A stretch of DNA of 63,856 nucleotides, counting the filler, from an uncultured Methanosarcinales archaeon (lineage in GTDB: Archaea > Nanobdellota > Nanobdellia > Woesearchaeales > CAZKBD01), in the NCBI GenBank assembly GCA_964550945.1. It is 4 parts of 4 records of this genome, joined end to end, with 100 filler letters (N's around TTAATTAATTAA, not from the genome) between each part and the next. Parts side by side here need not be neighbours in the genome. Positions count along the whole stretch, not along the records: positions 1 to 17,842 come from CAZKBD010000034.1; 3 more parts are not named here. One strand, given 5' to 3'. The notes below the pieces were generated by a model, which searched no databases, had not been told where the DNA came from, and saw nothing but the letters and a program-made list of their open reading frames with translations. Shown here piece after piece: positions 1-63,856 of the stretch. Positions within the stretch are counted from its first letter, which is position 1. Each line of letters begins with the position of its first letter. The translations under genes and the position numbers were made by a program.

Positions 1-979
1 TTATCTCTTTTCCAACCTGCTCTATTGGGTGATTGAAGTCTTCCTGCTGAAGTTTTGTTAAAACTGGCTTTCCGTTTTTGCATTCCTTTACCCATTCCCT
101 TGCAAACTTGCCGGATTCAACGTCTTTAAGCATCTTCCTCATTACATTCCTTGACTTCTCTGTTATTATCTTCTTGCCTCTTGTCAATCCGCCGTATTTT
201 GCTGTGTTAGAAACTGCTTTCCACATTCCAGTTAATCCGCTGTTGTACATCAGATCAACTATCAGCTTTAGCTCATGCAGGCATTCAAAATAAGCCATCT
301 CTGGAGGATAACCTGCCTCGACTAAAGTGTCAAATCCAGCTTTCACTAATTCTGTAGCTCCTCCACAGAGCACTGCCTGCTCTCCAAACAAGTCTTCATA
401 AGTTTCCTGCTCAAAAGTGCATTCAAGAACACCAGCTTTTGTGAAATGCATTGCCTTTGCCATAGCCAAGGCAACATCCTTTGCTTTTCCGCTTGGATTC
501 TGCTTAATTGCGATTAATCCAGGAACGCCAAATCCCTCTAGATATTGTTTTCTTTCCTCTGATCCAGGCGCTTTTGGAGCGACCATTATAACATCAACAT
601 CTTCTGGAGCGACAATCCTTCCAAAACAGATATTGAAGCCGTGGCTAAAACAAAGCGCTTTTCCGGCTTTCATATACTTCTTAATCTCTTTCTTGTATAT
701 ATCTGCCTGAAACTCATCTGGCAATAATATATGGACTATATCCCCTTTATCTGCTGCCTCGCTTATAGTCATAACCTCAAATCCATCTGCTTTTGCCCGC
801 TGCCAGCTTGGATTTTGCTTATCGCCTAAGACTTCAGTCTCTCCAATAATCACGCTTACACCAGAATCCTTTAGCATATTTGCCTGTGCAACTCCTTGAG
901 AGCCATAGCCTATTATTGCTATTGTTTTTCCGTTTAATACTGATGCGTCTGCGTCTTCTTCTCTTAATACTTTTACCAT
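1..979 (-). CDS. ilvC: Ketol-acid reductoisomerase (3' end runs off the window; missing from the ORF track)
   Basis: Manual translation from ATG at 979 gives MVKVLREEDADASVLNGKTIAIIGYGSQG (IlvC GYGSQG motif) and ends ...HPIEQVGKEI at the window edge. A GGGGGA SD-like motif lies upstream. Confidence 0.95.
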   Translation of the reverse strand, partial: MVKVLREEDADASVLNGKTIAIIGYGSQGVAQANMLKDSGVSVIIGETEVLGDKQNPSWQRAKADGFEVMTISEAADKGDIVHILLPDEFQADIYKKEIKKYMKAGKALCFSHGFNICFGRIVAPEDVDVIMVAPKAPGSEERKQYLEGFGVPGLIAIKQNPSGKAKDVALAMAKAMHFTKAGVLECTFEQETYEDLFGEQAVLCGGATELVKAGFDTLVEAGYPPEMAYFECLHELKLIVDLMYNSGLTGMWKAVSNTAKYGGLTRGKKIITEKSRNVMRKMLKDVESGKFAREWVKECKNGKPVLTKLQQEDFNHPIEQVGKEI

Positions 980-1035
980 TTTATTATCCCCCCTTTAAAT
1001 TAATTTGATTAGTGTATATAGAATTATTTATAAAA

Positions 1036-1341
1036 TTAATCTTTTTTGACAAGGTTGAGCAACAAAAGAGCACCTTTACCTTTCATGCCCTCTTTAACTC
1101 CTTTCTTTGCTGCAGCCTTGCTGAATTTAGCAACTGAAGATTCAAGCATATCTTCAAAACTTTTTACACCAGTAACAATCACTAATGCGTCGTTGAATTT
1201 ATCTGCAGCATCAATATTAAAATAACCGCAGCCTAAAATACCGTGCAAGGCTTTTATCAACAATATTGTGCTGTTCTCGGTTGCTACCTTAACTCCTTCA
1301 AATTCCCTTCCCTCAATACTTATTGTTTCAGTTTCAATCAT
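1036..1341 (-). CDS. YunC/DUF1805 family protein
   Basis: LLIKA.HGILGCGYFNI...D....A..IVTGVKSFEDML pattern typical of DUF1805. Confidence 0.8.
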   Translation of the reverse strand: MIETETISIEGREFEGVKVATENSTILLIKALHGILGCGYFNIDAADKFNDALVIVTGVKSFEDMLESSVAKFSKAAAKKGVKEGMKGKGALLLLNLVKKD

Positions 1342-1577
1342 CTAACATACTCAGCAACCAGCATTGTGCTTGTAAGCTTGATTCCATCAATAGACCTGAT
1401 CTTTTCTGTGATTATCTTATCAAGCTCTTCAAATTTATCAACTTTGATTTTTACAATAATGTCCCACTCGCCATATAATTCGCTTATTTCAACAGCATTT
1501 TTCAATCTCTTTAAATTCTCAAATATCTCTCTTTCTTTTCCGACATCAACTGTCATCATCACATATGCCATTACCAT
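1338..1577 (-). CDS. Stand-alone Lrp/AsnC ligand-binding (RAM) domain protein
   Basis: AYVMMTV...LYGEWDIIVKI...IRSIDGIKLTSTML pattern with no HTH. GGTGA SD at 1583-1587 favours ATG 1577. Confidence 0.85.
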   Translation of the reverse strand: MVMAYVMMTVDVGKEREIFENLKRLKNAVEISELYGEWDIIVKIKVDKFEELDKIITEKIRSIDGIKLTSTMLVAEYVR

Positions 1578-1602
1578 TTGTATCACCCTATAATACTTAT
1601 TG

Positions 1603-1763
1603 TTAGTATGTCAGAAATATACCCTCAATCTATTTGACGATGGACAAAGTCCAATGCAGTTTAGCGTTACGGTATATTTCTGAGCATGCTCAAAAACCAC
1701 CCTATAATCAAGGTGACTTCAAACATGCCACCCATCTCTGATAGGTGGTTTTTGACATATTAA
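1603..1763. repeat. Double-hairpin intergenic element with terminal inverted repeats (MITE/REP-like)
   Basis: atgtcagaaatatacc/ggtatatttctgagcat and atgctcaaaaaccacc/ggtggtttttgacat arms around the central palindrome tgagcatgctca. The ends ttagtatgtca/tgacatattaa are inverted. Confidence 0.7.
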
Positions 1764-1767
1764 AATT

Positions 1768-1785
1768 ATGTTACTATAGTAACAT
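1768..1785. promoter_or_regulatory. Perfect 18-bp palindrome just after the leuB stop (terminator or protein-binding site)
   Basis: atgttactatagtaacat is its own reverse complement. Confidence 0.4.
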
Positions 1786-1786
1786 T

Positions 1787-2914
1787 TTATATAACTCTCT
1801 TCAGGATAGCATCTCCCATTTCACTGGTTTTGTTATTCCCTCCAAGGTCTTTTGTCCTTATCTTGCCTTCTTTTAGGACTTCTTGGATAGCATCAACTAC
1901 TGCTTTGGCTGATTTTTTCTCTCCAAGCTCGTCCAGCATCATTGAGCCAGCCCATATGGTTGCAATAGGGTTAATAACGCCCAATCCTTTGTATTTTGGA
2001 GCTGAGCCATGAATAGGCTCAAACATAGAAATCCCATCTGGATTGATATTGCCTCCTGGCGCTAAACCTAAACCGCCTTGTATCATTGCTCCTAAGTCAG
2101 TTATTATATCACCAAACATATTTGGCGTTACAACAACCTGAAACCATTCTGGGTTTTTGACAAACCACATGGTTATTGCATCGACAAAATTGAATTCATA
2201 GGTTATCTTAGGGTAATCTTTAGCTGTCTTCTCAACAATCTCACGCCAGAAATTATAAACATCACTTAACACATTTGCTTTGTCAACTGCTGTAACCTTA
2301 TCTTTCTTTTTCATCTTCGCGAGCTCGAATGCATATTTTATAACCCGCTCAGAGCCTTTTTTAGACAAAACGCCTATCTGGTAAGCAATCTCAGAGCCTT
2401 CTGATTCAATATCAAGGCCAAATTTAATTTTATACAAGCTTCTTATAACTTCAAGCTCCTGCTTATTTTTTCCTATCTTAACTCTATTGCCTATCCCAAC
2501 ATAGAAATCCTCTGTGTTTTCTCTGACAACATCAAAATTAATATCTTTGGGAGTCTTGTCCTTCAAAGGGCACCAAACACCCTCTAGCAGCTTAATGGGC
2601 CTTAAATTCACATATTGGTCAAAATAAAATCTTGTTTTTAGTAAGATCCCTTTTTCAAGAATCCCTGGCTTGCATCTAGGGTCTCCTAATGCTCCAAGAT
2701 AAATTGCTTTGCAGGTTTTTTTGATTTCCTTTAAGGTTTCTTCTGTAATCAATTCACCAGTTTTCAGATAGTTGTCTGCGCCATTGTCATACTTAACCCA
2801 ATCAATCTCAAAATTATTAAGCTCAGAGGCCTTATCAATCACTTTAACACCTTCTGCGATTACCTCTGGGCCAATGCCATCTCCTGGAATTAAAGCTATT
2901 CTGTATTTTTTCAT
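1787..2914 (-). CDS. leuB: 3-isopropylmalate dehydrogenase (isocitrate/isopropylmalate dehydrogenase family)
   Basis: [25 protein letters not shown] and EPIHGSAP motifs; located in the leu/ilv cluster. Confidence 0.85.
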
Positions 2915-4020
2915 CTTCTTTTCCCCTTTATTACATATTTTTTTGTGTCCATTCCTTTTTCTTCCTGGATAACAACACCTTTGCTTTTGTCAACAACCCT
3001 TATCTTATAATCTTTTCCCCTTGTTGCATCCTCTTTGCTTTCTGAGAAAAAAGCCTCTTCTGGAGCTGATCTCTCCAGCTTAACGCCGTCCTTCTGGTAA
3101 GACCTTACATCTTCTATCTCAAGGCCTTCTGTTTTTTTAACTGAAAGCTCGATAGCATAATCATGGCAGAGCTCTATCATCCTTGCCGGGTTTCTTCTTG
3201 ATTTAAGCCATATCTTTTTTAATAATTCTTCATCAAAAGGATGTATCCCTTTTCCACCAGACTTGGCAATACGCTTAGCGACCATATCAATAGCGCCTTT
3301 TAGCGAGATTCCTTCTAAATTTATGTTTAACTCATCTGGAACTTTTATGCTCCTGCCATCCAGCCAATATTTCAAGGAATCAAGGCTGCTGGTAAGGTCT
3401 TTGCCTCCTGCAACTATTATCTGGGTGTTCATCGCCAATAGCTTGTCCAAAGGAAGAAACCTTTCTTTTGTGAATTTCTGCATATTATCTATCAGCAGGA
3501 CATATTTTTTATTTCCCAACTCTTTCTTTAGCTTAACCTCAAAATTATCAGCGTCAATATCATTTAGTTCCTTTTCTGAAAAAGCCCCAAATCCAGATGA
3601 AGGCTTAAATAGCTCCTTGACAAACCTTATGTTTATCTTCACTTCTGGCCAATCTATATACCTAATCACAATCCTTGATTTGAACTTTTGAAGCTGCTCT
3701 TCAAGCCATTTTAAGAGTATTGTTTTGCCTGAGCCGTTCTCTCCGATTATAGTGCCAAACTTCTTATTGGAAATGATAAAAAGGTTCAGTTTTTCTTTCT
3801 CAAGCTCAAAATCAGCAATATACTTGCTAACGGGCGCAATTATCTTGTTCTTGTAAGGATTTTCTTTATACCCTAAAGCATTTTCCCAGTCCAATACAAA
3901 TTCTTTATCATCCGGCTTTTTATTTTTCAATGATGGTTTTTTAAGAACTATTGGTATGGTAATCACTTTTATTTTCTCTTCTTCGTTCCTGTCCATAATA
4001 AATTTAATTCCCATAACCAC
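2911..4020 (-). CDS. AAA+ P-loop ATPase, ExeA/GspA-like
   Basis: Walker A GENGSGKT, Walker B VLLID, HPF...S..NP.R..I.LC lid motif; overlaps the leuB start (ATGA). Confidence 0.7.
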
Positions 4021-4062
4021 CGATAAAATAGAGTAATATTTAAATATTTATGCAATATTCTG

Positions 4063-4503
4063 TTGGGTATGGACATAACAATACGGTTGAGCCCAAGGAA
4101 AGTGGAAAGGATAATCTTTATTTTGGTTGTCATAGCTTTAGTTGTCTCTAATGTATACTTCTATAACAAACAGGGTTCTAAAGAAACTGAAACAACTGAA
4201 TCCATAGAAGAAACCACCCAAGTTACAGAAACCCAAGAAGCAGCAGGAGCAGAACCAGAGCAACAAGAACAAACGCAACCATCACAAGGCCAGCAACAGA
4301 CCCCTCAAAATCAACAGGTCCAGCAAAACCAAACAAATCAAAATAACACTCAACAAACAGGGGCTGCAGGAGCTTGCGCTGCTGCCTGGAAATGTAAAAC
4401 CCCTTATTACAAAGGGCATCAGAAAACAGATTGCAGCTGGGAAGATTTAGAAGCGTGTGTCAATGGCTGTATAAATGGGCAGTGTAATGTGACAACTAGT
4501 TAA
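4063..4503 (+). CDS. Membrane-anchored protein with Gln/Thr-rich stalk and C-terminal Cys-rich domain
   Basis: N-terminal TM segment, Q/T/E low-complexity linker, six Cys in the C-terminal part. Confidence 0.65.
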   Translation: MGMDITIRLSPRKVERIIFILVVIALVVSNVYFYNKQGSKETETTESIEETTQVTETQEAAGAEPEQQEQTQPSQGQQQTPQNQQVQQNQTNQNNTQQTGAAGACAAAWKCKTPYYKGHQKTDCSWEDLEACVNGCINGQCNVTTS

Positions 4504-4506
4504 TTT

Positions 4507-4833
4507 TTACAGCTTTAATAAAATAGGTATTATTGATCCTTGACCAGTTTCTTTGATAATCTCTTTTATCTTATCATAACGATCCATATTAAGGTAATAT
4601 TTCCATCCGTGCTCTTTTTTCTTTTTGCAAATAATCATCTGCTTGACTAGGGCTTCTATAACATCCATTATTTTATCTTTAGTAATGTTTAATCTTGAGA
4701 ATTCTCTATTGTATAAACCTTTAACTAAATTATCAAAATAAAGTGAGCCTTTGCCAAAATAACCTCCTTCGTAGAGTGTTTTGCATATGATTCTACTTGC
4801 AATAATGTATTCGCTTTTTTTTACTTTAACCAT
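4507..4833 (-). CDS. Hypothetical protein, probable winged-helix fold
   Basis: Helix followed by LVKQMIICKKKKEHGWKYYLN wing-like segment; own TATA-like motif upstream. Confidence 0.5.
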   Translation of the reverse strand: MVKVKKSEYIIASRIICKTLYEGGYFGKGSLYFDNLVKGLYNREFSRLNITKDKIMDVIEALVKQMIICKKKKEHGWKYYLNMDRYDKIKEIIKETGQGSIIPILLKL

Positions 4834-5026
4834 TTAATCTAAATCCCTTTTACAGGCCCGTATAACAACTGACTTTATAAACTTTATGGTTTTTCAAAGG
4901 TTTATTTTAAGCCTTACAAGGCCATTTTATAATACTTACAAGGTTAAAAATAGAAACCTTTATATAGAAAAGAATTCTAACCCTAGAACAGTATAATGGT
5001 ATATACAGTATTAATGGTATGCAAAA

Positions 5027-5401
5027 ATGAAATCAATATTTTTAAAAAAACAAGGGGCAAGCCCAAAGAACAAGGTGTTGGATTTTTTGATTGTGCACTC
5101 TGAACTAGACTACTCTCTAAAAGAAATATCAAGATACTCAGGAGCAGGATATTCAACAGTAAAACTCTTAATTAAAAAACTATTGAAAGATGGATGGGTA
5201 AAAACAACAAGAAAGATATCTAAAATCAAATTATACAAACTAAATGTGAATAACCCAGAAGTCAAGAAATTTATAGACTTCTTTTGGGAAGTTATAGAAC
5301 AAGAGATTGAAGGAAAACCAAAAGATAAAGCAAGCAATTGCGATCATGTTAGCGGTTCATCCTCAGTTGGAGCAGTAGCTGCCTCTGCCAAATCTATCTA
5401 A
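5027..5401 (+). CDS. Winged helix-turn-helix transcriptional regulator
   Basis: KVLDFL...[35 protein letters not shown]...LYKLN pattern. Confidence 0.75.
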
Positions 5402-5883
5402 CCATTTTTAGCGATGTAATCCAACAATCCGCCTGCATTAATTATCTCAACTGCAAAATCAGGAATAGGCGTAAATTTGTATTCTTCTTTCTTGCTTATA
5501 TTCTTAATGACTCCTTTTTTTATGTCTATCTCTATTTCATCTCCAGTTTTTATCTTTGTATAGGCATCTTTGCATTCAATCGCCAGCATCCCATTATTTA
5601 TGCAATTCCTGAAGAATATCCTTGCAAAGCTGTTTGCAATAACTGCCTTAATGCCAGCTCCTCTTAATGCCCAGACAGCATGCTCTCTGCTTGAACCGCA
5701 GCCAAAATCATCTGATGCAACTATAAAATCTCCTTTTTTAACCTTCTTGACAAACTCTTTGTCAATATCTTCCATTGCATGCTTTGCCAACTCTTGCTCA
5801 TTGTCTGTATTAAGGTATCTAGCAGGAATTATCTCATCGGTATTTATGTGCTCTCTTTTGTAAACATGCGCATATCCTTTCAT
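5398..5883 (-). CDS. leuD: 3-isopropylmalate dehydratase small subunit
   Basis: [22 protein letters not shown] and SFARIFFRN motifs. Confidence 0.95.
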
Positions 5884-7155
5884 ATTTCCAAAGTACTAAA
5901 CGCTGGTATATAAACTTTTATGCAACCTTCTTTGGCGGCACTATACAAACATTATCCTTACACGCCAACCTTCCAAATAGATATATCCATAAAGGACTAA
6001 ACAGCAGAGTGATTGAGATAACCGCTATTGCAATCTGATAACCGCTGGAAGTGATAAGGCCTGCTTGTAAACCCAATGCCCCTAGTATAAAACTGAACTC
6101 CCCTATTTGAGACAGTAGTGCACCACCATAGAAGCTGCGCCTCCATGGATCACCTAACATTCTGAATATCATGGAGTTAATCAATGTGTTGACTACAAAA
6201 ACGGCCGCAACTACCACAACAATCATGCTGAGATTATTAATCACATAATCCAAATTGAGCAGCATTCCTATTGAGACAAAGAACAACGCTACAAATACTA
6301 CTCTAAATGACTTAAGGCTTTGATGGACCCAAGTGGTTTCACGTGCTAATCCTACTGTGATGCCTGCTATGAAAGCGCCCAAAGCAGGAGACAAATGGAA
6401 AAGCTGAGTAATCAAAGCAAATCCAAAACATATTGTAAGCGCAGCAAAAACCTGTAGCTCATGGTGCTCTTTTATCTTGCTGCTAAATGGAAGCTTCCAT
6501 TTCCTGCTTCTCATCAGTAATATAATGAAACCTATAACCAATATACCCATAACAATCTGGAGCCCCAAATTTACCAGATTTACTTTTTCTCTCCCTAACA
6601 ATGAAACTATAATCAACATAGGGATTACAGCAAGATCCTGGACCAGGAGCATACCTAAAACATCTCCTCCAACTTTAGTCTTCATTTCATTGCGTTGTTC
6701 AAGTATGTTTACTACAAGAGCCGTGCTGCTTAAGCTTATAACAAATCCAATCAATATTCTTGCGCCAATAGTCCATCCGAATAATGAGCCTAGTCCACTA
6801 ACAACCAACACACTAATAATTATCTGGAATAGCGTACCTATTATAGCAACTCGCCAATTTGAGAACAAGCAAGGAAGGCAAATCTCCATGCCAACAAAGA
6901 ACAACAATATGACAACTCCCAAATCACCCACTGTTTGTATGATCTGGCTATCTGAAACAAGCTTTAAACCATATGGCCCGATCAAGATGCCTGTTATTAT
7001 GTAAGCAACTATAAACGGTTGCTTAAAAAGGTTGAACAAGACGCTTAAGATAAGCAAACTTAATACCACAGCAACCAAAATACCCAAATTCATCTCAATC
7101 ATGTACCTTAGCCTCTTTTAAAATCTCTTTTGTAAACATGCGCATATCCTTTCAT
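5852..7155. repeat. 32-bp direct repeat (5852-5883 and 7124-7155) duplicating the leuD 5' end around the antiporter gene
   Basis: Identical tctcttttgtaaacatgcgcatatcctttcat at both positions. Confidence 0.9.
5918..7102 (-). CDS. Cation:proton antiporter, CPA2/KefB-like transmembrane domain
   Basis: Multi-TM protein with GILIGPYGL, LLFFVGME, SSTALV, LLVQDLAV, LGAFIAG and SQIGEFSF motifs. Confidence 0.9.
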   Translation of the reverse strand: MIEMNLGILVAVVLSLLILSVLFNLFKQPFIVAYIITGILIGPYGLKLVSDSQIIQTVGDLGVVILLFFVGMEICLPCLFSNWRVAIIGTLFQIIISVLVVSGLGSLFGWTIGARILIGFVISLSSTALVVNILEQRNEMKTKVGGDVLGMLLVQDLAVIPMLIIVSLLGREKVNLVNLGLQIVMGILVIGFIILLMRSRKWKLPFSSKIKEHHELQVFAALTICFGFALITQLFHLSPALGAFIAGITVGLARETTWVHQSLKSFRVVFVALFFVSIGMLLNLDYVINNLSMIVVVVAAVFVVNTLINSMIFRMLGDPWRRSFYGGALLSQIGEFSFILGALGLQAGLITSSGYQIAIAVISITLLFSPLWIYLFGRLACKDNVCIVPPKKVA

Positions 7156-7158
7156 CAT
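7108..7158 (-). pseudogene. Remnant leuD 5' stub ([16 protein letters not shown])
   Basis: GGTGA SD followed by the first 10 codons of leuD, then divergence and a stop 5 nt before the antiporter start. Confidence 0.7.
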
Positions 7159-7167
7159 TTCACCGTT

Positions 7168-7989
7168 TTATACAAACTTCCTAAGGCTAGTTGAGTGCTT
7201 CTTTAGCTCGCCTATTATCTCCTTCAGACTTATGTAATCAGGAGCAATACAGTCTTTGCAGATTTTTTCTGTTGAGTTCAGTATGATGCTCATACTATTA
7301 GCTGTGGATTTTCTTTTCCATTCAATGCCTTTCTTTTTTAGAGATGATGCGAGCTCTTCTAACTTTGCTATCGAACTATGCAAATTATCAAGTATGATGT
7401 CAGCCTTCATATCAGAAACCCCTCTTACATTTTTTTGGGCTTCTGGCAGTATTTTTTCACTATCTGCTAAATAACTTGAAAGCAAGTGCAAGTTTGATTC
7501 TATACTCTGCAATACCTCTTCTTTTTCACTTTCTTTTAAGATAACAATTTTAGTTATAATCCTATCAATTTCTGCTCTGAAGTTGTATAGCCCGACTATT
7601 ATCCTGTTGTACCTTTCCTGAAAAGATACATCATATAGTTCTTTTAATATCTCATCCTGTTCCTTATAAATCAGCTTTGAAACAAGCACCCCTAAGATTA
7701 CGAGGCTGACACAAACCTCTATTATTGATAACCCTCTTGATATGCCTTTTGGCCTGATATCCCCATAACCTAATGATGTTGAGGTTACAAAGCTGAAATA
7801 CAGCGAATCCAAATAACCGTTTACATCATTACTGACTTTTTGCCCTTCAGTATATATGCCATCATTTTCAGTTAATGACAACAAAAAAAATGATGTGCCG
7901 AATACAATTATGATTATAAGATAACCTATCAGTATCTTGCTTAAATTGAACTTTTTTATGATATATTCAATTCCGGTTTGTTTTTTCAT
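7168..7989 (-). CDS. Two-TM potassium channel family protein with helical C-terminal domain
   Basis: DSLYFSFVTSTSLGYGDIRP selectivity filter. Confidence 0.9.
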   Translation of the reverse strand: MKKQTGIEYIIKKFNLSKILIGYLIIIIVFGTSFFLLSLTENDGIYTEGQKVSNDVNGYLDSLYFSFVTSTSLGYGDIRPKGISRGLSIIEVCVSLVILGVLVSKLIYKEQDEILKELYDVSFQERYNRIIVGLYNFRAEIDRIITKIVILKESEKEEVLQSIESNLHLLSSYLADSEKILPEAQKNVRGVSDMKADIILDNLHSSIAKLEELASSLKKKGIEWKRKSTANSMSIILNSTEKICKDCIAPDYISLKEIIGELKKHSTSLRKFV

Positions 7990-9248
7990 TAAAGATATCT
8001 CCTTGGATCAGCTATCTTTCCTTCAATTGCCGAAGCAGCAACTGTTGCAGGGCTTGCCAAATAAACAAAAGATTTAGGGCTGCCCATCCTTCCAACAAAA
8101 TTCCTGTTTGTAGAGCTGATGCAAACTTCTCCTTCTGCCAATATACCCATATGGCCTCCAAGGCAAGCTCCACATGTTGGAGTTGATACAGCTGCTCCAA
8201 ATTCAGTGAATATATCCAGCAATCCTTCTTTGTTTGCCTGCTTCCAGATATCAGTTGTAGCTGGAACTACTATCATCCTTGTATCTTTAGCAATCTTCTT
8301 TCCTTTAACAATTGAAGCAGCAATCCTTAAATCCTCTATCCTGCCATTTGTGCAGCTTCCTAACCAAGCCTGGTCAATTTTGATTTCTTTAATCTTTGAG
8401 ATTAGTTTTCCATTGCTTGGCAAATGAGGGAAAGCAACTATTGGCTCTAAATCGCTAACATCATATTTTATGACTTTCTCATAATTAGCATCATCATCAC
8501 TCTTAAAAATTTCAAACTTATGTTTGCTTCTTTTTTTAACATATTCAATGGTTTTTTCGTCTGGTTCAATAATCCCAGATTTTGCTCCTGCTTCGATTGC
8601 CATGTTTGTTATTGTCATCCTTGCCTCTACTGAAAGGCTTGTTATTGCGCTTCCTGTAAATTCCATCGCTTTGTATAAGGCTCCATCTACTCCAATATCT
8701 GAGATAATCTTAAGTACAATATCTTTTGAATAAACTCCTTTAGGCAGTTTTCCATCTACAATGAACTTTATAGATTCTGGAACCTTGAACCAAAGCTTTC
8801 CAGTTGCAAGCGCAGCAGCTAGATCAGTGCTTCCAACACCTGTTGAAAAAGCGCCTAATGCTCCATAAGTGCAAGTATGCGAATCTGCACCGATAATTAG
8901 CTGCCCTGGAACAACATGGCCTTGCTCAGGCAATATCGCATGACAAACACCATGCCTTCCAACTTCATAGTAATTTTTGATGTTCTCTTTTTTAACCCAA
9001 TCCCTTAGCCTTTTGGCTAACTCAGCCGATTGTATATCCTTATTAGGAACAAAATGGTCTGGAGTTACAACTATCTTCTCAGGATCAAACACTTTTAACC
9101 TTCTTTCAGCCATCATCTTTATTGCAGGAGGCGTTGTCACATCATGGCATAGGATTATATCTATATCTGCATTAATCAACTCTCCTGGTTTCACTTCTTT
9201 CTTGCCGCAATGCTTGGCAAGGATTTTTTCAGTTATGTTCATTCCCAT
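7989..9248 (-). CDS. leuC: 3-isopropylmalate dehydratase large subunit
   Basis: [27 protein letters not shown] and [10 protein letters not shown] motifs. Confidence 0.95.
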
Positions 9249-9249
9249 T

Positions 9250-9738
9250 TCATCCTCTTGAAACTGCAGTTACACCTGTCCTGGATATCTCTTTAACACC
9301 AAACTGCTTCATTAACTCAATAAACGAATCAATCTTATCAGGATCCCCTATCAGTTCAGCAGTAATCGAACTATTGGTTATATCCACAATCTTTGTTTTA
9401 TATATTTTTGTATACCTTAATATGTCTTCCTTTGATTTCTTGTTGGAAACTGCCACCTTAATCAGGCAAAGCTCCCTAATAACAGAGCTTTCTTCCGGCA
9501 TTTCGATAACTTTTATAGTGTCAACCAGCTTATTAACTTGTTTCTCTACTTGCTCTAAAGTTTCATCATCTCCAATAACGCTAATGACCATCTTGCTTAT
9601 TCCTGGCTTTGTTGTCTTTCCGACTGTGATAGTATCTATATTGAACCCTCTTCTTGCGAACATTCCAGCAATCCTTGTCAAAACACCTGGTTGGTCTTCA
9701 ACAAGCATTGCAATAACGTGCTTTTTTTCTTTTGACAT
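9250..9738 (-). CDS. ilvN: Acetolactate synthase small (regulatory) subunit
   Basis: [23 protein letters not shown] motif. GGTGA SD favours ATG 9738. Confidence 0.93.
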
Positions 9739-9748
9739 TTGCATCACC

Positions 9749-11455
9749 CTAAAAATATTTACCTGGCCCAGCCATACAGCCTCCAAAGGCATCTTTTAAA
9801 TTGCCCCCAGGAGATAGCATGGGCAGTATGTTTGATTCTTCCTCAACAGCAACATCAATAAGTGTTGTGCAGTCATTCTTCATCGCTTGCTTTATAGCTG
9901 GCATTAATTCTGATTTTTTCTCAACCCTTATTCCTTTTAATCCGTAGGCTTCAGCAACCTTAACAAAGTTTGGAGTCTTGCCTAAATAAACCTCTGAGTA
10001 TCTTTTGTCTGAAAACAACTCAAGCCATTGCCTGACCATTCCTAAATAGGAATTATTCATAATTAAGGCAATAACTTTGATATTATTCTCCTTTACAGTC
10101 CCTAGTTCCTGTATTGTCATCTGGAAACTTCCATCGCCATCTATCAAAAAAACATTAACATCTGGCTTAGCTATTTTTGCGCCTATTGCAGCAGGGAAAC
10201 CAAAACCCATTGTTCCTGCTCCACCAGAGCTGATAAATGTTCTTGGCTTGCTTCTTTTAATAAAATGCCCTGCAAACATCTGATGCTGGCCAACTCCAGT
10301 AACGACTATGTCCTCTGGCTTCAATATCTTGTTCAGTTCAAGCATAACTGTCTTTGGGTGCATTCTTTTGCCTTCCTTTATCTCAACACAACTATCACAA
10401 ATCTGTTTGCAGCGCTTCATCTCCTTTGTCCAGCTTGTCTTCTCTTTTATTGCTAATTTCTTTATTGCATCTATCAACTCCTGGATAACGTCTTTTGCGT
10501 TTCCAACTATAGGGATATCTACACCAACATTCTTCCCTATTTCAGCTGGATCAATATCAGCGTGGATAACTTTTGCATTTTCAGCGTATGTTTTGAGATT
10601 TCCAGTTATCCTGTCTGAAAATCTGCAGCCTATTGCAATCAATAGATCAGTATGCAAAGTAGCGTAATTAGCTATCTTTCTTCCGTGCATTCCAACTGTG
10701 CCTAAGCATAAAGGATGCATCTCATCAAATGCTCCTTTTGCCATAAATGTTGTTGTAACAGGGATTTTTGTCAGATTAACCAGTTCTGTTAATTCTTTAG
10801 ATGCATTTGAAAGTATTACTCCATGGCCTATCAAAAACAAAGGCCTTTCTGCATTAACGATAGCTTCTGCAGCCTTTTTGATTTGAAATTGATTTGGCTT
10901 TATTGTAGGCTGGAATCCTTCTATTTTAACTTCAGTAGGAAATGCTTCTGTAACCTCATTAGCCTGAACATCCTTTGGCAGATCTATGTAGATTGGTCCA
11001 GGCCTTCCTTCTGAAGCAAGCTTGTATGCTTTCATGAGCGTTGAAGCAATCTTATTCGGATCCCTAATCTGATAGTTATGCTTTGTAATTGGTATAGTGA
11101 TCCCCATCATATCAGTTTCCTGAAATGCATCATTGCCAATCAAACTGGTGACAACCTGGCCGCCAAGTGCTATAATAGGGACAGAGTCCATATATGCGTC
11201 AGCTATTCCAGTAACTAGATTGCAAGCTCCTGGTCCTGATGTTGCAATGCATACTCCAACTTTTCCTGATGCCCTGGCATAACCCTCTGCAGCATGCGCA
11301 GCTCCTTGTTCATGCCTAACTAATATGTTTTTTATCTTTCCTTTATAATCTAGGTAAGCGTCAAATAGAGGTATAACTGATCCACCCGGAAAACCAAAGG
11401 TAATATCAGTACCTTGTTTGATCAATGTTTCAATAATTGCATGCGCTCCGTTCAT
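9749..11455 (-). CDS. ilvB: Acetolactate synthase large subunit, biosynthetic type
   Basis: RHEQGAAHAAEGYAR, TSGPG, RFSDR, GQHQM and GDGSFQM TPP-binding motifs. Confidence 0.95.
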   Translation of the reverse strand: MNGAHAIIETLIKQGTDITFGFPGGSVIPLFDAYLDYKGKIKNILVRHEQGAAHAAEGYARASGKVGVCIATSGPGACNLVTGIADAYMDSVPIIALGGQVVTSLIGNDAFQETDMMGITIPITKHNYQIRDPNKIASTLMKAYKLASEGRPGPIYIDLPKDVQANEVTEAFPTEVKIEGFQPTIKPNQFQIKKAAEAIVNAERPLFLIGHGVILSNASKELTELVNLTKIPVTTTFMAKGAFDEMHPLCLGTVGMHGRKIANYATLHTDLLIAIGCRFSDRITGNLKTYAENAKVIHADIDPAEIGKNVGVDIPIVGNAKDVIQELIDAIKKLAIKEKTSWTKEMKRCKQICDSCVEIKEGKRMHPKTVMLELNKILKPEDIVVTGVGQHQMFAGHFIKRSKPRTFISSGGAGTMGFGFPAAIGAKIAKPDVNVFLIDGDGSFQMTIQELGTVKENNIKVIALIMNNSYLGMVRQWLELFSDKRYSEVYLGKTPNFVKVAEAYGLKGIRVEKKSELMPAIKQAMKNDCTTLIDVAVEEESNILPMLSPGGNLKDAFGGCMAGPGKYF

Positions 11456-11458
11456 TTT

Positions 11459-13006
11459 TTAGTCACCATTTCTTTTTTTGAATGTTAATGCCTTGTTCAA
11501 CCCTTTTACTAAAGCGATTGCACTAGCCATTATAACATCCTCATTTATACCTTCTGCACTAAAAATGTTTCCTTTTTTGTCACATACTTTGATGGTTACA
11601 TGGGCCAAAGCATCTGTACCTCCTGTAATTGCCTCGAGGTTGTATTCTCTCAATGTTACCGATGGGCCTATTATGTTCTGTACAGCCTGGCTAACAGCAT
11701 CAACTGGGCCAACACCATGGCCTTTTCCTATCTTTCTTTTTCCTTCTACTGTCAATGTAACTGTTGCCTCTGGCTTAATCTTATTTCCTGTTGTAATTTT
11801 TACTTCTTCCAATATTATTATCTGCTCTTCTTTTGACAAAGAGCCTATAACATCATTGGCTATCGCTATAATGTCTTCTTTCTGCACTTCTTTCTGTTTA
11901 TCAGCCAGCTCTTTAACCTTTTTGATTATTCCATCTACCTGTTCCTTGTTTAGCTCATAACCAAGCTCTTTTAATGTAGCCTCAACCGCATGTTTTCCAG
12001 AATGCTTGCCTATGACTAGATTATCTCCAATCCAGCCAACCTCTTCTGGGCTTATAATCTCATAGGTAAGCTTATCTGAGATTACACCATGCTGATGGAT
12101 GCCTGCTTCATGTGCAAATGCGTTCTGGCCCACTATTGCTTTGTTTCTTTGCACTGTAAGGCCTGTTAAGTTTGAGACCAGCTTGCTCGTCCGGTGTATC
12201 TCTTTTGTGTTTATCTCTGTGTAAACTCCATTGAAAAAATCATTTCTTGTCTTTATATTCATGACTACTTCTTCCAAGCTGCAGTTGCCTGCCCTTTCTC
12301 CAATGCCATTTATTGTGCATTCTACCTGAGTTGCTCCGTATTTTACAGCCTCTAATGAGTTTGCAACCGCTAATCCTAAATCATTATGGCAATGTACGCT
12401 TATAACCACGTTATTCTTCTCTATGATCTTCCCTAATCTTTGAAAAACAGTTTTTATCCTTTTGCCAAACTCTTCTGGCTCCGCATACCCTACAGTATCC
12501 GGGATATTGATTGTAGTTGCACCTGCCTCAATCACAGCTTTTATTATATCACACATATAATCTACATCTGTTCGTGCAGAATCTTCTGGGCTAAACTCTA
12601 CGTCTTTGCACAATGATCTTGCATGCTTGACTGCTTCAATTGCCATCTGCATTACTTCTTCCTTTGTCTTCCTTAACTTTTTTTCTCTATGGATTTGTGA
12701 AGTAGCAATAAATGTATGGATTCTTGGCTTTTCAGCATATTTTACAGCTTCCCATGCCTTGTCAATATCTTCCTTCATGGTTCTAGCTAGGCCGCAGATT
12801 ATCGGGCCTTTTACTTTCTGGGCTATCAATCTGACTGCTTCAAAGTCTCCATCGCTAGATACAGGAAAGCCTGCTTCAATTACATCTACATTCAGCTTAG
12901 CAAGCTGTTTAGCTATGATTAATTTTTCCTGGATAGTCAATGAAGCTCCAGGGCTTTGCTCACCATCTCGCAAAGTAGTGTCAAATATCATGATCTTTTT
13001 AGTCAT
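11459..13006 (-). CDS. leuA: 2-isopropylmalate synthase
   Basis: DTTLRDGEQSPG, HCHNDLGLA and GIGERAGN motifs plus C-terminal regulatory domain. Start placed at 13006 (purine-rich SD, ATGA overlap with the upstream microprotein). Confidence 0.92.
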   Translation of the reverse strand: MTKKIMIFDTTLRDGEQSPGASLTIQEKLIIAKQLAKLNVDVIEAGFPVSSDGDFEAVRLIAQKVKGPIICGLARTMKEDIDKAWEAVKYAEKPRIHTFIATSQIHREKKLRKTKEEVMQMAIEAVKHARSLCKDVEFSPEDSARTDVDYMCDIIKAVIEAGATTINIPDTVGYAEPEEFGKRIKTVFQRLGKIIEKNNVVISVHCHNDLGLAVANSLEAVKYGATQVECTINGIGERAGNCSLEEVVMNIKTRNDFFNGVYTEINTKEIHRTSKLVSNLTGLTVQRNKAIVGQNAFAHEAGIHQHGVISDKLTYEIISPEEVGWIGDNLVIGKHSGKHAVEATLKELGYELNKEQVDGIIKKVKELADKQKEVQKEDIIAIANDVIGSLSKEEQIIILEEVKITTGNKIKPEATVTLTVEGKRKIGKGHGVGPVDAVSQAVQNIIGPSVTLREYNLEAITGGTDALAHVTIKVCDKKGNIFSAEGINEDVIMASAIALVKGLNKALTFKKRNGD

Positions 13007-13164
13007 TCTTCCTCTTCCTCCCTTTTGTTTGATCTCCATCTCATACAGCTATAGCTATCTAAATCCAGATTGTCCATTAACAAAACATCTGGGCAGTTGG
13101 TTGTGCCAAGATATGCACAAATTCTGCAATTCCCTTTGTTTGTGATTTGCTCTTCAGTTATCAT
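13003..13164 (-). CDS. 53-aa Cys4 microprotein translationally coupled to leuA
   Basis: MITEEQITNKGNCRICAYLGTTNCPDVLLMDNLDLDSYSCMRWRSNKREEEEE*; its TGA overlaps the leuA ATG; GGAGG at 13183-13187 (long spacing). Confidence 0.5.
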   Translation of the reverse strand: MITEEQITNKGNCRICAYLGTTNCPDVLLMDNLDLDSYSCMRWRSNKREEEEE

Positions 13165-13192
13165 TTTAATTAGTTTTAGAAACCTCCAATGA

Positions 13193-13219
13193 ACCTAGCT
13201 CCTGAAAAAAGAACTAGGT
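13193..13219 (-). promoter_or_regulatory. 11-bp RNA hairpin enclosing a U-tract, 2 nt after the leader-peptide stop (candidate attenuator)
   Basis: Minus-strand RNA ACCUAGUUCUU-UUUUC-AGGAGCUAGGU; two of the pairs are G-U and form only on this strand. Confidence 0.6.
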
Positions 13220-13221
13220 AA

Positions 13222-13293
13222 TCATAACACCAGTAACAACAGAGAACTAACTAGCAAAATCTTGCTTTGCTTAAAACAATTTATTTCTGGCAT
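13222..13293 (-). CDS. Putative leu/ilv operon leader peptide (23 aa)
   Basis: MPEINCFKQSKILLVSSLLLLVL*; 10 of the last 12 codons are Ile/Leu/Val; a TATA box lies about 25-32 nt upstream. Confidence 0.65.
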   Translation of the reverse strand: MPEINCFKQSKILLVSSLLLLVL

Positions 13294-13313
13294 AATACTC
13301 TAGAAGTTAAGAC

Positions 13314-13325
13314 TATATATTTAAA
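13314..13325 (-). promoter_or_regulatory. TATA box of the leu/ilv operon
   Basis: TTTAAATATATA on the minus strand, spaced to start transcription at or near the leader ATG. Confidence 0.6.
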
Positions 13326-13432
13326 TATTGCGGTTTTTTTTGCTATAAAACGGTTTAGAAAGCAGAGTTATAATGCACACCAAAATATTTATATAACAGT
13401 TATGCGGTTATTGAAATTAAAAGAGGTGGATC

Positions 13433-13870
13433 ATGGTTATATTGAGAGAGTCTGACAAGCATTTTATCCTGTCTTTGTTTGCAGCGACTGGAATCATTAT
13501 GTTCTGGAGAGGGCTATGGGAAATCATGGCAGATGTGCCTATTCTTGAAGATCCATTAGTTGATCTTGTCGCAGGGCTAACATTGCTTGCATTTTCAGGC
13601 ATATTATTCAAAGAGTTTGATCCCACTGGCGGAATAGAAAACTCTTCAATAAACATGATCCATACGGTTAATCACCACCCTAAACGGCATGAATTTACAA
13701 TTAAGTATTACGATAAAGCAAAAAAGCAGGAAATAGAGATATCTGCAAAACACATAAAATCAATTGAAAAAAATAATCTCCTGGTGCACAGCAAAGGAAA
13801 AGAGCAGTTTATCCCAATCCACAGGATAAGGTCTATCCACAGGAAAGGGGTAGTTGTCTGGAGAGCTTAA
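13433..13870 (+). CDS. Two-TM membrane protein fused to a DUF504/MJ1316-like domain
   Basis: Two N-terminal hydrophobic helices; C-terminal FIPIHRIRSIHRKGVVVWR resembles the IPxHRI...W signature. Confidence 0.6.
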   Translation: MVILRESDKHFILSLFAATGIIMFWRGLWEIMADVPILEDPLVDLVAGLTLLAFSGILFKEFDPTGGIENSSINMIHTVNHHPKRHEFTIKYYDKAKKQEIEISAKHIKSIEKNNLLVHSKGKEQFIPIHRIRSIHRKGVVVWRA

Positions 13871-13927
13871 GATCGGTTTATTATTTCTTTAATAACACAA
13901 TTTAAAAATAAATAAAAAAAAGAAGAG

Positions 13928-15814
13928 TTAGGCTGCTTTTGCCTTTTCTTCAAGTGAATACTTTGTGTCATATTCACCCCAGATCTGCACTTTCATTCCT
14001 AACTCTTTTGCCATCTGTGCCTTAGCAAACATCAGCTTGTTTGCCATCTCTGCGCTGCTTGCATATAATATCGTTTCGTGGTTAGATGGATGCAATAGCA
14101 TCTGGTCTCTGTTTACACCATACCTCACCAAGTGCTTGATTGGCCACTGAGGTGTTGTCTTATCTAATCTGTCTTGTGTTTCTTCTTCTGGAAGCTCAAC
14201 TACTCCTCCTCTCATTAAATTCATGCACATATTGCCATCTGCATCTTGATAAACTCTGCTAATAACAACTTCTCCAGATTTGCCTTCTCCTGCTAATGTT
14301 GATCCTCCTAATGGGAAATACATTGGTGGTTGTCTCATGCCTTTTGCTCCCGAATACCCTCCTTTAAGATGATTTGCTGGTGCAGATCCTGATAGTAAAT
14401 CAACCCACACTTCTTCATTATCTAGCTGGATTTCCTTTCCTTGATAAGTTGCTTTACCGCTATACTTTCTTGACCACCTAACATCTTCCTGATTAGCGGT
14501 TGCATCCTCTCCAAATGCCTTCCAGATTCGTTTTGATAATATTAAATCAACACCGCATCCTTGATCAACTTCATTAAAGCAAGGTATTGCTTCTCCTTTC
14601 CTGATTACTCTGCCTTCTTCATCAAGCACGTCTGGCCTTTCAGCATTATTTAACAATCCTTCAACCAGGTCAGATGCTGCGCAGCAATCTTTCAACCCTT
14701 GCTGGTATTGTATTCCGATTACATCCAGGTCAAACTTATCTGCTATTCTTACAGCAGCAATATACATCTTGCCTTGCTCTATAAGCTGCCTTTTTGTAAG
14801 CTTGGTTTTTTCTGCCTCTAATCTCTCAGTTCTTAGCGTCATATCCACGTCTACATAATCAAACTGCATTCCCTTGTCAATACACCACTGTATCACTCCC
14901 CACGCCTCATTATCGGAGATTGAATTTTTATATCCTAAAAGGGATGCTTTAATCCCATCTGGATCTGCAATAAGTCCCATCTTAGCTACTAAGTCAGACT
15001 GGCTGAGGAACTCATGCCCAATACCCATTGGGCTTAATTTTTCAGGAGAGAAGAAGGCATTATCCATTCCCATGCAATAAAAGTCAAGGCCGCCCATAAT
15101 TGCCCTTTCATGCTTGAGCTTTCTTGCCATCCTGCCGCCAACTTCCATTGAAAATCCATAATCAGATACTAAGCTTGAAACCATTCCATCATCATAATAC
15201 TTAATATGGCTTGCATCTAACTTAATCTTTCCTGCAGTCAGCCAACTTTCCATCCTGCCTCTAAACTCCCTGCTGTCAAAATTCTCGCTCCAGGTTGTTG
15301 AGAAATCTTCTCCAAGCTTTAGCCCTCTTTTGACTAGGGAAGCATTGTCATTTGACATGCCAACTAATCCAGGCCATGTTCCTGAATAATTAGCAAGAGT
15401 AAGAAGCTGAGCACCATTTTCCCTTACTTGTTCAGCTAAAGCCCCTACAACATGATGGCTGTACTGCCAGACTGATTCAGCAAGTATAACCTTAGCATTT
15501 TTTGGGAGTTTTCTAAGAACATCATTTCCCATTGCCTGGCTGTTGATAAATCCATGCCCTAACTCTGGATCAAAGCCATGCAATCTCTCTACTCTGTATT
15601 TCTTTCCAGGAGCATATTCAATGGATTGTATTACAGCTGTCAATTCAGCTTCCATCTTTGCTTGTTCTGGCCAGCATGTCTTGTTTGCGCTATCCCTTAA
15701 ATCCCCATTAGCAAGAGTATAGATAACTCCTTCTTCAGCCTCTCCTGGCTGTTCAAAAATCGCATCTACCATTATTTGATCTAAACTTTTACCAACTGCT
15801 GCTTCCATCTTCAC
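13928..15814 (-). CDS. L-fucose/arabinose isomerase family protein
   Basis: ANGDLR.SAN..CWP.Q, WQYSHH, ANYSGTWPGLVG, IGIQYQQGLKD and FNEVD motifs; follows the ribulokinase. Confidence 0.75.
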   Translation of the reverse strand: MKMEAAVGKSLDQIMVDAIFEQPGEAEEGVIYTLANGDLRDSANKTCWPEQAKMEAELTAVIQSIEYAPGKKYRVERLHGFDPELGHGFINSQAMGNDVLRKLPKNAKVILAESVWQYSHHVVGALAEQVRENGAQLLTLANYSGTWPGLVGMSNDNASLVKRGLKLGEDFSTTWSENFDSREFRGRMESWLTAGKIKLDASHIKYYDDGMVSSLVSDYGFSMEVGGRMARKLKHERAIMGGLDFYCMGMDNAFFSPEKLSPMGIGHEFLSQSDLVAKMGLIADPDGIKASLLGYKNSISDNEAWGVIQWCIDKGMQFDYVDVDMTLRTERLEAEKTKLTKRQLIEQGKMYIAAVRIADKFDLDVIGIQYQQGLKDCCAASDLVEGLLNNAERPDVLDEEGRVIRKGEAIPCFNEVDQGCGVDLILSKRIWKAFGEDATANQEDVRWSRKYSGKATYQGKEIQLDNEEVWVDLLSGSAPANHLKGGYSGAKGMRQPPMYFPLGGSTLAGEGKSGEVVISRVYQDADGNMCMNLMRGGVVELPEEETQDRLDKTTPQWPIKHLVRYGVNRDQMLLHPSNHETILYASSAEMANKLMFAKAQMAKELGMKVQIWGEYDTKYSLEEKAKAA

Positions 15815-15878
15815 TCATCCTCCGAGTTTATTTTGTTTTATTATTTGTTTTAAGTTTATTTTAAATTGAAAATATTAT

Positions 15879-17588
15879 CTATACAGATTCTTTCAGTGCT
15901 CTTAACTGGTGCATTGCGTCATTGTAGTTTGGGTCACCTTTCCTTCCAAATTGGTCATGCAGGCTGCGATAAACATCTTTTAATCCGCTCCATGCCCTAT
16001 GAGTAGCAGTATCTGCTTCAGCAGGTCTGTAAGACACATCTTTTAATCCGCCCATCGCAATCTGTGCATCTTGTATTGACTTATAACGTCCTGCAGCGAC
16101 AGCTGCCAGCATAGCGGCTCCAACAGCAACTGTTTCATCAGCCTCAGACACATAAACTGGTTTTCCTGTTGTATTTGCAATCATATCCAACAATAATTCA
16201 TTCTTTGATCCACTAGCACATGCTGTTATACCTTCTATTATAACTCCATTTTGTTCCATTTGATGTGTAATCACTTCCATTCCCATTGCAAGGCTGGAAA
16301 GCCAAGAGTGGTACATTTGAGGAGCAGTTGTATCAGTTGTTACACCTAGCATAAGGCCTGACAGTTTAGCATCATTTAAAATAGACCTATTTCCTGTTAG
16401 CCAATCCAAAGCAACGAGGCCTGTTTGCCCAATTTTATACTGATGAACTAGTTCTGTTAAATATTGCTGGACATCTTCTCCAGCAGCTGCTGTATAATTA
16501 GTGCCCACACACTCTTTCACAAACCAGTCAAGGACAGAACCTCCAGATGCTTGTCCTGCTTCAAAGCCAAAATATCCAGGAAGAATCCCATTATCGATAA
16601 TGCCAAATAAACCTGGAACTTCATGAAATTTATCAACTGCCATATGGCACCATGAAGTGCCTAGATTACTTACAAGCATTCCTTCTTTAACGCCGCCGCC
16701 AATTGCTCCAACATGTGCATCAATTCCTGGAATAGATACTGCAATGCCTTCATTCAATCCAAGCTCCTCAGCATATTGTTTTGAAAGCCCTCCTGCTCTA
16801 GCACCCATTGGTTGGATGTTGGTGCTTAGCTTATCAGTTACTAGACTGTCTAATTGAACCGCTAGTTTTAATTTTCTTCCAACTTCTCCTAAAAATTCTT
16901 GGCTTGGATAGCTACCTTGAGTAAACATGCCTTTGTAACCAGCAAAACAAGCGCTTCTAACCTCAGTCGATCCTCCAATTAATTGCTGTGTAATCCAGTC
17001 ACCAGCCTCAATAAATCTAGCAGCTTCTCTGTAAACTTCTGGGGCTAGCCTTGCAGTTTCAGCAATTTTGCATAATAGGAATTGAACATTAATTTCACCA
17101 CCATAATACTTTAGCCAATTAACCCCTATTTCATGAGCAACATCATCAATAGCTGCTCTCTCAGTTTCAGCTGCATTGTGGCACCATTTTTTTGCAAATC
17201 TATATGGATTATTTCCATCTATCCTTGATAATGGAACTCCGGCAGCATCAGTTGGCATTACAGTACAGGCAGTAAAATCAACTGCAATTCCCTTAACATA
17301 TTCTTTAGTTATTCCTTTTCCACCTGCTATGCCCATAACCCCTTTGACAGCTTCTTTAAGAACTGCTGGGTAATCATCTGGGTCTTGAAAAACGCTATTA
17401 ATAGGAAAACTACTTCCCCATCTTTTTAGTGATGGGTGTTGGTCTGGAGCCTTAATAAGGCCTTCAATTCCGTGTTCATATGGAACTCTTACCTGAGCAA
17501 CTATTTCACCTTCATCAGAAACAAGAACTGCTCTTCCACTATTTGTACCAAAATCTAATCCAATAAAATAGTCAACCATCTTCACCAA
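15879..17588 (-). CDS. araB: Ribulokinase (FGGY carbohydrate kinase)
   Basis: IGLDFGTNSGRAVLV, DFTACTVMP, IDAHVG, GTSWCHM, EAGQ and ALDWLTGNRS motifs. Confidence 0.85.
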   Translation of the reverse strand: MVKMVDYFIGLDFGTNSGRAVLVSDEGEIVAQVRVPYEHGIEGLIKAPDQHPSLKRWGSSFPINSVFQDPDDYPAVLKEAVKGVMGIAGGKGITKEYVKGIAVDFTACTVMPTDAAGVPLSRIDGNNPYRFAKKWCHNAAETERAAIDDVAHEIGVNWLKYYGGEINVQFLLCKIAETARLAPEVYREAARFIEAGDWITQQLIGGSTEVRSACFAGYKGMFTQGSYPSQEFLGEVGRKLKLAVQLDSLVTDKLSTNIQPMGARAGGLSKQYAEELGLNEGIAVSIPGIDAHVGAIGGGVKEGMLVSNLGTSWCHMAVDKFHEVPGLFGIIDNGILPGYFGFEAGQASGGSVLDWFVKECVGTNYTAAAGEDVQQYLTELVHQYKIGQTGLVALDWLTGNRSILNDAKLSGLMLGVTTDTTAPQMYHSWLSSLAMGMEVITHQMEQNGVIIEGITACASGSKNELLLDMIANTTGKPVYVSEADETVAVGAAMLAAVAAGRYKSIQDAQIAMGGLKDVSYRPAEADTATHRAWSGLKDVYRSLHDQFGRKGDPNYNDAMHQLRALKESV

Positions 17589-17796
17589 ACCTCCACAACT
17601 CTATTTTTCACTCTAGAATATTCTATAGAAGAATTTACTCTTTTGTTTAATAGTGGATTTATCGTTTTAATCCCCCGAACAATTATCCAAGCAGAGAAAG
17701 CAGCCCATTTATATACTTTTTGTAAATGTTACGTCGAGAAAACGTCCCAAAATGGTGACGACGATTCTACAAATATATACAAATTATCCAAAAAAT

Positions 17797-17842
17797 AACA
17801 ATAATGGCTTCGGACGGCTTCGCCTGCTCGCCACTCCGTGAC
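17797..17842. repeat. Truncated copy of the structured repeat at 36571-36685, at the contig end
   Basis: Shares aacaataatggc, gacgg and cctgctcg.cactccg with the 36.6-kb element. Confidence 0.65.
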
Positions 17843-17942
17843 NNNNNNNNNNNNNNNNNNNNNNNNNNNNNNNNNNNNNNNNNNNNTTAATTAATTAANN
17901 NNNNNNNNNNNNNNNNNNNNNNNNNNNNNNNNNNNNNNNNNN
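17843..17942. other. Assembly linker/gap
   Basis: N44-TTAATTAATTAA-N44. Confidence 0.98.
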
Positions 17943-18190
17943 TGATGGTCAAAGTAATAAACGTCTACTATTTTCTTATTGTGATCAATCTTAAATATCA
18001 GAACAAAATGCTTGTCTATATGGGCCCTATTAAAGGTCTGTAATGGAGTTCTAAGAAATTTATACTCGTGCTGTGGATTCAGCATAATCTCTTCTATCTT
18101 TTTATGGATTGCCAGCAGCTGAGCAGGATTTTTCCTGGAGAGCTTCTTAAAGATTTTATCAGCTTCTGGTTTTATATCCAGATCATACAT
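17943..18190 (-). CDS. RelE/YafQ-superfamily toxin (C-terminus cut by the gap)
   Basis: K.FKKL...I.KKIEEI..NP...K.LR..L...RAHI..HFVLIF.ID...V....DH pattern; downstream of the antitoxin. Confidence 0.85.
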
Positions 18191-18419
18191 TTAGACCATA
18201 CCTTTTAGCGAAATCTTTTACTCTAATGCTCTTTTGTTTTTCTACCTCTTTTATCTTCTCTACAAACTCAGGCCTTAATTCAGGCTCATCCTCAGCTTCA
18301 ATGTATTTACTGACGACTAGATTTATAGCCTCCCCTTTATCATTAAGGCCATACTTAGCCTTGACAACATTCAACACCCTGTTTGTGTTATCATCAATTT
18401 GTACCAGTGCTTGCACCAT
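18183..18419 (-). CDS. DUF2683-family antitoxin
   Basis: MVQALV.IDD.TNRVLNVVKAKYGL.DK.EAI...EPELRPEFVEK pattern; overlaps the toxin start. Confidence 0.8.
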   Translation of the reverse strand: MVQALVQIDDNTNRVLNVVKAKYGLNDKGEAINLVVSKYIEAEDEPELRPEFVEKIKEVEKQKSIRVKDFAKRYGLNV

Positions 18420-18542
18420 CTTATATCACCTTATTCCAACTAAGTCGGACTTATTTATAAAACTTTCGATAAACAGAGAGACAAAAACATTTAAATATTA
18501 ACAAAAACCTAAATCAGTTCAACAGAGAACATAATAGATAAA

Positions 18543-19163
18543 ATGTCAAAACTAATCGCGCAGGGAGCAGAAGCTAAGTTATTTCTGGAAGGCAGCAGAA
18601 TAATAAAAGATAGGATACAGAAGAGTTACCGTCTGAAGGAGATTGACACCAAGCTTCGTAACTTTAGGACAAGAAGAGAAGCCAAGCTAATCAGCAGATT
18701 AAGCGCAATTAATTTTCCTGCTCCAAAATTGGTTGATTCTGACGAAAAAGAGAAGATTGTTATGGAGTTTATTGAAGGCCCTAAAATAAGAGATATCCTA
18801 GATAAACATAATTATAAAAATTTGATGGCAGAACTTGGAGATGATATCGCAAAGCTGCACAACAGCAATATCATCCATGGTGACTTAACAACCTCAAACT
18901 TTATACTCAACAAGAAGGATAATAAGATTTATTTCGTAGACTTTGGCCTTAGCTTTTTCTCCCATAAGATTGAGGACAAGGCAGTTGATCTGCATCTTTT
19001 GAAACAAGCGCTTGAATCCAAGCATTATAAAATTTGGGAAAAAGCATATAAAGCTGGATTGGAAAGTTACAAAAAGACTGCTGATAATGGTGAAGAAATC
19101 TTAAAAAGATTGGAGAATGTTGAATCAAGAGGCCGTTATAAAGGAAAGAAAAAAGCTATCTGA
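18543..19163 (+). CDS. bud32: KEOPS complex kinase Bud32
   Basis: QGAEA, HGDLTTSN, DFGL, EDKAVDL and RGRY motifs. Confidence 0.95.
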   Translation: MSKLIAQGAEAKLFLEGSRIIKDRIQKSYRLKEIDTKLRNFRTRREAKLISRLSAINFPAPKLVDSDEKEKIVMEFIEGPKIRDILDKHNYKNLMAELGDDIAKLHNSNIIHGDLTTSNFILNKKDNKIYFVDFGLSFFSHKIEDKAVDLHLLKQALESKHYKIWEKAYKAGLESYKKTADNGEEILKRLENVESRGRYKGKKKAI

Positions 19164-19632
19164 ATCTCTCTTTTAATTTTTTATCGACAATCTCAGGGAC
19201 AAGGGCAGACACATCTCCTTTAAACTGGGCCATCTCCTTTACGATGCTTGAGTTAAGATAGCAGTATTTGCCTCTAGTCATGATAAAAACTGTTTCTATA
19301 TCAGTCGTAATCCTTCTGTTAAGCAAAGCTCTTTGGAACTCGTAATCAAAATCGCTGACAGCCCTCAATCCTCTTACAATGACATTCGATTTTTTCTTCT
19401 TTACAAAGTCTATCAACAGCCCTGAAAACACATCGATCTCCACATTTTTGTGTTTTTTAAGGGATTCCTTAAGCATCTCCAGCCTTTCTTCAACGCTAAA
19501 CAAAGACGTTTTCTCAGGGTTATCGCCCAAAGCAACAATAATCTTGTCAAATATCTTCAAAGCTCTCTCTATGACATCTATATGGCCGTATGTTACAGGA
19601 TCAAAACTTCCCGGATAAACTGCTATTCTCAT
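19156..19632 (-). CDS. coaD: Phosphopantetheine adenylyltransferase, bacterial type
   Basis: YPGSFDPVTYGH, RGLRAVSDFDYE and SSIVKE motifs. Confidence 0.95.
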   Translation of the reverse strand: MRIAVYPGSFDPVTYGHIDVIERALKIFDKIIVALGDNPEKTSLFSVEERLEMLKESLKKHKNVEIDVFSGLLIDFVKKKKSNVIVRGLRAVSDFDYEFQRALLNRRITTDIETVFIMTRGKYCYLNSSIVKEMAQFKGDVSALVPEIVDKKLKERFR

Positions 19633-20198
19633 TTTATTTTGCTGTAAATCTCTTTTATTTGTTTTCTTACGTCTGATATGGATTTATCATTGTCGACAAC
19701 AAAATCCGCATGTTTTAATTTCTCTTTCTGCGGCAGCTGTGACTTTATTATGTTATTTATTTCCTCTTTATTATATTTTCCCTTTTTTAAGAGCCGTTTC
19801 ATCCGATTTTTGTTGTTTATTTTCACTACAATCAGCTTGTCCAGCTCTTTAAATCCAGCTTCAATCAATAATGCGCCGTCAACTATGATCTTATCATTTT
19901 TTGATTTTTTAATGATGATTTTGATTTCTTTTATTATCTCTTGATGGATTATCCTGTTCAATTGCATTATCATGCCTTTATCATAAAAAACAATATTTTT
20001 TAGTTTTCTTCTGTCTATTTTATTGTTTGTTAATATACTCTTACCAAATTTCCCAATCACTTTATTTTTTATATCTGCTCTGCCTAATAGTTTATGGCCT
20101 ACCTCATCTGCGTTTATTACTTTAAAGCCCAGCTTCCTGAACTCTTCAGCAGCAGTGCTTTTCCCTGAGCCAAACACTCCTGTTATTCCAACTATCAT
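19629..20198 (-). CDS. coaE: Dephospho-CoA kinase, bacterial type
   Basis: GITGVFGSGKST, DRRKL..IVF, LN.IIH, SQLP and ADFVVDN motifs. Confidence 0.9.
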   Translation of the reverse strand: MIVGITGVFGSGKSTAAEEFRKLGFKVINADEVGHKLLGRADIKNKVIGKFGKSILTNNKIDRRKLKNIVFYDKGMIMQLNRIIHQEIIKEIKIIIKKSKNDKIIVDGALLIEAGFKELDKLIVVKINNKNRMKRLLKKGKYNKEEINNIIKSQLPQKEKLKHADFVVDNDKSISDVRKQIKEIYSKIK

Positions 20199-20230
20199 AT
20201 TTAGAGTAATACTAGGAGACTATATAAAAA

Positions 20231-22816
20231 TTACTTTTTCAAGCTGATTTTAGCCAAAACAAGCTTATGCATCCTCTTTAAGAAATCTATCTTGTCTTCT
20301 ATTTTCATTATGTCAGTATAGCCCTCCAAAACAAGATTAAATGCAAACGGGCTTGGTATTTTTGTGGTTATTTCATCCAGCTTTATCTTTTTTTGCTCTA
20401 TTGCTTCCAAAACCTTTTTTGTGTTCTCAATATCCATCAAATCCTCTAAAACCTCTCTTCTTGCTTCTTTCAGAATGCTGAAATTTGGATCTATCATTCG
20501 TACAGCATTCATAAGTATCATAGAGCTAACCTGCTGCCTTCCAACCCTTTTTGTATGGCCTTTGTAAGACCTTAAGATCATCAAAGCCCTTGCTGCGCAA
20601 TGCCTGAATCTTCTTTTCAAGACTTCTGTCCTGTCAATAGCCATGTTCATAACTTTTGTTATATCCTCTGATTTAAGCAGCTTGAATGCATTCATCACAT
20701 TCACTTTTTTGTCTGTCCTCAAAAAGAAGCCATTATCACTTATCCCAAACTCAACATCCTTATGCTGTGTTCTTGCTATTGCAAATACAATTGCCCTGCT
20801 TAAGCAGTCATTTACCCTTCTTCCAAACAAGGTATGGAAGATAATCGCATTATTCCTATCGTCATTATACCTTTCGATTATGATTCTTTTATCGCTTGGG
20901 ATGCCGATATAATTAAACTGCTCACTGAAATATTCGTAGATTGCATTTGCGCCGTTTTCATCGATATAAAGGTATTTATTGATGAAATCAATTATCTCTT
21001 TCTTTGATTTTCCCAGGCAGAATTGCTCGCTCATCAGCCTCCTGAACTTCCCGATATTCATAGCCAAATCAAAGCTTAATGGCAGCATTTCTGAGAACCA
21101 TGAGGGTATTGTCGGAGGCCTATAAACAGATGCCTTTACCTGTGCAACCATGCCCCTGCTAAAAAGAAATTCGTATTTTTCTCCTCCAAGAACAAAAACA
21201 TCCCCTCTTTTTAATCTCTCAAGAAAAGCTTCGTCAATTTTTCCAATAATTGCCTCGCCGCTCTTGACTAAAACAAATGTCTCATCTGGAATCGTGCCGA
21301 TATTAGTCATATAGATTACTCTGCCCATCTTTCCCCTTCTTCCAACTTCGCCTGTTTTTTCATCATACCAGATTTTTGCATAAATATGCCTGTCTTCAAG
21401 CGAGATGTATTTTCCAGAAAGGTAATCAATAACATCCATGAAGTCTTTTCGCTCCAGATCGTGGTAGCAATAGCTTTGCTTTATCAGCTTAAACAAATCT
21501 TCTATCTGTATTTTTTCTGCAATTGCAATACCATCTATCTGCTGGGCTAAAACATCAAGGCAGTTTTGTGGAATGTGGATCTTGTCAATATCCTTCTCAA
21601 TAGCGCTCTTCAATAAAACTGCATTCTCCACCAGATCATCCCTGTCAAGAACAATAATCCTTCCTTTAGCAGTCTCATGCAATCTATGGCCTGACCTTCC
21701 GCATCTCTGCAAAGCTCTTGCAACTGATTTTGGGCTTCCTAATAAGATTACCAAATCAATATAGCCAATATCTATGCCCAGCTCTAAAGATGTGCTGCTC
21801 ACAACCACCTTTAGCTTGCCCTCTCTTAATCTGTTTTCAAGCTCAAAACGATGCATCTTTGATAAGCTGCCATGATGCGCTCCAATATTCTCTGTATAAT
21901 TTTTTGGAAATTTCTCTTTTAGGTGGCTGACTACTCTTTCAGTGGCGCTTCTGGTATTTGTGAATATCAAAGTGGTTTTATGCTCCTGCACCAGTTTGTC
22001 TATCAGGGAATAAAGCGCTTCATGAGTCCCTTCATAGGTCGTATCTATCAGGTTAGGTAAAGGTGAAAGCACTTTAAGGTCCATCTGCTTGATAAATTGC
22101 ACATCAACAATCTCGCAATCCCTTGGCTCTCCATTTTCATAACCGACAAGGAATTGGGCAACCTCTTTTAAGGGAGATATTGTAGCTGAAAGGCCAACTC
22201 TTGCCATTGCAGGGCTTAATCTTTGCAGCCGTTCTAAGGATAATGATAAATGCACGCCCCTTTTATTTTCTGCCAGAGCATGAACTTCATCAAGAATGCA
22301 CCAGTCAGCATTTTTCATGTGATCCACAAACCTTGAAGAGCTTAAGATGATCCCTAAGGATTCTGGTGTTGTGATAAGTATATGCGGCGGATTTTTTAGC
22401 ATGGCTGATTTCTCAGAAGCAGTTGTATCGCCTGTCCTTACCGCAACCCTTATATTTAATTCCTTGCCAGCAATCTTCTCCATCTCTTTTAATGGTTCTT
22501 TTAAGTTCTTTTCAATATCATTATTGAGCGCTTTTAATGGGCTTATGTAAACACAGTATATCCTGTTCTCTAGAATCCCTTTTTCAGCGCTGTCAACAAG
22601 CTCATTAAGTATGCTCAAAAAGCCAGTCAATGTTTTAGTTGCGCCAGTTGGAGCGCTCACAAGTATATTCTTTCTGGAATGTATCTCCATAACTCCATGA
22701 AGCTGCGGCAAACTAAAAGCCTTAAATCTAGAGAAAAACCACTTGTCTACTAGTGGATTCAATATTTTTTTTACATGCTCCGCTGTGTAAGGCTCTTTGA
22801 GGAATTTTATCATCAC
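20231..22816 (-). CDS. lhr: Lhr-family SF2 ATP-dependent helicase
   Basis: APTGATKT, SPLKALNND, DEVH, GLSAT, HHGSLS, LELGID and QRCGRSGH motifs. Confidence 0.92.
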   Translation of the reverse strand: MMIKFLKEPYTAEHVKKILNPLVDKWFFSRFKAFSLPQLHGVMEIHSRKNILVSAPTGATKTLTGFLSILNELVDSAEKGILENRIYCVYISPLKALNNDIEKNLKEPLKEMEKIAGKELNIRVAVRTGDTTASEKSAMLKNPPHILITTPESLGIILSSSRFVDHMKNADWCILDEVHALAENKRGVHLSLSLERLQRLSPAMARVGLSATISPLKEVAQFLVGYENGEPRDCEIVDVQFIKQMDLKVLSPLPNLIDTTYEGTHEALYSLIDKLVQEHKTTLIFTNTRSATERVVSHLKEKFPKNYTENIGAHHGSLSKMHRFELENRLREGKLKVVVSSTSLELGIDIGYIDLVILLGSPKSVARALQRCGRSGHRLHETAKGRIIVLDRDDLVENAVLLKSAIEKDIDKIHIPQNCLDVLAQQIDGIAIAEKIQIEDLFKLIKQSYCYHDLERKDFMDVIDYLSGKYISLEDRHIYAKIWYDEKTGEVGRRGKMGRVIYMTNIGTIPDETFVLVKSGEAIIGKIDEAFLERLKRGDVFVLGGEKYEFLFSRGMVAQVKASVYRPPTIPSWFSEMLPLSFDLAMNIGKFRRLMSEQFCLGKSKKEIIDFINKYLYIDENGANAIYEYFSEQFNYIGIPSDKRIIIERYNDDRNNAIIFHTLFGRRVNDCLSRAIVFAIARTQHKDVEFGISDNGFFLRTDKKVNVMNAFKLLKSEDITKVMNMAIDRTEVLKRRFRHCAARALMILRSYKGHTKRVGRQQVSSMILMNAVRMIDPNFSILKEARREVLEDLMDIENTKKVLEAIEQKKIKLDEITTKIPSPFAFNLVLEGYTDIMKIEDKIDFLKRMHKLVLAKISLKK

Positions 22817-22952
22817 AAATAGTGAATATAGTCGAGTTTATAAACTTTCCAAAACCTTTTTAAATAAAGCCTGATTTCTAGGTATCAGCTAATTCAGTTT
22901 AGCTATTCTAGCGCCGTAAGGCGTGAAGATGTAATGGCATAAAGGTGTAATA

Positions 22953-23516
22953 ATGTATAATGATGTTGAACCAAATGACTTAATAGAAAAAACTGCTGAA
23001 GAGCTCAAGAAAATAGAAGCTATAAAGCCAGCTCCTTGGGCGAGTTTTGTCAAGACAGGAATGCATAAGGAAAGGCCGCCTGCAAGAGAGGACTGGTGGT
23101 ATATAAGGGCAGCAGCTGTATTAAGGTCAGTATGCATATTAGGCCCGGTTGGAGTCCAGAAATTAAGGTCAAAATATGGCGGAAAAAAATCAAGAGGCCA
23201 TAAGACAGAGCATTTCTATAGAGGGTCTGGAAGCATTATAAGAAAGATTCTGCAACAGCTTGAAAAAGCTGAATTATTGAAAAAAGTAGAAAAAAGCATA
23301 CACAAAGGCAGGATAATAACTCCAAAAGGCATCTCAATCTTAGACAAGGTTGCTAATTCAATAGTTAAATCAAAACCAAAAAAGGTAGAAGAGCCGGAAG
23401 TCAAGGAAGAAAAGGCCGTTGAAACTCCAGTACAGGTCAAAAAAGCTGAGATTAAAAAACCAAAGGCTGAAAAGCCAAAAGAAGGCAAAAAAGAAGAGCC
23501 TGTAAAAAATGGATGA
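22953..23516 (+). CDS. rps19e: 30S ribosomal protein S19e with Lys/Glu-rich tail
   Basis: WASFVKTGMHKERPP..DWWYIRAA and GSGSIIRKILQQLE motifs. Confidence 0.95.
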   Translation: MYNDVEPNDLIEKTAEELKKIEAIKPAPWASFVKTGMHKERPPAREDWWYIRAAAVLRSVCILGPVGVQKLRSKYGGKKSRGHKTEHFYRGSGSIIRKILQQLEKAELLKKVEKSIHKGRIITPKGISILDKVANSIVKSKPKKVEEPEVKEEKAVETPVQVKKAEIKKPKAEKPKEGKKEEPVKNG

Positions 23517-23841
23517 GCTTGAAGAATTGAAAAAACGAAGGCTACTAGAGTTACAACAAAAACAGCATGAAGCATTGCAGAGGCAATCACAGGAAGAATC
23601 ACAGCTTCAGGAGCAGATCGAGCAGCTCGAATTAATCGTGAAGCAGGTTTTCACAAAAGAAGCCTTAGAAAGGTATGGCAACTTAAAATCTGCTCACCCG
23701 GAAAAAGCAGTTCAGCTTTTAGTCCTATTGGGCCAGGCAATACAGCAGGGCCAGATAAAGCAGATAAATGATGTTCAATTAAAAGAGCTGTTAAGAAGAT
23801 TAATTCCTCAACAAAGAGAGTTTAAATTAAAAAAAATATAA
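23509..23841 (+). CDS. PDCD5-like DNA-binding protein
   Basis: DELEELKKRRL.EL...TKEALER.GNLK.AHPEKA pattern; conserved position between S19e and L39e. Confidence 0.9.
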   Translation: MDELEELKKRRLLELQQKQHEALQRQSQEESQLQEQIEQLELIVKQVFTKEALERYGNLKSAHPEKAVQLLVLLGQAIQQGQIKQINDVQLKELLRRLIPQQREFKLKKI

Positions 23842-23862
23842 ACAATCATAGATTAAATAAAA

Positions 23863-24036
23863 ATGGCACGATATAAACATCCAAGCAGGAAAAAAAGATT
23901 GACCAAGCTACATAGGAGAACAAGATGGGCTCCTTTTTGGACAGTGCCTAAGATATACGGAAAGACTAGAAGAGTCCATCCAGGCAGGCATACTAAAGTA
24001 AAGAGAAATTGGAGAAGAACAAAGACTAAGGCATAA
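23863..24036 (+). CDS. rpl39e: 50S ribosomal protein L39e (below the ORF-track cutoff)
   Basis: MARYKHPSRKKRLTKLHRRTRWAPFWTVPKIYGKTRRVHPGRHTKVKRNWRRTKTKA; KRNWRRTK motif and operon position. Confidence 0.9.
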   Translation: MARYKHPSRKKRLTKLHRRTRWAPFWTVPKIYGKTRRVHPGRHTKVKRNWRRTKTKA

Positions 24037-24037
24037 A

Positions 24038-24580
24038 ATGGCTAAGAAAAAAGAAGCAAAGATAAATATTGTCTTGGAAAGGGTTTATAATGTTCCTCTT
24101 AGAAAGGAATATTCAAAAGCTCCTAGATGGAACAGGACAAAAAAAGCTGTTAAAGCCTTAAAAGAGTTCTTGGCCAAGCACATGAAATCTGATGATATCA
24201 AGATTGGAAAATATCTTAATGAAGAGCTGTGGAAGCATGGCATTAAGAATCCTCCTCATCATGTAAAGGTTGAAGCCAAAAAAGACAATGAAGGGAAAGT
24301 CTTTGCAGAGCTTGCTGGCGCTCCAAAAGAAGAGCCAAAACTGAAAGAAACAGAAAAGAAGAAAAAAGCGAAAAAAGAAGAGAAGCCAGAAACAAAAGAA
24401 GAGAGATTAGAAGAAGCAGTAGAAGAGGCAAAAGAGGAGAAGCAGGAGATTGCAAAAGAGATAGAAAAAGAAGAGATAAAAGAGATGAGGAAAGAGCACC
24501 CAAAAGGGCAGCATGCTCCTAAGGAAATACTCAAGCAGAAACCAGTACAGCAGCATCAAACCGGCCCTGCAAAGGGATAA
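24038..24580 (+). CDS. rpl31e: 50S ribosomal protein L31e with long charged C-terminal extension
   Basis: ERVYNVPLR...PRWNRTKKAV...LNEELWKHGIKNPP. Confidence 0.93.
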   Translation: MAKKKEAKINIVLERVYNVPLRKEYSKAPRWNRTKKAVKALKEFLAKHMKSDDIKIGKYLNEELWKHGIKNPPHHVKVEAKKDNEGKVFAELAGAPKEEPKLKETEKKKKAKKEEKPETKEERLEEAVEEAKEEKQEIAKEIEKEEIKEMRKEHPKGQHAPKEILKQKPVQQHQTGPAKG

Positions 24581-24794
24581 GAATTTAAGTTTTCTTTAAA
24601 TCATTCCAATCCTTTAGAAATATGCCAAAAGGTTAAGGTTTGGCCAGAATATTGAATTTTTACATAAAAAATAGAAATTTATTTATACTCTTAAAATTAC
24701 GGGGCATATATAAAAGAGGTACTATATGTGGGTTCCAACCACATAAGGTTTATATATCCCTTAGTGCTTCTTTAGAATATAAAAGGTGGTATTC

Positions 24795-25034
24795 ATGACC
24801 GAAACACAAATTGTTCAAATGCTTATAAAAGGGCAAAACGATTTACAATGGTTTGACTCTAATCTTGATAGTCTTATCTCTGAATATAACAACCAGTTTA
24901 TCGCATTTAAAGACAACGATGTTTTAGACTCCGATCCTGACTTAGATAACCTGATGTCAAAACTGCATAAAAAAAAGGTTGATACCTCCAACATCTTCAT
25001 TAGGTTTGTTAGTAAGATTAAGTCAATTCTTTAA
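24795..25034 (+). CDS. DUF5678-like small protein
   Basis: QWF..N...L..EY.NQFIA.KD..VLDSD pattern; GGTGG SD; paired with an aspartyl protease. Confidence 0.6.
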   Translation: MTETQIVQMLIKGQNDLQWFDSNLDSLISEYNNQFIAFKDNDVLDSDPDLDNLMSKLHKKKVDTSNIFIRFVSKIKSIL

Positions 25035-25038
25035 TAAT

Positions 25039-25506
25039 ATGGCAATTTCAAAAGAGAGGATTCCTTTACAAGTTATCGAAGGGAGGTTGATTCTTACATC
25101 TGTCATTGAATGCAAAAGCCTAAGAATCCATAGGCAACTTATGGATTTTATTGTTGATACGGGCTCTGCAGATTCTTATTTTAGCCAAAAGGATGTTGTC
25201 CGGCTTCAGATTCCAATTAAAGACAAACCAATAGTGGGTGAAGTTGATTTCGGAGGTTCTAGATTTAATCGTGTAGATCTTCCAAAATTCAAGCTATATC
25301 TTCTAAAGGAAGACAAAGAAAAAAAGGATTATTTTGAAATTGATTTGGGATTGTCTGCATTAAAAACAACAAAAACATCTCTAAAGAATATCCAAATCGC
25401 ACAACAACTGCCTTCTATCTTGGGAATGGATTTTTTAAAGAAACAAAAATTTTCCCTTCACGTAATTTTAACTGAAGGTTTAGCCTATCTCCAATATGAA
25501 GACTGA
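25039..25506 (+). CDS. Retropepsin-like (clan AA) aspartyl protease
   Basis: FIVDTGS catalytic motif and SILGMDFL motif. Confidence 0.8.
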   Translation: MAISKERIPLQVIEGRLILTSVIECKSLRIHRQLMDFIVDTGSADSYFSQKDVVRLQIPIKDKPIVGEVDFGGSRFNRVDLPKFKLYLLKEDKEKKDYFEIDLGLSALKTTKTSLKNIQIAQQLPSILGMDFLKKQKFSLHVILTEGLAYLQYED

Positions 25507-25563
25507 TAGATTTCTTTTTATCATTGACGATAAAAATTGAAAATTTGCTTCTAAGGCTATTTT

Positions 25564-26157
25564 TCACCCAAAACAATCATTCTCATATGAACACTTCTCG
25601 CATCTACTTTTCCTAATTGGTTCTGGACCTTCTCCTGAATTAATGTACTCCCTCATTTCCTGCATTGTTTTTAGCAGGAATGATTTCATGTTTTCCGTGT
25701 ATGGAATGTAGAATGGCTGTCCGCCTTTATATTGTATAAAACCATATCTGGGTTTAGTGCCTTTTGCTTCTTCTATCAATAAACAGTAAGAAACCAGCTG
25801 CATCACATGAGAGAAATATGGTTGGTTTGGTCTTGATGAATGCTTTATTTCCAAAGGCAGTAATCCATCTTTTGTATGCAGGATGAAATCTGGCTTGCCC
25901 GTTAATCCATATTTGGATGAGAATAACGCTTTTACAGGCCGTTCCTTATGATCAGAATAGATTGCCTTGCTTTTATATACTTGTTTTGGAACTTTTGTTA
26001 ATTTTAATAAAATGAACTACCCAACCACAGCAAGCTGTGGGGTATCACGTTGCGAAAAAAACAATTCAATCGTTGCAAGCAACGGGGTATTAACCCAAAT
26101 GGGAATAAATAAGATTAGTAAAATAAAACACAATATGGTTATTAGTATCCCTATCAT
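25564..26157 (-). pseudogene. Membrane-anchored Cas4-like PD-(D/E)xK nuclease (C-terminal half of a split gene), interrupted by a 99-bp element
   Basis: ATG 26157, TM, then GKPDF...LEIK, QLVSY and CEKCSYENDC in one frame. The only stop is TAG at 26017-26019, inside the insertion. Confidence 0.8.
26011..26109 (+). mobile_element. 99-bp non-autonomous palindromic element, resembling IS200/IS605-derived MITE/PATE ends
   Basis: aatgaactaccc..ccacagcaagctgtggggtat...cgttgcaagcaacggggtat...gggaataaa; two GCAAGC-centred hairpins. Removing it restores the host reading frame. Confidence 0.75.
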
Positions 26158-26378
26158 CTTAAAAACCAGTATAAAATTAGAGCTATAATCATAAAAATAA
26201 CAATTATTATTAAACTATAAAGAAACATTGCTGTTTGGTGTTTTTCTGAGACAAGTTTATGGTGTTTTTCTCCTTTAAGCATTAGTTTTGTCACCTTAAC
26301 ACCTTTTGTTATTCCAAGCCACCAGCTAACAGGACAGAAAAGATAATTTGCTATATCACTTGATCTGATTATTTTCAT
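26154..26378 (-). CDS. Cas4-like N-terminal fragment protein with C-terminal TM
   Basis: IRSSDIANYLFCPVSWW...GEKHH matches the Cas4 N-terminus with the first Fe-S Cys; ATGA overlap with the next gene. Confidence 0.7.
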   Translation of the reverse strand: MKIIRSSDIANYLFCPVSWWLGITKGVKVTKLMLKGEKHHKLVSEKHQTAMFLYSLIIIVIFMIIALILYWFLR

Positions 26379-26400
26379 AAGAGTTAGGGTAATTTAAATT

Positions 26401-27003
26401 TCAATTTAAAGGTTTCTTAAAAAATAGAAAAAATAAACCTGTGAATATTAAAATTAAAAGGAAGAACCAACAAATCCATTTGTGAGTCAGATAAAAACCT
26501 CTAATCAACTTACCTAGGTTCACTAATCCAGTGATTCCTATTCTACCAATCACAAGTAATATTGCTAGTATAAGAATCAAGCCATAAAACATGAAAAAAA
26601 TGTAAGGTATATTGACTGGATCATCGTAAGAAATGAAATTAAATTTTCCCCATATTGAATATTTTATACTCCAACTAAAAACCATGAAAAACACCGCAAA
26701 ACCGAAATGAACAATGAGATATTTTAATTCAAATACTAAGGGATTGTATTTTTTATCAAATATTTTTTTTCCAATCTCAACGAAATTAATGCAGACAATA
26801 TAAAAACTATTAATCAGAAAAACAATAATTGAAATTATTGCACCAACATACCAAGGCGTAATCCATTCTTGTTTTAAAAAACAAATATAAATATAGCCTA
26901 TTGCAAAATTTAGAATTAGAAATAAAATCTCAAGACAATTTCTTTTTTGAAAGAATCCTTTAAGTGAGTAATACAGATCATCTTTCCATAGTTTCTTAAC
27001 CAT
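26401..27003 (-). CDS. Hypothetical multi-pass membrane protein
   Basis: 200-aa ORF with about 5 hydrophobic segments. Confidence 0.6.
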   Translation of the reverse strand: MVKKLWKDDLYYSLKGFFQKRNCLEILFLILNFAIGYIYICFLKQEWITPWYVGAIISIIVFLINSFYIVCINFVEIGKKIFDKKYNPLVFELKYLIVHFGFAVFFMVFSWSIKYSIWGKFNFISYDDPVNIPYIFFMFYGLILILAILLVIGRIGITGLVNLGKLIRGFYLTHKWICWFFLLILIFTGLFFLFFKKPLN

Positions 27004-27192
27004 TCTATTTTGGGCCTCATTTAAAACAAAAAAATAATCTTAACACCCACAACTATCTTTGTTTAAGAATGGAGCCTGTCTGTATAAATTTTTCGGTTTT
27101 CTCTAGTCAAAAGTTTATCACTCCTTATTTGTGAAATCCATAGTTCTAAAGTACAGAAATCTTTATTAATAAGGATACTAATCTTGTAGAGT

Positions 27193-27474
27193 ATGATTGA
27201 ATTTAATCTCCAAACATTATTATTCTACGGATTGGGTTGCCTAGGTGCGTTGCTGCCTAAATTTTTAGAGGGATACCATAATAGAAAAAAGAAGAAAGGA
27301 AGGAAAAAGATTAAAAATACATACATTTTATGGGAAATTGGGTATATCCTATTTGGCGGGGTAGTTTCAGTCATCTTGACTCCAGCAAATGAGTTGCATG
27401 CATTCATTTTTGGAGCAACTTGGGAGTCATTAATACTAAATTACATTAAAAAGTTTGGTGAAAAAAATGAATAA
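27193..27474 (+). CDS. Small membrane protein
   Basis: Three hydrophobic segments and a basic loop. Confidence 0.55.
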   Translation: MIEFNLQTLLFYGLGCLGALLPKFLEGYHNRKKKKGRKKIKNTYILWEIGYILFGGVVSVILTPANELHAFIFGATWESLILNYIKKFGEKNE

Positions 27475-27787
27475 AAAAGCACAAGTACGATATATTCCTG
27501 CAATAATTATAATAATATTAGTGTTATATTTTTTGAACCAATCACTTAACCCCAAGGTAGTTGTAATAAACATAGAGAGTAACCTATGTGATAACTTAAA
27601 CTTAAATATCGAAAAAGGAACAACAGTTAAATGGGTCAATAATGGACAGCAACAAGTAGGATTAACTTTTTTCGGTTCGATTGATGTTACATTGCCTCCA
27701 GGTGCGGTTTACTCCTTAAAATTTGATAAGTTAGACACCTATACTTATACCTGTGTCGGCAGAGAGGCACGAATTATCGTTAGATAG
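27467..27787 (+). CDS. Cupredoxin-fold protein with class III-like signal peptide
   Basis: MNKKAQ plus hydrophobic stretch; I.KGTTVKWVN, LPPG..YS..F and YTYTC. GGTGA SD favours ATG 27467. Confidence 0.65.
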   Translation: MNKKAQVRYIPAIIIIILVLYFLNQSLNPKVVVINIESNLCDNLNLNIEKGTTVKWVNNGQQQVGLTFFGSIDVTLPPGAVYSLKFDKLDTYTYTCVGREARIIVR

Positions 27788-27832
27788 GCAAGGTCTTATT
27801 GAGGGATAACCAGGATAATTCTAATGTGTTAG

Positions 27833-28327
27833 GTGGTTTTAGCAAGCTTTATAATCATACATAAAATACTAAAATTTATGTTAAGAAAACTTTTTTGTGA
27901 GATCATATTCACCATATCTAGTATTATGTTCTGCATTCCAATTTTGCCTATGTATTTCATTCTTTGGATTCCACGTACATGTCTAAGAAAAAAAAGCGTA
28001 AAGTTAAATAATAACAACTTAGAGGAAATGCTAAAGAAAGGCCAAAAATGGTTTGGAATAGAAAATAAAAACATACAAGTTAGATTTGCTTTTCAATCTA
28101 TATCTTATTATGACGAAAAAGACAAAAAATATCAAGTAACTATTTCACATTTTTCTAAAAGATATTTAACATTAATACATGAGTTGCATCACATATACAG
28201 AGGCGACTGTGACAATCATAATAACGAGAACATTTTCTTTACTGTTAAACTCGCTTTTAGGTATGTATTTTTATATGAATTTAGGACAGTAATGTATGAG
28301 ATGACAAATTGGAAAAAATTTGTTTAA
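27833..28327 (+). CDS. Hypothetical protein with HExxH metallopeptidase-like motif
   Basis: TLIHELHHI motif; N-terminal hydrophobic segment. Confidence 0.5.
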   Translation: MVLASFIIIHKILKFMLRKLFCEIIFTISSIMFCIPILPMYFILWIPRTCLRKKSVKLNNNNLEEMLKKGQKWFGIENKNIQVRFAFQSISYYDEKDKKYQVTISHFSKRYLTLIHELHHIYRGDCDNHNNENIFFTVKLAFRYVFLYEFRTVMYEMTNWKKFV

Positions 28328-28403
28328 CCTTATCTCTAATTCTACAACCAAAAACAGAAACCTTATTAAAAACAGTGTGATTTATCAAACATTGTGAGAC
28401 TAT

Positions 28404-29381
28404 ATGGAAAGATTGCCATTTGAAAAGATTGATAGAAATATCCTTATTAAAAAAGAATCTGAAACTAATGAAAATTATGGCTGCGAGCCTGATAAAAGAA
28501 AAACCGAAGAGCTTATCCAATACGGAATTATTAACATAGACAAGCCGCCAGGCCCTACTTCTCACCAGGTTAGCGATTATGTCCAAAGGATACTTGGAAT
28601 AACCAAAGCAGGCCATTCAGGAACCCTTGATCCAAATGTCACAGGAGTTTTGCCAATTGCAATAGAGAAAGCAACAAGGATAGTCCAGACATTATTAGTT
28701 GCAGGCAAGGAATATGTTGGAATAATGCACCTTCATAAAGAAGTTCCAGAAGAAAGGCTGAAATCTGTTTTTAAACAGTTCACAGGAAAGATCCAGCAAA
28801 TGCCTCCAGTAAGAAGCGCTGTCAAGAGGCAGTGGCGCAGCAGGAATGTTTATTATTTCAATATCATGGAAATTGATGATAAAGATGTACTTTTCAGAGT
28901 AGGTTGCGAAGCTGGGACTTATATCAGGAAGCTTGTCCATGACATTGGAATTAAACTAAGCATTGGAGCCCATATGTCAGAGCTTAGAAGGACAAAAGCA
29001 GGGCCATTTGACGAATCAAATTTATTCACCTTGCAGGATCTTGCAGATGCTTATTGGTATTACAAAAACGAAAAAAATGAGAAATACATAAGAAAAGTAA
29101 TTCAGCCAGTTGAAAATGCAGTCATGCATCTTCCTAAAGTGTGGGTCATGGACAGCGCAGTAGAAAGCCTATGCCACGGCTCTGATTTGAAAGTTCCGGG
29201 AATATCAAAGATAGAATCAGGCATTAAGAAAAATGATGCAACAGCTATAATGACGTTGAAAAATGAATTAGTTGCGCTTGGCGAGTCATCAATGGCTTCT
29301 GAAGAAATAATGAGATCAAGCAAAGGCTGTGCTGTTGTCACAAACAAGGTGTTTATGAATCCTGGAGTGTATTCTTCATAA
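28404..29381 (+). CDS. cbf5: H/ACA pseudouridine synthase Cbf5
   Basis: DKPPGPTSHQV, GHSGTLDP and GTYIRKL motifs plus PUA domain. Confidence 0.96.
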   Translation: MERLPFEKIDRNILIKKESETNENYGCEPDKRKTEELIQYGIINIDKPPGPTSHQVSDYVQRILGITKAGHSGTLDPNVTGVLPIAIEKATRIVQTLLVAGKEYVGIMHLHKEVPEERLKSVFKQFTGKIQQMPPVRSAVKRQWRSRNVYYFNIMEIDDKDVLFRVGCEAGTYIRKLVHDIGIKLSIGAHMSELRRTKAGPFDESNLFTLQDLADAYWYYKNEKNEKYIRKVIQPVENAVMHLPKVWVMDSAVESLCHGSDLKVPGISKIESGIKKNDATAIMTLKNELVALGESSMASEEIMRSSKGCAVVTNKVFMNPGVYSS

Positions 29382-29382
29382 C

Positions 29383-29652
29383 CTAATCAATTGTAAATAG
29401 CTCCTTAACCTTTTTATCAACTTCAAACAATCCTAAACTTGCTCCAGCATCAAGCCAGCCATGGGCGTAATTCACAGCTGCAAATGCAGTGACAAAATCG
29501 CCTTTTTTGCAGTAGTGCTTTGCATCACTAAAATATCTTGAAGCCATATCAAAAACTTCTTCGCCTTTCTTATCCGTGATTTTAATGCCCTTCAGAGCCT
29601 TCTCTGTTATTGATAGGTATTTTTCAAGCTTTTCAGCAGTTATCTGGTCCAT
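29383..29652 (-). CDS. DUF357 family protein
   Basis: MA.RY.SDAKH...KGD.V.AFAAVNYAHGWLDAG pattern. Confidence 0.85.
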   Translation of the reverse strand: MDQITAEKLEKYLSITEKALKGIKITDKKGEEVFDMASRYFSDAKHYCKKGDFVTAFAAVNYAHGWLDAGASLGLFEVDKKVKELFTID

Positions 29653-29728
29653 TTTAAGTTGTTCGCTTAGGATAGTAATTGGTTAATTATTATTTAAGTG
29701 TTATTATTATTTTTATAGAATTAATAGA

Positions 29729-29941
29729 TTATTTTGCCAATGGATAAGGCCTTTTGACAGTTATTGGTATAACTCCCTGCTCAAATTCCAATTTAGCTAT
29801 CTCCAAAGGATTATAATTCATTTTCTTCAGATCGTCCTCACTTACTTTCACTAAAAAAGGAGCCCCCATTGCTATCTGCAAAGCTCGAGAGCCAAGCATC
29901 CTGGCATTTTCATATTTTGTATATTTTGTTATCTCTTCCAT
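29729..29941 (-). CDS. rpoK: RNA polymerase subunit Rpo6/K
   Basis: [21 protein letters not shown]...IPITVKR. Confidence 0.95.
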
Positions 29942-30702
29942 TATAAGAACCCCCTTAGGACTTTTGCTTTTTCCAAAGCAATATTAATCATCTTTTCAAT
30001 ATCATCTTGTGTCAAAGGCGCATCTCCTCCTTTCTGCATTGCGCACAAATTGCCGTCCTTTTGTGAGCTTACAGTAAGCCTGGCATCATAAATCGTCTCC
30101 TCATCAATGTCAGGGTCAACAATAAAGTCATCCCCTATCTTCAAAACCGTGATAGCAATTGGCTCATCTCTAAGTTCTATCTTATCTTTTGTTTTTTCCT
30201 CATAAGATATCTTATCACCATCTAATTTTGGAAAATGAGAATCCTTTAAAGCAGCCAAAGCAGCTAAACTAGAAGCATCTATCAAGTTTCCAGCATCATT
30301 TATAGGGATTATATCTATAAGCAGCAACCATACTTTCTCTCCTTCTTTAATGCACAATTTTTTGAAATCAATTGTCTTGCTCTCTCTTATGCCCCTGTCA
30401 ACAACTCTTGCTAGCTCAATAGCCTGTATTCCTGGAGGCCCTGATTCGAACTCAGGATTTGACATAGGTATCAATTCAGCTCCAACTATTATTGTTCCTG
30501 CATCTTGAACATCAGGGTAAGGCTTGCCAATCTCCATCTTAACTCCGACAACAACCTCTGTGTCTCCAATCTTGACCCTTGCAGAGCCTTCTGCTGTCTT
30601 TGCAACCCCATACTCTACTGTGATGGGCCTATATTCTGTTAATTTTCTCCCATCAAGCCTTATACCTGACTTTAGTAATTTGATCACATGAATTTTATCC
30701 AT
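29941..30702 (-). CDS. rrp42: Exosome subunit Rrp42
   Basis: [15 protein letters not shown] and FESGPP...[14 protein letters not shown] motifs. SD favours ATG 30702. Confidence 0.95.
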
Positions 30703-31408
30703 CAGATTCACCAACATAACGCTTTTTCAATGCGTCTTTTTGAATTTCATATATGTGCTTGCATGTTTTCTTTGCCATCTCAAGCAGTTTCATCAGCTCT
30801 TCTTTTGAAACCGGGCCATCCATCTGCAGTAAGCTTATCTTGCCAGAGGTCGGCATCATTGCTACAGGTATGTCGGCAACAGGGCCATCATCATAAGACT
30901 CTTCTGAATAGTCCAGGTCAACAAGCAGCTTGTCATCAACTCTTCCAACAGACACTGCTGCAACAAGGTCTTTCATCTTCAGGCCAGCATCTGCCAGAGC
31001 CATTGAAGCTGCGCAAATTCCTGCGCATCTTGAGCCAGCTTCTGTCTGTATCAACTCAATAAAAACATCAACAACTGAATTAGGATATTCCTCTAGATCA
31101 AGCACAGGCAGCAATGCCTTTTCTGTAACCATGGATATCTCTTTTGAGCGCCTTGAGCCGCCTGGCCTTACTCTTTCTCCCCTGCTTGAGAAGGGCATCA
31201 TATTGTAATTGCATCTTAATATCCCTCTTGTAGGATTCTGCAAGAATCTTGGGAATAGGTTCCTTGGGCCATAAACAGCAGCATAAGCTATTGTATTGCC
31301 TATCCTGAAATAAGCAGAGCCATCAGCTCTTTTTATTACTCCAACCTTAGCTTCTATCTGCCTTGTTTCATCAAATTTTCTATTGTCTTTTCTTTTTGTG
31401 TATGCCAT
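30695..31408 (-). CDS. rrp41: Exosome exonuclease Rrp41
   Basis: ADGSAY, VYGPR, RRSKEIS and LLQMDG motifs. Confidence 0.95.
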   Translation of the reverse strand: MAYTKRKDNRKFDETRQIEAKVGVIKRADGSAYFRIGNTIAYAAVYGPRNLFPRFLQNPTRGILRCNYNMMPFSSRGERVRPGGSRRSKEISMVTEKALLPVLDLEEYPNSVVDVFIELIQTEAGSRCAGICAASMALADAGLKMKDLVAAVSVGRVDDKLLVDLDYSEESYDDGPVADIPVAMMPTSGKISLLQMDGPVSKEELMKLLEMAKKTCKHIYEIQKDALKKRYVGESDG

Positions 31409-31416
31409 TTTATAAT

Positions 31417-32106
31417 TTAGTTTTTAGTCTCTTTCTCCAAAAATTCTTTGATCTTATCTGTTAAGCCGCTAAGATGGCTTTCATCTTCAATCTTCCTGAT
31501 CGCCCTTACTACAATCAATTCTTTGCCAGCCTCTCCGTTAATCCATACTAGGCCGTTCTGGCCAACATTGATTCCGCATCCAGTAGCGTCTTTTATCAAT
31601 GTGACCATTGAACCTTGCTTGCCGATTATCCTAGGCACTTTATTGGGAGCCACTTCAATTATCCTGCCCCCTTGTAACTTCCTCAATCCAGGACCCATCA
31701 TAGAAACATTAACCTGCTTTTGTGAAGTGACTGTTGTAACCTTAGTAACAATGTAATCACCAATGTTATAATACTTAGTTAAATCTGCTCCCTTGACTAT
31801 GTAATCAGATGTTGCATCCTTCATAGACAGTAAAGCAGAGTAAGCAGAATTTGTTGAAACAATCCACCCATTAAAGCTGACATCAATGACCTTGCAGATT
31901 ATTGTGTCTCCTCTTTTAGGGATATATTTCCCGGATAGAGGTATCAATTTAAGTGCTCGTCCATCTACTATAAACAGGCCAAGCATCCCTGACAGGATAT
32001 TCTGGCCGTCTCTGTAAGTTCCAAAGCCAGGCAGATAATCCATTCCTTCTGCCAATATCTCCCCTGGCACAACTACTGCTTTGTTTTCTGTGATTATTTT
32101 GCTCAT
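31417..32106 (-). CDS. rrp4: Exosome RNA-binding subunit Rrp4
   Basis: VVPGE, S1 domain and KH domain KVPRIIGKQGSM. Confidence 0.95.
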   Translation of the reverse strand: MSKIITENKAVVVPGEILAEGMDYLPGFGTYRDGQNILSGMLGLFIVDGRALKLIPLSGKYIPKRGDTIICKVIDVSFNGWIVSTNSAYSALLSMKDATSDYIVKGADLTKYYNIGDYIVTKVTTVTSQKQVNVSMMGPGLRKLQGGRIIEVAPNKVPRIIGKQGSMVTLIKDATGCGINVGQNGLVWINGEAGKELIVVRAIRKIEDESHLSGLTDKIKEFLEKETKN

Positions 32107-32804
32107 TTTATTTTTAAGATCTTGCTTTCAACATTTCCATGGCATAATGCATTCAGTTTAGAGTAAAAATCCTCTTCAAGGCCGCCAGGCATCTCCACCA
32201 CAACAACCAAGGAGCCATCCTGCTGCCAGTCCTCTCTCATTACACTGCCAAAACTCTTTACTGTTGAATATGATTTTGCTGCATAATCTGGAGGTATTTT
32301 AACTGCAATCTCCTTAACCTCAAATTTTATAGGAAGTATTGGCCTTATCTGCTTAATAACCTCCTGAATTTGCTTGTTAACATCTGTGAACTCATCAATA
32401 TGCACTTTTGCTTCTGTCATCGCATTCTCTATTCTTTGAGGAGGATGAGGCAAATGTGTTCTTGGGTCAACTGCATTCCTGTGGATCATATCAATAATCC
32501 TTTTCCTTTTTTCCTCTCTAAGGTTATTTTTATAATCAGCACTTAATGGTATTTCGCCTTTCTGGATTATTGCCTTTGCAACCTCAAAAATATCTGCTGT
32601 GCTAAACACAGTTCTCATGGCAGTTTCAGAAGCGACTAACCCTCTCCTGGCATCTGAGTATACATGCTGCACAGCTAATATATCGCGCAAATCCACTTGG
32701 GCTCCTGACTTGAATGCCATAGCCTTGTCACAGTCAACCAGTATCTCAAAGGTCTGGCCATGAGTTTTTAATTTCACTATGCTTGCTTCGTCTACATTAA
32801 CCAT
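32103..32804 (-). CDS. Ribosome maturation factor SBDS/Sdo1
   Basis: FEILVD and DPRTHLPHPPQRIENAM motifs. Confidence 0.95.
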   Translation of the reverse strand: MVNVDEASIVKLKTHGQTFEILVDCDKAMAFKSGAQVDLRDILAVQHVYSDARRGLVASETAMRTVFSTADIFEVAKAIIQKGEIPLSADYKNNLREEKRKRIIDMIHRNAVDPRTHLPHPPQRIENAMTEAKVHIDEFTDVNKQIQEVIKQIRPILPIKFEVKEIAVKIPPDYAAKSYSTVKSFGSVMREDWQQDGSLVVVVEMPGGLEEDFYSKLNALCHGNVESKILKIK

Positions 32805-32811
32805 TTTAACG

Positions 32812-33564
32812 CTACGCTTTCTTTTTCTTCTTTATGCTGCCGCCGCTCAATGCGCTTTCAATCTCTTCTTTGGAGAATTTGCTGAATTTTCTCTCCTTTG
32901 AGTTTATATAAGCTGAATCAATCCTCTCAACGCCAAAATTATCTCCCAATATCTTTTTCAGGGATTTCAGGCAAAGTTTAAGGCCTTCCTCAATTGTGAT
33001 GTTTGGATTGTATTCCTTGTGAAGTATCTCTTCAATTTCAACTTCTCCCTCTCCGATAACGCTTGCTTTGTATTGGAAGAAAATTCCTGTTGGATCTGTC
33101 TCAAAAAGCTTTGGTGTGGAATCATCAATTCCAGCTACAAGTATAGATACTCCAAATGGCCTCAAGCCGCCGCTTTGGGTGCAGATCTGCTTTAAATCGC
33201 ATATGTCTTTTACTACAGATATCGTGTCTATTGGCGAATCATACGTTACTCTATTTTGCTGCGCTTTTAGCTGCGCTCTCTCTATCAAAACCCTCGCGTC
33301 AGACAATATCCCTGAGGCAGTTGCTCCAATATGCTCATCAATCTGGAATATCTTTTCAACAGATTCTGGAACAACTAAGCTGTCAACAATTCTTTTGTCT
33401 GTAACAAGCAAAATGCCATCTGAGCATGTTAATCCTATCGCAGTGCTGCCTTGCCTGACAGTTTTTTTAGCATATTCTACCTGTAATAGCCTCCCATCAG
33501 GGCTGAACATTGTAATGGCTCTGTCATATCCCATTAATTGATGCGGCATTGGTTGCATAGTCAT
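32812..33564 (-). CDS. psmA: Proteasome alpha subunit
   Basis: GYDRAITMFSPDGRLLQVEYA and RPFGVS motifs. Confidence 0.97.
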   Translation of the reverse strand: MTMQPMPHQLMGYDRAITMFSPDGRLLQVEYAKKTVRQGSTAIGLTCSDGILLVTDKRIVDSLVVPESVEKIFQIDEHIGATASGILSDARVLIERAQLKAQQNRVTYDSPIDTISVVKDICDLKQICTQSGGLRPFGVSILVAGIDDSTPKLFETDPTGIFFQYKASVIGEGEVEIEEILHKEYNPNITIEEGLKLCLKSLKKILGDNFGVERIDSAYINSKERKFSKFSKEEIESALSGGSIKKKKKA

Positions 33565-33574
33565 ATCCTCCTTT

Positions 33575-33940
33575 TTAAGCTCCTATTAGATATCTTTTTT
33601 CGGCTTTTTTTAATATCCCGCTAACTCCAACTGAGCGAATGAGAGCTTCTTGATCATTTATGTTATTTACCATCATCAAAGCTGATTTCAAATGGGTTAC
33701 ATGCCTGTTATTTACCCTTATCAGCCCTCTCTTCAAATTATCATTATATTTATCTTTTAAGATCATTATCCCTGCCTGCGCAACTCCAAGCTCTCCAAGA
33801 AATTGCAACGATGAATCACAGATGGTGCTGGAAATAGCATCAAAATTATCCATTTTGCTTCTTGATATGATTTCAAAAGCCAAATACCGCTTTCTTTCCC
33901 TTAAGCTGGGTAACATCGGTTTTAATCTCTTTTTAACCAT
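33575..33940 (-). CDS. pop5: RNase P protein Pop5/Rpp14
   Basis: LPSLRERKRYLAFE...FLGELG...GVSGILKKA. Confidence 0.92.
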   Translation of the reverse strand: MVKKRLKPMLPSLRERKRYLAFEIISRSKMDNFDAISSTICDSSLQFLGELGVAQAGIMILKDKYNDNLKRGLIRVNNRHVTHLKSALMMVNNINDQEALIRSVGVSGILKKAEKRYLIGA

Positions 33941-34222
33941 TTTTTAACAGAAAAAGGCTTTTGCCCTTCTTCATTCTTTTCTCACACATAATGAAAATAG
34001 CTGGTTATATTTAAACGTTACTGTTTTTTTTTGGTTTTGTGTAAGAAGTGAGTAAAAAGTATTGTTTTATACATTCAAATAGGGCTTTTTACACAGAATA
34101 CGGATATAATCCAATGGGTTGGTTAGTGCACAAAACCATCTTAAGGCAAAGATTTATAAAGAAATATGCATTTTCTTACCACCAGTTAGTGGCATATTCT
34201 ATAATGATTATGTAAAATAGAT

Positions 34223-35548
34223 GTGTTCACCTGTATACCCAAAGAGATAAGAATGACATCAAACCTAGAAGAAAGATTAAGGATGATAGGATTAGCAGAA
34301 GCTCTACAAAATAGAGGGAATGTTGATCCCGGGAATATAGGGCGTACAGCCATGCTAAGAAAAGCTGCAGAAGCCAATCGCCCATGGGTTGCCCAAGAGG
34401 TGGAATTTTCATATAGGGTAGCTGCCGCGTACCTAGATGCCAGAGGAATAAGCAATGACAATAGGGGAAGGCTAGCTCAACAGCTAGCATCTGAAATAGA
34501 GGCAAGACATGGCATAGTAGAATTCCCCCCTGTAATAATGTCTACATCCGAAGAAAACTCTGGTCCATATGGCCCAAGAGCACATAAATCCCCCTTAAGA
34601 CCTGAGTTTAAATCTAGAATTGATGAGCTTGCTGGAACTGATGTTTCAAATATCTTCCTTGCATACATGCCTCATGAAAATGCTTTCTTTGATCTGGATG
34701 GGCAAAGGAAATTGGGAGCTCACTTATCAAATGGATTTCAAGGATATCTTTCTCCAACATCTCTAAAAGAGGTTGAATACGCAATAAGATTGCTAGGAGA
34801 TAGGATAAGCACTATACTTATTGACAGGGGCATGCCTCAGGCAGATGTAAGAAAAAAAGCAATAGAAGGGATTAAGAGAGCATACGAATGTGCAATAACG
34901 TTGGAAGATGCTGGAATAAGACGAAAAGAGGTTAGTATTGGAGTATTAAAAACTAAAGGTGAGCCAGATAAAGAACTATCAGCTTACCTTCCTATTGAGG
35001 ACTTGATAGAAAGGACTTTGCCTTATATGGCTCCTGAAAATGTTGCTCATAGCCTCGAGCAGTTCAAGGGTCTAAGAAGGATTATACTTTACCGTTCTGC
35101 TGAGGGAGATTATGGTGAGTTTGAGCAAATAGGTTCTCATTTATCATCCTGTGGCTTTGATAAAGTAACATTAGTCTGCTCTCAATCTGAATTTGAACAG
35201 GAATTTATTAAAGCCGAAACCCATTTTAGAGAGGCTAACCTGATTCATCCATATGCTGCTAGTAATGTAGATACAAGAGAGAGTCACCATATGAGAGCAA
35301 ATTGTGTTGTCCTTATGGATTATTTTTCAGGCCCTAATCAAGATGTAGTTAATATCGACGGCGATACTGCCTCTGGAGCAAGAGAACTGATGAGAGGGTA
35401 TGGCACTAGTGCTAGATGGGCGCATCTATTCCTTCACAAGGTCCCAACACCAGCAGATCTTAATAAGCCTGCTGAACTGGCAGGTTGGGTAAATCATCAT
35501 GGCTTCTCACAAAATGCTGCTCCATTGGATGCAAATTCAAGAAGATAA
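34223..35548 (+). CDS. Hypothetical protein (no recognisable family)
   Basis: 441-aa open frame with natural composition; start may be ATG 34253. Confidence 0.7.
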   Translation: MFTCIPKEIRMTSNLEERLRMIGLAEALQNRGNVDPGNIGRTAMLRKAAEANRPWVAQEVEFSYRVAAAYLDARGISNDNRGRLAQQLASEIEARHGIVEFPPVIMSTSEENSGPYGPRAHKSPLRPEFKSRIDELAGTDVSNIFLAYMPHENAFFDLDGQRKLGAHLSNGFQGYLSPTSLKEVEYAIRLLGDRISTILIDRGMPQADVRKKAIEGIKRAYECAITLEDAGIRRKEVSIGVLKTKGEPDKELSAYLPIEDLIERTLPYMAPENVAHSLEQFKGLRRIILYRSAEGDYGEFEQIGSHLSSCGFDKVTLVCSQSEFEQEFIKAETHFREANLIHPYAASNVDTRESHHMRANCVVLMDYFSGPNQDVVNIDGDTASGARELMRGYGTSARWAHLFLHKVPTPADLNKPAELAGWVNHHGFSQNAAPLDANSRR

Positions 35549-35666
35549 AATATTTTTTCTTTTGCCAACCAACAAACTATTATAAAAATATTTTCAGAAC
35601 AACACAAAAACAGTAAACTTTTGCGTTTCTCCTCTGTAAGCACCCCCTGATTTTTGATGTATATTC

Positions 35667-35766
35667 NNNNNNNNNNNNNNNNNNNNNNNNNNNNNNNNNN
35701 NNNNNNNNNNTTAATTAATTAANNNNNNNNNNNNNNNNNNNNNNNNNNNNNNNNNNNNNNNNNNNN
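35667..35766. other. Assembly linker/gap
   Basis: N44-TTAATTAATTAA-N44. Confidence 0.98.
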
Positions 35767-35922
35767 GCTGCTCTTGCATTCACCGCCCCTAACTTTACAG
35801 TCTGCAATGCCAATGCCCCATTTCCTTATATTGCTGCCGAATATGGCTATAACAATTATGAGAACAATCAAGCAGATGGCAGCGATAATTATGATATTTA
35901 TGGAGAGGTCAGCTTTTTTCAT
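35767..35922 (-). CDS. Small pilin-like protein with class III signal peptide (truncated by the gap)
   Basis: MKKA/DLSINIIIIAAICLIVL; paralog of the two adjacent genes. Confidence 0.75.
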
Positions 35923-36191
35923 TTTTTGATGCAGCAGGCTTGGCCTTCCTGGCAGTCAACCCACGCATCGCCTTTTAATGTGTAATCTGATTTGCATTCG
36001 GCATCAGTACAATAGCCTGGCTGGCTCCAGCAGACCTTGCTTTTGGCATTTGCTTCTGTCTTTGCTGTTTCTTTGCCAAAGATGTTAAACCTGTTAGAAA
36101 AGATAGCTATTAGGATGATAAGAACGACTAAAGCTATCGCTGCAATAATTATTGTATTGATAGACATGCTCTGTGATTTTTTACTACGCAT
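35919..36191 (-). CDS. Small pilin-like protein with class III signal peptide and Cys-rich tip
   Basis: MRSKKS/QSMSINTIIIAAIALVVL...C...GYC...C...C..G..CC. Confidence 0.8.
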   Translation of the reverse strand: MRSKKSQSMSINTIIIAAIALVVLIILIAIFSNRFNIFGKETAKTEANAKSKVCWSQPGYCTDAECKSDYTLKGDAWVDCQEGQACCIKK

Positions 36192-36198
36192 GTTAAAC

Positions 36199-36465
36199 TT
36201 ATCCGCCAATAGTACAGCAGGTTGCTCCTTCTGCATCGCATTTTGCTGCAGCATATTTGGTTGGGTAGCCTTCTACTGAAGTACCAATATCGCCGCAATT
36301 AACGCCAGCTGATGCGCATCTGCCGATAGTTGGCTCGCATTTTGCTGTCTCTTTTGTCCAGATTCCCATCCTTCCTGTAAAGACAACGCTTAAAATTACA
36401 AGAACTAATAACGCAATTGCTGCTATAATAATTGTATTAATTGATATGCTTTGGGCTTTTTTCAT
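36199..36465 (-). CDS. Small pilin-like protein with class III signal peptide and Cys-rich tip
   Basis: MKKA/QSISINTIIIAAIALLVL...CC; GAGGTG SD and own TATA box (candidate major pilin). Confidence 0.8.
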   Translation of the reverse strand: MKKAQSISINTIIIAAIALLVLVILSVVFTGRMGIWTKETAKCEPTIGRCASAGVNCGDIGTSVEGYPTKYAAAKCDAEGATCCTIGG

Positions 36466-36570
36466 AATAACACCTCTTTAGTCTAAATCTGTGACAAGTG
36501 ATATATAAAGTTTTCTATAGGTTTGACTTCATCCATTTAATCATCTAAACTGCTTTTTTCCTTGTAAATG

Positions 36571-36685
36571 AAATTTTAACAACAATAATGGCAGGCGACG
36601 GTCAAAATTTCTTCAAAATTTTGCCCTGCTCGGCACTCCGAAGGAGCCGACCCTCGCCTCGCCGCCACCATTGTTGTTAAAATTT
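36571..36685. repeat. 115-bp multibranch-folding element with 16-bp terminal inverted repeats
   Basis: aaattttaacaacaat/attgttgttaaaattt ends; inner tggc/gcca and aggcga/tcgcct stems; two hairpins. Confidence 0.75.
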
Positions 36686-36699
36686 TTGTAGCTTAAGGC

Positions 36700-37215
36700 T
36701 TAATCGCATATATCGAGTATAACATAAATTGTGCTTGCTCCAGGCAAAGGATATCTTTTTTGCTTTCTTTCACCAAGGCATGAATCTCCTATAGGAGCAA
36801 AACCTGGTAAGTCCGCGTCATTTGCTTCAACTTGGAAGTAATAGTTAAGATTAAGGCCATCTTCGCCTAATGTACGTTCAAGGATATCTTTTGCGTGATA
36901 TGCGGCATAGCCACAAGAATACCAACTCCCACCACCCTCAGAAGGAGGTTTTGTTCCACAATAAATGCTACCTGGATCTCCAAGCGCGCAATCCTGGAAT
37001 AATTTTGCGAAAGTTACTTTTGAGCAGTCTGGCGCTGTTGTGTAGAGCATTGCTCCTATTACGTTTGAAGCAAGCTCTGTTCTGGTGTATTCTTTCTTGT
37101 ATTCTTTTGGCGGCTTAAGAACCACAAACTTTATTACAAAAACCATTCCTAAGAATAGCAAAACCACTATTATCGCTAATCCCATTATTTCCATCTGCGA
37201 TTTTTTACGTCTCAT
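36700..37215 (-). CDS. Pilin-like protein (class III signal peptide)
   Basis: MRRKKS/QMEIMGLAIIVVLL; start moved to ATG 37215. Confidence 0.75.
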   Translation of the reverse strand: MRRKKSQMEIMGLAIIVVLLFLGMVFVIKFVVLKPPKEYKKEYTRTELASNVIGAMLYTTAPDCSKVTFAKLFQDCALGDPGSIYCGTKPPSEGGGSWYSCGYAAYHAKDILERTLGEDGLNLNYYFQVEANDADLPGFAPIGDSCLGERKQKRYPLPGASTIYVILDICD

Positions 37216-37216
37216 T

Positions 37217-37999
37217 TTAGGAATAAACTGCAATTGTGATCCATCCAAAGCCATAAGCCCTTTCTTTTGGATCAAATAATGCTGTTGGGATATACATCTT
37301 TCTTTCGTTTGGTTTTAGTTTGTCTGTTTTGTTGTATACTACCATTTCAGGATCAGTATTATTTGGAAATATCTTTTTGACAGTTATTGTGCTATACTCA
37401 AAGAGAGGATAATAATCATTCATGCTGCTGTTTATAATGCCAGGTGTTGAATTTAGCTTAAGCATGTCAATACAAGGCTCTACTACAATATTTTCCTCGC
37501 TGCATTGAAGCTCAGGAAGAAATGAGAGTTTTTGGGCGATGCTGATTGCCTTGAGCTGCAGATTTTCTTCCCTGCTTTTTTCAACGCTGCCAGAGAACAC
37601 ATTAACAAGGAATATGGAGCCTAGGCCCATCAAAACGAGGAATATCATCAGAACTGCTATTGACTCACCCATTTGCACCTGCGCTTTGGAGCTTATTTTT
37701 ACAACTGAGATTGTTAAGATTACAACAAGATAGTATAGAAAATAAACTATAGATGCAGGTTTTTTTATTATTAAAGGCTCATCTTTTAGATTGTTGTTGG
37801 TTAAGAGTATGTTTTCGTTTTTATCGTTTATTTCTTTGTTACTAGCTACACTAACCTTTCCAAAATTTCCTAATTCGTTTTTATTGTAGAGGATGTTTTT
37901 AGAAACTTCTTTAGTATCGTCAGCAAAAACAAACGGAAGGCACAATAGATCAAGAACTAGCCAAACAATAACTGCATAGTTTACTATTTTTTTTATCAT
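37217..37999 (-). CDS. Pilin-like protein with an internal class III site behind a signal peptide plus TM extension
   Basis: SSKA/QVQMGESIAVLMIFLVL at about residue 105; LPELQCS motif. Confidence 0.65.
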   Translation of the reverse strand: MIKKIVNYAVIVWLVLDLLCLPFVFADDTKEVSKNILYNKNELGNFGKVSVASNKEINDKNENILLTNNNLKDEPLIIKKPASIVYFLYYLVVILTISVVKISSKAQVQMGESIAVLMIFLVLMGLGSIFLVNVFSGSVEKSREENLQLKAISIAQKLSFLPELQCSEENIVVEPCIDMLKLNSTPGIINSSMNDYYPLFEYSTITVKKIFPNNTDPEMVVYNKTDKLKPNERKMYIPTALFDPKERAYGFGWITIAVYS

Positions 38000-38155
38000 G
38001 TCAAGAACCACCAGTCAAAGACTGGTGGCATGGGTTTTTATTAGTTTATGTTTGAGGTGGTTTCTTGACACTCAATATTCCGCCAATCATATGGTGGTTC
38101 TTGAGCACAACAAATTCCACCTCGACCACCAATCATCAAGATTGGTGGAATATTG
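37999..38155. repeat. Intergenic palindromic element related to 1603-1763
   Basis: tgtcaagaaccacc/ggtggtttcttgaca, ccaccagtc-aaa-gactggtgg and caatattccgccaatc/gattggtggaatattg pairings. Confidence 0.7.
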
Positions 38156-38160
38156 TTGTT

Positions 38161-39255
38161 TTAGTATATTAGGACGCATGATGAAAGCTCTGCAAGATTA
38201 TTTAGGTGCCCTAAAGAGACTATGGCGCTGCTCATGGCGCTTGTGTCAGCAGGAAATCCACTAGTTGCTTGTGTTTTTAGGACATCTAGCTGGGTTTGCG
38301 CTTCAGTGAGATGATAATTTCTACAATTAGCAGGGCCTGTATCTAATTGCTTTGATCTTTTTTTATACACTTCAGAAACATGCACTAGCCTTCTGAATGC
38401 TTTTTCCATGTTGCATTCATAGTCTTCCAAATCGTTAGAGAAAACCGCTCCTATTACTGATGATTTTCTTAAAGATGTTGAAGTTGCACCAGCTCCCCAG
38501 TTGCTGCCTGATTTTTGGTAAAAAGTAATTGTAACAGGGCCTTCAAGGTAAGTATCGGCTGGAGTGCCAGGATTAATCTTTAAAGCTGTAACGTCTTTGT
38601 TGTTCATCTTGTTGAAAGCAGGTGGAAGAGGAGTAATTGGATCTATACCAAAAAACACAAATCTTACTTCATAGTTGTTTAAGTCGGTTATATCATCATA
38701 ATTTTTGAACTTACTTGATGGGCCTACAGAAGTCTGCCTCAAATCCTTGTTTAATTCTTCTGGTAAAGTGTTATTTATCTTGCTCATCAATTTGTAAGAA
38801 TCAGATTGACAATTATCGCTAGCATCACTACCGCAGTCAAACACCAGTATATACCTGACATTTGGGCTAGTTAAATAAAGAAAATTAGTGACTCTGAAAG
38901 GAGTGGCCCATTCTAATGTGAATGTCAATAGCTCTCTGCCTTTTATCATTCTTGGCGCAAATACCACATCTGAGTCAATTGGCCTTATAAGAGGGCCTAT
39001 GGCAAATCTTTCGCAGCTGATCTCTATTTCAGCATCTGGCAGCTTTACTACATTTAAAGTTCCTGTGCTCACTCCAGCGCTGGTCAGTATTGTTTCGAGA
39101 TTAGACAAGACTGTTGTGCTTGTCTTTTCCTCTGCTGTGCCTCTAAGCTTCACAACAAGATAGCCAAAAAACAGCAGAATAACAGCGCCTGCTATCAAAA
39201 TGAATATCCAGTTGAACTGTACCTCTATAACCCCTTTTTTTTGTAATCTTGCCAT
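38161..39255 (-). CDS. Large pilin-like protein (class III signal peptide)
   Basis: MARLQKKG/VIEVQFNWIFILIAGAVILLFF. Confidence 0.75.
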   Translation of the reverse strand: MARLQKKGVIEVQFNWIFILIAGAVILLFFGYLVVKLRGTAEEKTSTTVLSNLETILTSAGVSTGTLNVVKLPDAEIEISCERFAIGPLIRPIDSDVVFAPRMIKGRELLTFTLEWATPFRVTNFLYLTSPNVRYILVFDCGSDASDNCQSDSYKLMSKINNTLPEELNKDLRQTSVGPSSKFKNYDDITDLNNYEVRFVFFGIDPITPLPPAFNKMNNKDVTALKINPGTPADTYLEGPVTITFYQKSGSNWGAGATSTSLRKSSVIGAVFSNDLEDYECNMEKAFRRLVHVSEVYKKRSKQLDTGPANCRNYHLTEAQTQLDVLKTQATSGFPADTSAMSSAIVSLGHLNNLAELSSCVLIY

Positions 39256-39637
39256 ATGCAGTTAACCTAAAATCGATTCTATGTTAACTACACTTAACAT
39301 AAAATCACTAAAGTTTTTATTTCTTGTTATGAGCTATAACTCCATAACAGATGTATTGCCTAGGATAACAGTTAGTAATAATTAATTATTTTTTATTTTA
39401 TCGTTATTTATTCAAAAAATTGTCTTTAAAATCATAAATTCAGTTTGAATTTTCACCTCTGATTTTCATTGTAGTGGTTAATAATCAACCATTGATTTTA
39501 AAATTACTGGTGCGTGCCTTATTTTAAATTATTTATTCACGATTTGACAACATGCTATTAATGATAATAATTTTTTTATTAATTATTATTAACTAAAAAT
39601 CACGATTGCACACACATAGTGAGTAATAAATAAACAA

Positions 39638-40192
39638 TTAACCCACAGGAGCTTCAGATACTATTACTCTGTTTCCTTTGCCTTCTAACTTCAATCTTAG
39701 TTTTCCATTGCTGATGTCAAAGCAGCGGTAAAAACATTTTTCACCACTACATGTGCTTGTATCTTCTTCTATGTCCGAATCCCCTCCATCAACAGTAATT
39801 GTCCACACCTTTATTGGAGTTGGAGCCATTGGCTTTAAAAAAACATTCTGCTTTCTGTCTTGCCAGCCGTCACAGATAACAGGATCGTAATCATCTTTTC
39901 CTGAGGTACATAAATCTTTGCCTGAAGCAGCAGTAACAGCAGCATCACTCAAATCAACAAAGCAGATCTTTTCATAGCCGGAAAGCGTGAAATCTTTTAT
40001 TGAGATATCGCCATAGCCTGAGCTCTGCCTTACTGCATTTTCTAAGCTGTTTACAAACTTGAGGTATGTAACATCCTCTGCTTTTTTAGCAAAATCTCTT
40101 ATCGCATTATAGCCATAAAGAAGAATCAAGGAGAATACTATTATTGCGATGATGTATATGAAGATTTGGCCTTGTATCTGGGCTTTAGCAAT
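39638..40192 (-). CDS. Pilin-like protein, probable non-canonical ATT start
   Basis: The frame extends upstream of the track's TTG as (I)AKA/QIQGQIFIYIIAIIVFSLILLYGY. AGGTGA SD lies 6 nt before ATT 40192. Confidence 0.7.
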   Translation of the reverse strand: MAKAQIQGQIFIYIIAIIVFSLILLYGYNAIRDFAKKAEDVTYLKFVNSLENAVRQSSGYGDISIKDFTLSGYEKICFVDLSDAAVTAASGKDLCTSGKDDYDPVICDGWQDRKQNVFLKPMAPTPIKVWTITVDGGDSDIEEDTSTCSGEKCFYRCFDISNGKLRLKLEGKGNRVIVSEAPVG

Positions 40193-40198
40193 CTCTCA

Positions 40199-43100
40199 TC
40201 ACCTTTTCTTAAGGCTGGTGAAGCAAACACTGCACTGCTTATAGCCTTTTTTCAAAGCCTCTGTCTCGTTCTTGAATGTGACTGTTTTGCTTTTAGGCAG
40301 TTTTCTAGCGACAATACAATTGGGCAGATGATATTTAGTTCCTAATTTGCTTCCAATGACAAGGCTTACTTCCTTTTTTGGCTGATTTGATTTTAAAGCA
40401 GACAAAGAAGCTATCTCTTTTCTTAAGCTGCTGATATGGCCTTTTAGCTCTTCATCCTGTGTTTTGAGATTAGACAATCCTTTTTTGATCTCCTCATGCC
40501 TAGTGGTGTCTGATTTTGCAATAGCAGATAATTGATTAAGCGCCTGTTTCGCTTCTTTTCTTGTTTCTGGAGTTGGTTTTTTTGCGCTTAAGCCAGCTAA
40601 TCTGGAGAATACATCTGTTGGTTTAGGAGCTGTTTGCGGCCTTATTTCTGGCTTTGGCCCAATCTTAACAGCTGGTTTTTGGCCTGGCTGCTGCTGCTGT
40701 TGGCCAAATGCCCCAAACATCTGCCTTCTTTCCATAGTTTTTGCCTGCCTTCTCTTTTCAAGCACTTCTTCCAGCCTTTTTCTTTCCTCTGGATTTAATT
40801 CTCTTCTAAATGTTGTCTGCTGCCCTAGTGGCTGCCTGGGCTGCATTGGAGGCATTCTTGCAATAGGCGCTGGCTTTTCTTCTTTTTTGTTTTGGTAAAC
40901 CTTCCATCCATAAAAGCCCCCTCCGATTATAAGGCCTATCAGGAAGATTATAAGAACTATCAGCAGGAAGTTTGATTTTGGATGGTCTGCTGCATTTGTA
41001 GGATCTGTGCCTTTGTCAATCTCTATTTTATCTGAATAGCTATCACCATCTGTGTCTTTCAAAGTAGGATCAGTATTTGAATTAAATTCGTCTATATCAG
41101 TTAAGCCGTCGCCATCTGAATCTTCATCTGGGTTGCAGTTGCCGTCGCAGTATCTCTCCTCCCATCCCTGAGGCATCCCATCATTATCGCAGTCTTCCTG
41201 GTCATCCTGGACGCCGTCATTGTCATCATCTTGATCGGTTGCGTCTGCCAAGCCGTCATTATCGTCGTCAACATCCTGAGTGTTGATTGAATTATCGCCG
41301 TCAATGTCATTATCCAAGCAATTTTTAATGCCATCATTATCTAGATCATCATCGCAGTCCTTGTCATTTGGGTCTAAGACGCCATCACCATCATCATCTG
41401 AATCAGTTATGTCTGGAACGCCATCATGGTCATCATCATTGTCTTCCCAGTTCTTTTTGCCATCTCCATCAATGTCATCATCTTCGCAGTTGTCTGTTCC
41501 ATCGCAGTCAAGATCGTTCTGGCTGCATGTCTTGCATTCATCGTCAATGCATTTGGTGCCTGAAACGCAATCATCGTTTGATCTGCAGCTCTGATCAGGG
41601 CCGCAAGGCTCGCATATGTCTCCCCCACAATCTACATCTGTCTCGCCGCTGCCGCTGTCTTTCACTCCATTAGCGCATTCATCAGGAAGCGCTATGCACT
41701 TATCTGATGCACTGCAATGACCGCTTTTGCAGTCGCTGTCTTGTTCACAATCCTCATCTATCTCGCATTCGCCACAATTTCTTCCTCCACAATCTACATC
41801 TGTTTCGTTCTGATTTTGTATTTCATCAGTACAAGTTGGAGCTTTGCATTTTCCATTCTCGCAATTAATGCTCTGGCAGTCATCATCCACAGTGCAATTC
41901 TTATTTGTGCCGCATGCATTGCATGTGTCTCCTCCGCAATCTATGTCTGTCTCTTCCCCATTTAATATGCCATCATTGCATGTCTGGGGAGCAAGGGAGG
42001 TATCAACTAAAATACCGTTGCTTTCTGCTTCAGAGCTGTTTCTGCCTACTTCATTTCTAGCGTAAGCATAGAATTTATATTGAGACTCGTTGAGATCTAG
42101 GTCTTCAATCCAGCCTTCCCACTCATAGATGTGGTTGCTTTGTTCGTTTATGCCTGTGATTATTCCATCTGCTATCCCAGAGCCATCATAATCATCAACA
42201 AGGCGGTAAACAAATTGAGTAACTTCAGTCTCATTATCCTGGGCTTTTAGCCTTAGGTATAATTTGTCTGTTCTCCATGTCTTGTCAGGATCATTTATGC
42301 TAGCGGGATAATCTTTGCAGGTGTCGTTTACTGAAAGCATCACGGGATTTGATGTGTCTATGCTGATAGTATATGTCTCCTTATCGCTGTCTGATTCATC
42401 GAAAGATTCATCGAAATTATCAGGGAAACAATAGATGTAATAAGTATAAGAGCCTGGGCTTAAGCCTGAAAGAGTTTTTGTTGTGGGGGTAAACGCATTC
42501 AAAGACGCATCACCACTCCTGTAAGAAATCCTATGGTTGAGATCAGAGTCAAGGTCAGAGTAATTGCTGTAGAAACATATCGCTCTTTTATTTACAGAAA
42601 TATTAAGGTATATATTTGATGTTGAGCTGAACACATAGGGCCCACGAGTAGTAATCTGAAGAGCTGCATTAAAGTTTGTGATATAAGTTATATCAACCCT
42701 GTGGTCAATATCCCCTCCAATGTAATTTCCAGCCCTGTCTTCGCACTGAACATAGTAATGGTAGGTTCCAGAATCAGTTGGTGTTGGAACAGTCTGATTA
42801 TGGTAATTTGCAAAGCTTGCATTGTCATATCCAGGAAATTTGCTCATGCTTGAATAAGCCACATCAGAATAATCAGAATACCTGCATATAGTGCTCTCGC
42901 TTGTATTCACAAATATTGTTGTTTGCGCATCTTGGGTCACTTCACTAGGATTTGCGCCATAGCTTACTACAGCAGGGTTGCCTGCATCCCAAGTTATGCT
43001 AAAGTCTTTATAAGCTAATTTTCCATAGCTGTCATTGCATGACACATATATTACGCTAGGAGTTGAAATAAGGGTCATATTTGCTTTCTTTTGAGTTGTG

Positions 43101-43780
43101 GTTAAGCTTGCAAAGCTTCTGGTCATACTGCCATATAAATCATTAGCAAAAGAATGCCTGCAATTAGCATCCCTGTCAAGCCCTATGGTCATGTTAAAGG
43201 GATTTATGTTGGTTGCGCCATAAGGGGGCTCAATCAAGGTTATATTTACAGGCAGCAGCACAATCTTAAATGTTTTTTCAATAGGTGTTGGCGATGGATT
43301 GCCCTCTGTATCGTTTGCTTCTGCTGTTACTTTGTACTCTGCTCCGTCTATCAAAGGAGTTGCTGGCTTGTAGACGAATGTACTTCCGCCTATAAGCGTC
43401 CTGTTGTATGTTAAATTACCAGTGCATGTCGTATACGAACAAGAGCCTAATTGAGAGTTGTCGGTCAGATTATAGAGCTTTACACGAATTGTTGATAGCG
43501 TTACATCCTGATCAAAAATAACCCTGATTTCTGGGAGAGGATTATTTATCTCTTCTATTCCGCCAGCGCCTTGGCCAAGAGCTATCTTTTCTTCTTTTAC
43601 TTTCAATTCTCCTAATGGAGTGATTTTTGCAAAAATGCCATTGGCTTGCTGGGCATTGCTGATATCACCAGAAACAATTATTTCTTCAGAGCTGGCAGAA
43701 ACAGGCCAAGCTAGTAAACTAATTAGGCTAATCAATAAAAATAATAAATTCAATTTTTTTATTTTATTTTTATGTGGCAT
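40199..43780 (-). CDS. Large surface protein with Ig-like domains, Cys-rich repeats, DxDxDG Ca-binding repeats, a TM and a C-terminal Ada-like Zn domain
   Basis: Signal peptide; three C.(D/N)...ETD.DCGG..C..C repeats; TSP3-like Asp repeats; TM FLLIVLIIFLIGLIIGGGFYGW; GSK..TKYH.P.C...F....EA...GY..C..C. Confidence 0.85.
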   Translation of the reverse strand: MPHKNKIKKLNLLFLLISLISLLAWPVSASSEEIIVSGDISNAQQANGIFAKITPLGELKVKEEKIALGQGAGGIEEINNPLPEIRVIFDQDVTLSTIRVKLYNLTDNSQLGSCSYTTCTGNLTYNRTLIGGSTFVYKPATPLIDGAEYKVTAEANDTEGNPSPTPIEKTFKIVLLPVNITLIEPPYGATNINPFNMTIGLDRDANCRHSFANDLYGSMTRSFASLTTTQKKANMTLISTPSVIYVSCNDSYGKLAYKDFSITWDAGNPAVVSYGANPSEVTQDAQTTIFVNTSESTICRYSDYSDVAYSSMSKFPGYDNASFANYHNQTVPTPTDSGTYHYYVQCEDRAGNYIGGDIDHRVDITYITNFNAALQITTRGPYVFSSTSNIYLNISVNKRAICFYSNYSDLDSDLNHRISYRSGDASLNAFTPTTKTLSGLSPGSYTYYIYCFPDNFDESFDESDSDKETYTISIDTSNPVMLSVNDTCKDYPASINDPDKTWRTDKLYLRLKAQDNETEVTQFVYRLVDDYDGSGIADGIITGINEQSNHIYEWEGWIEDLDLNESQYKFYAYARNEVGRNSSEAESNGILVDTSLAPQTCNDGILNGEETDIDCGGDTCNACGTNKNCTVDDDCQSINCENGKCKAPTCTDEIQNQNETDVDCGGRNCGECEIDEDCEQDSDCKSGHCSASDKCIALPDECANGVKDSGSGETDVDCGGDICEPCGPDQSCRSNDDCVSGTKCIDDECKTCSQNDLDCDGTDNCEDDDIDGDGKKNWEDNDDDHDGVPDITDSDDDGDGVLDPNDKDCDDDLDNDGIKNCLDNDIDGDNSINTQDVDDDNDGLADATDQDDDNDGVQDDQEDCDNDGMPQGWEERYCDGNCNPDEDSDGDGLTDIDEFNSNTDPTLKDTDGDSYSDKIEIDKGTDPTNAADHPKSNFLLIVLIIFLIGLIIGGGFYGWKVYQNKKEEKPAPIARMPPMQPRQPLGQQTTFRRELNPEERKRLEEVLEKRRQAKTMERRQMFGAFGQQQQQPGQKPAVKIGPKPEIRPQTAPKPTDVFSRLAGLSAKKPTPETRKEAKQALNQLSAIAKSDTTRHEEIKKGLSNLKTQDEELKGHISSLRKEIASLSALKSNQPKKEVSLVIGSKLGTKYHLPNCIVARKLPKSKTVTFKNETEALKKGYKQCSVCFTSLKKR

Positions 43781-43801
43781 ATCACTCTCTTTTTTTAAGC
43801 G

Positions 43802-46800
43802 CTATGATGGGCATGTTCCTTCCCTGTTGATTATAATGCATCCGCCTGGGCCTAAAAGGTCAATAGTGAAGTATCTTTCAACAGATTCGCCGTAATTCCC
43901 GCTGCTGGTATTAACTTTAATGTAGAATATATACTCCCCATGCCCTAATTCTAAACCACTATTAGTTGCTCCAGTATCAAAATAATTGCCATCAATATTT
44001 GGCATCAAAATATATTCATAAGGAATAGTTGGCATTACCAATACTGCTGAAGTAATGTCTTCATTTGGATTGATGTTAATCTCGCCGATAAATCTTGCAG
44101 TGGCGGTTGTGATTATATCCCCATTATCTGGGCTCGTAACAATTATCTCAGGAACCTGGTTGCTTATCTCAAATGTTGCAGTCTCTCTCTCGCCTTCATT
44201 ACCAGCAACATCATAAGGCACAGCAGTAATCACATAGAATCCATCTGCTAGGGTTAGGATTGAGGTGTCATAATAAATTGTATTGCCATTGATTTGTTTT
44301 GTGCCAATATCTATATTTTGGCCAGCTGCATTTTCCAATTTTATGTAAGACCTGCTTAGGTTAACAGCTGCTTCAGTAGTCTGTTCTATTACAGCAGCAA
44401 GCTCATCTACTCTCCTGAATGGCCCTTCATTAGTTGGAGTTAATATTGTGATTCTTGGCCCGATATTAGTATAATAACCGCTTACAGAGTTTGAATTTTG
44501 ATTGCCTGCCTTGTCTTCTATCAAAACCTCAATTAGGTTATATCCATCACTTAAAGTAGCGTTTCCTGTAAAGTTGCCTTGAGCAGTTACATTTCTCCAT
44601 ACTCCTTGCTCCTGGCTGTTTACTGATATCCTAAATTGAGCACCTATCTCAGCGTTTCCTCTTACAGCACTAACTGAATTGTTTGTAGCAAATTCATTGA
44701 TTGGAGCAGTTATTGTTGGAGCATTTAACACAAAGTCTGTTGTGAAACTAATCACTTTAGACGCTGAGTCAATTCCAGGAGTAGGTGATGCGCAAGCGAT
44801 AGTAAGCTGATACATCCTATTATCTCCTGCAGCGATATATCTAGGTATGACCTCACTTAAAGCAATAGTATGGTCTCTGTTAGCATCAGTCATATCTTTA
44901 GTGGCAGTGCCATTATTTATTGTGCAGCTTGATTCCATATTTGTCCTTGCATACACCTCATAAAGCCCATTGTTGGTATAACTTCCATTTAGAGGTATTG
45001 TTTCTAGTATCTGAACTCCAGCAGACCTGTCAACAGTTACATTGATAACAAAAGGATCTGATTCGAGGCCTGCTTTGTCAATACATATTATAGAATGTAT
45101 ATAATTCCTTATATCGTCCTCTGGTGAGGTGAATTCTGTTTGATGTATATGGCTATCAGTATAGTTAGAATCAATCCACTCGCTGTCTAGCTTGCATCTC
45201 AATTCATTATCAAAATTATCATTTGCGTATACTGTTAAACTCTCATTTCTTGGGGCAAACATTAAATATTCTTTATAATTGGTTGCAGTAGCTACTATAT
45301 CATTATCATTATAATATTTCACATCGCTTATAGTTGGCTTCTGGGTGTCAACATATACGCTCAATGTTATTGTATTGATAATACCTAAGTCCTCATCTGC
45401 GCATCTTATATCCATGTTATTGTACTGGTTGGCGTTGAATGCATTTGATGGCTCAATCTGTATATGGAATGATGTAGTTGAGTCATTTACCAATAGCGCA
45501 TGCAACAAACTATTAGTGGTTATATCGCACATACTTGAGGGCATATCTGTTGTGAACTCCAGCATAGGTGCTATTGTGCTTACCAACTCATCAACTAAAG
45601 TTGCACTTGGTCCTATATTAGTATGCTGAACAGTAAACTCTTTATAGCCAGATAGGCCATTCTGTGGATTAGTTGCAACTATCCTAATTGAATTATTTGG
45701 GTTCTGGTTAATGCCTATTGCTGAGAAAGTGAATGAGCCAGTGTCTCCTGTAGTTGTTATTGTATACGTGCTTACAAGAGAATTATCTATTAATAATTGT
45801 ACTTCTGTTCCCTGAACTGTAAGCCCCTGGCTGGCGTTTATTGTTACAAACCCGGCAATGTTTATGCTGTTTGCACTTGTTCTGTATAGATAATCAGATT
45901 TTTTCAGTATCCTACCGGCAGAAGCATTTGTTACGCTTTGGATTGTGATTTCAGGCTCATTTGTATCTCTTATTACATTTATAGTAGTTTGGTTTAAATT
46001 GCCTGCCTTGTCATAAGCTTTTACTGTGACAGGATATATTCCATCAGAAGTCAAGTTTAGCCTGTATGTGATTGGAGTGGTGTCATATTCGTCAAATGTT
46101 TCAGTATAACCTGCTCCTGACAATTCTATTCTATCAATGTAGGTATCTTGGTAATCGATAGTGATAGTCGTGAAGTTGGTTAATGATACTACTGAAGGGT
46201 TGGCTGTTACTAAAAGCTGCGGCTTTACTGTATCAACAACAAAATTGAAGAAATACCTGCCAAATACCACATAATTCATTTTAGCTGCATTCACTTCTAA
46301 TTCGTATTCATTTTCTTGGCCTGTTGCTGTTGTTGCGTCGATATAATATGTTCTATTATTCACATTTGTCAATGTAGAGGAAATGCCGGGGATTGTGTAG
46401 GTTAAATCGTGAACATCTTCGCTAAAGTCAAGCTGCAATCTTGGCGTTGTTGTGTTCACATACCATCTACTTCCAGAAGGGATTCCGTCCTGGACACTAA
46501 AGATTGGAGTAGTTGGCACATTCAAATCTATTGTAAATGACCAGCTGTTCTGCGCATAATTATTTGCTTTATCGTAAATCTTAGCGAATAGATTAACAAT
46601 TGTCGTGTTTGTTGCTGTTGCGTTAATAAAGTCGTCTACTGGCATATAGCTGATGTTATGCTCTGTCTTGTCCCATACACCATTAAATTCATTTAAAGAA
46701 ATTCCTCCAATACTGTCTTTCCAGAGTTCAACATTTTCAACTCCACTTTCATAATCCCTAAATGATGCAAATACTAAAGGCTTCCTGTCATTAATAATTG

Positions 46801-49800
46801 AGCCGCTCCTCGGCGATAATGTTGAATCATCATCGAACATTGGATTGATTGTATCGATTATAAGCCCTGTGTCTGTTATCAGATTGCTGCCTGGGTTTCC
46901 TGCTAAATCTTCGCCAGATATGTTGATGTTTATGGGACCTTCCAAAACGCCACCAGCTACTGTATAAGTATGTATATCCCATGAGAAATACCTTGTTAAG
47001 TAAGTTGCTTGCACAGATGCTCCAGATGAGTCTATTAATCTAACTGTTGCGTTTTGTTTAAGCTGTTCTGAAGCGTTGATTGTTAAATTTATCTTTTCAC
47101 CAGCCCTAGCAGCACCATTACCGTATTGTAAGGATATTGTTTCTACGTTAAACTCAGGTGCAATAGTATCAACCCTCAAAATAGATGGGTGCTCATCTGT
47201 GCTTCCTAAGTTACCAGCCAGGTCATAGGCATGAACAGTAACTGTTATGTTCTCATCAATAGGATCAGTTATGTTTATTCTTAAATTGCCGCTCCATGTT
47301 GTGTTATCGGCATTATGCGTTAGTGCGCTTAAATTGAAATATTGAGGATCATTATACCTGCTAAATTGTAAGGTTGGGCTTTCATTCAATGGTTCAGTTG
47401 ATGTTATATTTATTGCATTTATTCCGTTATTTGTTGGGTTTCTTGCATAAGAGATTGTTAGATTAGGGGCTATTGTGTCAACTGTAAATGTTGTTGAATT
47501 AGAAGCTGTTCCACTTATTGGAGATGAGCATGTTATGGTGAAAGTGTAACTGTTGTCATCTAAATTTGTAATAATTCTTTCACAATCTTCACTGCCTTGT
47601 TGGGGATCAATTTCATGGCAGGTTAAAGTGCCTGTATAATGATATGTATTGTCTTCATAGCTGCAAGAACCTCCGACAGAAGTTACAGCCCGGGTAGTTG
47701 TTGCTTTTAGTATCACTTCAGATTGAGATATTAAAGATCCGTTTAATGGTTCATTAATATTAACTTTTAATGGTAATGCTGCATTAACAGTAAAGCTTAT
47801 GCTATTGTTTTCACCGTTGTTGCCTGCTCTGTCCCAGCACTTAACTTTAGCATTGTAATCGCCATTGTTTTCTCCAATTTGGGTTAAAGTGATAGTATGT
47901 TCACTATTGTAATTACTATCGCTGTCCACTAAATTATAATTGCTGATACCATAACTAACATTACATATTGTTAACTCTGGGCTAGAATCTGGATTTAAAG
48001 TGGTAATTTGGACTATTGGCTCAATTGGATATGTAACATAAATCTCATAGTCAATTGTTGCATACACAACAGGTGGTTGGCCATCATACACAAAGCTGGA
48101 TTGTAAGGTAGTTCCGTAATTGCCAAATGTATCGCGGCATTTGATATTAAAGTTAACTGTTGGTTGGGTTATGGCGGGATATTGGTATGAATGGATAGTG
48201 TTATTTGGTGAATCATCTTTTGTCATGTTGTTCCACAAATTATTGCCCCATCTATCAATCTCGCAATCTGCTTTCTCAGTTGTTTTTACTATCAATTTAG
48301 GTGCAGTTGTGTTTACATAACCATAAGCAGGATACACTAAGGTTATTTCAGGTCCGGTTCTATCATTCTCAACAGTGACATTCGCTTGCCCAATGTTAGC
48401 TGCTCCATCAATAGCTGTTAATAAAATGTTTTTATTTTCTCCAGCACTTATTGAAACATTAAAAGCGAACTGATTGCCGTTAACCTGAATAGGTACGCCA
48501 TCATAGGTAAAACTAATGATATCAGTTAAGGACTCTGTAACTGTTCCTGTAACAGTAACTAAGAGGTCATTAGTTTTATACGCTACTGCCCCATAATCAT
48601 AGAATATGGTTGCGCTTGAATTTGTTTTTTGAACTCCATTTGGAGGGGGTATTGTTACTACAGGAGGCGTTAATTCATAAATTATTGATTTTGTTGAAGG
48701 TATGCAGTTACTTGCCAAATCACAGGAGTATGCATTAATTATGTTTGTGTTGTCTTCAATTGTTAAATTAGTATTGATAGTATAACCATACTCTGTTGAT
48801 TCTACAGGGATTAGGCTATTGTCAGTAATGTCTTTGTAAGTGTCGCTGTTTAGCAATATATCGCCAGTAACATTAATTGAATAAATCCCTTTATTATCCT
48901 GATAATCAACTGTAAGGGCTATTTCCTTATCTCGTGTTGCGTCTGCAGCTGAGATTGTTACAACTGGAGCTGTTGTATCAATCACTATTGTCTTTTGGAA
49001 AATCCTGCCTACACCATAGCTGCCATCTTCTAATATTCTGCTTGCATTAAGGGCTAATTGGTATTCTCCCTGAGGTAGAGGGATTCTTGGCTTGTATTGG
49101 AACTCTGTTGGTCCTTCAATTGGTGGAGATAATGAATCTAGACCAACATCCTGGCCTGTTTGATTGATTAGTTGGGCTGAATAGATAGATGTGTTGGAAG
49201 ACCAATTAGCTCCAACTCTTAAACTGGCTGGAGTGCTCTCTTTGGTGTATATTTTAGTACTGTAAAGCGTTCCTCCTGTCACAATAAACCCATCTAAGCT
49301 TGCTGCATTTGGGTCTATTGTAAAGTTCCATGGGCGATTTGTTATGGTATTATTTGCGTTGTCTTTTGCACTCATTATTACATCATAATCGTCAGCTGCA
49401 AATTCATTTGTGTCATTGCATATGTAATATTCTGCAATTTTAAACTCAACATCCACTATGTTGTTGCTGATAGTGCAGACCAGCTTATTGGTGCAGGAAA
49501 GATCAGTTATATTGCAAGGCCCGTAAATATTCATACTAATTGAAGATTGATTAACACCAGAAGCATTTACTCCTCTTTCATCAGTCACTTGAGCACTAAC
49601 AATTGTCTTGTTATTTGTCTGCACATTCTCTGGAGCCCAGTTAGTGATTATAACAGACTCATTATCAAATATGGGAGTTGGATAATTAGGCGCATTATAA
49701 TACTCACCCCACATGTCTGGCTCTGTCTTTGCCCTGATTGTGATGTTGTTGAGGCCCCTCATTAAGTTAACTCCAGTAACCTCAAAGTTACCTGCCGCGT

Positions 49801-52800
49801 TGCTATTTGCGTTGTTGGGTAGACTTGCTACTCCAGCAGAATCATAAACTACGACCTGCACTAGCACATTGCCTATGCTTGTATTGCCTCGGATAGTTAT
49901 TAGCTGCGAGTTATAGTATGGGGAGAGAGCTTCTATGGCTGTTATGGTTGGCCCTGTTGTGTTGATGTTAAATGTGTGCCCTGTATCAATAGTGGTATCT
50001 CTGCCATTTAAATCTATTATAGTGATGTTCCAATTGGCTGTGGCTTCTAGATTATCTAGTGCTGCAACTTCAACTGGTATTGTGAAGTTTGCTATATACA
50101 CCTTAGAGCTGTACTGGCTCAAAGTATAAACGGATGAGTTATAACCGGCTAAGTAATAATACATGCTGCTTTGAGCAGTATTTAGGTCTTCAGAAACTGT
50201 AATCATTACAGTATAATCTCCTTTCTTGAAAGGGCCTTCAAGTGGGGCTGTTAAATTCGTTCTATTGTATATTGCTACGCTTGTTGTTATGTATGGGTCT
50301 TGGGTGTCGTTGACTGAGAAATTGCGCGTTACAAATGAGGGTGTTCCAAATTTATCTTCTGCAATAAACATTGCAGAGTAATTTCCAATTGGAAGAATAG
50401 AGTTTATTGTTTTGATATAATTACTATTTGATGGGTTGTTTAAATCAAAAGTAGTATCAGGATAACTGCAGCCAGGACTTAAACAGTGGATAGCTACATC
50501 AGCTGAAGTGTTGTCAACCCCTATTCCATTATCAGTAATTGAAGCTGAAAAGGTGATATTTTTACCGAATTGAAGCACATTTGGGGCATAACTTCCATCT
50601 TCATCATAGACTTCTATACTGCTTATTACAGGCCCAGAATTATCTCTAATTACAGTGATTCCACTGGAATCTGTACTATATCCTGCAACTGTTTTAAGTG
50701 TTGCGCTAATGTAATTATTGCCTTCTTCCAAATGAACGCTATTGTTTCTAAACTGCCAGCTTCCAGCAGGAATGATTGATGAATACCTAATTCCGTTTGC
50801 GATTATTGTAACACTTTCTACTCCACCTGGACCAGGATCAGTGAAGCTGCCATTAACAGGGATACTACTACTAAGGGTTATATCTCCATCTTGCGGGTTA
50901 AGAATCTGTATTGTTGGCTGAGTTGCATCAATAAGGATGTTCTTTGTTCGGGTTTGCTCTACATTTCCTCCTGTGTCCACACAATAATACTTGAGTTGGC
51001 TGGTTGAGTCGAATTGTGGAAGTGTTACCCTTTGATTATTTAATGGTGCGAAGTCTTGTTTCCAATTGGGGCTTCCAGCACCACATGCGAATCCTTGGCA
51101 ATACATTAAAAAGTTGGCGCCAAATTCACCCGGATTCTCTCCTAAATCATAATCTGTGCAGTTTAGGTATACGTTAACGGTTCCATAGTAATATTTTGTA
51201 TCATCAAATGGTGTTCCATCTAAATTTTCTGCGGTTGTTGCTGGAGGCGCTTGGTCTACAGTAAATCTTAAATTGGTTGTATCCCTAGTGGTGTCAATAA
51301 ATTTGCACTCAATCTCTAATAAGTAAGTGTTATTCGGTAGATTTGTTGCGCTATAATTATGTTGATATTCAACAGGAGTGATTTGGGTAGCTTGCAGCTG
51401 CCTATTGTTTAGCGCTGAAGCAGTTGAGTGGATAATGCAAGTGCCGTTTTTGGATGTTTTGAGAGAGATTTGTACATTACCTGTATTCAGTTTTTCATTA
51501 TTTGGGCTCTCGCTGCCTGTGATAATTCCGTCAACTCTATCTATCCTTACTTCAGATGGTTCATTCTGAATATTGCCACTAACATCTTGGCACGTTGAAG
51601 TGAATATAACTATGCCGTCATTTTCATATTCAAGAATAGTGGTGAAACTCCTATTCAGGCCTGAACCAAAAGGTGGTCCTGAAGTGGGAGCAGGCTCAGC
51701 TCTATATGAGCAGTTCATATAATCTTCTGAATAAACGATAACATCCAATAATGAATATGTCTCAAAATGCCTTACTACTATTAAATTAGTTTGGCCAGGG
51801 CCGTCCAAATCATAACTGAGATTAGATTCTCTTAATTGCTCAATATTTTTGTTAGAGTCAGTAGAATAGTACCTTATTGCATAAATGCCACTTTCATTTA
51901 CAATATCCTGATTTTCATTTAATGGATCTATTGTAACTAAGGAACCAGCAGGTATTGCTATGGGATTAAAGTCTGCACCACAACAAACATCATCGCGACC
52001 TAATTTGTATATGCAATAATAGAATTTATCATTAAACACATCTTCAACTGTGAATGGTATATCATAACCCCTTTGGTTTATAACTACAGGAACATAACCC
52101 ATTCTGGTAATTGGTTCTTGCAAGTCCATTCTGCAGTTCTGATTTGTGCAATCTGGCTCGCTATTATTGTCTGCATCTTTGAAGCATGCTGCGCCAATCC
52201 ATTTGCATTTTCCTAAATCGCATGCGTCATTGCTTGGAGTTATTAATTTAGGGCATACATTATTGATAGAATATTGCTGCTCGATAAGGTTTCCTTGTTC
52301 ATCCAGAACAGCGCCAATGCAGCTTTCTTCGGTTGTGAAATCTTCGCAAACCGTTTCTTCGGTGCATGTTTGGCAGGAGCTGTCTTTGCTGTAGCAGTTT
52401 CCTAACCTAGAGCATATGTTTTGATTGCAGCCAACATTATTAAATAATCCATCAGTCATATTGCACATACCGCAATAGTCAGTTCCTTGGTATCTTGGAT
52501 TATAACAAATGCCTTTGCCTAATTCCTGATAAGGAGTGGGGTACCAAGTGCAGTTGGCTTGCAGAAGGCACAAATCGTTGTTTTGCTTTTCTGAAGGAAC
52601 CTTAGTACTCTCGCCTTCACATGCAAACTCAGACCTATAATCATAACATGTCCTTATCTGACTGCAAGCATAGCACATATCTACGGTAGTATTTGAATAA
52701 TCATAGTAACACCACTCGCTTAAGCAGCCGGTCAATTCTGTGCCCACATACCCAAACATACCTAAAGGATTACCATATTCTCCAGAGCATTGTTGGTTGA

Positions 52801-53298
52801 TATCAACGCAAGAAACTTCATTCACAGTCTGAACGCATTGTTGACCAGTACATGGTGTGCATTGCATATCGTTGCTTGCATCGCAATAACAGATTGAATT
52901 CCCGCTGCAGAAAGAATTAGCTGGCCCTGTTAGAACCCCATCACATTCGCTATCTCCTAAAGTGACAGTGGCTATTACGGGTCCAGCAATTAACCCAGTT
53001 GCATACCTTATATAAAGATTATAAGTATAGGTTTCTCCCCAATTCATATCCATGATATTGTTATCTATATATTGTATTGTTGAAGGAGCCAATTCAAAAT
53101 AATATCTTGTGGTGTTGTGATAGAACTCTAGAAGAATAGTTTCAATATTGCTACAAGCTGGATTCACCCAAGTTAGGAGCACTTCCTTTTTGCCGGGTGA
53201 GTTTTGAGCCATGAAGCTAGAAGCATTAGGAGCTTGTAAAGTATCGCATGGCCCAAGGACTTCAGGAGTTATTTTGAGATTTTTTCCTGATATTACTG
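43802..53298 (-). CDS. Giant (>3160 aa) extracellular protein with Cys-rich region and many Ig-like repeats; 5' end lost in the gap
   Basis: Frame is open from the gap edge; recurring D.AGN...D...P beta-sandwich repeats; abundant N-x-S/T sequons. Confidence 0.88.
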
Positions 53299-53398
53299 NN
53301 NNNNNNNNNNNNNNNNNNNNNNNNNNNNNNNNNNNNNNNNNNTTAATTAATTAANNNNNNNNNNNNNNNNNNNNNNNNNNNNNNNNNNNNNNNNNNNN
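53299..53398. other. Assembly linker/gap
   Basis: N44-TTAATTAATTAA-N44. Confidence 0.98.
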
Positions 53399-53456
53399 GT
53401 TGACGAGTAGCGAAGGCGGGAGGGGATTATAAGGGGCGTCCCCTTATTTCATAACA

Positions 53457-53708
53457 GGCTCAGTAGAAATCCTAGCCGTCTGTGCCATGTTTTCTGGAAA
53501 ATGATTAGCATTTTCTAGAAGTTAGAAAACATTAGGTTTTCCAACTGCCTTGTTTGCGTTTGAGCAAACATGGCATGGCCAGACGTCTCAGCTTTGCAAA
53601 GCAAAGGTGAGGGGTTGGAAATGTATGCATTTCCAAGCGAGCTTACCACGTTCCTATACAAAGTGTAGGGTTGTGGTAAGCGGAGTAGGATAGGATTTCT
53701 ACTGAGCC
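53457..53708. repeat. 252-bp extensively base-paired element with perfect 18-bp terminal inverted repeats (MITE or structured ncRNA)
   Basis: ggctcagtagaaatccta/taggatttctactgagcc ends enclosing at least six stems. Confidence 0.8.
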
Positions 53709-53753
53709 CTAAAATAAAAAGCTTTAAAATATACCTAATACCTACAATAAGAA

Positions 53754-54689
53754 ATGAATAGCCTATTCACAAACATTATCGGCTCTTTCGTATTTAATAA
53801 GGATTTCAAATTAGTTGACAAAATATTGTTTAAGACAATAGATGATTATAAAAACAGGCAAAAGTTTGAGAATGCCTTAAAATTAAAGCATAAAGGCCTA
53901 CAAGAGCCAGAGCTGGCTAAATCCCTTGAATTTTTTAGAAGTAAACAATATTTCAATGAGTTCTATGCAAAAAATCTAAAGCTGACAAAAGAGGCAATAA
54001 AGCAGTCAGTTGCTGTTGATAACCTTATAATCCAGACAATATCCAACATCGAAGAGCTTAACAAAGCAACCAACCTTTTGTCAACAAGATTAAGAGAATG
54101 GTACTCTCTCTATAATCCTGAATTCTCAAATTCGATCCAAAACCATGAAAAGTTTGCTGATCTTATTCTCTCTAAAGACAAAAAAACACTGCTTAAGGAA
54201 ATCAATGTTACAGACTCAATGGGCTCTGACCTTAGCAAAGATAATTTAGAGCCAATTATCTCTCTGGCAAAACAAATAAGATCATTATTTGAGCTAAAGC
54301 AAAAGCAGGAAACCTATCTGGAAACAATAATGAAAAAAACATGCCCGAATCTCTTGGAGATTACAGGCTCACAATTAGGGGCAAAGCTTATAGAATTTGC
54401 AGGCTCGTTAGAAAGGCTGACAAGATTTCCAGCTTCCACAATCCAGCTCTTAGGAGCAGAAAAAGCATTGTTCAGGCATATGAAAAATAAGAATAACCTT
54501 TGCCCTAAATATGGAATATTGCATGAGCATCCTTTGATAGGCAAAGTCAAAACCAGGCATCAGGGAAAAACCGCAAGGACAATAGCTGATAAACTATCGA
54601 TTGCAGTTAAAGTTGATTACTTTAAGGGAAAATTCATTGGAGATAAATTGAAGCAGGATATAGAAAATAGAATCAAAAGCCTAAAATGA
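53754..54689 (+). CDS. nop5: C/D box RNP protein Nop5 (Nop56/58)
   Basis: RLREWY...PE, PASTIQLLGAEKALFRH and PKYG motifs. Confidence 0.93.
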   Translation: MNSLFTNIIGSFVFNKDFKLVDKILFKTIDDYKNRQKFENALKLKHKGLQEPELAKSLEFFRSKQYFNEFYAKNLKLTKEAIKQSVAVDNLIIQTISNIEELNKATNLLSTRLREWYSLYNPEFSNSIQNHEKFADLILSKDKKTLLKEINVTDSMGSDLSKDNLEPIISLAKQIRSLFELKQKQETYLETIMKKTCPNLLEITGSQLGAKLIEFAGSLERLTRFPASTIQLLGAEKALFRHMKNKNNLCPKYGILHEHPLIGKVKTRHQGKTARTIADKLSIAVKVDYFKGKFIGDKLKQDIENRIKSLK

Positions 54690-55354
54690 TCCAGCAATCA
54701 AGAATATTTGAAGTGTACCAGGATAAGCGTAGATTATTAACTAAAAATCTAACTCCAGGCAAAACAGTCTATGATGAATCCTTGATAATCCAGGATGGTG
54801 TGGAGTATAGAGAATGGAACCCAAGAAAATCTAAATTAGCCGCATTGATCCTAAAAGGATGCTCAGATATAAAAATCAGGAAAGACGACATTATTCTTTA
54901 TTTAGGATCTGCTTCAGGAACAACCGTTAGCCATGTATCAGACATTATTGGAAAATATGGTTTTATTTTTGCTCTTGACTTTGCTCCAAGAGTTGTACGA
55001 GATTTAGTATTTGTATCTGAAGATAGGAAAAACATTGCTCCAATCTTAGCAGATGCAAATAAGCCAGAAACTTATATAGGAAGAGTTAGCCAGGTGGATA
55101 TCATCTACCAGGATATTGCGCAGAAAGACCAGTTAATCATTTTTCTTAAAAATATCGACCTTTTCCTAAAAAAAGGCGGCTTTGCATTGCTGGCAGTCAA
55201 AGCAAGGTCAATAGACGTAACAAAACACCCAAAAGAGATTTTCATGAAAGTAAGGAAACAATTAGAGCAGCAGCAAAATTTAATTATTGTAGATTACAAA
55301 ACACTAGAGCCATTCCAGTTGGATCATTGCATGTTTGTTGTTAAGAAAAAATAA
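54686..55354 (+). CDS. flpA: Fibrillarin-like 2'-O-methyltransferase
   Basis: EYREWNPRKSKLAA, LYLGSASGTTVSHVSD and YQDIAQ motifs. Confidence 0.96.
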   Translation: MIQQSRIFEVYQDKRRLLTKNLTPGKTVYDESLIIQDGVEYREWNPRKSKLAALILKGCSDIKIRKDDIILYLGSASGTTVSHVSDIIGKYGFIFALDFAPRVVRDLVFVSEDRKNIAPILADANKPETYIGRVSQVDIIYQDIAQKDQLIIFLKNIDLFLKKGGFALLAVKARSIDVTKHPKEIFMKVRKQLEQQQNLIIVDYKTLEPFQLDHCMFVVKKK

Positions 55355-56303
55355 AATGATCATACCCTTTTTTCTTAATTAATTCCTCTCGCCCATTAGA
55401 ATACAAATAAACCCCTTTCTTCTTCCTTATCTCGCCAACTATAAACCCTTTGGCCTTATTCAGATTTTTCTCAGAAACAGTATAAACTAACTCAAAATCC
55501 TCTCCTCCGAATAGAGCATAATCAACTGCATTTTTTCCAACTGACTCAGCTGCCTTTCTTGTTTCATCTGCAATAGGAATATTGTCTTTGAATATCACAG
55601 CGCCGCAATTGCTCTGCTCGCATATCCTTGTAACTTCTGAAGCAAGGCCATCAGAAACATCAATCATAGCATTAATACATTTTAGAAATGTTTTTACTTT
55701 GTGAAATTTAGCTGTTGGTCCTATATGAGCATTTATGACATTCTTAAAATGCCTATTGTCTGCTTTTTTAGCTCTGAATAAATTCAAGCCAGCCGCGCTC
55801 TTTCCTAAATCACCGCTCACCAAAATAAAATCTCCTGGCTTCGCTGAGCTCCTTAAGCAAAGCTCTTTCACTTCACCAATCATGTCAATATCAATAACAA
55901 GCTGCTCTCCGTGGGTTATATTCCCTCCAACTATTTCACATCTATACTTATCGCAGACAGACCACATCCCTTTATACAATCCGTCAATAAAGCTAACCTC
56001 TGTATCTCTAGGCAAAACCAACGAGACTAAAACATATTTTGGCACACCCCCAATTGCTCCGATATCGCTGGCATTGATCTCAATAGCTTTCTTGCCAACC
56101 TGCTCTGCTGTAAACCACTTCAAAGAAAAATGATCTCCTTCAACTAAAGTATCTGTTGTCACCGCTAATAACTTATTGCCTGCTTTTATAACCGCAGCAT
56201 CATCGCCTATCCCTTTTATTATGCTCTTGTCTTTAGCTTTCTTTGTTATCCTTCTAATGAGGGCAAACTCCCCTCCAATATCTTTTATTTTCATTTTTAC
56301 CAT
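55341..56303 (-). CDS. thiL: Thiamine-monophosphate kinase
   Basis: GIGDDAA, NASDI, DVSDGL and GGEDFEL motifs. Confidence 0.93.
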   Translation of the reverse strand: MVKMKIKDIGGEFALIRRITKKAKDKSIIKGIGDDAAVIKAGNKLLAVTTDTLVEGDHFSLKWFTAEQVGKKAIEINASDIGAIGGVPKYVLVSLVLPRDTEVSFIDGLYKGMWSVCDKYRCEIVGGNITHGEQLVIDIDMIGEVKELCLRSSAKPGDFILVSGDLGKSAAGLNLFRAKKADNRHFKNVINAHIGPTAKFHKVKTFLKCINAMIDVSDGLASEVTRICEQSNCGAVIFKDNIPIADETRKAAESVGKNAVDYALFGGEDFELVYTVSEKNLNKAKGFIVGEIRKKKGVYLYSNGREELIKKKGYDHFIFS

Positions 56304-56416
56304 TAATAATCAGGTTTACTTTAAATTATTTGTTATTATCAATACAAAGTATTGTTCGCCTGAGATAGTAGTTGGTTAATAATTTATTGAATTATTTTTT
56401 TATTGATAACTAATAA

Positions 56417-56683
56417 TCACTCTTTGCCTTTTATCTTGCTCTCTATCTTTTTAATCCTCTCTTTAAAGATATTTTTATCAGCGCCTTCATTTATAGCAAG
56501 CATGTAAGAAAGAAGGGTTAAATCAGCCAGCTCCTTAACAAGATGAGGGTCTTTGTTTGCCTTTAGATCACTCACCTCAACAAGATGGCTCTGGATGTGG
56601 AACATCAGAAAATCATGATACTCTTCTGGAGAAGAAAACTTTTTTTTGTTTAGCTCATTAAGCCCACTAACATCCTTTTCCAT
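56417..56683 (-). CDS. Small helical protein, possibly MazG-like
   Basis: EV...KELADL acidic motif; located within the thi operon. Confidence 0.45.
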   Translation of the reverse strand: MEKDVSGLNELNKKKFSSPEEYHDFLMFHIQSHLVEVSDLKANKDPHLVKELADLTLLSYMLAINEGADKNIFKERIKKIESKIKGKE

Positions 56684-56745
56684 AAGACAAACCAGAAACA
56701 AAGTTATTTATAACTCTTGCTGTTGGTAGTATTTATTAAGCTATG

Positions 56746-57171
56746 CTAGTATAGTTTTATTGTAATCAAATCACCAACATTCACAAAATTTTCTTGAGCA
56801 AATCCTGCATTAACTTCAACAACATACTTAGCAGCATCATCTGGCTCGTACAGCTCACAATTATCAGTTGTGCAAGGAACAGCATTCTCAATGTGTACTA
56901 TTTTAAACTCTTGATCAACCCACATAATATCTAAAGGAATTAATGTATTTTTCATCCAGAAAGGATAAACCCCTTCGTCATCAAATACAAAAATCATGCC
57001 TTCATTATCGCCTAATTTATCCCTGAACATCAGGCCTTTTTCTCTCAATTCGGGACTATCTGCAATTTCTACATTTATGCACTTTTCTGAAAAGCAAACC
57101 ATTGATTTATTATCAGAACATGATTGCAATAACAAAGCTAAAAATAATACAAGGAACGCTTTTTTAATCAT
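56746..57171 (-). CDS. DUF192 family protein with lipoprotein-like signal
   Basis: VEIAD...R.KGLMFR, GMIFVF, FWMKNTLIPLDI and YVVEVNAG motifs. Confidence 0.9.
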   Translation of the reverse strand: MIKKAFLVLFLALLLQSCSDNKSMVCFSEKCINVEIADSPELREKGLMFRDKLGDNEGMIFVFDDEGVYPFWMKNTLIPLDIMWVDQEFKIVHIENAVPCTTDNCELYEPDDAAKYVVEVNAGFAQENFVNVGDLITIKLY

Positions 57172-58427
57172 CTCAGCTCCTTATTAACCTTCATAGAGCA
57201 AAACTTGCCGCACATTGAACAAACTTCAGGATCATCTGGCCTGCATTCATCTCTCATTTCTTTTGCCTTTTTTGGATTGATCGCTAGCTTTATCATCTCA
57301 TCCCAGTTAAGGTCAGCTCTCGCTTTGCTCATCCTGTCATCCCAGTCCCTGGCATTTTTAATCCCTTTTGCAATATCAGCAGCATGAGCAGCTATCCTGG
57401 AAGCAATGACTCCTTCTCTCACATCATCAATATTTGGCAATCTTAAATGCTCTGCAGGAGTCACAAAACATAAAAAATCAGCTCCATAACAAGCAGCCAA
57501 TGCCCCTCCAATAGCTGAAGTTATATGGTCATATCCAGGAGCAATATCAGTTACAAGAGGCCCTAAAACATAAAAAGGAGCATTAAAACATTCCTTCTTC
57601 TGAATCTCAACATTAAATTTTATTTGGTCTAAGGGCACATGGCCAGGCCCTTCTATCATAACTTGTATGCCCTCTTTCCACGCTCTTTTAGTAAGGCTGC
57701 CTAAAACATTCAGCTCCAAAAGCTGCGCTTTATCAGTCGCATCTTTCAAGCAGCCAGGCCTTAAGCCATCTCCCAAGCTTAAAGTAACATCATTATCATG
57801 TGCTATGCTCAAAATCTTGTCAAAATTCTCATAAAGAGGGTTTTCCTTATTGTTGTGTATCATCCACTTTAAAATCATCGAGCCTCCTCTGCTCACAGCC
57901 CCAGTTAATCTTTTTTTAACTAGAGGAATTGCTTTTCTTGTGATTCCAGAATGGACTGTTATGAAATCAACACCATCATTTACATGCCTTTTGATTATAT
58001 TTAAAAAATCATTTTCACCTAACTCAACAACATCGCCTTTCTCAATGACTGCCTGGTAAATAGGCACAGTGCCGATTGGCACTGAAGAATTCTTGATTAT
58101 TGCTCGCCTTATCTCATCAATATTGCCTCCTGTGCTTAAGTCCATTACAGTGTCAGCGCCAGCATCTATCGCAACTTTTAATTTTTCCAGCTCAAAATCA
58201 ATCTCAGCTTTGCTTGTAGAGCTTCCGATGTTGGCATTTACCTTAGTCCTTAATCCACTACCAATACCGATTGGCTTCAGATTTTTATGCCTTATATTAG
58301 CTGGGATTACCGCAATGCCATTTTCAATATTCTCTCTCAAAACAGCTGCTTTAAAATTCTCCTGGCTAGCAACAATATCCATCTCTTTTGTTACAGCTCC
58401 AGCACGAGCCTGTTCAAGCTGAGTCAT
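57168..58427 (-). CDS. thiC: Phosphomethylpyrimidine synthase
   Basis: [29 protein letters not shown] and CSMCGKFC motifs. Confidence 0.96.
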
Positions 58428-59059
58428 TTTTTACTTCCCTTCATGATACTAATAAACTCCTTAACTTCTTTTTCAACATCCTTTCCAATTACAGCGCTAA
58501 TCGCAGCAGTTCCATCAGCTCCTGCTTTTACAACGCTAGCAACATTCTCTTTATTAATGCCCCCTATTGCAACAATAGGAATTTTGGCTCTGTTTTTAAC
58601 TTCTTCTATTAACCTGATGCCCGCAGGCTTTCCAGCATCCAACTTTGTCTTAGTTTCAAATATTGGGCTAACCCCTATGTAATCCGCTCCTTTTTTCTCA
58701 GCTTCAACAGCCTCTTCAACATTATGCACAGTCAACCCTATTATCTTATTCCCCAATATTTTCCGGGCAATCTCATATGGCATATCATCATTGCCAAGAT
58801 GAACCCCATCAGCATCAACCGCTAAGCATATATCAACTCTATCATTAATTAAACATACTGCATTGCCTTTATCACAAATTTTTTTTATTTCTTTTGCCTC
58901 TTCAATCATCTCTTTTGTGCTTTTCTCTTTCTCTCTATATTGCACTATCTTAACCCCGCCTTTGACAGCAGCTTTTACATCATCAAAATTGCCTTTTTTA
59001 GAAAGTATCCTATCAGTAACAAAATAAAACCCGATATCTTTTAGTTTTCTATTAGTCAT
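58424..59059 (-). CDS. thiE: Thiamine-phosphate synthase
   Basis: VQYREK, INDRVD, DGVHLG, F.T.TK and AIGGI motifs. Confidence 0.95.
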
Positions 59060-59303
59060 TTTTGGTTATGCGAGTTTAGTTACTTTACGAAGTATTGTTC
59101 GCTTTGGAGAGTAGCTGGTAATAATTAATTATATTTATTATTGATTTGTATTTTTTAATGGTTAATAATCACCATTGATTTTAAAATTACACTAGATTGT
59201 TTTTATTTGAAATTAATTTTTTACGTTTTGGATTTAAACTTTTATTGATAATATTATTTTTACTTTACTTCTTAAAATCACTCTGGCACATAACTTTGTA
59301 AAT

Positions 59304-60101
59304 CTATTCTTTTACTATCTCCAACTTCTGCATATTATTAACTTTTTCCTTATCCAAGTTATAAATCTCGTCATAGAAATCTTCCTTATAGCTTCCAGGC
59401 CCTTTTGCTTCTTTGGCAGCTAGCTCGCCAGCAACGCCAAAACAAACTAGTGCAGCAGCAGCAGCTTTGCAATAATCCTTCTCAACGCCAGCAAAAGCTC
59501 CAATAACAGATGCAGCCATGCATCCTGTTCCAACAATCTTGCCCATCATATCATGGCCGTTCTTGCAGATATAAGATTCTCTCCCGTTGCTGATGATATC
59601 CTCTTTTCCAGTTATCACAACCGCAGCTTTCCTTTTTTTAGCCAGATCCTTAGCCAGCAAAACCAAATTTTTTTCTACTTTAGTAGCTTCAACCCCTTTT
59701 GTAACAACATTTTCTCCAGCTAATTTAGCAATCTCAGAAGAATTTCCCTTAATGATATCTATATGTATCTCATCCAAAATCTCCAGGGCCTTATTTGTTC
59801 TTAAGTCAGTAGCTCCCACTCCAACAGCATCTAAAACTATTGGAATTCCTTTTTGATTGGCCTTTCTTCCAGCCAATATCATCGCATCAATCAAACCAAC
59901 AGTCAAAGTTCCAATATTAAGAACCAAAGCATTAGCAATGCCCGTCATCTGCTCAACTTCTTCAGGAGCATGGGCCATTACAGGCAGCGCTCCGATAGCC
60001 CTCACGATATTTGCGCAATCATAGATAGTAACCCAATTAGTGATATGGTGCACTAATGGCTTCTCTTTTCTTACCCTCTCCAAAATCTCTCCAACATCCA
60101 T
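59304..60101 (-). CDS. thiM: Hydroxyethylthiazole kinase
   Basis: [23 protein letters not shown] and GTGC motifs. Confidence 0.95.
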
Positions 60102-60209
60102 AGCAACAGGAAAATAACCCTACATTAAAAAGTTTTTCATTTAATCAAACTAACCCAGTAATTACTGCTTTCTTTGTAAACAACCATGTTTGGATACATT
60201 TTACTTGGC

Positions 60210-60656
60210 TTAATAATTCCGGTTAAAAGGGGGCGATGGCTTCCTGATTATCTTATCCTTCAGCTTTCCAAGCTCGTCCCTTTTTCCCTTATAGTACATA
60301 TGAATAAAAAGTATGTACATCACAACAATAGAAACAAGGATTATGCCCGTAAACATGAGTATGTTTGATTTTAGCAGTATTTCTAATTCTGGATTTATAG
60401 TATTATAGCTTTTATCAATCAGCCATGGAAAAATAAAAATCACGCAAATAAGGAAGAAAATAAAGTTGGGAATATAATAAAACAACCCAGTAAACCTAAA
60501 TCTTCTTTTAGTCGGGCTTATGATTATATTCATAAGCTTCCTTATAATGGGGCTTACAAACTGGTCTAAGAATATAAACAACCAGCCAAACAAGTAGACA
60601 GATACCAAAGTAATTATAGTAAGCGATATCAATGGCAACCATTTTTCTAATATCAT
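60210..60656 (-). CDS. Hypothetical membrane protein
   Basis: Three hydrophobic segments; own TATA-like motif. Confidence 0.55.
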   Translation of the reverse strand: MILEKWLPLISLTIITLVSVYLFGWLFIFLDQFVSPIIRKLMNIIISPTKRRFRFTGLFYYIPNFIFFLICVIFIFPWLIDKSYNTINPELEILLKSNILMFTGIILVSIVVMYILFIHMYYKGKRDELGKLKDKIIRKPSPPFNRNY

Positions 60657-60735
60657 ATTCTATTTACTCTCTTTAGTGTATTTAAATATTGCTGTTGACA
60701 GAGATTTTTCTAATAGCTCCAAGATAAGTAGAAAG

Positions 60736-61596
60736 CTATACTCTTCGGAATTTATAACTCAATAAGCTATAAACCAATTTTGCAGCCAGAAAGTCAGAAG
60801 CCTTATTTTCAGATGGGCATAATTCAACAACATCAAACCCAACAATATTCTTATTTTTTGCAACACTTTGCAATAAGGCAATAACCTGGTACCAGTCTAA
60901 TCCACCTGGCTCTGGGGTGCCTGTCGAAGGCATTATTCCAGGATCAAAAACATCAAGATCTATCGTGACATAAACATTTTTAGAAAGTTTGTTCACAGCA
61001 TCTTTAATCCAGTCCGTTGAGCTATGGATTTTATGTGCATAAAATATTTTACTCTTGTCAATACTCTTTAATTCTGAAGAATCCATGCTTCTTATGCCTA
61101 CAGATACAATATTACTTGTTATTTCTTTTGCCCTTGCCATAACACAAGCATGGCTGTACTTATCATCATCATAAGAATCCCTCATATCACTATGAGCATC
61201 AAGATGCAAAACACTCATGTCATTAAAAACGCCAGAATACGCTTTTATAACTCCGATAGAAATTGAGTGCTCCCCTCCTAAAGCAACAACAAATTTTTTA
61301 TCATTAATAAGATTTTTAACTTTTTTATAAACTTCTTCAACCATCAGCTCTGAACTCGAAGCTTTAATCTCTTTTTCAGTGTGTATCCCTAATTTGTAGA
61401 CTTCTGAATCGGTTTCTATGTCATACAATTCCATATATTGAGAAGCTTCAATAATTGCTTTTGGGCCCCTATAAGACCCTTTTATCCATGTGCTTGTTTT
61501 GTCAAAAGGAATTGGCAAAACAACTATCTTTGAGTTTTGGTAATCTGTAAACTGTTCAGATAACCTACCAAAATGGTCATAGATTTTCGATTTCAT
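60736..61596 (-). CDS. speB: Agmatinase
   Basis: GGEHS, DAHSD, SHAC and DLDVFDP...TGTPEPGG motifs. Confidence 0.93.
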
Positions 61597-62143
61597 CTGA
61601 ATCCGAGACAAAAACAGCTACTGCAATTACAGTAGTCCATAGCCCTTCTTTGTTGCCTTCAGCAGATTGGCATACATGGCTTGTTCTAAAGATATGGCCG
61701 CTTGTTTTATAGACCTCTTCTCTTTCTTCCCAGGCAAGATTAGGGTCAAAAGGGACTCCTAAAGTTGTAGCCAACATAGTAGCAGCTAAATCCTCAGCAT
61801 ATTCTCCAGACACTTTAGCTGTTTCTCCAAAAGCATGATGCTCAGATAAGTAACCATAATTAGTGCTATCCTTAGGCAAAGCTAGCCCTACAGCAGCAGA
61901 AGTTAACCGATTTGGCTCATTAGTCTCGCTTCTTGCCATCACACAAAAGGTTATCTGGCCAGCTTTTATATCCTTCAATCCTTCTTCTTTTTGTATCATC
62001 TTGCAGTTAGGGGGCAAAATGCTTGAGACATAGACAAGATTGCATTTTTCTATCCCTGCATGCCTTAAAGCAAGCTCAAAAGAACCAAGTTTGTCTTTAT
62101 GCATCCCCACCCCTTTTGTAAAAAATACTCTCGCAGGTATCAT
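61577..62143 (-). CDS. pdaD: Pyruvoyl-dependent arginine decarboxylase
   Basis: SFELALR.AGI..CNLV.VSSILP self-cleavage site; GYLSEHH motif. Confidence 0.93.
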
Positions 62144-62295
62144 TGTTTATCCTCCATTGGATTTTTGAATGTAACATTCCAAAGAAAATCTTGAGCATAA
62201 CCTCTAAATTGAAAAACCGTTTTTTCACACTGTTCGATAACTGGAACAGAATTAATCTCATCAATTTCTTTCTGCGAGTAATCCGTTTTATTCAT
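62140..62295 (-). CDS. 51-aa small ORF coupled to pdaD
   Basis: [51 protein letters not shown]; its TGA overlaps the pdaD ATG. Confidence 0.4.
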
Positions 62296-62506
62296 CCTGT
62301 AATTACCTTCGTCATTATTTTAAATTATTCCCTTATTTTTAAATCTTTCTCTCTTTGCAGCTAAAATAGAAAAACACAAAACCAAAATATTTAAATATGC
62401 GCCTTGTTTTCTAACTATAAAATGATGGTCAATTGTATATGTTGTTGCTGAATTCTTTCATCGTTATAGTTAGCCTTATATAAAATCAATTTTAGATTTG
62501 CCCCAG

Positions 62507-62579
62507 GGGAGGGTACCCAAGCGGCTAAGGGGAGCGCCTGCAGAGCGTTTATCCATGGGTTCGAGTCCCATCCCTCCCT
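62507..62579 (+). tRNA. tRNA-Cys(GCA), intronless, CCA not encoded
   Basis: GGGAGGG/CCCTCCC acceptor stem, AGCGC-CTGCAGA-GCGTT anticodon arm, ATGGG-TTCGAGT-CCCAT T arm, U73 discriminator; TATA box at about 62476-62483. Confidence 0.96.
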
Positions 62580-62625
62580 CTTAAAACAAAAGAATTAAAA
62601 GAAGATAAGATCATTACAATAGAAA

Positions 62626-63856
62626 ATGCCACTAAACTTGTATAATACGCTTACCAGAAAAAAAGATACATTCAAGCCAATCAAGGAAGGTCAGGTTAGA
62701 TTATACAGTTGCGGGCCCACAGTTTATGATTTTGCGCATATTGGCAACTTCAGGGCCTATATATGCTCAGATATCCTTAAGCGCTATCTTGAATATGAAG
62801 GCTTCAGGGTAAAGCACGTGATGAACATTACAGATGTAGACGATAAAACAATAAGGGACTCACAAAAAGAGGGGATACCATTAAAAAAATTCACAGAACG
62901 CTACACTACCTCTTTCTTCGATGATATTAAAATGCTGAACATTGAGCCTGCCGATATATTCCCCAAAGCAACCGAGCATATTGATGAGATGGTCACGTTA
63001 ATAAAAAATCTCATTAAAAAGAGCATCGCATATAAAAGCGCCGATGGAAGCTATTACTATGACATCTCAAAATTCAAGGATTATGGAAAGCTGGCGCATA
63101 CAAAAATAAAATCACTAAAATCAGGAGCGAGGATAAGCCAGGATGAGTACGAAAAAGAGCAAGCCCAGGATTTTGCCTTGTGGAAAGCATGGGATGAAAA
63201 AGACGGCGATGTTTTCTGGGAGACAGAGTTAGGCAAAGGCAGGCCTGGCTGGCATATTGAATGCTCAGCAATGTCAATTAAATACCTGGGAAACCATTTC
63301 GATATCCACACAGGAGGTGTTGACCTGATATTTCCGCATCACTCAAACGAGATTGCTCAAAGCCAAGAATCTTCCGGAGAAAAATTTGTGAACTATTGGT
63401 TCCATAATGAATACATCCTGGTTGACGGAAAGAAGATGAGCAAAAGCTTAGGTAATTTTTATACACTTAGAGATTTGCTGGCTAAAGGCTACAAGCCAAT
63501 GGCCATCCGCTATCTCTTATTAAGCACCCATTACAGGCAACAATTAAACTTCACTTTGGAAGGGATTAATGCCGCTTCAAATTCTCTCGAGCGCTTAAAC
63601 AACTTCATCTTTAATTTAAACAGCATAACATCAACTATTGACAATGACAAGGTTGGCTTGCTGATAGAGCAGGCAAAACTCAAATTTGAGAAAAAAATGG
63701 ATGATGACTTAAATATATCAGAGGCTCTTGCTGTAATATTTAACTTTATCAACGACGTAAACAAATTGAGAATAAGCAAAAATGATGCAAAAAGAGTTCT
63801 TGATTTACTAAAGCAATTTGATAAAGTTCTTGGTGTTTTGGAATTCAAAAAACAGG
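62626..63856 (+). CDS. cysS: Cysteine--tRNA ligase (runs off the window)
   Basis: YNTLTR, CGPTVY..AHIGN, DFALWK, GRPGWHIECS and KMSKS motifs. Confidence 0.97.
   Translation, partial: MPLNLYNTLTRKKDTFKPIKEGQVRLYSCGPTVYDFAHIGNFRAYICSDILKRYLEYEGFRVKHVMNITDVDDKTIRDSQKEGIPLKKFTERYTTSFFDDIKMLNIEPADIFPKATEHIDEMVTLIKNLIKKSIAYKSADGSYYYDISKFKDYGKLAHTKIKSLKSGARISQDEYEKEQAQDFALWKAWDEKDGDVFWETELGKGRPGWHIECSAMSIKYLGNHFDIHTGGVDLIFPHHSNEIAQSQESSGEKFVNYWFHNEYILVDGKKMSKSLGNFYTLRDLLAKGYKPMAIRYLLLSTHYRQQLNFTLEGINAASNSLERLNNFIFNLNSITSTIDNDKVGLLIEQAKLKFEKKMDDDLNISEALAVIFNFINDVNKLRISKNDAKRVLDLLKQFDKVLGVLEFKKQ

What the first reader, a model, noticed from the sequence alone, without database searches (positions are those of the whole stretch)
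13183..13325. Candidate ribosome-mediated attenuator for BCAA biosynthesis in an archaeon: Leu/Ile/Val leader peptide plus U-tract-hiding hairpin
Seen: a TATA box, then an essentially leaderless 23-codon ORF (13293-13222) MPEINCFKQSKILLVSSLLLLVL. Ten of its last 12 codons are Ile/Leu/Val, and its 7 Leu use four different codons. It lies directly upstream of leuA-ilvB-ilvN-leuC. Two nt after its stop is an 11-bp hairpin containing UUCUUUUUU. A segment inside the control codons (UAGUUCUCUG, 13240-13249) can pair alternatively with the hairpin 3' arm (CAGGAGCUA, 13196-13204). Known: bacterial leuL/ilvL leaders have this composition; to my knowledge this mechanism is not established in archaea, where termination depends on oligo-U tracts and aCPSF1/FttA. 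Inference: a ribosome reaching the stop would occlude the 5' arm and expose the U-tract, causing termination. Stalling at Leu/Val codons would let the hairpin hide the U-tract and allow readthrough. This is the inverse of bacterial terminator logic.
Basis: partly seen in the sequence, partly recalled or inferred. Interest (0 to 1): 0.92.

Follow-up and report, generated by a model that had tools for sequence, protein, structure and literature searches.

The report
Amino-acid-sensing leader peptides in Woesearchaeota
A tiny gene ending in leucine and valine codons, followed at once by an RNA hairpin, sits in front of the leucine/valine synthesis genes of this small-genome archaeon; the same design, with the amino acid matched to the pathway, recurs about a hundred times in its relatives, so ribosomes very probably gauge amino-acid supply here, a control known from bacteria but wired differently.

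Summary
Real and conserved. The 23-codon ORF (13293-13222, minus strand) starts 32 nt behind a TATA box; an 11-bp hairpin (13219-13193) follows its stop. In the same order (Woesearchaeota-type), 99 of 104 assessable leuA/cimA gene starts carry such a leader (7 picked by hand). Composition follows the pathway: Leu+Val where ilvB follows leuA (31 of 31), Leu alone otherwise, Ile before cimA, Val before 9 of 15 other ilvB-like genes, Phe/Tyr before 7 of 8 shikimate-operon heads. A post-stop hairpin is found in 88 of 96 and covaries (8 of 11 pairs). No bacterial terminator follows. Ribosome sensing is very likely (about 0.9). The output is inferred: probably aCPSF1/FttA termination gated by ribosome position on the hairpin (about 0.5). 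No expression data. I found no archaeal case in nine paper searches; Rfam holds an unrelated-looking leuA-Halobacteria motif. This scan noted similar leaders earlier in Asgard and ammonia-oxidising archaea.

The parts
13318..13325 (-). Archaeal TATA box (with an A-rich BRE-like stretch just upstream)
   Evidence: Sequence; TTTWWA begins 27-36 nt before the ATG in 85 of 98 leaders
13222..13293 (-). Leader ORF, 23 codons, nearly leaderless (start site inferred about 3 nt before the ATG)
   Evidence: orthologous leaders median 22 codons, range 15-41; start site is inference from promoter spacing
13225..13260 (-). Control codons: last 12 codons, 7 Leu, 2 Val, 1 Ile, running up to the stop
   Evidence: clade average of last 10 codons 61% Leu, 29% Val
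13193..13219 (-). Post-stop hairpin, 11 bp, 5-nt loop
   Evidence: covariation at 8 of 11 pairs in 19 close relatives, 0 of 500 shuffles as high
13205..13213 (-). UUCUUUUUU tract in the top of the 5' arm and loop; candidate aCPSF1/FttA binding site
   Evidence: Sequence; UUCU within 45 nt of the stop in 61 of 88 loci, 15 expected; function inferred
13187..13191 (-). Unpaired CAUUG just after the stem (family motif CAnnG), function unknown
   Evidence: CAnnG after the stem in 37 of 88, 5.4 expected; CA in 58 of 88, 27 expected; CA invariant in the 19-sequence alignment
13003..13164 (-).
   Evidence: no Pfam match; one weak look-alike at the same place in L051, E 0.16; unnamed Atlas clusters at 0.92
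11459..13006 (-). leuA, 2-isopropylmalate synthase
   Evidence: TIGR00973 and NF002086 over cut-off
9749..11455 (-). ilvB, acetolactate synthase large subunit
   Evidence: TIGR00118 over cut-off
9250..9738 (-). ilvN, acetolactate synthase small subunit
   Evidence: TIGR00119 over cut-off
7989..9248 (-). leuC
   Evidence: TIGR02083 over cut-off
5398..5883 (-). leuD-type small subunit, behind an ion-channel-like and a Na+/H+ antiporter gene; possibly the same transcript
   Evidence: TIGR02087 over cut-off; Pfam for the two genes between; co-transcription not shown

Best explanation
A leader-peptide attenuator adapted to archaeal termination. Shown by comparison: promoter, nearly leaderless mini-gene, pathway-matched control codons up to the stop, and a hairpin in fixed register behind it. 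Inferred: a ribosome starts at the 5' end as the RNA is made. With charged Leu- and Val-tRNA plentiful it reaches the stop, covers the hairpin's 5' arm, and leaves the U-rich loop and the RNA behind it single-stranded and untranslated; aCPSF1/FttA binds, cuts and ends transcription. Short of Leu or Val it stalls earlier, the hairpin folds and keeps FttA from threading the RNA, and polymerase reaches the operon. The hairpin acts as the antiterminator and the ribosome itself is its only competitor. Sensing about 0.9 likely; this exact output about 0.5.
For: Leaders at 99 of 104 assessable leuA/cimA starts. Val present (2-5 of last 10 codons) in 31 of 31 clade-A leaders with ilvB directly behind leuA and absent in the 3 without. 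Ile 54-56% before cimA, Leu 74% and Val 1% before clade-B leuA. Hairpin of -5 kcal/mol or better in 88 of 96, against 27 of 99 shuffles and 12 of 120 ordinary gene ends. Register: in cimA leaders the first G-C pair lies 6-9 nt after the last Ile codon in 42 of 44, and moves away from the stop when the last codon is Ile (8 of 10 versus 10 of 34). Footprint model. aCPSF1 present, over cut-off. FttA needs 36 nt of nascent RNA, U-rich at -30 to -36 and U at -23 (PMC11616081, passages); by hand this fits 13210-13204 and 13197 here. Hairpin end lies over 40 nt from the first aligned leuA/cimA codon in 63 of 88.
Against: No transcript, ribosome or reporter data. A U-rich tract is inside only 42 of 88 hairpins and UUUU inside 27 of 88; several loops are A-rich. 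The 3' arm, where the cut would fall, is G-rich and U-poor across the family. The best-kept Ile codons are at -2 to -4, and a stall at -2 leaves the hairpin in only 48 of 88. The register shift is not seen in leuA leaders (Fisher p 0.43-0.73). You et al. propose that FttA and the ribosome exclude each other on the polymerase, and the hairpin could refold once the ribosome leaves. The CAnnG motif is not explained. Two of 7 aromatic leaders and both Cys leaders lack a firm hairpin. Genomes are kin, so p values overstate.
Confidence: 0.5

Rival explanations
1. Same sensor, opposite role for the hairpin. The hairpin with its CAnnG/UUCU tail is a polymerase pause or the FttA landing signal. A ribosome that finishes is released, uncoupling lets FttA load on the U-rich control codons or the tail, and a stalled ribosome protects the RNA or blocks the signal (tnaC/Rho-like logic).
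For: Control codons are themselves 40-52% U. Conserved unpaired CA/CAnnG and a second UUCU cluster at +31 to +35, outside the stem. Most conserved control codons abut the hairpin. Proposed ribosome/FttA exclusion (PMC11616081).
Against: Stalls at codon -3 or earlier, where most control codons lie, leave the hairpin folded in 79-81 of 88, so stalling would not remove a hairpin signal. No U-run after the stem (3 of 89).
Confidence: 0.25
2. Translational control: ribosome position on the leader decides initiation or re-initiation at the next start codon, as in mycobacterial polycysteine leaders.
For: In many cimA loci the first ATG lies within about 25 nt of the stem; it is the main start in 50 of 89 loci and opens a short ORF ending near the main start in 19. 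Here the 53-codon ORF overlaps leuA by ATGA. Precedent: bioRxiv 10.1101/834739 (abstract).
Against: No conserved pairing of control codons with the 3' arm or the 15 nt behind it. Spacing to the main gene runs from about 30 to about 650 nt. Melting the stem at the stop would switch translation on when the amino acid is plentiful, the wrong sign.
Confidence: 0.12
3. Ribosome-gated mRNA decay after transcription: the same exposure lets a nuclease cut the finished mRNA and remove the downstream part.
For: FttA has endo- and 5'-3' exonuclease activity on U-rich RNA (PMC11616081); anatomy cannot tell co- from post-transcriptional cutting.
Against: No specific support; it would waste a 5-8 kb transcript.
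Confidence: 0.08
4. The peptide acts as a small hydrophobic protein, and the hairpin only stabilises or ends its RNA.
For: All hairpin-linked leaders end in hydrophobic residues.
Against: The residue changes with the pathway, including Val gain and loss with ilvB; the N-terminal half is not conserved; the run is about 10-13 residues and ends at the stop.
Confidence: 0.04

Closest known systems
Classical bacterial leader-peptide attenuators (enterobacterial leuL, Rfam RF00512; ilvL and ivbL recalled; M. tuberculosis ilvB1NC, PMC13236596)
   Same: Short upstream ORF rich in the pathway's amino acids; the ribosome at the stop would mask a structure; same target genes.
   Different: No hairpin-plus-U terminator (3 of 89; none), no competing RNA helix, control codons run to the stop, archaeal promoter. 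No RF00512 match in the genome.
Mycobacterial polycysteine leaderless sORFs (bioRxiv 10.1101/834739; predicted in PMC1262725)
   Same: Leaderless mini-gene, control codons near the stop, no intrinsic terminator, several loci per genome sharing the design.
   Different: There the structure sequesters the downstream ribosome-binding site; no such pairing is conserved here.
Actinobacterial LEU element before leuA (PMC1262725)
   Same: Leu-run uORF before leuA without classical terminator.
   Different: LEU pairs Leu codons with the Shine-Dalgarno box and forms a pseudoknot; here a simple post-stop hairpin. That paper cites a test in which changing such codons did not fit classical attenuation, a caution for this case.
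Rfam RF03001 leuA-Halobacteria (archaeal cis-regulatory RNA)
   Same: Archaeal; named for leuA; classed Cis-reg.
   Different: No match at this locus or over cut-off in the genome. Its proposed mechanism could not be read: the supplement of PMC5737381, where I recall it is described, was not available.
aCPSF1/FttA-dependent termination (PMC11616081, PMC7515710)
   Same: Factor present; U-rich RNA at a fitting distance in this locus.
   Different: In the passages read it ends transcription units; conditional use in a leader is not described.

Membership tests
Classical leader-peptide attenuator | Short upstream ORF enriched in the end-product amino acids | tested here: met
Classical leader-peptide attenuator | Intrinsic terminator (hairpin followed by U-run) before the first gene | tested here: not met
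   UUUU within 12 nt after the stem in 3 of 89; 0 terminator-like sites in 12900-13500
Classical leader-peptide attenuator | Mutually exclusive RNA helices | tested here: not met
   Codon-to-3'-arm duplex: 3 of 89 at p<=0.05, 0 of 88 by permutation, 10 of 88 by species swap against 65 of 88 for the true stem; competing 3' hairpin in 5 of 88
Classical leader-peptide attenuator | Leader is translated and output depends on the control codons | not testable with these tools
   Needs ribosome profiling or reporters
Rfam RF00512 Leu_leader | Score over gathering cut-off | tested here: not met
   No match in the genome at E<=10
Rfam RF03001 leuA-Halobacteria | Score over gathering cut-off | tested here: not met
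   Best 16 bits elsewhere in the genome, cut-off 47.9; not listed for 12800-13600
Mycobacterial leaderless-sORF translational attenuator | Leaderless sORF with a run of control codons | tested here: inconclusive
   Promoter spacing implies a near-leaderless RNA; start site not mapped
Mycobacterial leaderless-sORF translational attenuator | Structure sequesters the downstream ribosome-binding site | tested here: not met
   Stem end within 20 nt of the first aligned codon in 12 of 88, over 40 nt in 63
FttA/aCPSF1-dependent terminator | Factor encoded in the genome | tested here: met
   TIGR03675 904 bits, cut-off 580
FttA/aCPSF1-dependent terminator | U-rich RNA at -30 to -36 and U at -23 | tested here: inconclusive
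   Fits this locus by hand; U-rich tract in 42 of 88 hairpins
FttA/aCPSF1-dependent terminator | Cleavage and factor dependence | not testable with these tools
   Needs 3'-end mapping and depletion

The most novel reading that the evidence does not exclude
DPANN archaea run several amino-acid pathways (Leu, Val, Ile, Phe/Tyr, perhaps Cys) with one portable leader design in which the ribosome's position on a single hairpin gates the CPSF73-type nuclease aCPSF1/FttA: attenuation without competing RNA helices or an intrinsic terminator, carried out by the homologue of the eukaryotic cleavage and Integrator nucleases.
Probability: 0.45. Interest if true: 0.92.

Novelty: new variant of a known kind. 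Interest (0 to 1): 0.8.

Why it matters
I found no report of leader-peptide attenuation in archaea (paper searches; open-access and bioRxiv only). If true, it shows functional transcription-translation coupling in DPANN archaea and a regulatory, conditional use of aCPSF1/FttA. About a hundred natural variants with fixed spacing give ready substrates for the open question of how ribosome and FttA compete, testable in the Thermococcus in vitro system or a Methanococcus depletion strain. It also implies that these Woesearchaeota actively make and regulate amino acids.

Tried and rejected
Alternative pairing of control codons with the 3' arm: rejected. Bacterial terminator: absent. Rfam scan of 12800-13600: two chance-level hits. 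TTNTTT pause motif (recalled from Bacillus NusG): in only 15 of 89 tails. Expression: no RNA holder listed; three runs laid gave no cover of the leader; no evidence either way. Prediction that G048's separate ilvB has its own Val leader: not met (L131). Chorismate mutase as a handle for aromatic leaders: only this genome among 27 loci, 2 of them not located, most not operon heads; replaced by operon heads. cysM orthologues: 0 of 300 other genomes at 1e-50, so Cys leaders are untested for conservation. No cognate leader seen before trp, his, hom, lysC, argF, argJ, lysA or proA in this genome (most of these names recalled from sequence). First tree timed out; FastTree used. PMC7103508 not held. 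The Methanothermobacter trpY leader is recalled only; one search found no paper. Uniform hairpin and register statistics were not computed for the ilvB-head and aromatic leaders; their energies are whole-stretch folds.

Full report
Observation. The ORF, codon counts, TATA box and hairpin are as described. Two corrections: a 53-codon ORF (13164-13003) lies between leader and leuA, and the proposed pairing of control codons with the 3' arm is no better than chance. Downstream genes are leuA, ilvB, ilvN and leuC, each over a curated cut-off, and later a leuD-type gene. Only 1-17842 of the window is this contig. The closest titled leuA records are mostly Woesearchaeota or Nanoarchaeia/Nanoarchaeota, two of six titled otherwise; those kept fall in this gene's clade.

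Conservation. I searched 61 and 401 genomes of the order with LeuA (92 of 401 matched) and fetched upstream DNA for part of the matches. One search gave 129 gene starts; after dropping duplicates, bacteria, one fragment and one unpublished duplicate, 110 remained. Four lie outside the leuA/cimA clades (taken as homocitrate-synthase-like) and have no leader; two are cut off by contig ends. Of the other 104, 99 have a leader: 34 of 35 clade-A leuA, 17 of 17 clade-B leuA, 33 of 36 and 15 of 16 in two cimA-like clades. The rule found 92; 7 were picked by hand from a relaxed list, and six weak picks with 4 or fewer Ile/Leu/Val were kept by eye. For two loci the rule took a distant Val-rich leader; each has a nearer Ile-rich one, and both were dropped. 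Only this genome's cimA was scored against a model; the second clade is called cimA-like from the tree. Eight further non-duplicate archaeal-type leuA loci from metagenomes with 73% identity or more and enough upstream DNA all have the leader. No count rests on unpublished genomes.

The residue follows the pathway. Last ten codons: 61% Leu and 29% Val in clade A, 74% Leu and 1% Val in clade B, 54-56% Ile before cimA. All 31 clade-A leaders with ilvB directly behind leuA have 2-5 Val; the three without have none. Two of those three are sisters and one genome is 56% complete. Of 15 other ilvB-like genes, 9 have Val-rich leaders, 5 follow another ORF and have none, 1 is unclear. Seven of 8 shikimate-operon heads in view among 20 fetched stretches have Phe/Tyr leaders, two nearly identical; 7 heads were out of range and 5 lone chorismate mutase starts had none. 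This genome also has Ile, Phe/Tyr and two Cys leaders. A hydrophobic peptide function does not explain this matching.

RNA anatomy. A hairpin of -5 kcal/mol or better follows the stop in 88 of 96 leaders (89 of 98, against 27 of 99 shuffles and 12 of 120 ordinary gene ends) and starts within 4 nt in 91 of 98. In 19 hand-chosen close relatives 8 of 11 pairs change on both sides, above all 500 shuffles and all slid controls; kinship inflates this. The true stem is species-specific in 65 of 88 swaps, the codon pairing in 10 of 88. No U-run follows the stem (3 of 89). U-rich tracts inside it are enriched but not universal (42 of 88, 18 expected); UUCU occurs in 61 of 88 (15 expected) and CAnnG after the stem in 37 of 88 (5 expected). 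In cimA leaders the stem keeps 6-9 nt from the last Ile codon in 42 of 44 (Fisher p 0.008 for the shift); leuA leaders do not show the shift.

Mechanism. Sensing by the ribosome is about 0.9 likely. With a 12-nt edge from the A site (PMC7261190), the hairpin survives in 1 of 88 loci with the ribosome at the stop, 14 at codon -1, 48 at -2 and 79 at -3; edges of 9 or 15 nt move this by one codon. This is a model, not a measurement. With no intrinsic terminator, aCPSF1/FttA, present here, is the likeliest executor. Its geometry (PMC11616081) fits 13210-13204 with a cut near 13197, worked out by hand. Against: the tract is missing in half the family, the 3' arm is U-poor, the best-kept Ile codons sit at the edge, and ribosome and FttA may exclude each other. 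I give this output 0.5, hairpin as pause or landing signal 0.25, translational control 0.12, decay 0.08, peptide function 0.04.

Known systems and literature. It works like a leader-peptide attenuator but fails two defining features of the classical family and matches neither RF00512 nor RF03001. Nine searches showed no archaeal case; I saw their listings only, apart from these papers. Passages: PMC5737381 (supplement unavailable; it may bear on novelty), PMC13675443, PMC7261190, PMC11616081, PMC1262725, PMC13236596, PMC13158618, PMC7515710. First half: PMC13681488. Abstract and outline: 10.1101/834739. Nothing: PMC7103508. Subscription journals are not covered. The scan's unchecked notes describe similar leaders in Asgard, ammonia-oxidising and hot-spring archaea; a word search for Woesearchaeota leaders and a look-alike search gave none. 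They are leads, not support.

Verdict. A real, order-wide, multi-pathway leader system in DPANN archaea; new variant of a known kind; interest 0.8. The output step awaits experiment.

Noticed in passing
G000:C4:37654-37586 (-): Ile-rich leader with hairpin before citramalate synthase, same layout as the finding.
   Followed up: yes
G000:C136:574-666 (+): Phe/Tyr-ending leader with strong hairpin and CAUUG before chorismate mutase, two transketolase halves and ADH synthase.
   Followed up: partly
G000:C66:9024-9053 (+): Nine-codon Cys-rich ORF heads tRNA-Cys and cysS; U-rich tail, no firm hairpin. A leader peptide in front of its own tRNA gene.
   Followed up: partly
G000:C8:32495-32418 (-): Cys-rich 25-codon ORF before a small TusA-like ORF (name recalled), cysteine synthase, a second cysS and a sulfite-reductase-like gene.
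   Followed up: partly
window 13164-13003 (-); L051 about 1360-1500: Small Cys-containing ORF coupled to leuA; a weak look-alike sits at the same place in one relative.
   Followed up: partly
L219 (two), L076, L088: Apparent tandem leaders: two cognate mini-genes in a row before one operon.
   Followed up: no
L075:2470-3059; L143:1283-1844 (counted on the minus strand): Val-rich leader now heads an unknown 108-119 aa ORF, followed by an Ile leader and cimA-like gene; perhaps a lost ilvB.
   Followed up: no
L208 upstream of leuA: Bacterial leuA with a Leu run in mid-peptide, the classical layout, a contrast to the archaeal leaders.
   Followed up: no
L024/L008: leuA appears frameshifted near codon 80 while its leader is intact.
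   Followed up: no
window 7989-5918 (-): Ion-channel-like and Na+/H+ antiporter genes lie between leuC and leuD.
   Followed up: no
window 13433-13870 (+): Divergent gene with a hydrophobic N-terminus and an MJ1316 domain shares the promoter region.
   Followed up: no
G000 C64 about 4030-4350, C5 about 27330-27480, window about 1620-1770: Related palindromic repeats in several intergenic regions, likely a mobile repeat family.
   Followed up: no
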